A DNA stretch of 32,000 bases from Erysipelotrichaceae bacterium MTC7 (GCA_001695645.1 LVZN01000004.1:45870-77869), one strand, 5' to 3'; numbered from the stretch's first letter, positions 1-32,000 are shown. Program-made: numbers and translations. The notes: a model not told the origin generated them from the sequence alone.

Positions 1-20
1 CAAGGGATTGCGAATGATAT

Positions 21-725
21 ATGAGCGAACTAAAAAAGGTTAGAAGCACCAGAACACAATTGGAAAGTCGTGGCTTTATTGAACATTTGGATATTTACCC
101 AAATAAACGCGAACGAGAAATCTCGATTGCAAATTTAAATGATAAACAAGCCATCAAACGTACCATTGCCGCAAAACATCTTTCTCTTTTTGTAAATGAG
201 GAAGAAATATGCAAGCTGTTACTGAAACGCTTAACCGTTGAAAAAGCACTATATACGCGAATGGAAATCTGTAAGTCCTTGCAATATGCAGACCAACAAG
301 TTGGCTTACTGATTCAATATTTAGCCGCCATTCCCAATAACCAATATACAAAGTTACCCAAACGTGTCACTAAAAAATCAAGTTACCCATTACCAAGAGA
401 TCTCATCGCAAGAACCCTTGGACGAATGGATATTGAAGTCTTACCAGAATTATTAAATACTTTAGTCATCAAACCACGTAAAGTCCAACGTGAGGCAATC
501 ATTGCCATTGGCTATCTTCTATACAACAATGACTTCAGTGATGAAATTGTCTTCAAAATTATTGAAGCAACGTATGACAATTCCAAAGATCCTGTGTATC
601 GTTGGAAAGTAATGATTGTGATGGGGCAACTGTTACCGTACAGTGAATCCTTCTTAAAAAGCATCAAAAACGATGGAAGTTTACGTTATAAAGAAGCACA
701 AAAAGCATTATCAAAAAAGGGATGA
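21..725 (+). CDS. hypothetical protein with HEAT/PBS-lyase-like helical repeats
   Basis: 234-aa ORF. An in-frame TGA at 15-17 places the N-terminus inside the window. Repeated helix-pair segments (LLKRLTVEKALYTRMEICKSL, RDLIARTLGRMDIEVLPELL, REAIIAIGYLL) resemble HEAT-like repeats. No catalytic motif recognised. Confidence 0.45.
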   Translation: MSELKKVRSTRTQLESRGFIEHLDIYPNKREREISIANLNDKQAIKRTIAAKHLSLFVNEEEICKLLLKRLTVEKALYTRMEICKSLQYADQQVGLLIQYLAAIPNNQYTKLPKRVTKKSSYPLPRDLIARTLGRMDIEVLPELLNTLVIKPRKVQREAIIAIGYLLYNNDFSDEIVFKIIEATYDNSKDPVYRWKVMIVMGQLLPYSESFLKSIKNDGSLRYKEAQKALSKKG

Positions 726-747
726 TTCCAGTCAATCATCCCTTTTC
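713..747. terminator. bidirectional rho-independent terminator between convergent genes
   Basis: Perfect 9-bp stem GGGATGATT (719-727) / AATCATCCC (734-742) with a 6-nt loop. It is flanked by A6 on the left and TTTT on the right, and lies between the stops of the + ORF (725) and deoC (753). Confidence 0.7.
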
Positions 748-752
748 TTATG

Positions 753-1433
753 TTATTCATGATGTCTTTTTCGATATTCTTCAATAATTGCAATACCAGC
801 ACTTGTACCAATACGACTTGCTCCTGCTTCTACCATGGCAAGTAGATCATCAAGTGTACGGATTCCACCCGCTGCTTTTACTGCAACGGCATCTCCTACC
901 GTTTTTTTCATTAAAGTCACATCTTCCAATGTCGCTCCAGCACTACCAAATCCAGTTGAAGTTTTCACAAAGTCAGGTTTTACACGTTTCGCAATTTTAC
1001 AAACAGCAATCTTTTCTTCATCTGTTAAATAACATGTTTCCAAGATTACTTTCACTAAAATTTGGTGGTTGCGACACACATCAACAATTTCTTGCATTTC
1101 TTGTTCAATGTATGCCAGATTACCAGCTTTGAGTTCTGTGATATTCATGACATAGTCAATTTCATCGCATCCATTAGCGATGGCATCACGCACTTCAAAC
1201 ACTTTGGTGGCAATGGTTGTTTGACCTAATGGAAAACCAATGGCTGCACCAACATGTACATTGCTACTTGCTAAATGCTTTGCACATTGTTTTACCGGAT
1301 ACGAATTAATCGCAACCATTTTAAATTGGTACGTTTTGGCTTCTTCACAAAGTTGTACAAAGTCTGCGTAGGTTGCAAATGGTTTCAATAAGGTATGATC
1401 AATCAATTGTGCAATTTCTTTTTCCTTCATCAT
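753..1433 (-). CDS. deoC: deoxyribose-phosphate aldolase (class I, DERA)
   Basis: 226 aa with the typical DERA layout: IDHTLLKP, VGAAIGFPLGQ, VKVILET, DFVKTSTGF (Schiff-base Lys context), KAAGGIRT. A second ATG at 1430 has better spacing to the GGAG RBS. Confidence 0.9.
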   Translation of the reverse strand: MMKEKEIAQLIDHTLLKPFATYADFVQLCEEAKTYQFKMVAINSYPVKQCAKHLASSNVHVGAAIGFPLGQTTIATKVFEVRDAIANGCDEIDYVMNITELKAGNLAYIEQEMQEIVDVCRNHQILVKVILETCYLTDEEKIAVCKIAKRVKPDFVKTSTGFGSAGATLEDVTLMKKTVGDAVAVKAAGGIRTLDDLLAMVEAGASRIGTSAGIAIIEEYRKRHHE

Positions 1434-1451
1434 ATCTCCACTTCCTTTCGC

Positions 1452-2303
1452 CTATTTTATAAACTCCTTAATCATCTCCAGTCGTGCAAGGGTATCATCG
1501 TATCCAAGTTGGAACCATCCTTTTAATTTTACAGGATCTTGCGTATAGCGCGTAATCCCATGATCTTCACTTGGACGCAAGACTAAAGCTTCTCCCGCTT
1601 TTTCTAATTCACTGACTTTATCCCATTGTTCTTGATAACGCACATGACGCAATTTCAAATCACGAGCCACATGTGGGTATTTACGATATTTCATTTTTGC
1701 TAAACATACTTGCCATCCTGGTGCTGGTTTTCGCACATATCCTTCTTCCTTTGTGGAAATGAAAATGTGTTTTTTATTTCCTTGACGAATGCTTTGTTCT
1801 ATCGGAATCATATCCACCAAACCAGCATCCATATACAAACCACCTAAATATTTGTATGGTTTTGTTAGCAACAATAAAGCACAACTAGCTTTGATTAGGG
1901 TTTGTGATTTATCCAAATACTCTTTCCCATAATATTCAACTGTCCCTTTTTCAATGTTGTACACCCCAATATCCAACTTGGTCCGACTTTTGTAAAACGT
2001 ATCGTAATCAAGTGGTGTTTTCTCTTCTAAAAAACGGAAGACCGCATCCAAGCCAAAGATTCCACCTTCTTTAAACAGGGGGCGCAAGCCAACTGCATCT
2101 TTTTGCGTTCCCGCTTCCACACCTGTAACTTCCAAACGATAGGGTTGTCTTGAAACATAAGGCAATAAGTTTTCTGCTCCTGCACTAATTCCTACAGAAT
2201 ATGGAAGTTTAATGTCATTATCCAATAGCGCTTTTAAGACACCGCTGGTATACGCTGCTTTGGTTCCTCCACCCTCGCAAATAATCCCAACATGTTGATT
2301 CAT
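1452..2303 (-). CDS. patatin-like phospholipase family protein
   Basis: 283 aa. Has an N-terminal oxyanion Gly-rich box (CEGGGTKAAYTSGVL), the GxSxG nucleophile (GISAGA) and a later DAG/Asp dyad candidate (YMDAGL). AGGAGG RBS 5 nt upstream. Confidence 0.8.
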   Translation of the reverse strand: MNQHVGIICEGGGTKAAYTSGVLKALLDNDIKLPYSVGISAGAENLLPYVSRQPYRLEVTGVEAGTQKDAVGLRPLFKEGGIFGLDAVFRFLEEKTPLDYDTFYKSRTKLDIGVYNIEKGTVEYYGKEYLDKSQTLIKASCALLLLTKPYKYLGGLYMDAGLVDMIPIEQSIRQGNKKHIFISTKEEGYVRKPAPGWQVCLAKMKYRKYPHVARDLKLRHVRYQEQWDKVSELEKAGEALVLRPSEDHGITRYTQDPVKLKGWFQLGYDDTLARLEMIKEFIK

Positions 2304-2312
2304 AAATTCCTC

Positions 2313-3848
2313 CTACATAAGTGGTGAGAAAACGTTGAGCACAGCACGAATGATTCGTACCACCAATTTCTCACTACGACAATATTCATACGTAACTTCT
2401 TGACTTACATTGAGCATTTCTAAATAGTCACGTTTAATATCTTCAATACAACTGCTTTTATAAAACCAAATTCCGCATTCATAGTGTAAGTAATACGAGC
2501 GGAAGTCCATATTACTTGTCCCAACAATGGCATATTTATCATCTGATACAAATGTCTTTGCATGCACAAAGCCTGGTGTATATTCATAAATTCGTACACC
2601 ATTTTCTGTCAATACTTCATAGTTGGAACGCGTTAGTTGAAAGACAACTTTTTTATCTGGAATGTGTGGACACAAAATACGCACATCCACACCATTTTTT
2701 GCGGCTAAAATTAACGCCGTTTTCATCTCTTGATCAATAACCAAATACGGTGTCGTAATGTATACGTAATCCGTGGCATTGTTGATCATATTGATGTGGG
2801 TATACTCCCCAACATTTTCTTCATCGGTTGGTGTGTCACTAAAAGGTTGCACCAACCCATCATTTGGATACATCTCAAACTCTTCTTCGGGTACTTTGAA
2901 ATCCTTATAGTTATCTTTTACCAAACTGCTATAATTCCAAAACTGTAAAAACATGAAGGTAAAACTCCAAACCGCTTCACCTTCAATCATCGCTCCTCCA
3001 TCTTTCCAATGGCCAAAGCGAACTTTTTTATTGATGTATTCATCTGCGATATTGATTCCTCCAGAAAAGGCAACCTTACCATCAATCACGGTAATTTTAC
3101 GGTGATCACGGTTATTCATTTGAATTGCAAGTCTTGGACGAATGGGATTAAACACATACGTTTTAATACCAAGAGCATTCAACTTTTTATCTGTTTTGTT
3201 TGGTAGTTTACTAGCACACCCAAAATCATCATAGATAAGGCGTACATCAACTCCGGCTTTTACTTTAGCTACAAGAATTTCTAAAATACTATCCCACATA
3301 TATCCTTCATCAATGATGAAGTATTCCATAAAGATAAATTTCTCAGCACGTTGCAGTTGCAACAACAATTCGGCAAAGTTTTCTTCACCAGTAGGAAAGA
3401 ACTTTGTTCGTGTTTTTCCATAGGGTGGAAATTGGCTTGCATTCCAAATGTAATTGATTTGTTTATAAGCTCCTTCATCGTTTTGCACTAAGTAGTGATA
3501 GAGTTCTTCATTTCCTTCAATATGACTCACCACATCGTTATGTAATACTGCATCACGTTCTCGTAGTTTTTTCGGTACTTTTCTTGCCCCAAACATCAAG
3601 TAAAAAAGCCAACCAAATACAGGAGCAATTAGAATTAGAACAGACCATGAGAGTTTATAAGATGGATTATCGTTTCGATTAATAACATAAAGTGCGGCTA
3701 GAATAGAAAACACATGAAAAATGGAATAGGCGTTAATGCTGAAAACGCTAAGAGTGTAAACCCCTAGCATTACAATTCCAAGTTGAATAATGATCAATAA
3801 TCCAACGATAACAATTTTATTGGTTAGTATTCGAAATAACTGTTTCAT
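2313..3848 (-). CDS. cls: cardiolipin synthase (PLD superfamily)
   Basis: 511 aa. Two N-terminal TM helices and two HKD motifs (HRKITVIDGKVAFSGGINIADEY and HAKTFVSDDKYAIVGTSNMDFRS). Confidence 0.9.
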   Translation of the reverse strand: MKQLFRILTNKIVIVGLLIIIQLGIVMLGVYTLSVFSINAYSIFHVFSILAALYVINRNDNPSYKLSWSVLILIAPVFGWLFYLMFGARKVPKKLRERDAVLHNDVVSHIEGNEELYHYLVQNDEGAYKQINYIWNASQFPPYGKTRTKFFPTGEENFAELLLQLQRAEKFIFMEYFIIDEGYMWDSILEILVAKVKAGVDVRLIYDDFGCASKLPNKTDKKLNALGIKTYVFNPIRPRLAIQMNNRDHRKITVIDGKVAFSGGINIADEYINKKVRFGHWKDGGAMIEGEAVWSFTFMFLQFWNYSSLVKDNYKDFKVPEEEFEMYPNDGLVQPFSDTPTDEENVGEYTHINMINNATDYVYITTPYLVIDQEMKTALILAAKNGVDVRILCPHIPDKKVVFQLTRSNYEVLTENGVRIYEYTPGFVHAKTFVSDDKYAIVGTSNMDFRSYYLHYECGIWFYKSSCIEDIKRDYLEMLNVSQEVTYEYCRSEKLVVRIIRAVLNVFSPLM

Positions 3849-3859
3849 CCTACCCCTTA

Positions 3860-4816
3860 TTATTTTTTACGTTTCGTAATAAATGAAATGAGTCCTTCGC
3901 TAATACGTTCTACCATTTCCATATTTACTTCGCGATCTTTACTTGTTGCTGTATGTTCAACCACAAGACTACCATCTTCATCAATACCTGTTGAAATCAT
4001 CATCGCTTTAGAGAAATCACGTAAGATTCCTTCCGCTTTACGATCGTCACCCATTTGCATCACTTCGATTGGTGTCGTTCCTTTATACGCTTTTTGCATA
4101 TCACGCGCTTCATTTTTTAGTCCGCGTCCGACTTGATAACTAATCACATCACCACGCCCAATACAATAAAGCATAATGATTGATGCACTCGCTTTGTTTT
4201 GTGCTGTTACATACTTTTGGAAAGCGACATTTCCATTACTTAGATGTACTTGGTTTCCATCTGTAAAAACAAACATAACTTCTTTACGTTCACTAGGACT
4301 TAAACGTTCTGCCATATCCAAGGCAATCGCAATGGACGCACTATTGTTTACATAGTTTTTCTTGTTGGCAGCACCTTGTACGATAAAGACAATCAAGATT
4401 GCTAAGTACACAAGCACCAATGGAAAAAAGTATGTAAGTACTGCTGTTGGCAAGAAACGTGGCACGATATAAAGCATTGCCAGTAAAATTAAATAGCCAA
4501 CAATCATCGGCACAAAACGCGGTAAAAACATTCGTTTCATTTGTTTGTATCCATCTTGTGGATAGATTTTATTTGAGAACCAGAATACCTTTGGTGGTGT
4601 ATTGTATGGCACTACAAACACGTATTTTGCTTGTTTGATGCTTCCCACTAACACATTGTTTACGCGCGATAATTTCACGCGTTGACTTTGTGTTTCTACA
4701 TGATAACCCAGTTGTTCAAAGTCAGTTGTAATCGCTTGACGGAATCTACGTTTTTGTCCACTTCGAAAGCGGCATCCGTATGTATCCATGTATTTCTTTG
4801 CAATATCGTTTAACAT
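3860..4816 (-). CDS. hypothetical integral membrane protein
   Basis: The ORF track starts at 4852, but the ATG at 4816 (MLNDIAKK...) has a GGAGG RBS 5 nt upstream. It has a central block of about 3 hydrophobic helices between two soluble domains. No confident family assignment. Confidence 0.5.
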   Translation of the reverse strand: MLNDIAKKYMDTYGCRFRSGQKRRFRQAITTDFEQLGYHVETQSQRVKLSRVNNVLVGSIKQAKYVFVVPYNTPPKVFWFSNKIYPQDGYKQMKRMFLPRFVPMIVGYLILLAMLYIVPRFLPTAVLTYFFPLVLVYLAILIVFIVQGAANKKNYVNNSASIAIALDMAERLSPSERKEVMFVFTDGNQVHLSNGNVAFQKYVTAQNKASASIIMLYCIGRGDVISYQVGRGLKNEARDMQKAYKGTTPIEVMQMGDDRKAEGILRDFSKAMMISTGIDEDGSLVVEHTATSKDREVNMEMVERISEGLISFITKRKK

Positions 4817-4915
4817 AAATTCCTCCATATATACTTGATTATTATACAACAATTAGGCTTAAACCTAAAGCAAATCAATATTTTGTGACTGAACTTTACC
4901 TGAATATTTATGTAC

Positions 4916-4966
4916 AAAAAGAGTCATTTGCAGCATCAGTTAAACCATCTACAAACCACTCTTTTT
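4916..4966 (-). terminator. possible weak terminator after nanE
   Basis: AAAAAGAGT (4916-4924) pairs with ACTCTTTTT (4958-4966). The stem is AT-rich and the loop is long (about 33 nt), so this is weak. Confidence 0.3.
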
Positions 4967-4977
4967 ATCGTTCATTT

Positions 4978-5649
4978 TTATTTTCCTTCAATTGCGGCAA
5001 CAAATGTTTCCGTAATTTGTTTTGGACGAGTAATCGCTCCCCCAACTACTGCACTATGAACACCAAGGGCAAACACTTTCGCTAAATCTTCAGGTGTGTT
5101 GATTTTCCCTTCAGCGATCACTGGTGTATGGAGTTCATCAACCAAACGTTTAGTTAATTCAAAGTTTGGACCATCCACCTTTTTACTATATGGTGTATAT
5201 CCACATAAGGTTGTCGAAATACAATCAAAACCAATCCGTTCCGCTTCTTGACACTCTTCAAATGTTGAACAGTCCGCCATAGCAAGCACACCATGCTCAT
5301 GAATGTAATTCACCAAATCTTGAATTGATTCTCCATGTGGGCGTGTTCGATTGGTTGCATCAAGTGCAATCATTTCACAGCCTGTACTTAAGAGCTCATC
5401 GACTTCTTTTTTTGTCGGTGTAATGTAAATATCACTATCATCATAGTTGCGTTTGACAATACCGATCACAGGTAAATTCACAACTTTGCGGATTTCATCG
5501 ATATCTTCTTTACTTTGCGCACGAATGCCGGCCGCACCACCTTGAAAAGCAGCTAGCGCCATTCGTCCCATAATGAATGATGAGTGTAGTGGTTCATCAG
5601 GTAGCGCCTGACAAGAGACTACAAGTTTTCCTTTAATTTTATCTAACAT
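4978..5649 (-). CDS. nanE: N-acetylmannosamine-6-phosphate 2-epimerase
   Basis: 223 aa with the typical NanE sequence: GKLVVSCQALPDEPLH, GGAAGIRA, LPVIGIVKRNY, IALDAT, VVGGAITRP. GGAGG RBS. Confidence 0.85.
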   Translation of the reverse strand: MLDKIKGKLVVSCQALPDEPLHSSFIMGRMALAAFQGGAAGIRAQSKEDIDEIRKVVNLPVIGIVKRNYDDSDIYITPTKKEVDELLSTGCEMIALDATNRTRPHGESIQDLVNYIHEHGVLAMADCSTFEECQEAERIGFDCISTTLCGYTPYSKKVDGPNFELTKRLVDELHTPVIAEGKINTPEDLAKVFALGVHSAVVGGAITRPKQITETFVAAIEGK

Positions 5650-5678
5650 GTTTCCTCCATCTTATTGACCTTATTATA

Positions 5679-6416
5679 CTACCCGCGGACACTTAGGTCT
5701 ACGGAATATGAATATCTCTCTCCAGGGTAATAACAAAGAGAATACTCAATCACTTGACCTTCTTCATCAAAGGATGTTCTCTCTCGAAAAAAGATTGGAC
5801 TATCTGGTTGAACTTCTAGCTTGTCTGCAATGTCTGCGCTAGCAAGTCGAGCTTCAAACGTTTCATGCACCCGCACTGGACGGCGAATTCCAACTTCATC
5901 AAAAACCTCATACATCGATTCTTGATATTTTTCAGGTTCCAACGGGAAGTCATAACTTCCTGGTAAATATGTGTGAAAATACACAATGGGAATACCATCA
6001 CCGCAACGTACACGTTCTAGTACGTATAACGTATCACCAAGTTGCACATCAAAGATACTAGCTGTTAATTCATCAGCTTCGACCTTTTTAATGGTAACAC
6101 TTTTTGTTGAAGGCGTAATCCCGCGATCTTCCATCTCTTTGGTAAAAGATTTGATTTCATAGAGAAACTCATTGATCTTATCATCATAAATAACTTTTGT
6201 TCCTTTACCACGATGACGTGATACATAACCTTCTTTTTCCAACTCTAAAATTGCTTGGCGAACCGTAATGCGACTCACTTTATATTTTTTTTCTAAATCA
6301 AGTTCTCCTGGAATAATTTCGTTCTTTTTGTATTCTTTGGATTCAATCATTTCCTTGATATGATTTTTTATTTGAATATAGAGCGGCGGTGCTCCCTTTG
6401 CGTAATTTAATTTCAT
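5679..6416 (-). CDS. GntR family transcriptional regulator, HutC/UTRA subfamily
   Basis: 245 aa. N-terminal winged HTH (LPGELDLEKKYKVSRITVRQAILELEKEGYV) plus a C-terminal UTRA-like effector domain. Its AAGGAG RBS sits in the last codons of the upstream gene, with a 1-nt gap. Confidence 0.85.
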   Translation of the reverse strand: MKLNYAKGAPPLYIQIKNHIKEMIESKEYKKNEIIPGELDLEKKYKVSRITVRQAILELEKEGYVSRHRGKGTKVIYDDKINEFLYEIKSFTKEMEDRGITPSTKSVTIKKVEADELTASIFDVQLGDTLYVLERVRCGDGIPIVYFHTYLPGSYDFPLEPEKYQESMYEVFDEVGIRRPVRVHETFEARLASADIADKLEVQPDSPIFFRERTSFDEEGQVIEYSLCYYPGERYSYSVDLSVRG

Positions 6417-6417
6417 G

Positions 6418-8160
6418 TTAACTCCTTACGTATGCTTTAATTACCTTTATTGTATCACCAATAGAGCGTCCTGTTGGTGCAATTGTGTATTTTTTTACAT
6501 TTGCAGGGATAATAAATGTTTCCGCATAGTGCACTTCAAATGGTTCAAACTCACCATCTGGGCTAGAAATCAAGGCTTCCTTACCTTCTACAAGGTTCAA
6601 CATATGAACAGTATTGTTGGTTTCATGAAGTGATGGTTGATCAAAGCTATATCGTCGCGTTTCAATGAATTCCAATTCATGAAGTCCTGTATGTTCTACT
6701 GTTGCATCTTGTCGTTCTGTTTCCACTGGATAAAAAGCATTGACTAAATGTTCTTTTACCCATGGTGTCGTACGATTCCATTGAATTACTTTTTCTCCGT
6801 GATCAATGTGTACTGGACGTGGCAATCCATCCATTCCTAAACGATCCCAGTCCCAAAGTTTAAATGTGAAAATGTATGGAGTTGCACTAATTTCTAGTAC
6901 CATAGCTCCGGTTCCACTACAGTGACATGTTCCGGCAGGAATTAAGTAATGATCGTGTTTTTTTGCTGGAAACTTATTGATGTAGGCTTCTGCATCAAAT
7001 GAGTTATCGCCACGATTGGCTTTACGTAAATCACCAATCATCGCTTTTGGTTCAATTCCTTCTTTTAATCCTAGGTAGACCGTTGCATCTTCTTTAGCAT
7101 CTAGAATGTAGTAACTTTCATCTTGGGTATAACTAATTCCAAATTGTTTTTTCGCATATTCGGTTAACGGGTGTACTTGTAAGGATAGGTTTTGTCCTTC
7201 CATCGTATCTAAAAAGTCAAAACGAATTGGAAATTCTGCTCCAAATCGTGAGAACACTTGTGGTCCAAGCAGTTCTTGTGGTCGAAGCAAGACAACATCC
7301 ATTGCTGGAAATTCTAAGCTTGTTCCTGCAAAGTCAAACAAGACAGAGTTTTCTTCTGGTACACCATCAAAGCTCCAAGCATAGTTTGGTGCATCCTCTG
7401 GCAGTCCACATACTTCTTTCATCCATTGACCACCCCATACACCCGGATCAAAGTATGGAACCGTTCGAAATGGCGTTTTTACCACAGCATCTAATGCATC
7501 ATCCATCGCTTGTTTTGTAATCATTTTTGGTTCATCTACTTTGTTGGTATCGATAAAGTAATCGATGCGATCAAAGTATTTTACTTTGTGTTTATCTGCA
7601 ATTCGCCATTCAAAGAAATATCCACGTTTGAATTTGCGCAATTGATCTTCATTTGGGTTATCCGCTTTAAAGTTTGGCATGCCTTTACGCATACGCATTT
7701 GAATTTCCCAACGCGCCATATCTAAATAGATGGCAACATCATAGTCTTCAACTAAATATGCACCAAACCCATACACCAAAACAAGCCCCTCAGTTTCTTT
7801 AATTGTTTCTTTGGCTTTTTCTAATTTATCTACATCGATAAAATCGGTGATTTTTCCATAATACATATTCCCAAAGACGCGATCATCTGTCATTTGGTAT
7901 TTGATTTGTTCATTAATGGTTTTGCTATCTTTAAATATATCATTCATTTCAATGATCAAAGTTGGTTGTAATTTTTTTAGTTGAGGCAATACTTCTTCAT
8001 CGTATACACCTGGGTACGTATCAACGGCAACAACATGTTTACCAGCAACTACGTTAACTAACTTACTAACAATTGCATCCCAACCAGTAATGGCAGTATG
8101 TCCATTTACTTTTGTTTTGGGAAAACGATCGTAGTGTGATTCAAAGTCTAAGTATTTCAT
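6418..8160 (-). CDS. long (580 aa) class I phosphomannose-isomerase-like protein with an unassigned N-terminal domain of about 230 aa
   Basis: The C-terminal two-thirds carries the type I PMI metal-site motifs in order: LSLQVHP (Gln/His), ESYYILDA (Glu), LIPAGTCHCSG (His). I do not recognise the N-terminal region. Confidence 0.65.
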   Translation of the reverse strand: MKYLDFESHYDRFPKTKVNGHTAITGWDAIVSKLVNVVAGKHVVAVDTYPGVYDEEVLPQLKKLQPTLIIEMNDIFKDSKTINEQIKYQMTDDRVFGNMYYGKITDFIDVDKLEKAKETIKETEGLVLVYGFGAYLVEDYDVAIYLDMARWEIQMRMRKGMPNFKADNPNEDQLRKFKRGYFFEWRIADKHKVKYFDRIDYFIDTNKVDEPKMITKQAMDDALDAVVKTPFRTVPYFDPGVWGGQWMKEVCGLPEDAPNYAWSFDGVPEENSVLFDFAGTSLEFPAMDVVLLRPQELLGPQVFSRFGAEFPIRFDFLDTMEGQNLSLQVHPLTEYAKKQFGISYTQDESYYILDAKEDATVYLGLKEGIEPKAMIGDLRKANRGDNSFDAEAYINKFPAKKHDHYLIPAGTCHCSGTGAMVLEISATPYIFTFKLWDWDRLGMDGLPRPVHIDHGEKVIQWNRTTPWVKEHLVNAFYPVETERQDATVEHTGLHELEFIETRRYSFDQPSLHETNNTVHMLNLVEGKEALISSPDGEFEPFEVHYAETFIIPANVKKYTIAPTGRSIGDTIKVIKAYVRS

Positions 8161-8162
8161 GA

Positions 8163-8717
8163 TTATCTCTCCTCAATGATTAGTTCATTATCTTTTTTAA
8201 ATACACGAGCGGTAAACGGATGTTTTTCAACACGGGCATAATCATGTCCAGCTGTTGATGGCCAACACGCTACGACTTTCATTGGTACATCCCCTGTGCA
8301 AATCAATCGATGTGCAAGATTTCCTGCAATGTAATGCAATGAGCCAGGAAATACTTTCTCAGCAACAATTTCACCTTGTCCATCCATCAACATAAGCAAA
8401 CCTTCGCCACTCAGCCCTTGATAGAATTCTGCACAACCTTCATCTTCATGAAAGTGACCGCGCGTCATATTGCATTCACCATTAACCAGTACGGGTTCTA
8501 ATATGGACAATCCCCAAATTAAGTTTCCTTGTTCATTTGGATCTCCAACTTGGTACGAATACACGGTGTACATGCATACATCATCAGCAAGATTTACATC
8601 TTCGTTTGCATAAAATGATTTTGCATCTTTGTACAATTTCACAGTTTTCTTTACATCTTTTCCCTCGATGATGCCATCAGGGACACGGTGTGTCGCTTTT
8701 GGTTCTACGATTTTCAT
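8163..8717 (-). CDS. cupin-type sugar-phosphate isomerase (archaeal-type PGI family, divergent)
   Basis: 184 aa. TRGHFH-x6-EFY matches the TxGHxH...ExY cupin-PGI signature. The second motif is degenerate (IAGNLAHRLI instead of PPxxxHxxxN). Confidence 0.6.
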   Translation of the reverse strand: MKIVEPKATHRVPDGIIEGKDVKKTVKLYKDAKSFYANEDVNLADDVCMYTVYSYQVGDPNEQGNLIWGLSILEPVLVNGECNMTRGHFHEDEGCAEFYQGLSGEGLLMLMDGQGEIVAEKVFPGSLHYIAGNLAHRLICTGDVPMKVVACWPSTAGHDYARVEKHPFTARVFKKDNELIIEER

Positions 8718-8741
8718 TTTTCACCTCTCAACTTTTTCTTT

Positions 8742-9524
8742 CTATTCAAATGATTGATCCATCGCTTGCCATACCGATGTTGCAAGCGATGGTTTAGACA
8801 CAAATAAGAATTTATCAGGATTTTCAATAAACTGTTCATAAATTGGTACACCTGAAGTGATATTTAATTCCGGATAGTCTCTTGCTTCTTTAATTTGCAA
8901 ATCTCCAGTTTTATAGTGTTCGTTAAACTTCCAGACAATTGTTTCTTCTTCAACCTCTGGGAAAAATGCGATACCTTTGTGTTCACGAACCGCTTGATAA
9001 TCAAAGCCATAATCTTTTACACACCATGCACCAAAGGTCATGTTGCTTGAAATATCCGCATTGATGGTGGCATGCACCCAGCCTGGTGGCACAACAACCA
9101 CATCTCCAGCTTTTGCATGCACCGCATAACAACTTCCTGCATCATCAGCCCCAGATTTTTGCATGTAAATATAAGCTTCACCTTCCCAGATTTCATACAC
9201 TTCACATGTTGAGCAATTGCAACTCGGTGAAGTTGCATGGATATGCCCTTGCGAACGCACCGGTTCTTTCCCAATTTGTCCTTTGCTGTAAGTAACACTA
9301 CCAAACAATAGGTTTCGCTCATCCAATCGTTGACGATCTTGCTTACGATACACATCCATCGCAATACAATATAACTCTTCAGGACCTGTTGCTTTTGGAT
9401 CTTGCAAAGAACTACGAATATCATCGAGTCTTCGTATTTCTGGCTTAGGTCCAATCACATCTTTTCCGTACATAAAATCCATTTTGCCGTGTTGCACACG
9501 AACATCAATACCAAAGTTTTTCAT
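8742..9524 (-). CDS. cupin-type glucose-6-phosphate isomerase family protein
   Basis: 260 aa. Both cupin-PGI signatures are present: SQGHIH-x11-EVY and PPGWVHATIN (PPxxxHxxxN). Confidence 0.7.
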   Translation of the reverse strand: MKNFGIDVRVQHGKMDFMYGKDVIGPKPEIRRLDDIRSSLQDPKATGPEELYCIAMDVYRKQDRQRLDERNLLFGSVTYSKGQIGKEPVRSQGHIHATSPSCNCSTCEVYEIWEGEAYIYMQKSGADDAGSCYAVHAKAGDVVVVPPGWVHATINADISSNMTFGAWCVKDYGFDYQAVREHKGIAFFPEVEEETIVWKFNEHYKTGDLQIKEARDYPELNITSGVPIYEQFIENPDKFLFVSKPSLATSVWQAMDQSFE

Positions 9525-9582
9525 GTCCCATCCTTTCTTTGTATCTAAAAGAATTAGTCTTTCTCATACTCTATCTATCCAT

Positions 9583-9611
9583 ATGTTATAACATTATAAT
9601 CTTGAAGTCAA
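9583..9611 (-). promoter_or_regulatory. candidate sigmaA promoter of the isomerase/GntR/nanE operon, overlapping a perfect palindrome
   Basis: On the minus strand: TTGACT (9606-9611), 17 nt, TAACAT (9583-9588). The -10 is the left half of the 12-bp perfect palindrome ATGTTATAACAT (9583-9594), 59 nt upstream of the ATG at 9524. Confidence 0.4.
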
Positions 9612-9713
9612 TCCCTCTGCCAAATTCTTTTCATTCCCTACTTTCACATATCTTTTTTCAGCGTTTTCCTTGTTCATATTTACATAACATTTCTGCTTCA
9701 TTACACGTATTTA

Positions 9714-9722
9714 TGTTATAAT
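9714..9722 (+). promoter_or_regulatory. extended -10 promoter element for the GT14-like gene
   Basis: TGTTATAAT is a perfect TGnTATAAT, 47 nt upstream of the ATG at 9769. The -35 is weak. The element overlaps a half-site (ATGTTAT) of the palindrome family. Confidence 0.45.
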
Positions 9723-9768
9723 AAATCTATCTAAAATCCCTTAAAATAGGGAGAAAGTGAGGTTTTAT

Positions 9769-10677
9769 ATGAGATTTGCATTCCTGATGCATACAAACCG
9801 CAGTTACGAAGAAATCATTGAGGTAGTCAATGTATATATTAAGCAAGAGGATCATGTATTTATTATCATTAGTGATGAAAAAATACGTGAGAAAATTGCA
9901 TTTGTTTACGCAGATAGTCGACGCGTTCACATCTCACGTGTCCAAGATTTCGCCCAAGAAGGTGATTTAAGTTTAGCAAGAGGGACCATCTTACAAATGA
10001 AGGATGCTTTAGCTTTTGGTTCCTTTGATTATTTCATAAATATTGGTGATGGTATGTTACCAATAAAACCACGCGAAGAGATCGTTCAGTTCTTTGAAGA
10101 AAATCCATATGACTTCTACTATGAAGACCATGATGAATCAACGGATGCGAACTTGCGCAAACGTGCACTCATGTATTATCCAATGACAAACTTGCTATCC
10201 TTTCCTACCGGCAAGTTCACTCGCAAGTTTGCTCAAGGAAACGCACGCCTTTTTAATAAACTAGGTTTGCGACGTAAAAACGAAGAGTTTTATCGTATTG
10301 GTAGTCCCTACTTTTGCTTACGTCCAAAAACAGTGGAGATTCTTGTTAAAGAATTTGCTTATGTATCAACTACATTTAAACTATCTTGGTATGCTGAAGA
10401 AATGTATATCCAAATGATGATGGATAAGTTTGTTGGAGGCGAACACGTCAATAAAGACTTGCGTGTGCTTGGTCCTGATGGACATTGGGTTGCTAGTCAA
10501 AGTGCAAAGATCATCACCCAAGAAGTTATCGATGCACATCCTGAAGCACTATTTGCAGCTAAAATCACAGAAGAAGATACACCTGAATTATTTGAAAAAT
10601 ACACCAAGTTATTCAACATCAATGCTCCTGTTATCGAAGATGATTGGGGCGACGATGAAGATGAAGACGACGATTAA
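9769..10677 (+). CDS. putative core-2/I-branching (GT14-like) beta-1,6-N-acetylglucosaminyltransferase family protein with an acidic tail
   Basis: The ORF track starts at GTG 9757, but the ATG at 9769 sits 6 nt after GTGAGG. The N-terminal pattern (FAFLMHTN...VFIIISD) and the GDLSLARGTILQMKDAL...FDYFINIGDGMLPIK block resemble the Branch domain. No TM segment. Ends in DDWGDDEDEDDD. Confidence 0.5.
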   Translation: MRFAFLMHTNRSYEEIIEVVNVYIKQEDHVFIIISDEKIREKIAFVYADSRRVHISRVQDFAQEGDLSLARGTILQMKDALAFGSFDYFINIGDGMLPIKPREEIVQFFEENPYDFYYEDHDESTDANLRKRALMYYPMTNLLSFPTGKFTRKFAQGNARLFNKLGLRRKNEEFYRIGSPYFCLRPKTVEILVKEFAYVSTTFKLSWYAEEMYIQMMMDKFVGGEHVNKDLRVLGPDGHWVASQSAKIITQEVIDAHPEALFAAKITEEDTPELFEKYTKLFNINAPVIEDDWGDDEDEDDD

Positions 10678-10685
10678 TTACTATC

Positions 10686-10712
10686 AAAAAAAGACGCAAT
10701 GCGTCTTTTTTT
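10686..10712. terminator. bidirectional rho-independent terminator
   Basis: AAAAAAAGACGC (10686-10697), loop AAT, GCGTCTTTTTTT (10701-10712). This is a 12-bp perfect stem including the A7/T7 arms. Confidence 0.8.
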
Positions 10713-10722
10713 GTTTTCGCAT

Positions 10723-10745
10723 AAAAAAAATGAGCCCACGCCCAT
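10723..10745 (-). terminator. possible terminator of the small membrane protein gene
   Basis: On the minus strand: ATGGGCgtggGCTCAT (6-bp stem with one G-U, overlapping the stop codon) followed by T8. Confidence 0.4.
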
Positions 10746-11053
10746 TAGTTTTTATGTAATGTTTCAATAAGTGCAAGAACATGTTTCTTCGAATTTCTAA
10801 AACTTAAGAAACTCATGATTGCAAAAATGCCTGAAACAATAGCAACAACAAGTGCAATCCATTTTGCCACATCACGAACTACATCAGGAACCGATAAGAA
10901 ACTATCTTCCAATCCTGAAAATCCCCAATAAGCAACGGCACACATGATCAAACAAACAACAAATGCTTTTCTTGCCCATCCGCCAATGCGTTTCGTCATT
11001 ACATTTTTATAACCAATTTCGTTTTTCAAAGCTTCTTTTTCTTTTTTGTTCAT
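10745..11053 (-). CDS. small hypothetical membrane protein (2 predicted TM helices)
   Basis: 102-aa ORF with a GAGGTG RBS. Two hydrophobic stretches (AFVVCLIMCAVAYWGF and WIALVVAIVSGIFAIMSFL). Confidence 0.5.
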   Translation of the reverse strand: MNKKEKEALKNEIGYKNVMTKRIGGWARKAFVVCLIMCAVAYWGFSGLEDSFLSVPDVVRDVAKWIALVVAIVSGIFAIMSFLSFRNSKKHVLALIETLHKN

Positions 11054-11076
11054 ATCTACACCTCGTATTAAAAATC

Positions 11077-11111
11077 AAAATCACCCCCACTTGGGAGCTA
11101 GGGGTGATTTT
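11077..11111 (-). terminator. rho-independent terminator ending the manA-PTS operon
   Basis: AAAATCACCCC (11077-11087) pairs with GGGGTGATTTT (11101-11111), with a 13-nt loop. On the minus strand a T-rich tract follows. It lies 31 nt downstream of the IID stop. Confidence 0.7.
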
Positions 11112-11141
11112 CTATTTAGTTGTAATTACTAACAGAATGTA

Positions 11142-11975
11142 TTAGTAAGATAATCCTGGGTTGAAGAATCCAATGAATACCCCAGCGAAAGCGATAACTA
11201 CCATAAGTAGCATAACTTTAATTGGTGAAACACCTTTCTTCGACATTAACCACCAGCATAATAACACAAATAACATTGTTAATACACCAGGGAAAGCACC
11301 ATCTAACGATTTTTGAAGGTTAAAGTATGGTTCTTTAGCACCTTCAGCTGTTAATGTCCAAGCCGTAGTAATACTTACCCATGACCCTGACATTGCCCCA
11401 ACGATAATTTGACCTAAGATAATTACTGATTCACGGAATGCCGTTGCTTGTTCACCAACGATCATTTCTACCGCGTTTCCTCCTAATTCATAACCTTTAT
11501 TGTAAATAAAACGCATGAACCAAGTAATTGTAATATTCCACACTACGATATAGAAGATTGGACCTAATACAGAACCACCTTCAGCAAATCCTAATGCAAG
11601 TCCTAATAATACTGGAATGTATGTACCAACGATTAGTGAATCCCCAATCCCTGCAAGTGGACCCATAAGTCCGGCACGGATACCGTTAATCATTTCATCA
11701 TCGATTTCTTCAGCTCCGTTTGCACGAGCTTCTTCAAGACCAGCTGTAATCCCTACTACGATTGCCCCAATTTGAGGTTCTGTGTTAAAGAATGGGTAGT
11801 ATGTTTGTAATTTTTCAGCTTGTTCTTCTTTACTTGAATATAATTCTTGGATAATTGGTAACATTGACCACATGTATCCAAATGTTTGCATGTGTTCGTG
11901 AGAGAACGCAGTAAGGTTCCCATAGTACCAGCGCCAGAAAGAACTATTTAATGTTTTTTTACTTAACTTTTTCAT
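11142..11975 (-). CDS. PTS mannose/fructose/sorbose family subunit IID
   Basis: Start moved to the ATG at 11975 (MKKLSKKTLNSSFWRWYY...) because AGGAGG lies 8 nt upstream and the start sits 2 nt after the IIC stop. The N-terminal WR..Y..L.A.S.E.MQ..G pattern and multiple TM helices are typical of EIID. Confidence 0.85.
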   Translation of the reverse strand: MKKLSKKTLNSSFWRWYYGNLTAFSHEHMQTFGYMWSMLPIIQELYSSKEEQAEKLQTYYPFFNTEPQIGAIVVGITAGLEEARANGAEEIDDEMINGIRAGLMGPLAGIGDSLIVGTYIPVLLGLALGFAEGGSVLGPIFYIVVWNITITWFMRFIYNKGYELGGNAVEMIVGEQATAFRESVIILGQIIVGAMSGSWVSITTAWTLTAEGAKEPYFNLQKSLDGAFPGVLTMLFVLLCWWLMSKKGVSPIKVMLLMVVIAFAGVFIGFFNPGLSY

Positions 11976-11976
11976 A

Positions 11977-12816
11977 TTAAATGTCCTCCTCGTCGTCATC
12001 ATCAATACCGCCAGCAGATACTACTTTTGGTTTGTTCATTTTGATTGTGTAGTTAACTAATGCGAAGATTCCACCAACTGCAGCTGCAGCTAATAAAGTT
12101 AATCCCATTGATTTTGCCATCGCGAATCCACCTACAAAGTAGATTAAGTCGCTTGGTTTTGTAACTACTGATTTCAATAAAATCGCCATTCCGACTGCAG
12201 GTAACAATGATCCTACAGTAAATAGTGATTTCATGTACCAAGAATCCATTGGTAATGCATCCTTGAATTCACCGATTGCATCTGCTCCATAGTATACAAG
12301 TAAAGTAACTGGAATAAATGAAATAACTAAGTGAGAAATTAATGGGAAAAATACTTCAACTTTACCGATGATTGAGAAATCACCTTTGTCTAATCTAGCC
12401 CATCCAATGTGTTGCCAAATAAGGTTCATCATTGCTGTCCCGTAGAATTGTACAGTTCCGACAGAACCTACAGCAGCACCCATAGCTCCGGCAAAGGCTT
12501 GTGCTTCAGCACCACCCATGTCCCAACCTTGAGTTTTTGCCATTGCCCACGCAAGTGGGATACCAATGTATGAAACGGCACGTAAATCCGCTGCAACTGT
12601 TCCACCAGGTGTAACAAGTGCGATATAAATAATTTGCATTGGGATAGCGATTTGGATACATCCTTGAACGTCTCCTAGAATCAACCCAACGAACAACCCA
12701 GCAATCAATGGTCTGTTTAATGTATAGTTACCAATTGATGTACCTAGGGCTGCAATTGTTGATGCTGCACATACTGACATAACTCCTAATAGTGCGGCTT
12801 GAAACCAACTAATCAT
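11977..12816 (-). CDS. PTS mannose/fructose/sorbose family subunit IIC
   Basis: 279 aa, polytopic, EII-Sor-like, positioned between IIB and IID. Unusual acidic C-terminus GGIDDDDEEDI. Confidence 0.85.
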   Translation of the reverse strand: MISWFQAALLGVMSVCAASTIAALGTSIGNYTLNRPLIAGLFVGLILGDVQGCIQIAIPMQIIYIALVTPGGTVAADLRAVSYIGIPLAWAMAKTQGWDMGGAEAQAFAGAMGAAVGSVGTVQFYGTAMMNLIWQHIGWARLDKGDFSIIGKVEVFFPLISHLVISFIPVTLLVYYGADAIGEFKDALPMDSWYMKSLFTVGSLLPAVGMAILLKSVVTKPSDLIYFVGGFAMAKSMGLTLLAAAAVGGIFALVNYTIKMNKPKVVSAGGIDDDDEEDI

Positions 12817-12864
12817 AAATTCATCTCCTTTTCTGTTTAAATAATTTAAAATAATTTATTTTCA

Positions 12865-12895
12865 CTTATTGGCAATCTCCCAAATTGCCAATAAG
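12865..12895 (-). promoter_or_regulatory. intercistronic stem-loop between PTS IIB and IIC
   Basis: Perfect 12-bp inverted repeat CTTATTGGCAAT (12865-12876) / ATTGCCAATAAG (12884-12895) with a 7-nt loop. It sits in the 103-nt IIB-IIC gap, and no clean U-tract follows on the minus strand. Confidence 0.5.
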
Positions 12896-12919
12896 ATGAA
12901 ATTGATGTTTTCGATTCGC

Positions 12920-13417
12920 TTAATCAGTGAATCCGAATTTAGATCTAAATTTAGGCCAAGATCCAATAGCCGTTTCTTTTAGTAAAGCAAAGTATACATC
13001 GTATCCCGCTTTTGTCATTTCTTCACAAGCAACTGCTTCTTCTTGTGTAATACTTTGGTTTTGTCCTAATTTCGTTGCACCTGGACGGTCATTTGCAGGT
13101 CCAATAACAACACGTTTTACATCGTTAGGAACGAATCCTTGGTGAACAAGAATTTCAGCCATATCCACTGGATTTTTTGTGATTAAGAAATATTTCTTGT
13201 CACTATCCTTTGCTTTTTGGCATTTTTGTTTCCATTCTTCCATTGTCCAGATCAATACTTTTTTATCAGTTGATGCTTTGAACGATTGTTTTAACACTGG
13301 TGTTGTTGCTGCTTTATCATTTACAGCGATAATTCCATCACATGGGTATTCTTTTGACCAACGTGTAACAATTTGACCGTGAATGATGCGGTCATCTACT
13401 CTTATAAAACTAATCAT
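12920..13417 (-). CDS. PTS mannose/sorbose family subunit IIB
   Basis: 165 aa. The N-terminal MISFIRVDDRIIHGQIVTRW carries the phosphorylatable His of the IIB-Man family. GGAGGAG RBS. Confidence 0.9.
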   Translation of the reverse strand: MISFIRVDDRIIHGQIVTRWSKEYPCDGIIAVNDKAATTPVLKQSFKASTDKKVLIWTMEEWKQKCQKAKDSDKKYFLITKNPVDMAEILVHQGFVPNDVKRVVIGPANDRPGATKLGQNQSITQEEAVACEEMTKAGYDVYFALLKETAIGSWPKFRSKFGFTD

Positions 13418-13442
13418 GTTTTTTCTCCTCCTAGATTATCTT

Positions 13443-13868
13443 TTAGATATCATCATCTTCATCGTCAGCTTTAGTTTCGAAGAAACAAAGTCCTTGTTGA
13501 CCTTCAGATAATAAACTTTCTTTAAGCATGTCACCGTCCATATTGTCTTTCATCAATACAGCAGTAACCGCAAGTGGCATATTCATCCCTGCAAATACCA
13601 TTGTGTTTGCAAGCATTCCATTTTCATCTAACACTTCAAGTGCTGTCGTAAAGGGTGACCCACTCAAGATGTCAGCTAATAAAATAATTTCATCGTCTGC
13701 ATTCATTGGATCCACTAATTTTTTAAAGTTCACTTTAAATTCAGGTGTTCCCATGTCTGCTTTTAAACTTGTACTTAATACATCGTCACGTTTTCCTGTC
13801 ATCATTTCTACAGCTGAGTGTAGACCTGGTGCAAACTCACCATGACTTACCATAATTACATATTTCAT
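13443..13868 (-). CDS. PTS mannose family subunit IIA
   Basis: Start moved from GTG 13922 to ATG 13868 (MKYVIMVSHGEFAPGL..., the EIIA-Man phospho-His context), with an AAAGGAA RBS 7 nt upstream. Acidic tail ADDEDDDI. Confidence 0.85.
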   Translation of the reverse strand: MKYVIMVSHGEFAPGLHSAVEMMTGKRDDVLSTSLKADMGTPEFKVNFKKLVDPMNADDEIILLADILSGSPFTTALEVLDENGMLANTMVFAGMNMPLAVTAVLMKDNMDGDMLKESLLSEGQQGLCFFETKADDEDDDI

Positions 13869-14031
13869 TTGTAAATTCCTTTCTACGTTTATACAATCCT
13901 GGAGTATCTTTGATTTGCTCACTTGTGTTAAAACCGCATTATTACAGCGTTTTCGCCACGCATTTACACATCACTCGAGACAATATACACATATCTATCA
14001 CATATTTTCTCATAGAAACCCCTTACAAACA

Positions 14032-14047
14032 AGTGACAAATGTCACT
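14032..14047. promoter_or_regulatory. inverted repeat AGTGACA-AA-TGTCACT at the manA stop / PTS leader
   Basis: 7-bp perfect arms separated by 2 nt, overlapping the manA TAG (14046-14048) at the start of the 177-nt manA-IIA gap (manA stop 14046 to IIA start 13868). I found no convincing sigmaA or sigma54 promoter in that gap. Confidence 0.3.
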
Positions 14048-14984
14048 AAGCAACATAACTCAATATGACGCGACAGTTTCCTTTTATTTCAAAGCACTCA
14101 CAAGCTGCTGGAATAAAGAAGCTATCGGTATACATTGCTTCTACACTGACTCCATTTGCTTCAACGATTGCGTCGTTTGCAACCACACTTAGACAAGCAA
14201 ATTTATGATGAAGCTGAATAACTTCTGTATCAACAACATCAATAAGTTCGACTATATAGTCATCATTGTTTGTTAAAATCTTACGTTTGCCTTCTTTAAT
14301 TTCATCGATGGGATTATGAATCACTTTTGATTGCAAATGAAAATCAACCACATCAAATCCTTTGTTTAAATGAAGGGGACGACCTTGTCCATGTTCATCT
14401 TTACGCCCATAATCATAAAAGCGATATGTTGTATTGGAATTGGTTCCAACTTCAATCGCTAAGATTCCTCCTCCTAGTGCATGTAGTTCACCAGCAGGTA
14501 TATGAATGAAATCACCAGCTTTGATTGGGTGGTACACCAAATACTTTTCCATATCCTCATTTGCAATTGCTTGTTTAATCAAACTTGGATCACTTACATT
14601 TGTTCCAGCTACAAGTCTAGCTCCATCTTTAGCTTCTAAAACATACCAACTTTCTGTTTTCCCAGCATCGTGATCATGTGTATTTGCGTATGCCTCATAT
14701 GGATGAACTTGAATCGATAAATCATCCTTTGCATCCAAGTACGCTGCACGTAACATCTTTTCTTCTTTTATGTCACCCAACATTTCTTTTGGATATAACT
14801 GTACAAGTTTTGCCAAACTTTCATTTGCATACGGCCCGTTCGCAATTTTTGTTGCACCATATGGATGGATACTGATCTCCCAACTGGTTCCTAGATGCGT
14901 GTCTTGTACACCACGAATTTGAGCAAGTCGGTCATTGCCCCAAATCGTTTTATCATAAATGGGTACCATTTTTAGTGGATACAT
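14046..14984 (-). CDS. manA: mannose-6-phosphate isomerase, class I (Firmicute 31x-aa type)
   Basis: Start moved to ATG 14984 (MYPLKMVPIYDKTIWGN), with AGAGG 8 nt upstream. Motifs LSIQVHP, ESWYVLEA and IPAGELHALGGGILAIEV are present. Confidence 0.85.
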   Translation of the reverse strand: MYPLKMVPIYDKTIWGNDRLAQIRGVQDTHLGTSWEISIHPYGATKIANGPYANESLAKLVQLYPKEMLGDIKEEKMLRAAYLDAKDDLSIQVHPYEAYANTHDHDAGKTESWYVLEAKDGARLVAGTNVSDPSLIKQAIANEDMEKYLVYHPIKAGDFIHIPAGELHALGGGILAIEVGTNSNTTYRFYDYGRKDEHGQGRPLHLNKGFDVVDFHLQSKVIHNPIDEIKEGKRKILTNNDDYIVELIDVVDTEVIQLHHKFACLSVVANDAIVEANGVSVEAMYTDSFFIPAACECFEIKGNCRVILSYVA

Positions 14985-15003
14985 ACTTATCACCTCTAAA
15001 GAA

Positions 15004-15033
15004 AGAATAACGTTTTTTTAGGGTAAAAGTCAA
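15004..15033 (-). promoter_or_regulatory. candidate sigmaA promoter of manA-PTS
   Basis: On the minus strand: TTGACT (15028-15033), 18 nt, TATTCT (15004-15009). It lies directly downstream of the palindrome at 15037-15048. Confidence 0.35.
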
Positions 15034-15036
15034 TAC

Positions 15037-15048
15037 ATGTTATAACAT
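15037..15048. promoter_or_regulatory. second copy of the perfect palindrome ATGTTATAACAT (candidate operator)
   Basis: Identical 12-mer to 9583-9594. It lies 53 nt upstream of the manA ATG, 3 nt upstream of the TTGACT -35, and overlaps the stop codon of the hydrolase fragment. Confidence 0.5.
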
Positions 15049-15866
15049 TGCATAATTTTTATGTAAGCGTTCCCAGTATTTTACTTGTTTTTTGATGAAT
15101 TTCCGTGTTTTTTGTGATATTTGTCTATTATGCTCATATTCATTTACGGTTTTAGCAACCAACTGTGCATATGTTGCTTGCTCTATATTTTGAGATAAAA
15201 CCTCTCCATAATGTAGTGGATGAATTGGATCTTGATCGTTTGCCAATACAAGTGTTGGCACTTGCAAGTTTGTTAACACGCCAAGACTTTCGATTGGTTG
15301 TTGTTTTGGTATATCGATAAATTTTTGCGATGTAATTCTTGCAACAGGATTTTCAAAAAATGCAAAAACGACGAAGCGACACGAGGATGCATACGCTTTA
15401 GTATGGCATAATGTTCACTTTCCTGATATCGTTGTTTACCATCAGGTAAAGCAAGATGATTCCCTAAAAAAGTAAACCAACTCTGTAATTCTACCCTCAT
15501 TGGACCGTCAAGCCAAGCCGGACGAACGAGGATAAGCCCAAGCAGGCTTTCTTCATAACGCAATGCATATGCTAAAGACACTGCAGCTCCCATCGATATT
15601 CCACCAATGAAAAAATGGTTTAACTTAAGGTATGTCACGAGCGCACGAATGTCTTCCACCATCTCTGCAAAGTTAAAATTCACATCCAAACTACTTTTCC
15701 CATGTCCTCTTTGATCGACTACAATCATTTGGATGGATGGATACTGGTGCATGGATTGTAATATTTGAGTATGATCAGCTCCTAGTCCATGCAAAAAGAT
15801 ACAAGGAGCTCCCTCTCCATGAATTTCATAGTAAAGTCTTATTTGTTCGCGTACAATATATGGCAT
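15040..15866 (-). pseudogene. alpha/beta-fold hydrolase interrupted by a frameshift
   Basis: The 197-aa ORF (15273-15866) carries the HGxGxD... N-terminus and the GGISMGA nucleophile elbow. The 79-aa ORF (15040-15279) carries the C-terminal PTLVLANDQDPIHP (Asp) and YEH (His) region in another frame. Translating that second frame upstream stays open and protein-like (FFENPVARITSQKFIDIPKQQPIESLGVLTNLQVPTLVL). The two frames meet at the A6/A5 runs at 15355-15368. Confidence 0.7.
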
Positions 15867-15891
15867 CGCATTACCTCCTTATTCAATGGAT

Positions 15892-15917
15892 AAAAAAAGA
15901 TGGTTTTTATACCATCT
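15892..15917 (-). terminator. rho-independent terminator ending the DeoR-HPS-...-HAD operon
   Basis: On the minus strand: AGATGGT, loop ATAAAA, ACCATCT, followed by T7. It lies 18 nt after the stop at 15935. Confidence 0.8.
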
Positions 15918-15934
15918 ACATTGCGCATGAAAAA

Positions 15935-16261
15935 CTAAATACTGAAGAAGTGTTTAAAAAGCGTGAACAACACAATACAAAGAAATGGGACAAGGATTAG
16001 AATTCCATACCCAAACATAACCTTGCGTTGTAACTTTTTATATGCTTTTTCATTAAAGTAATATTTATCATCATCTGTTTTAATCACGATATCATCTTGC
16101 ATGAAATTCGCAATCGTATATCCAACAACCTGACTTGTAAGTTTTACATTCTTAAAGCGTTTGATACCAATCGCACGACTTTCATCATATGCTGCATATT
16201 TATGAAACACATCCATTACAATTTTTGCTGCTGTTTTGCTTGCACTGTTTTTCTTCGCCAT
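15935..16261 (-). CDS. hypothetical tail-anchored membrane protein
   Basis: The ORF track begins at TTG 16321. The ATG at 16261 (MAKKNSASK...) has GGGGGA 5 nt upstream. Single C-terminal TM helix (FGYGILILVPFLCIVLFTLF). No family recognised. Confidence 0.45.
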   Translation of the reverse strand: MAKKNSASKTAAKIVMDVFHKYAAYDESRAIGIKRFKNVKLTSQVVGYTIANFMQDDIVIKTDDDKYYFNEKAYKKLQRKVMFGYGILILVPFLCIVLFTLFKHFFSI

Positions 16262-16359
16262 AGTTTTCCCCCAACGATCTTTTATGATTTCTATTTTTTC
16301 ATAGATTGTATGCTTTTGCAAGATGACATATGTAATGCCTACTCTTAGCGTCGTTAAGA

Positions 16360-17151
16360 CTACAACACACCTAGTTCATGTAATGCTTCTACAACACCAT
16401 CTTCTTGTACATCACATGTAATATAATCGGCGATATCTTTTACTTCTGGTTCTGCATTTCCTAAAGCTACACCTGTACCTGCAGCCTCAAGCATTTGTAA
16501 ATCATTTAGATTATCACCAAATGCAATAACTTCATGCATCCCAATACCTAAGTTATCTGCTACAACTTTTAAACCAATTGCTTTCGAATCTCCATCATAG
16601 TGAATATCAAAGTAGTTTGGTGCAAATGCATCAAATGCCAAGTATGGATATTTTGCTTTTAAGACAGGTAATACATCATCATCAATTTGTGCAACGCCAC
16701 CAAACGGAAGACTTTCAAGATGTCGGTTTTTTTCTTTACGGTTATCGTATAACACATCCAAGCGACCAATCCAGTCACCAATCATCTTCATAATTCGTTT
16801 TCCACCATTGTAGTAATATGCACCTTCTGTAAACTGAAACATGATGGCTTGATCGTATTTCACAAAATCTGCGATTAAGCTTTCAGTATCTTCTAGTGAC
16901 AGTGGTTTGTCATAAATTTTTTCAAAATGGTTGTCTGTCACATATGCTCCATTGACACAAATATAGTAGTCAAATGGAATGTATTGGTCCAAACCACCCT
17001 TGATAAAAAACGGTGGTCGTCCACTGGCAACAGCGATTTTAATCCCCTTTTTTTGGAGTAGTTTTAAAGCGTGAATGACACGCTCACTTGGACGGTCTTT
17101 CCCTTTAGGAATGATGGTTCCGTCTACATCAAATACGGCTAATTTCTTCAT
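16360..17151 (-). CDS. Cof-type HAD-IIB family sugar-phosphate phosphatase
   Basis: Motif I FDVDGTI, GRP (motif II region) and the C-terminal GDNLNDLQMLEAAG (motif IV). I prefer the ATG at 17151 over 17157 on RBS spacing. It overlaps the upstream HAD gene by 23 nt. Confidence 0.8.
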   Translation of the reverse strand: MKKLAVFDVDGTIIPKGKDRPSERVIHALKLLQKKGIKIAVASGRPPFFIKGGLDQYIPFDYYICVNGAYVTDNHFEKIYDKPLSLEDTESLIADFVKYDQAIMFQFTEGAYYYNGGKRIMKMIGDWIGRLDVLYDNRKEKNRHLESLPFGGVAQIDDDVLPVLKAKYPYLAFDAFAPNYFDIHYDGDSKAIGLKVVADNLGIGMHEVIAFGDNLNDLQMLEAAGTGVALGNAEPEVKDIADYITCDVQEDGVVEALHELGVL

Positions 17152-17971
17152 CTTCATTTCCTTTCAACACATATGCGATGGCTTGTGCAACAGAACTAAC
17201 AACTGTTCCATACGATTGTATGTATGTGGGTGCACTATCCATCACGTACGCATGCTTATACATAGTAAACATTGGGATATCGTTTTCTCCATCTCCAATG
17301 ACGGCAACTTCATCAGGTTGAATGCCATGATACGCCAATAACGTGGCAATGGCAGTCCCCTTATCAATTCCCTTAGATGTTGCTTCTACAAAGTGTTTGG
17401 ATGTTTGACTAAACTCAAACATATCACCAAACTGTTCTCTTAAAATATTGGTAATGGTACTTGGATCTTCTGCTTTTGTATAAAAAGATACTTTTACAAC
17501 ACCAGCGATTGGGTCTACTAAATAGTCTAGTAGATCTTGCTTTGCTACTGTTCCAATTTGATTCATAAAAGTTTGTCCTGTCTTCCAATACACGGCTTCG
17601 GGTACATCTTGCAAATAGTAGAAATTTGCTTCATCATCAGCCACAAACGGACAAGCTTCATCCACCAAATGCTTTTTCACATACACCATCATGCGATGAA
17701 CTTCTTTTGGATCCATCGCAATTTCTTTAAGTAAGGACGGTTCTTTATCACCAACGGTAATCGTTCCCCCATTGTTGCCAATAAAATCCATGCCAAAAGA
17801 AAAACGTGGTGCAATGCATCTAGTAAATACCCCACGATCTCTTCCAGTAACAATTCCAAAATGAATCTTATGGTTTTTGAGTTCTTCAATGGCTAATAAA
17901 TCACGGTCTGCTATTTGCATATTTGCATCAAGTAGGGTTCCATCTAAATCACTTAAAAACAACTTTATCAT
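17129..17971 (-). CDS. Cof-type HAD-IIB family sugar-phosphate phosphatase
   Basis: 280 aa. Motif I LSDLDGTLL, VTGRD, and the C-terminal GDGENDIPMF. Confidence 0.8.
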   Translation of the reverse strand: MIKLFLSDLDGTLLDANMQIADRDLLAIEELKNHKIHFGIVTGRDRGVFTRCIAPRFSFGMDFIGNNGGTITVGDKEPSLLKEIAMDPKEVHRMMVYVKKHLVDEACPFVADDEANFYYLQDVPEAVYWKTGQTFMNQIGTVAKQDLLDYLVDPIAGVVKVSFYTKAEDPSTITNILREQFGDMFEFSQTSKHFVEATSKGIDKGTAIATLLAYHGIQPDEVAVIGDGENDIPMFTMYKHAYVMDSAPTYIQSYGTVVSSVAQAIAYVLKGNEDEEISRI

Positions 17972-17973
17972 TT

Positions 17974-18504
17974 TTATTTTCCTTTTCGACTTTCTTTCTT
18001 CTTTTTGTTTTTTGCTTTCTCTTCAAGAATTTTTCCATACTTACGAGGCATGGATACTTCTTTTCCATTGGTTAATGATACATCATAACGAGGCATCAAA
18101 CCTTGGTGTGGAATGACACTAATCACACTACGATATTTTGTATACTCCGTGTCGTAGAAATATCCATTATCATCAAAGATGATGTTACGACGAATGAATA
18201 CATCAAAAAGTAGGGACGTTCCCCAGAAAATCACAAACATATACGCTGCCATTGTGACAACATCCATATTTCCATTGACTTCCATAAGTATTCCAACAAT
18301 GGCCATAGCAATGATTGCAATACTCATCAACGACCACAATGCAGCATCGTTATGCATCGCTTTGTTCGCCTTTTCGTGACCTTCTAAATATTCATTTTTT
18401 GCTTGTTTATGTTTGGCAAAACGGTTGATGCTTTTATAAAGCATATACCCACCAAAACCCAATATAAATATAATAATTGCAGTATTTAATAAATCAAATT
18501 TCAT
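17974..18504 (-). CDS. hypothetical membrane protein with a Lys-rich tail
   Basis: 176 aa, three hydrophobic helices, AAGGAG RBS, C-terminal KAKNKKKKESRKGK. No family recognised. Confidence 0.5.
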   Translation of the reverse strand: MKFDLLNTAIIIFILGFGGYMLYKSINRFAKHKQAKNEYLEGHEKANKAMHNDAALWSLMSIAIIAMAIVGILMEVNGNMDVVTMAAYMFVIFWGTSLLFDVFIRRNIIFDDNGYFYDTEYTKYRSVISVIPHQGLMPRYDVSLTNGKEVSMPRKYGKILEEKAKNKKKKESRKGK

Positions 18505-18540
18505 GAGAATCTCCTTAACCTTCTACTTTTTAGTATAAAG

Positions 18541-19689
18541 CTAAGTTCTTTTATACACAAGTGCCAAAAGTAATACAACAAAACCCAACAGACCAAAACA
18601 TATAAGGGTCATATCCACACCAATACTCGCAATTAAGACCCCTGAAAGTGCTGGTGTCACTAACGAAGATACCCCAACATAGATTGCTGCAGCAATGGTT
18701 TGCCCACTTGCTCGCAAATAGACTGGTGTTGCACTATTTACAATTGTTTTACTTGTGATCATGATTAATGGATAGGTAACTCCCTGCAATAAACTTGCAG
18801 CAATCACAAACTCAGGCGTTGGGGCAACTGCGGTAAAAACAAAGCGTACCATATACATAATCGTTCCAAAAACCATGAGTTTAAAATCACCAAACTTAGC
18901 GAGTAAAAAAGCCCCAGCAAAGAATAATGGAATTTCGGTAATGGCTTGAATGGACCAACGAGCACCAATCATACTTTCATTCGCCCCAAGTTCAATCAGC
19001 TTGTCATTGACGGTATACATATTGGACATATCAATGATGTTAATAAACAAAAACAACAAGACCACAATCACGTATTTGCGATCCACCACTAGTTTTTTTA
19101 CATCATCAAAGTTAATACTTGCACTTTTTGCATCTTTGATTGCATCTTGCATCAACAGCGTATATAAGAAATTAACAATTGCCATCCCCGCAAAAATAAT
19201 ACCTAAAGATTCATATCCAAAACGTTCAATGAGCATTGCTGCAACAGGTGTTCCAATCACCCAACCAATGGCTCCAAAAGCACGGATTGGTCCAAAGTTG
19301 CGTTCACAAGCTTCATCGGTTTCGATACACCATGTATCTTGCACAATCATGATGGTCCGGCTAATTCCACCAACTAAAGATGCAAAAATCAAATGCAAGA
19401 AAAACATCTGCTTTGTGACTGTATACATGACAAATGTCGCAACCGTTAAGAAAATCGACAACAGATTAAAGAATTTCTTATCCGTTTGATATTTATCACA
19501 CAGATAACCAACGACAAACTGTAAGACAATTGCGACAACCGCAACCCCTGAAAGAATGATGCCACGCTGGGCAACATCATATCCAACATAGGATAAGAAG
19601 GTTTGCATGTACGCGTACGGTACAGCAAATGCAATGAATGACAGAAAGTAAAACCCCATCATTAACGCCATATTTTTTGTAATTTTCAT
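18541..19689 (-). CDS. MFS transporter
   Basis: 382 aa, about 12 hydrophobic segments, GGGGGA RBS. It lies 8 nt downstream of the PMI paralogue stop. Substrate unknown. Confidence 0.7.
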   Translation of the reverse strand: MKITKNMALMMGFYFLSFIAFAVPYAYMQTFLSYVGYDVAQRGIILSGVAVVAIVLQFVVGYLCDKYQTDKKFFNLLSIFLTVATFVMYTVTKQMFFLHLIFASLVGGISRTIMIVQDTWCIETDEACERNFGPIRAFGAIGWVIGTPVAAMLIERFGYESLGIIFAGMAIVNFLYTLLMQDAIKDAKSASINFDDVKKLVVDRKYVIVVLLFLFINIIDMSNMYTVNDKLIELGANESMIGARWSIQAITEIPLFFAGAFLLAKFGDFKLMVFGTIMYMVRFVFTAVAPTPEFVIAASLLQGVTYPLIMITSKTIVNSATPVYLRASGQTIAAAIYVGVSSLVTPALSGVLIASIGVDMTLICFGLLGFVVLLLALVYKRT

Positions 19690-19697
19690 GATTCCCC

Positions 19698-20639
19698 CTA
19701 TACATTTCGATAACTTGCTAAAAATAAATCCATCGTCCCATCAAATTGTAAATCGTGACAGCTTTCAGGAACAAGTACTGTTTCTCCTTTTTTGATTGGT
19801 ACGTCGTTAATCGTTCCAGCACCCTCAACACATGTATAAAACCCAAAACGGTCATAAACAAAATGTCCGTTACCATTTACAACGATGCGTTTCAAAGTAT
19901 ATAACCCAGGTTGTTCAAAGTAATGTGTAACTAGAAGTCCATCTTGCTTGATGGCTTCATGATGAACAAAACCAACGGATGTATCTGGAATATTCAAGTT
20001 TTTAATAAATGCATCAACCTGCAAATCTCGCTGTTTCTTCGTATGTGGATCGATGCGTTCATAATCATACAAGCGAAGTGTACAATCTGCATTTCGCGAG
20101 ATGTTGTACGTTAGTACATCCGTACCAATCGCATGCAACGTACCACATGGAATATCTAAATAATCATCAACTACAACCGGAATGTAAGATATCAATTGCT
20201 TCCATGCTTTCGCATCAATCAAATCAAGAAGTTCCTTTTTACTTGTTGCTGTATGTCCAAAAGCGATGGTTCCATCATCTGGTGCATCAAGTACAACCCA
20301 TGCTTCAGGTTTCCCGCGACCACCGTTGTAAGCTTTTGCAAATGGATCATCCGGATGTAGTTGAATGGACAAAGGTGCTTCTGGATCAAGAATGTTTACA
20401 CGAATTGGTAACTCATCTGTATCACAGCAAAACCATTCTGGATGTGTTTTATAAAGTTTGGATAAGGTGGTATCCATTTCCTCTACACAACAATCCGCAT
20501 GGTTTTCTAAAGCCACAACATTGTATACCTCTCCAACAGGATACACATCTGTGTGATAATCATATCGCTCAATCAAACGCTTACCTCCCCACATTCGTTC
20601 CTCAAAATATGGTTGTATTTTTACAATTCTTTGATCCAT
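19698..20639 (-). CDS. class I mannose-6-phosphate isomerase paralogue
   Basis: Start moved to ATG 20639 (MDQRIVKIQPYFEERMWGG), with AAGGAG 7 nt upstream. Motifs LSIQLHP, EAWVVLDA and IPCGTLHAIG are present. It is clearly diverged from the copy at 14046-14984. Confidence 0.8.
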   Translation of the reverse strand: MDQRIVKIQPYFEERMWGGKRLIERYDYHTDVYPVGEVYNVVALENHADCCVEEMDTTLSKLYKTHPEWFCCDTDELPIRVNILDPEAPLSIQLHPDDPFAKAYNGGRGKPEAWVVLDAPDDGTIAFGHTATSKKELLDLIDAKAWKQLISYIPVVVDDYLDIPCGTLHAIGTDVLTYNISRNADCTLRLYDYERIDPHTKKQRDLQVDAFIKNLNIPDTSVGFVHHEAIKQDGLLVTHYFEQPGLYTLKRIVVNGNGHFVYDRFGFYTCVEGAGTINDVPIKKGETVLVPESCHDLQFDGTMDLFLASYRNV

Positions 20640-20654
20640 AAACACGCTCCTTTG

Positions 20655-21215
20655 TTACTCTAAATTTGCATGGCGACCAAACATCGTGTCGCTGTCTTTT
20701 CCTTGTTTATCCATTAACATCATAATGGCAATATCCATAAACAATCCTTCACTTTGTTCGAAAAGTGAACCCATCGGTTGTTTTGAAATCACTGCTCCTT
20801 GTTTCGCTGCTTTTGGACTTGATGCTGCAATTAAAACAACAACATCTGCCAAAGCTTGCATACTACTTGATTCACTTAAGGTGATTAAAGCAATTTTTGC
20901 ACCTTCCGCTTTTGCTTTTTTTGCATGCTCAACCAACGATTTTGTTTCTCCTGATCCTGAGCAAATTACCAGCACATCACCTTTTTTAATGTTTGGTGTT
21001 ACCGTCTCTCCTACAACATAGCTTTTCAAACCCATGTGCATCAAACGCATCGCAAACCCTTTAACTTGAAAACCGCTCCGTCCAGCTCCTGCACAGAAAA
21101 TCTCATCTGCATCATCAATGAGCGAGACAAAAGCTTCTGCTGCCTCTGGCTTTATGCTATGTAAACTTTGCTGTAACTCATTAAGGACGAGTTCTACATA
21201 TGCTTGTTCACTCAT
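20655..21215 (-). CDS. hxlB: 6-phospho-3-hexuloisomerase (SIS domain)
   Basis: 186 aa. AGAGRSGFQVKGFAMRLMHMG, VLVICSGSGET and QPMGSLFEQS are typical of PHI. ATGA overlap with the upstream HPS gene. Confidence 0.8.
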   Translation of the reverse strand: MSEQAYVELVLNELQQSLHSIKPEAAEAFVSLIDDADEIFCAGAGRSGFQVKGFAMRLMHMGLKSYVVGETVTPNIKKGDVLVICSGSGETKSLVEHAKKAKAEGAKIALITLSESSSMQALADVVVLIAASSPKAAKQGAVISKQPMGSLFEQSEGLFMDIAIMMLMDKQGKDSDTMFGRHANLE

Positions 21216-21850
21216 TTTGATGCCTCCACCATTTTTTCTTTCATCGCTTTTGCGATGGCTACTGGATCACTTGCTGTCGTAATCGCACCACCAACAACGA
21301 TGATACCTGGTTGCTGAGCAATAATTTCATCAATGGTTGTTAGTTTCACGCCACCAGCAACCGCACTTTGTGAAGTACTTCGACTGTTATTTATAACTTT
21401 TAATTCTGCTAACGGGTTTTGTCCTGTTGCTTGTACATCAAATGCTGTGTGACAACAAATATAGTCAACACCTAGTGCTTCCACTTCTTTGGTACGCTTT
21501 GCCATATCTTCCACACAAATCATATCCATCATCACTTTTCCGCCAAACCGCTTTGCAGCTGCAACTGCTCCAGTGATGGTTTCATCATGCGTAACACCTA
21601 GTACAGTGACATAATCAGCTCCTGCTGCAAACGCACCCGATGCTTCCAAATCACCGGCATCCATAATTTTTGTATCTGCAAGTACCTCCAAGTTTGGGTA
21701 TCTCTCTTTTAATACTTTTACCGGTTCGTTTCCAGCTTCTAATAGAAACGGTGTTCCAACTTCCAAGATATCAACATAGTCTTGGATTTGATCAATTAAA
21801 GTAATACATTCCTTTAACGTTAACGTATCCAATGCTACTTGTAATTTCAT
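21212..21850 (-). CDS. hxlA: 3-hexulose-6-phosphate synthase (OMP-decarboxylase superfamily; a KGPDC-type enzyme cannot be excluded)
   Basis: 212 aa. MKLQVALD, ILEVGTP, ADTKIMDAG and VVGGAIT are present. The pairing with PHI favours HPS. Confidence 0.7.
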   Translation of the reverse strand: MKLQVALDTLTLKECITLIDQIQDYVDILEVGTPFLLEAGNEPVKVLKERYPNLEVLADTKIMDAGDLEASGAFAAGADYVTVLGVTHDETITGAVAAAKRFGGKVMMDMICVEDMAKRTKEVEALGVDYICCHTAFDVQATGQNPLAELKVINNSRSTSQSAVAGGVKLTTIDEIIAQQPGIIVVGGAITTASDPVAIAKAMKEKMVEASK

Positions 21851-21853
21851 ATA

Positions 21854-22618
21854 TTATTCGCTCCTTACTGTAATAATTTTCTTAACACTTGCTACTTGTT
21901 GTAGCTTTTGTGGATCACTTTCATCAGTCACAAGATAGTCATAGTCTGCAAACTTTCCATAAATATAAGTACTTGTTTTATCAAACTTACTTGCATCACA
22001 AACGATGATGTTTTTACGACTGTTATGACAGACGTGTTTTCGTACTTCCGCTTCTTCTAACGAGAATGTAGTAAATCCATCACAACCTTTAAAGCCATCA
22101 CTTCCCATGAAAGCAGCATCGATTTTAATGGTGTCAATCACATCACTTGCGTAAATGCCAACCAACGCTTTCCCACGTTTTTGCAGCATCCCGCCACAGA
22201 CGATTACGTCATGATTTCCTTCCGCTGCAATATTGGCAATCGTGATGGAGTTAGTCAGAATCGTTAGGTTTTGTTTTACTGCTAACAATTTTGCAATTTG
22301 GATACATGTACTTCCTGGATCCAAATAGACAATCGTATTATCTTCAATCAGGTCAAGTGCAGCTCGTGCAATTTGCCGTTTTGCATCCAAGTTCTCTTGA
22401 AGTTTGACGTCAAGTGGTAATTGATAGTACTCATTGATGACACTTGCAACACCGTGTCCCTTGTGAATAATGCCTCGACGATCTAAATATTCCAAATCCT
22501 TGCGAATGGTTTCTAGCGATACCTGAAACGTATCCGCAAGCTCTTTCACTTTTACTTCGCCTTCGCTTAAAACCAGTTTTGATATTTCATCTCTACGTAT
22601 TTTAGTTTTTTTTGCCAT
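21854..22618 (-). CDS. DeoR family transcriptional regulator
   Basis: 254 aa. N-terminal HTH (VKELADTFQVSLETIRKDLEYLD) plus a C-terminal DeoR sugar-phosphate sensor domain. First gene of the HPS operon. Confidence 0.85.
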   Translation of the reverse strand: MAKKTKIRRDEISKLVLSEGEVKVKELADTFQVSLETIRKDLEYLDRRGIIHKGHGVASVINEYYQLPLDVKLQENLDAKRQIARAALDLIEDNTIVYLDPGSTCIQIAKLLAVKQNLTILTNSITIANIAAEGNHDVIVCGGMLQKRGKALVGIYASDVIDTIKIDAAFMGSDGFKGCDGFTTFSLEEAEVRKHVCHNSRKNIIVCDASKFDKTSTYIYGKFADYDYLVTDESDPQKLQQVASVKKIITVRSE

Positions 22619-22696
22619 AATCTTTCCTTTCCTCTATATCATACTCAATTTCTTGTCTTTTTGACTGCAAACAACCGAAAAATTGAAAATCCAAAT

Positions 22697-22744
22697 AAAA
22701 AAAGTTGGTTTATTACATAAAATACGTAATTTTCCCAACTTTTT
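22697..22744 (-). terminator. rho-independent terminator after the DeoC-like aldolase gene
   Basis: AAAAAAAGTTGG (22697-22708) pairs with CCAACTTTT (22735-22743). An inner imperfect ATTAC...GTAAT stem is present, and A/T runs flank both sides. Confidence 0.65.
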
Positions 22745-22764
22745 CATCATGATATCTTGTTCTT

Positions 22765-23505
22765 TTAGTATGTGTCGCTTGTTTCTTTGGCACCATTAAC
22801 AGCAAGTACCACTGGCGTACTCTTGTAACCAATCCCCATACGATCAATTCCCATGTCAATGAGTTCAAAGAAGTGTTCTTGTGTACGAATACAACCGCTA
22901 CCTTTGATTTTTACACGACCTTTGCATTGATCCATCATGATTGCGATTACTTCTTTACTCGCTCCATGTGCCTCATGTCCAGTTAAGAATCCCGTACTAG
23001 TTTTCACAAAGTCCGCTTTTGCCGCGATGGCACATTCACATGCTTGACGAATTTCTGCTTCCGTCAATGCATCCGTTTCAAAAATAACTTTTAGTTCCAC
23101 TCCGTATTCGTGTGTTACTTTCGCAACTGCAGCAATATCAGCAGTCACTTCATCCCACATACCACTACGAATCCAACCGTAGTTAGCAACAATGTCAAGT
23201 TCTCCAATTGCATCTGCATAATCTTTTAAAATCAATCGTGCTTGCTCCACTTTTGATGCCGTTGTAGATTGTCCAAAAGGAAAATCACAAACCGGACACA
23301 CTTTTGTATCGCTACCTTTACACATCGAAGCAGCAAGTTCTACTGCCCATGGATTAACACAAACCGTTGCACATCCATAATCAATTCCCTCTTGAATGTA
23401 CTTCTTGGTATCTTCAAGTGTAAATTCTGGTTTTAGCACACTTTGATCGATGTATCTTGCTAGTTCTGCACGAGTCATTTCATTTGCTTTCTTACTTGGT
23501 TTCAT
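22765..23505 (-). CDS. DeoC/DERA-family class I aldolase, divergent 246-aa paralogue
   Basis: Start moved to ATG 23505 (MKPSKKANEMTRAELARYIDQSVLKP), with AGGAGG 9 nt upstream. Motifs VCVNP, CDFPFGQ, LKVIFET and ADFVKTSTGF (Schiff-base Lys context) are present. Confidence 0.8.
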   Translation of the reverse strand: MKPSKKANEMTRAELARYIDQSVLKPEFTLEDTKKYIQEGIDYGCATVCVNPWAVELAASMCKGSDTKVCPVCDFPFGQSTTASKVEQARLILKDYADAIGELDIVANYGWIRSGMWDEVTADIAAVAKVTHEYGVELKVIFETDALTEAEIRQACECAIAAKADFVKTSTGFLTGHEAHGASKEVIAIMMDQCKGRVKIKGSGCIRTQEHFFELIDMGIDRMGIGYKSTPVVLAVNGAKETSDTY

Positions 23506-23534
23506 AAAAAATGTTCCTCCTACTTTACAATCAA

Positions 23535-23562
23535 AGTATAACAAGAAATGGAAGGTTGTCAA
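23535..23562 (-). promoter_or_regulatory. strong sigmaA-type promoter of the DeoC-like aldolase gene
   Basis: On the minus strand: TTGACA (23557-23562), 16 nt, TGTTATACT (extended -10, hexamer at 23535-23540). It lies 30 nt upstream of the ATG. Confidence 0.6.
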
Positions 23563-23604
23563 CATAAACTATCATATTCATTCAAAATCTACCATAAACT
23601 ATCA
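23563..23604 (-). promoter_or_regulatory. 12-nt direct repeat pair abutting the aldolase promoter (candidate DeoR operator)
   Basis: CATAAACTATCA occurs at 23563-23574 and again at 23593-23604, with starts 30 bp apart. The first copy touches the -35. The second overlaps the DeoR stop codon. Confidence 0.45.
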
Positions 23605-24354
23605 AACAGTTGTTACGTTTTTTGCCTTCTTACGTTCCTTAGGATAATTTGAAACCACAATATGGTCAAATTCTTCAAAGTTCGCAAAACGATAAAATCC
23701 ACGTGTGTCTAACTTCGTATCATCTACAACCAGGTATGCTTGTAGTGTATTCTTCATCGCTGCTGTCTTCATTTGTGCACTTGCAATTTCTGCAGCATAA
23801 GCAACTTCATCAATCACATCAATACCCGCGCAACCAATAAACGCATGATCGTAGTTAAACTCTTGAATGGTCTGCAAGGCAATCGGACCCACATTCATAT
23901 TGTAGTTTGGTAAGTAGTTACCACCCACTCGAATCAAATCGATGGTACTATCAGCTATTGTTTCAATAAAATTATTGTGCGAAACAACTGTTATTTTTTT
24001 GCCTTCCAGATATTCCATCATAAAAATAAATGTCGTTCCCCCATCGATAAATACACACTCACCATCTTTGACCAATGATGCACAGTATTGTGCGAGTTTT
24101 CTTTTTTCATCAACTTGCAAATTTGCTTTTTGTTTCATCGACAGTTCTTTGTCTTCGGTTAAAGTTGTAGCCATACCTAGTTTGATGGCACCCCCATGGA
24201 CCCGTTTTAATTTCCCTTGTTTTTCAAGTTCTTCAAAATCGCGACGGATTGTACTCTCACTGGTTTGCAGTGCATCACTAATATCTTTTAGTGTAATCGC
24301 TCCCTGTGTTTGTAGTTGTTTTAATATGTATACTTGTCTTTCACTTGCTAACAT
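23602..24354 (-). CDS. DeoR family transcriptional regulator
   Basis: 250 aa. HTH (LKDISDALQTSESTIRRDFEELE) plus a DeoR C-terminal domain. AAGGAG RBS. Confidence 0.85.
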   Translation of the reverse strand: MLASERQVYILKQLQTQGAITLKDISDALQTSESTIRRDFEELEKQGKLKRVHGGAIKLGMATTLTEDKELSMKQKANLQVDEKRKLAQYCASLVKDGECVFIDGGTTFIFMMEYLEGKKITVVSHNNFIETIADSTIDLIRVGGNYLPNYNMNVGPIALQTIQEFNYDHAFIGCAGIDVIDEVAYAAEIASAQMKTAAMKNTLQAYLVVDDTKLDTRGFYRFANFEEFDHIVVSNYPKERKKAKNVTTV

Positions 24355-24363
24355 GCGCGCTCC

Positions 24364-24777
24364 TTATCGTAAATGTTTATCAATGATGTCACAGCAACTT
24401 ACGATCGCTTTGACACACACCTTTTTCTTACCTTGTATTCTTTGACCATCATCCATTGCTAGTAAATCGTGGCAGTCCTTTGCCCCATTGCATGCTTCAA
24501 ATTCTTGTAACATTTGTTCAATTTTTGCATAGGTTGCCTCTTTTTTTTGCTTGTCGACATCCAATGCCTGGCATAGATGCATCGAAGCAACCATCACCAT
24601 GCCACAGGCAGCTCCACACACATCCCCACTGTGAGCGATTCCTCCACCAAAGCCTTGCGACAAACGAAAACTAGTGACTTCATCAACACCATAAGTTTCA
24701 CTATACGCACAAAATACGCTTTGTGCACAATTGTATCCTTCTTGAAATAACTTCATTGCTTGGTTTTCTTGGTTCAT
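24364..24777 (-). CDS. C_GCAxxG_C_C family (putative redox-active) protein
   Basis: Start moved to ATG 24777, with AAGGAG 6 nt upstream. Motifs YNCAQSV, GFGGGI, VCGAACGMVM and the C-terminal CxxxxxxCC pattern are characteristic of this family. Confidence 0.75.
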   Translation of the reverse strand: MNQENQAMKLFQEGYNCAQSVFCAYSETYGVDEVTSFRLSQGFGGGIAHSGDVCGAACGMVMVASMHLCQALDVDKQKKEATYAKIEQMLQEFEACNGAKDCHDLLAMDDGQRIQGKKKVCVKAIVSCCDIIDKHLR

Positions 24778-24800
24778 AAACAACTCCTTTATCTACTTGC

Positions 24801-24830
24801 ATTCTACCATAATCTAGCAAAATCTTTCAA
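24801..24830 (-). promoter_or_regulatory. candidate sigmaA promoter for C_GCAxxG_C_C-DeoR
   Basis: On the minus strand: TTGAAA (24825-24830), 18 nt, TGGTAGAAT (extended -10, hexamer at 24801-24806). Confidence 0.5.
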
Positions 24831-24850
24831 AAATGGTGGTAAGAAAATAG

Positions 24851-24886
24851 AAAAGCCTCCTTTGGTTACCAAGCAAAGAGGCTTTT
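24851..24886 (-). terminator. rho-independent terminator ending the GRE operon
   Basis: AAAAGCCTC (24851-24859) pairs with GAGGCTTTT (24878-24886), with an inner TTGG/CCAA stem. On the minus strand CTATTTTCTT follows. It lies 34 nt after the activase stop. Confidence 0.7.
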
Positions 24887-24919
24887 CTACGTATTGATTC
24901 ATCTATTTCGTTTATATTG

Positions 24920-25816
24920 TTAGCCACCGATCTTCAGTTTCACGTTTAAGTTCTGTGCCTTTTCAATATATTTATCAAGTACTTTTGGATCCATCGCTTT
25001 GCGACTTAACGTGTACGGACGTTGCATTTTTTCATACTTTGCAATACCTAAGGTGTGGTACGCTAGAAAATTCACTTCTTTGACATGTTGTACACTTGCC
25101 AGTTTTAAGATGTCGAGCAAGGTTGCTTCATCGTCGTTAAAGCCAGGAATGACTGGCACACGATAGATGACTTTATCCGGTTGCAACATTTTTGCATGAT
25201 GAAGTGGACGAAGTCCATCACCACCACAAACATCACGAATCATGTTTGGATTGCTGTGTTTAATATCAAGCAAGTATAAGTCCACATAGGGATCAATCGC
25301 TTCTCTTTGCGCATCTGAAAAATTACCACAGGTTTCAATTGCAACATGATAATTTGCTGCTTTCAGTCGCTTGCAGAAAGCTAACAGCGCTGGATATTGA
25401 TCAAAGGGTTCGCCTCCAGAAATCGTTACGCCTCCTTGACTGGCTTTATAGTAATCATCATCTTTTGCGATTTCTTCCATCAAAGAATCGATACTGCGAT
25501 ATTCACCTATAAGACTTAAAGCATCATCCAAACAAGCATCCACGCAAGCTTGTACTTTATCTGCCTTGCTTTTATCATAATGAAATACCTCGTTTGGAAA
25601 ACTGATAGGTGAATCTTCTAAAGCATGTACGCATCGATGACAATGGACACATTTCTTTTTGTCGTAAAAGAGGGTCGGTTTACTTTCCTGTGATTCAGGA
25701 TTTGCACACCATGGGCAATGCAAATGACACCCTTTCAAAAACACTGTAGTTCGAATACCTGGACCATCATGGGTAGCAAAACGTTCGACATTAAATACGT
25801 TAATCAAAGAGTTCAC
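24920..25816 (-). CDS. glycyl-radical enzyme activating enzyme (radical SAM)
   Basis: 298 aa. N-terminal HDGPGIRTTVFLKGCHLHCPWCANPE (CX3CX2C at C30/C34/C37). A Cys-rich insert follows (CVHCHRC ... CVDAC), as in activases of non-PFL GREs. The GTG start overlaps the GRE 3' end by 17 nt. Confidence 0.85.
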   Translation of the reverse strand: MNSLINVFNVERFATHDGPGIRTTVFLKGCHLHCPWCANPESQESKPTLFYDKKKCVHCHRCVHALEDSPISFPNEVFHYDKSKADKVQACVDACLDDALSLIGEYRSIDSLMEEIAKDDDYYKASQGGVTISGGEPFDQYPALLAFCKRLKAANYHVAIETCGNFSDAQREAIDPYVDLYLLDIKHSNPNMIRDVCGGDGLRPLHHAKMLQPDKVIYRVPVIPGFNDDEATLLDILKLASVQHVKEVNFLAYHTLGIAKYEKMQRPYTLSRKAMDPKVLDKYIEKAQNLNVKLKIGG

Positions 25817-28064
25817 GACTCATCAACTCCTCTTGGATATCTTTCGTTAAGTTAACGAAAATCGCACTGTATCCAGCAACTCTAACAATCAAGTCAGGAT
25901 AGTTTTCTGGATGTTTTTGTGCATCTTCAAGAACTCCGCGATCCACTACGGTTACCATTAATTGACACCCACCTTTTTTAAAGTATGTATCAAATAAGAT
26001 TTTTATTTTTTCACGGTCTTGATTAAACATTCTTGGAGTAAATTTAATGTTTTGCACACTACCACCATGATATTTTGCATTGAATGTAGATAGTGAATTC
26101 AACAAAGCGGTTGGTCCGCTTTTCGCTGCTCCACCTTGAGGGTTATTTGCAGGATTTAAGTAGACACCTTTTTTACGTCCATCAAGACTTGCACCGGTTT
26201 GGTGTCCCCAGTCCGTGTTGGTTTGATTATTACTAATCACAATTAAGTAATATTGCATGCCTTTTTCAATTCCACGATCACGAATTCCTTTTGCCACATA
26301 CTCGTACAGATCATTAGCTAAGCTATCACACGCCGTGTCATCATTTCCATACTTTGGTTCATCCCATAGGGCTTTACGAATTTCTTCATAACCTTCATAG
26401 TTTGCCAATGCTGCTTGCCATAATTGTTCAAGCGTATATTCTTTTTTATCAAAAACCAAACGTTTAACAGCGAATAAAGCATCCGATGTATTGATATTTC
26501 CGTAGGTTTCGTTGGTTCCACCTAAGTAGCGAACACCACCATCCAACAATGCTTTACCTTTGCTTAAGCAATCATCCATTAAGATGGATGTAAATAAGAA
26601 ACTCACTTCTTGGTTCATCACTTCATAACTGTGGTATTGTGCTTCCACACTTAAATCGAAGTAGTAAGCCAAGACCTTCTTATACCCATTATACATCTCT
26701 TCAAAGGTTTTATAACTACTTAATTTTGGTAAATCGTATGGAACTTTGACTTTTTGATCCATCGGATCAATTCCGCCATTTAAAAAGATGTTATAAATCT
26801 TTGTTAAGTTCAATAAGGTATTTGGCGTACCTACACTTTGTCCTTGAATGACATATTCTCCACAACCAAAAGGAATGTATTGTTCTGCTGTTTTTTTGTC
26901 AACACGCATCGCGTATTGAACTGCAGGAACATTGACATCATCATTGTATAACGTTGGATAGGTTGCACCACTACCTAAACAATCGTAGGCAGCATCCATT
27001 ATATCCGATGGTGTATTTGTATCAAAACGTAACGTGAATTGTGGTTCAACGTATCTTGTTGCTTTACATACTTTTAAACACAGTCTTGCAAATGCATCTC
27101 CTGCTTCAGGATATTCACGTCCTTTACCCCCAACAATAATTCGACCATTCACTGTTGTACGGCGATTTTCGATCATCTTCCATAACGAAGCAACGTAACG
27201 GTATGCTTCTTTTTCATCGATCGTTCCATTAGCTAAATCGTTAACTAAGAACGGACCAAATACATCATCCATACGACCATAGTTAATAACTCCAGCAACT
27301 AGAGCGTATAGCCAGAATAGTTGCATTGCTTGGTGAAGTGTTTTTGGTTTTTCGTGTTTGATCACTTTTAAATCTTGTTCCATCAAATCAAGATCACGTA
27401 ATCTTGATGCACTTGCACCAACACGTGCCTGTTCAATTTTTACCAATTGCGCTTCGATGACTGTTTGCAGCAATTCGATACTTTCTGCAGCAGCTTTGAT
27501 AAACTCGTTTTGCTCTTGCTTTTGGATGTGATCGAAAAGTCCATCCAACCCTAGACACATCAACTTTTTGTAGTCCAGCATCATACCACTCAAACGCGCA
27601 GTGGCCATGAATGGATATTCACAATCGATAAACCGCCCAGTTGTTGTGTCGTTAAGAACATCTTGAGCGTAGATTGCTTTTACATCGTGTTCAACCCAGT
27701 AATCGTAAAGATCATCGACACGCTTTTTTTCATCCGCATGATCAAGTTCATCTTTAAACGCACGTAACTTATGGAACACACAGTAGTGACCAACCCCACC
27801 TACGCTTGTTACACTACCAAATCCGATGGGTAGAAAATCCAAGCGTCCAGCTAATAAGTCATCTTCTTCAATCGAACGAAAGTTTCTTGGAAAGATCGTT
27901 TTTAAACATTCAATTTCTCTTTTCGCTTTATCAAAGCCACTATGTTCTTTGTGTGCTTTGGTATATGCCTCCATGATTTCCAATTGTTCGATTGGTGTTT
28001 TTTCACTTGCAATTTGTTTTGATACTTCGACGTTTTGTGCGCCATCTACGCTAATCCTTTTCAT
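25800..28064 (-). CDS. glycyl radical enzyme, PFL2/eliminase-like, substrate unknown
   Basis: 754 aa. C-terminal glycyl-radical motif IVRVAGYSAIFVNL (Gly731, codon 25872-25874). Cys-loop IPFGCGEYV (Cys401 at 26862-26864, Glu403 at 26856-26858). AAGGAG RBS. Confidence 0.85.
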   Translation of the reverse strand: MKRISVDGAQNVEVSKQIASEKTPIEQLEIMEAYTKAHKEHSGFDKAKREIECLKTIFPRNFRSIEEDDLLAGRLDFLPIGFGSVTSVGGVGHYCVFHKLRAFKDELDHADEKKRVDDLYDYWVEHDVKAIYAQDVLNDTTTGRFIDCEYPFMATARLSGMMLDYKKLMCLGLDGLFDHIQKQEQNEFIKAAAESIELLQTVIEAQLVKIEQARVGASASRLRDLDLMEQDLKVIKHEKPKTLHQAMQLFWLYALVAGVINYGRMDDVFGPFLVNDLANGTIDEKEAYRYVASLWKMIENRRTTVNGRIIVGGKGREYPEAGDAFARLCLKVCKATRYVEPQFTLRFDTNTPSDIMDAAYDCLGSGATYPTLYNDDVNVPAVQYAMRVDKKTAEQYIPFGCGEYVIQGQSVGTPNTLLNLTKIYNIFLNGGIDPMDQKVKVPYDLPKLSSYKTFEEMYNGYKKVLAYYFDLSVEAQYHSYEVMNQEVSFLFTSILMDDCLSKGKALLDGGVRYLGGTNETYGNINTSDALFAVKRLVFDKKEYTLEQLWQAALANYEGYEEIRKALWDEPKYGNDDTACDSLANDLYEYVAKGIRDRGIEKGMQYYLIVISNNQTNTDWGHQTGASLDGRKKGVYLNPANNPQGGAAKSGPTALLNSLSTFNAKYHGGSVQNIKFTPRMFNQDREKIKILFDTYFKKGGCQLMVTVVDRGVLEDAQKHPENYPDLIVRVAGYSAIFVNLTKDIQEELMSRELFD

Positions 28065-28076
28065 ATTTGCTCCTTC

Positions 28077-28826
28077 TTAGTGTTTTGCTTTTTCAGCATC
28101 TCTCCAGTTATCTTGATATCCACTTAGTAAATCCACGAAACGTTTTGCAGTTAAGTGTGGACGTGTAATCGCACTACCAACAACAACACTATGCGCCCCT
28201 AAGAAAATACATTTCATTGCATCTTCCGGTGTGTATAAGTGACCTTCCATCATCACGTATGCATCATCCTTAAAATCACGACACATTCTTGCAAATTCAC
28301 GTAAATCCGGCTCTTCAATATGGGCAGTTTCTTTTGTATACCCATATAGCGTTGGTGCAATGATGTCTGCTCCATTTTCAATCGCACGTTTGGCTTCATC
28401 ATAGTTTGAGATATCAGCGAAAATAATTGCTTCAGGAATTTCTTTCTTTACTTCCTTAATCAAATCCCAAGCTTGTGTTTTTTCGTGGGTGATTTGACTT
28501 GTACAGTCTAAAGCAATAATTTCTGCTCCAGCTTCCCATACTTGTTTTGCGCTTTCTAAAGTTGGTGTAATGAACACATCTGTATCATCATGCCAGATTT
28601 TGTATAAACCAATCATCGGTAAATCCACTTTATCTTTAATTGCTTTGATTTGTTCGGGTGAGTTTGCACGAATGGCAACCGCACCAGCCCACTTTGCCGC
28701 TTCTGCCATTTTCACAACAATGTCATCCGTGTAAATTGGATCATCGTGTTGAACCTGACAAGAAACAATCAATCCTCCTTTTAAACTTTCTAACAAGGTT
28801 CTTTTCTTTTCATCTGTCGTTTTCAT
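28077..28826 (-). CDS. NanE-family (ManNAc-6-P 2-epimerase-like) protein, divergent 249-aa paralogue
   Basis: GGLIVSCQVQHDDPIY, AVAIRAN, LPMIGLYKIWH, IALDCT and VVGSAITRP are colinear with the nanE at 4978-5649 but clearly diverged, with a 25-aa C-terminal extension. ATGA overlap with the upstream DeoR gene. Confidence 0.7.
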   Translation of the reverse strand: MKTTDEKKRTLLESLKGGLIVSCQVQHDDPIYTDDIVVKMAEAAKWAGAVAIRANSPEQIKAIKDKVDLPMIGLYKIWHDDTDVFITPTLESAKQVWEAGAEIIALDCTSQITHEKTQAWDLIKEVKKEIPEAIIFADISNYDEAKRAIENGADIIAPTLYGYTKETAHIEEPDLREFARMCRDFKDDAYVMMEGHLYTPEDAMKCIFLGAHSVVVGSAITRPHLTAKRFVDLLSGYQDNWRDAEKAKH

Positions 28827-29545
28827 TCAACTTCTCCTTCTTCTGTAATGATGCTTGTAAACTCTAGAGTATCTGCATATGCATATGTAGCTTGTATTTC
28901 ACTTTTACTTGTGTCGACCAAAAGGTAGTTATTTTTGCTACGACGTAAGACCATTTCTTTAATCAAACCGTTGTCAGCTTCTACCACATAGACTTTTCCT
29001 TCTTCCAAGGAATATCCGTTTGCACTAAGGAAAGCGCGATCAAAATGTAAGCGACTGACTTCAGAAATCGTTTTTGATCCCCAAGTCATGTTGTACTTTG
29101 GATTGAATGTTCCTCCAATTAATGTCACTGGAATGTTATAGGTGCGAAAATGACTAACCAAATACAGTGAATTCGTCACAATTTGGACATTTCGACCAAC
29201 CAAATGCTCAACCATGTATAGCGTTGTTGTCCCTGAATCAACAAAAATGGTCTCACCATCTTGAATGCAACTGACAGCTTTTCGGGCAATGATTTCTTTT
29301 GCTTCTTTCTGTTCGAGAATTTTCTCTTCAACAACAAGTTCATCCCCCTGGTTTACACGTTGAAAGCTTGAGGCAATAGCACCTCCTCTTTCACGCATCA
29401 ACTGTCCCGTATCTTCTAGTTTTCGTAAATCCCTTTGAACTGTTGATAGCGAAACTTGCAAGTCACTTGCCAAGGTATGAATATCTATGGCTTGATCCTT
29501 TTGCAGTTGGTCTAAAATATAATACAATCGTTCTTTTGCTAGCAT
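28823..29545 (-). CDS. DeoR family transcriptional regulator (first gene of the GRE operon)
   Basis: The ORF track starts at TTG 29551. The ATG at 29545 (MLAKERLYYILDQL) has AGGAG 7 nt upstream. HTH (IHTLASDLQVSLSTVQRDLRKLE) plus a DeoR C-terminal domain. Confidence 0.85.
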   Translation of the reverse strand: MLAKERLYYILDQLQKDQAIDIHTLASDLQVSLSTVQRDLRKLEDTGQLMRERGGAIASSFQRVNQGDELVVEEKILEQKEAKEIIARKAVSCIQDGETIFVDSGTTTLYMVEHLVGRNVQIVTNSLYLVSHFRTYNIPVTLIGGTFNPKYNMTWGSKTISEVSRLHFDRAFLSANGYSLEEGKVYVVEADNGLIKEMVLRRSKNNYLLVDTSKSEIQATYAYADTLEFTSIITEEGEVE

Positions 29546-29565
29546 ACACAATCTCCTTCACTCAC

Positions 29566-29594
29566 AATATAAACCCATCGCACGTCATATTCAA
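29566..29594 (-). promoter_or_regulatory. candidate sigmaA promoter of the DeoR-NanE-like-GRE-activase operon
   Basis: On the minus strand: TTGAAT (29589-29594), 17 nt, TATATT (29566-29571). It lies 21 nt upstream of the ATG at 29545. Confidence 0.45.
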
Positions 29595-29618
29595 TCACTT
29601 TATGTCATATTCGGTCAC
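29584..29618 (-). promoter_or_regulatory. phased direct repeats in the GRE operon leader (candidate DeoR operator)
   Basis: GTCATATTCAATCAC (29584-29598) and GTCATATTCGGTCAC (29604-29618) are 13/15 identical and 20 bp apart. The first copy overlaps the -35. A third core, TGTCATATT, lies at 29691-29699. Confidence 0.5.
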
Positions 29619-29825
29619 ACCAAGTTTTTTTCTGGTGATTCCATATTTCAAATCTTGGTTTTTTTCAATAATTAATTTCTTCACATTATGTGTCATATTA
29701 TTGTGCCACGTGTATCGTTACAATATAAATGTAAAAATAAGAAACACTCTTATATTTACAGATCATTGACTTGATCAAACATCCACACTTGTGTGTGAAG
29801 AAGATTTTTAAGGAGGATATACGAT

Positions 29826-30359
29826 ATGAGAAAATTCTTAAGTATGTTTTTAGTTTTAGGGATGATGTTTGCATTGGTTGGGTGCAACGAAGGAGAAGCA
29901 TCAAAAAAAGAGGATGTAGAAGAAATAGAAAATGATGGATCTGACACAAAAAAAGAAGATGAAAAAGTGTATGGAATTGGTGAAGTCATTGAATACGCAG
30001 AAGACGATGATGTGAAATACACCTTTGTAATTAACTCTGTTAGCTTGAGTGAAGAGCGAAACCAGTTTGAGGAATCAAATCCTGCACAAGTTGTTAAAAT
30101 CAATTACAGTTATGAGAATGTAAATGACGATGAAGACGTTTATATTTCTTCAATGAACTTCACTGTTGTTGATGGTGGTGGAAATGTGTGTGATACTTAC
30201 CCTAATGGTGGTGAATACCCACAAGCAGCACCAAAAGGCGCAAAGTCATCAGGTGATGAGTTTTATGGTTTAAAAGAGACAAGTACAAGTATTAAGCTAC
30301 GCTTTAAACCTGCAATGTTTGGTGGACCAGAGGTGCAATTTGAACTTCCAATTCAATAA
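29826..30359 (+). CDS. putative lipoprotein (Ig-like DUF4352-type domain suspected)
   Basis: 177 aa. Signal peptide with the lipobox LVGC (Cys20), an acidic linker, then a beta-rich domain. AGGAGG RBS 9 nt upstream. Confidence 0.65.
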   Translation: MRKFLSMFLVLGMMFALVGCNEGEASKKEDVEEIENDGSDTKKEDEKVYGIGEVIEYAEDDDVKYTFVINSVSLSEERNQFEESNPAQVVKINYSYENVNDDEDVYISSMNFTVVDGGGNVCDTYPNGGEYPQAAPKGAKSSGDEFYGLKETSTSIKLRFKPAMFGGPEVQFELPIQ

Positions 30360-30378
30360 ATAATATAAAAGTCATTGA

Positions 30379-30438
30379 TAAAAATCCCCATCAATTCGGT
30401 TACTTGATTTGAAAGTAAACCTATGATGGGGATTTTTA
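30379..30438. terminator. long bidirectional terminator hairpin between convergent genes
   Basis: 15-bp perfect outer stem TAAAAATCCCCATCA (30379-30393) / TGATGGGGATTTTTA (30424-30438), with an inner GGTTAC/GTAAACC stem in the 30-nt loop. Confidence 0.75.
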
Positions 30439-30506
30439 AATTTAGTATTTCGAATCGAAACAATTTGATGAGTATTTTCTATACTATAATAGTTATGCGT
30501 TCGATC

Positions 30507-31868
30507 TTAGTTTTCAATTCTAGTAAATATCGCAGTTACCATATCATTGAGGAATTTGTCTAGTTTTCTTGCATTAAGTAAATCACTATTGTCTTGTTCT
30601 TTTACATCAAGATTACGCAGAGCAGCAAACAACTCTTTAACTTGAATATTGATCGAAATCGAAACTGTAAATGAACTCATATTTGACTTCAAAAACAAAC
30701 TGTTAAATTTATTTTTGAATGTCGTCATATCGACTATATCTTTATATTTTTCTATGGATAATTCTAAATCGAATGGCAGTTGATCGTTTGTTATATGATA
30801 ACGACGACCGACTTCTTGAAACAATGTTCTTAATTCTTCTCTTGTTACATCTCTTTTGAATTCCACATCTCCAAGCCAGGTACCCCAGTTATTTGAAAAT
30901 TTTAAATTTGGTGTAATTTGTATTTCAAATAATTGGTCTTTCACACAAATTGTCTTTTCATGAAGAATTGATAATTTATTTGTCTCGCTGTATAAACTCT
31001 TTCCTTGGGTAACATTATTACCTGGGTGGATACGCATACACACATCTCCATCACTTACTTGTAACGACATCATCGATACATATCCTTTATTATATTTCGA
31101 TAAATCAATCCAATAATCGTTACGTTTTACAGTATATTCATAGCTACTTTCTGCATCACCCTTTAATAAATCAATTAAGTAATTTAGCCGTTTTTTAATC
31201 AGATCTTCTTGTGTCACATATAATTGAGATAGTGGTAGTTCTGGAAAGAAATCTGGTAATCTATTTTTCACATGTTCAATATAATCATTTAAAATGATAT
31301 CCTGTCCATTCAATTCGTCATTCAGATCGAGTAACTCAGTCAACACTTGTTTCCAAGTTACAGATACTAACTCATGACCTTCTAAAGTAACATCACCATC
31401 TTTACGTTTATTAGAATATGCTTCAATCTGGGAGATTAACTGTTCCCTAGCATCTTCATTAGTTTTTTTTGCTTCAATTAAGATCAATGTCTTTCCAAAT
31501 AAAATTGATATATCGGGAATAAGCCTGTCATTTTCATCCACTTCAAAATCCACAAATTTTTCAAAGTTTCCTAAGCTCTCGGTAGTTAGGGTAATTCCTA
31601 CTAAATTGTCGATAGCAAAATCCATCTTTGCTAACTCTTTGATTGACTTTTGAATCATTACTTCTTGATCTGCTATATCTTTTGTGCTGTAAATTGAAAA
31701 TGTATCATGCTTGTTTGCTTTCAACTCACGATCAATAAACTTTATGAATCGATTCATACTAATCTCACTATTTTTTAAAACAATTGAAAGATTTCTTGTA
31801 GAGTTATTTTCAATTGGTAAAGCATCTTTTTGTGTAAAATATTCAAAAATATTCAATTTGTTTCTCAT
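30507..31868 (-). CDS. hypothetical protein with a PD-(D/E)xK nuclease-like motif
   Basis: 453 aa. RLIPDISILFGKTLILIEAKK gives D119 ... E132-A-K134 (31467-31517) in the canonical beta-strand spacing. Spot counts show it is much more AT-rich than the rest of the window. GAGG RBS. Confidence 0.5.
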   Translation of the reverse strand: MRNKLNIFEYFTQKDALPIENNSTRNLSIVLKNSEISMNRFIKFIDRELKANKHDTFSIYSTKDIADQEVMIQKSIKELAKMDFAIDNLVGITLTTESLGNFEKFVDFEVDENDRLIPDISILFGKTLILIEAKKTNEDAREQLISQIEAYSNKRKDGDVTLEGHELVSVTWKQVLTELLDLNDELNGQDIILNDYIEHVKNRLPDFFPELPLSQLYVTQEDLIKKRLNYLIDLLKGDAESSYEYTVKRNDYWIDLSKYNKGYVSMMSLQVSDGDVCMRIHPGNNVTQGKSLYSETNKLSILHEKTICVKDQLFEIQITPNLKFSNNWGTWLGDVEFKRDVTREELRTLFQEVGRRYHITNDQLPFDLELSIEKYKDIVDMTTFKNKFNSLFLKSNMSSFTVSISINIQVKELFAALRNLDVKEQDNSDLLNARKLDKFLNDMVTAIFTRIEN

Positions 31869-32000
31869 AATACCTCATCCCTCACATTAATATGACTCTA
31901 GACATGTCATATCTAGTTTCAGTGTGAACTACCCCCACTTAATCTAACGATTTGAAGTGTGAGCTTCGTGGAAACAGAGTGTACTTGATATTGTATCAGC

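Follow-up and report, generated by a model that had tools for sequence, protein, structure and literature searches.

The chemically hardest steps in the anaerobic metabolism of the gut fall to glycyl-radical enzymes (GREs), and each newly assigned member has brought an overlooked nutrient to light, choline, hydroxyproline, isethionate and 1,5-anhydroglucitol among them. What, then, is the role of a GRE encoded together with a NanE-like protein, a putative hexose-6-phosphate 2-epimerase? This question is raised by a 32,000-nucleotide stretch of Erysipelotrichaceae bacterium MTC7 DNA (GCA_001695645.1, LVZN01000004.1:45870-77869; hereafter the window), for which a preliminary description had proposed a radical phosphosugar pathway. 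Our survey of the literature found no published description of this GRE with a dedicated epimerase.

The unit and its signals

When coordinates and junctions were rechecked, all of them were reproduced: a regulator (DeoR1), the NanE-like gene, the GRE and its activase follow one another in a real, tight unit of four genes (Table 1). DeoR1 and the NanE-like gene share an ATGA overlap, 12 nt separate the latter from the GRE, and the GRE overlaps the GTG start of the activase by 17 nt. DeoR1, which starts either at TTG 29551 or at ATG 29545, has both the N-terminal helix-turn-helix and the C-terminal sensor domain of the DeoR family. The activase scores 284 bits with its model (cut-off 174) and displays a CxxxCxxC motif (CHLHCPWC) plus extra ferredoxin-like cysteines.

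Table 1. Features of the unit and of its surroundings, in window coordinates.
Feature	Position	Strand	Basis
DeoR1, DeoR-family regulator, first gene of the unit	28823-29545	-	HTH_DeoR (PF08220) 3e-09; DeoRC (PF00455) 1e-38
NanE-like gene, GRE-linked paralogue, putative hexose-6-phosphate 2-epimerase, 249 aa	28077-28826	-	PF04131, NF002231
Glycyl-radical enzyme (GRE), 754 aa	25800-28064	-	PFL-like PF02901; Gly_radical PF01228
Radical-SAM activase of the GRE	24920-25816	-	TIGR02494
Promoter-like site with two direct repeats	29566-29618	-	-35 TTGAAT, 17-nt spacer, -10 TATATT
Intrinsic terminator hairpin closing the unit	24847-24890	-	-22.7 kcal/mol, z = -5.45, then U-rich tail
C_GCAxxG_C_C gene	24364-24783		
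DeoC-like gene	22765-23505		183 bits (deoC equivalog cut-off 117)
Second DeoC gene	753-1433		247 bits

Both boundaries described earlier, a repeat-bearing promoter and a terminator, were found. The promoter-like site (29594-29566) is overlapped by two 15-nt direct repeats, GTGAYYGAATATGAC, which share an exact core and are located 20 nt apart at 29584-29598 and 29604-29618; their form is GTGA(Y)(Y)GAATATGAC. The 9-mer core occurs at two places in the whole window, both here, for a chance expectation of 0.38, and judging from this arrangement the repeats are probably the DeoR operator. At the other end of the unit none of 200 shuffles was as stable as the terminator hairpin, which a simple terminator scan did not list.

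The neighbours in the window comprise DeoR2, a DeoC-like gene, DeoR3, HPS, PHI and a ManA-like gene, together with an MFS transporter. These agree with the preliminary description; one non-sugar gene, C_GCAxxG_C_C, is located immediately past the terminator. Among 80 related GRE loci, none has an HPS, PHI or C_GCAxxG gene within 3 kb.

The glycyl-radical enzyme and its family

Membership of the GRE superfamily is clear from the domain scores (1.8e-112 for PFL-like, 7e-27 for Gly_radical) and from the radical glycine, G731, which lies in RVAGYS and fits the superfamily motif RVxG[FWY]. The Cys loop, FG-C401-G-E403, is of the CXE type, and none of C401, E403 and G731 varies among 50 sequences from the family and its sisters. 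A Cys-x-Glu motif on this loop is the mark of the 1,2-eliminase/isomerase class (PMC13450708), to which the enzyme is thus assigned. Pyruvate formate-lyase was rejected as an identity, since the loop has one Cys rather than a Cys-Cys pair and TIGR01255 gives 91 bits for a cut-off of 994.

Within this class the enzyme stands apart, as the preliminary description had anticipated. Its highest scores with curated models are 296, 264 and 212 bits, for cut-offs of 678, 1100 and 1109, the last being the PflD model NF007437; with every equivalog model it stays far below the cut-off. Sequence matches in the PDB do not exceed 218 bits, and solved GREs, YbiW and PflD included, are 20-28% identical. The AF2 model (pLDDT 86.7, pTM 0.90) is equidistant from all eliminase/isomerase GREs in Foldseek (TM 0.81-0.83). 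Because this fold, the CXE loop and the glycine loop are shared with glycerol dehydratase, propanediol dehydratase, HypD, CutC and IslA/HpsG, a ketyl-radical elimination is likely. By contrast with the loci of those enzymes, this one is without microcompartment, aldehyde dehydrogenase, proline or sulfonate genes, and the loop that carries His164 in glycerol dehydratase is deleted. The substrate-contacting strand is rich in Asn, Gln and Thr, and three invariant motifs are distinctive: GFGSVTSxGGxGHYC, RRTTVNGR and ISNNQTNTDWG.

From its sequence, then, this is an uncharacterised family of oxygen-sensitive radical enzymes, common in gut bacteria. It is found in at least 271 species, with hosts that include Erysipelotrichales, Lachnospiraceae, Coriobacteriia, Enterococcus, Listeria, Lacticaseibacillus, Christensenella and Dysgonomonas; clusters at 90% identity gather up to 1750 metagenomic sequences in one. 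In the 80 loci the activase adjoins the GRE in 69-75 cases and a DeoR gene is no more than 3 kb away in 67. Apart from these and NanE, only PTS components and HAD phosphatases, including Cof-type ones, recur in the neighbourhoods. Sister GRE families (45-55% identity) adjoin orthologous fructose-type or galactitol-type PTS genes. Because the recurrent neighbours are PTS, DeoR and HAD sugar phosphatases, and because the sister enzymes are PTS-linked as well, the best reading of the substrate is a phosphorylated sugar, in keeping with the original proposal.

That proposal went further, with a scheme in which the epimerase sets the configuration at C2, the GRE forms a deoxy-sugar phosphate and the DeoC-like aldolase, 1.4 kb downstream of the unit, cleaves it in a dedicated third step. 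The aldolase gene does pass the deoC cut-off (Table 1). However, it lies behind a strong terminator with a DeoR regulator and a promoter-like site of its own, a higher-scoring DeoC is encoded elsewhere in the window, and of the 80 loci 1 has a DeoC gene within 3 kb and 5 have one within 10 kb. A few related islands do contain DeoC-family genes (for example, at 5037-5768 in locus L008). We consider such a third step extremely improbable. No further dedicated enzyme is conserved in the surveyed loci, which is why housekeeping enzymes would be expected to take the product.

The NanE paralogue and its linkage to the GRE

The partner of the GRE scores as a member of the NanE family (170 bits and 4e-50 with PF04131, cut-off 27; 245 bits with NF002231, cut-off 189). 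Its identity to NanEs of solved structure (S. aureus 6VVA/7MFS, C. perfringens 4UTT), whose TIM-barrel fold family it shares, is 40-45%. The chemistry of NanE requires an enolisable C1 carbonyl, as had been stated correctly at the outset, and it is carried by Gln11, Arg40, Lys63, Asp124, Glu180 and Arg208 in S. aureus numbering (PMC8482478). These six catalytic or binding residues are invariant in 54 of 54 GRE-linked sequences; in the numbering of the paralogue, Q24, R53, K76, D138, E194 and R222, together with the acetamide-contacting Y163 and F85, vary little or not at all. The second signature, VG[SG]AxTR, is present too.

Is the protein, then, simply an ordinary ManNAc-6-P 2-epimerase that serves the breakdown of amino sugars or sialic acid and shares a regulon with a GRE of unrelated substrate? 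Besides the family scores and the complete set of residues, one locus (L047) where a canonical-type NanE occupies the same position beside the GRE speaks for this, and the specificity of the paralogue may accordingly be that of canonical NanE. The GRE-linked subfamily nevertheless differs from NanE in several respects. Its first signature, x-P-x-I-G-I-x-K-[basic], is broken: the paralogue reads LPMIGLYKI, with V or I after the catalytic lysine in 50 of 54 sequences, followed by W-H instead of x-Y. Substitutions typical of the 54 sequences (R64 to I/V, Y66 to H, N182 to H, G204 to S) are located beside this lysine and at the phosphate site, with His for Asn and Ser for Gly at the phosphate-binding turns, and a C-terminal extension of 15 aa is conserved. 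The window encodes a separate canonical NanE (318 bits, motif LPVIGIVKR), 37% identical to the paralogue. Finally, nanA, nanK, nagA and nagB are absent among the recurrent neighbour families of the GRE loci; the paralogue is never in a nan or nag context and always with the GRE.

The linkage itself was confirmed in both directions. In the forward survey a NanE-like gene is present in 57 of the 80 GRE loci, within 3 kb in 54, and the GRE-type subfamily in 32 of the 50 genome loci with full flanks. The reverse survey, anchored on the NanE subfamily, showed an exclusive association, with the GRE present in 44 of 44 full-flank metagenome loci. An ordinary epimerase is, to our mind, a very unlikely explanation of this pattern. 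GREs from loci with and without NanE are interleaved, and no residue discriminates between them.

Sugar transport and a proposed pathway

The type of PTS offers a clue to the order of the two enzymes. While no PTS lies nearby in 63 of the 80 loci, all 8 loci with a mannose-type PTS carry NanE, as against 1 of the 9 with a fructose-type PTS (Fisher p = 4e-4; these 17 loci stand for perhaps six to eight independent events). The presence of NanE thus tracks the type of PTS, and this suggests that the epimerase acts before the GRE, supplying it with a second epimer. The mannose-type systems are closest to Aga (amino-sugar) systems, a resemblance that would also suit an ordinary ManNAc-6-P epimerase; with the retained Y163 and F85, it hints weakly at an N-acyl-hexosamine-like sugar. 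For GlcNAc-6-P or ManNAc-6-P, however, a radical enzyme is hard to justify, because NagA and NagB already suffice.

The closest parallel comes from E. coli, where YbiW and PflD are reportedly C-O lyases of 1,5-anhydroglucitol-6-P and 1,5-anhydromannitol-6-P, in a pathway termed 'anhydroglycolysis'. Like our GRE, these enzymes (PDB 8ID7, 8ID0, 8YJO) have a CXE Cys loop and their own activase; a PTS-delivered substrate and two C2-epimeric sugars to handle would be further points in common. With FrwC of the pflD locus the fructose-type PTS shares 44% identity, and Cof-type HAD phosphatases recur, as ybiV does beside ybiW. In two genomes (L008, L015) the module is located 2-3 kb from an operon with a true PflD orthologue (sharing 54-57% identity with the E. 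coli protein and separate from the GRE of the same locus), its activase and an FSA aldolase, and an FSA-like gene is found downstream in a third (L025). The earlier statement that nothing around the operon recalls characterised GREs is therefore overstated. The GRE itself falls in no clade of characterised enzymes.

The GRE might then be an analogue of YbiW and PflD, opening the ring of a 1,5-anhydrohexitol-6-phosphate (for instance, the gluco epimer where PflD takes the manno one) to a 1-deoxy-ketose-6-phosphate cleaved by an FSA-type or other aldolase, with NanE acting afterwards on the open-chain keto product or as an accessory. The substitutions in the paralogue, found at phosphate-binding sites and beside the catalytic lysine, make its pocket more hydrophobic (I/V, W), which would fit a methyl ketone and a shift in register. 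To be sure, the FSA-linked loci fit such an anhydro-sugar pathway better than the reading that we prefer, while NanE chemistry has no obvious upstream role there. Yet the GRE is 26% and 28% identical to YbiW and PflD, no nearer than to HypD, GD or CutC; it is shorter (754 aa, for 810 in YbiW and 765 in PflD); and FSA is not conserved beside it, an FSA-like aldolase being found within 10 kb in 3 of the 80 loci and nowhere in the window. Neither E. coli locus has a NanE gene, in agreement with the early remark that such a partner is foreign to that pathway, and PflD orthologues elsewhere are likewise without a nearby NanE. The residues that hold the C1 aldehyde oxygen (Q, R, K) all persist in the paralogue, as does the E of the C5-OH relay, which favours an aldose-6-P over a 1-deoxy-ketose, and the dependence of NanE on PTS type places its action before the routes converge. 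On balance we regard ring opening of an anhydrohexitol phosphate as rather unlikely.

The explanation that we prefer, with about an even chance of being right, is a DeoR-controlled catabolic module of two enzymes for a sugar that a PTS imports and phosphorylates, the NanE paralogue acting upstream of a GRE that works as a 1,2-eliminase or isomerase. DeoR would control the unit and the radical-SAM partner would activate the GRE, whose substrate would be a hexose-6-phosphate derivative in one of its two C2 configurations. A thiyl radical on the cysteine would take a hydrogen from C2 or from a carbon beside it, E403 would deprotonate the neighbouring hydroxyl, and the resulting ketyl radical would expel the adjacent leaving group. 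In the NanE paralogue, the lysine would deprotonate C2 of the open-chain aldehyde, and reprotonation on the other face would convert the other epimer into the substrate of the GRE. Mannose-type PTSs would deliver that other epimer; a fructose-type PTS would deliver the right one directly, making the epimerase dispensable. The product would then enter central metabolism.

The PTS-linked GREs of about 750 aa, this family and its 33-55% identical sisters, may make up a branch of sugar-phosphate catabolism by radical enzymes that is still unexplored in gut anaerobes. We suggest, somewhat more tentatively than for the module, that the reaction of this family is a radical elimination or rearrangement, stereospecific at C2, of a hexose(amine)-6-phosphate, which has yet to be described for any GRE. 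E. coli would have solved the problem of two epimers by duplicating its GRE into YbiW and PflD, whereas here a neofunctionalised NanE would funnel both into a single GRE. The compact core of two enzymes, the exclusive partner and the PTS pattern lead to a short, testable list of candidate substrates, and the outcome would show how radical enzymes handle epimeric sugars.

The glycyl-radical enzyme and its transcription unit

The 754-residue glycyl-radical enzyme (GRE) of the window, 100% identical to an NCBI protein of Erysipelotrichaceae bacterium MTC7, carries its radical glycine, G731, in the motif RVAGYS, together with a Cys-x-Glu loop (C401, E403), the mark of the 1,2-eliminase and isomerase classes of GREs (PMC13450708). 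It scores far below the cut-offs of all curated equivalog models (score/cut-off: HypD 264/1100, HpfG 241/1000, CutC 235/1050, PflD 212/1109, PFL 91/994) and also below that of the broad PFL2/GD subfamily model (296/678). Among solved structures, HypD, glycerol dehydratase and YbiW share the top sequence score, about 215 bits. Identity is 26% to Escherichia coli YbiW and 28% to PflD, the C-O lyases of 1,5-anhydroglucitol-6-phosphate and 1,5-anhydromannitol-6-phosphate. An AlphaFold model built on 50 aligned sequences, sister families among them (pLDDT 86.7, pTM 0.90), is equally close to all eliminase and isomerase GREs (TM about 0.82, 20-24% identity), no known GRE standing out as nearest in a Foldseek comparison with the PDB; a model from a 15-sequence alignment, with a pLDDT of 62 and disordered Cys and Gly loops, was set aside. 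In a representative library of 1.8 billion proteins the family forms its own cluster, with next relatives that are 33-52% identical and also about 750 residues long. A GRE review of June 2026 contains no enzyme of this kind, and the literature yielded nothing relevant on a glycyl radical with NanE, ManNAc-6-phosphate, DeoR/epimerase or PTS/6-phosphate. The enzyme represents a genuine family outside every characterised GRE clade. The reading of the preliminary description, a candidate undescribed radical phosphosugar pathway, is supported in part: what stands is a new GRE, putatively of the phosphosugar type, whose NanE-type partner is conserved and dedicated.

The tight packing of four genes on one strand was confirmed in its coordinates and junctions, and domain and family scores back each assignment (see table). 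Upstream of the unit, a pair of direct repeats, 15 nt long and 20 nt apart, overlaps a promoter-like site (TTGAAT-17-TATATT); the core of these repeats has no further copy within the window. This putative operator core found loose matches in only 9 of the 75 related modules upstream of which it was sought, so that conservation of the operator is unsupported. Downstream, a hairpin (-22.7 kcal/mol, z = -5.45) and the U-rich tail behind it close the unit. The start of the activase gene was placed at a GTG (25816), but most homologous loci show an overlap with the GRE gene of 8 nt, not 17 nt, so that the window gene may really begin further downstream. Right after the terminator comes a gene for a C_GCAxxG_C_C putative redox protein (24364-24783), for which there is a separate promoter-like site (TTGAAA-18-TAGAAT, 24830-24801).

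Genes of the GRE unit and of the second sugar cluster (window positions)
Feature	Position	Strand	Remarks
DeoR1	28823-29545	minus	first gene of the unit; domain/family scores
NanE-like gene	28077-28826	minus	ATGA overlap with DeoR1; domain/family scores
GRE, 754 aa	25800-28064	minus	12-nt gap after NanE-like gene; domain/family scores
Radical-SAM activase	24920-25816	minus	17-nt overlap with GRE; domain/family scores
Canonical NanE	4978-5649	minus	second sugar cluster
GntR/UTRA regulator	within 4978-14993	minus	second sugar cluster
580-aa protein, PMI-like C-terminal half	6418-8160	minus	no Pfam match
Two cupin-type GPI proteins	8163-9524	minus	second sugar cluster
Mannose-type PTS IID/IIC/IIB/IIA	11142-13922	minus	second sugar cluster
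Type I PMI	14046-14993	minus	second sugar cluster

A NanE paralogue tied to the GRE

Relatives of the GRE were found in at least 271 species when one genome was scanned for each species. The best 80, 62-75% identical to the window enzyme, include members of Erysipelotrichales, Lachnospiraceae, Peptacetobacter, Coriobacteriia, Enterococcus, Listeria immobilis, Lacticaseibacillus, Christensenella and Dysgonomonas. Among the cultivable carriers are Thomasclavelia ramosa, Holdemanella biformis, Faecalitalea cylindroides and Enterococcus hulanensis. Of the 80 loci, 75 hold the activase, 67 have a DeoR gene no more than 3 kb from the GRE and 54 a NanE-like gene at that range; the genes usually lie on a single strand as GRE-activase-DeoR-NanE or DeoR-NanE-GRE-activase. 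When only loci with full flanks are counted and four canonical-type NanEs are left out, the GRE-type NanE is present in 32/50, 29 of the 32 having it within 3 kb of the GRE. A reverse scan of metagenomes, starting from the NanE-like subfamily, gave 80 loci: where each flank spans at least 4.5 kb, the GRE is present in 44/44, and the 8 loci that lack it are all on truncated contigs. As a result, the NanE paralogue is a dedicated partner of the GRE. While this linkage held, that with the DeoC-like aldolase, which the preliminary description expected to cleave a deoxy-sugar phosphate made by the GRE, did not: such a gene lies within 3 kb of the GRE in 1 of the 80 loci, and the DeoC-coupled scheme fails.

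Other neighbours were dismissed as well. 3-Hexulose-6-phosphate synthase, 6-phospho-3-hexuloisomerase, the MFS transporter and the C_GCAxxG protein are near the GRE in 0/80 loci, and ManA was dropped after a linkage test over the same 80. Among 123 ORFs adjacent to the operons and surveyed with Pfam, PTS components and HAD phosphatases were the only recurrent families, with no recurring aldolase, kinase or dehydrogenase.

The paralogue is 40-45% identical to solved NanEs, and its GRE-linked subfamily is tight (65-90% identity). The catalytic residues established by structure and mutagenesis, Gln11, Arg40, Lys63, Asp124, Glu180 and Arg208 (PMC8482478), are unchanged in 54/54 GRE-linked sequences; so is the acetamide contact Tyr149, the other, Phe72, being Phe in 50 and Tyr in 4. 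By contrast, the subfamily departs from canonical NanE near its active site: the first NanE signature is broken, since the catalytic Lys is followed by Ile/Val, then Trp-His, where canonical NanE, the ordinary ManNAc-6-phosphate 2-epimerase, has a basic residue. In the two phosphate-binding turns, His stands for Asn182 and Ser for Gly204 and, unlike canonical NanE, the subfamily has a conserved 15-residue C-terminal extension. The window also encodes a canonical NanE, with the KR signature, 37% identity to the paralogue and 318 bits against the paralogue's 245 on the NCBIfam model. The paralogue is therefore probably not the housekeeping enzyme.

That canonical gene belongs to a second sugar cluster (4978-14993, minus strand) which has no nanA and no nanK, so that its context is likewise unusual. 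Elsewhere (18541-22618, minus strand), a DeoR3-controlled group comprises the 3-hexulose-6-phosphate synthase, the 6-phospho-3-hexuloisomerase, a ManA-like isomerase (short of the manA cut-off) and the MFS transporter, RuMP-type genes in a gut Erysipelotrichaceae member that show no GRE linkage in other loci. Of two DeoC paralogues in the window, that at 753-1433, distant from the GRE, has the higher score on the deoC equivalog (247 bits); that at 22765-23505, close to the GRE, reaches 183 bits and has its own DeoR2 regulator. Finally, G+C content falls to 0.32 at 30000-32000, from about 0.38 elsewhere, and this segment, which contains a 453-aa ORF (30507-31868, minus strand), is possibly of foreign origin, bordering the sugar island.

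Transporters and the relation to PflD

Transporters differ from locus to locus, but with a pattern. The NanE paralogue is present in 8/8 loci with a mannose/sorbose-type PTS (including Listeria, Enterococcus, Enorma and Lachnospiraceae), as against 1/9 with a fructose-type EIIABC (Fisher P = 4e-4); Lacrimispora and its relatives have both arrangements. The GREs of loci with and without NanE are interleaved by sequence, and a search for residues separating them found none, whence the idea of two isofunctional GRE subgroups was dropped. One and the same GRE is thus teamed with either of two sets of partners: a fructose-type PTS on its own, or the epimerase in addition to a mannose-type PTS. In the simplest reading of these 17 loci, the epimerase would act upstream of the GRE, turning a second, C2-epimeric sugar phosphate into its substrate.

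Sister GRE families, 45-55% identical, also adjoin PTS genes. In Clostridium and Vibrio they have a fructose-type PTS and a GntR regulator as neighbours, and in Irregularibacter a galactitol-type PTS, polyol-phosphate dehydrogenases, cupin isomerases, a GFO/IDH/MocA oxidoreductase and a HAD phosphatase. Across these families the fructose-type PTS shows 58-64% identity, hence better conservation than the GREs themselves, and it is 44% identical to FrwC of the E. coli pflD locus. The clade of about 750-residue GREs as a whole thus resembles a group of sugar or polyol-phosphate enzymes supplied by PTSs. In Irregularibacter muris (L091), a gene pair (3943-5706 and 5723-6493) immediately preceding a sister GRE (51% identity to the window enzyme) has counterparts, 53% and 52% identical, in the window's 580-aa PMI-like protein and 260-aa GPI cupin (8742-9524); two separate genomes thus link this pair with the GRE clade.

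As the preliminary description had assumed, neither E. coli locus, ybiW or pflD, contains NanE. Two Erysipelotrichales genomes (L008, L015) have the GRE module 2-3 kb from a true PflD operon, convergent to it, with a PflD orthologue (54-57% identical), an activase and an FSA-type aldolase (L008 15366-20766; L015 about 12043-17443). With both enzymes in one genome, the window-type GRE is not a simple PflD replacement. This proximity is what keeps alive a rival explanation, namely that a different anhydro-sugar phosphate would be opened by the new GRE, with the FSA aldolase serving both enzymes. However, only 3/80 loci have FSA-like genes close to the GRE, which disqualifies this aldolase as a regular partner; PflD orthologues in other genomes lack a neighbouring NanE, and the paralogue retains the residues gripping a C1 aldehyde. 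Alongside the L008 and L015 PflD operons lies a divergent pair of DeoR and canonical-type NanE, NanE-family genes thus flanking both GRE types in these islands; as a general rule, PflD-NanE adjacency fails in Clostridium and Thermophilibacter.

A proposed route and its distribution

Returning to the epimerase acting upstream of the GRE, we propose, with chances that we hold to be about even, a DeoR-controlled module in which a PTS would deliver a hexose-6-phosphate derivative, a neofunctionalised 2-epimerase would supply a single C2 epimer of it, and the CXE-type GRE would act on that epimer as an eliminase or isomerase.

In Thomasclavelia ramosa (L004/L005; 1-9675, 15828-17135), the module adjoins conjugation genes (TraG/VirD4-like, TrbL, PrgI, CHAP lysozyme), and an insertion sequence (DDE_Tnp_1) breaks a HAD gene between DeoR/AraC genes and NanE, mannose-PTS and GFO/IDH/MocA genes, which suggests that the module travels on a mobile element. 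Single GRE clusters at 90% identity gather from hundreds to 1750 metagenomic sequences, and the GRE/NanE module is common across gut bacteria.
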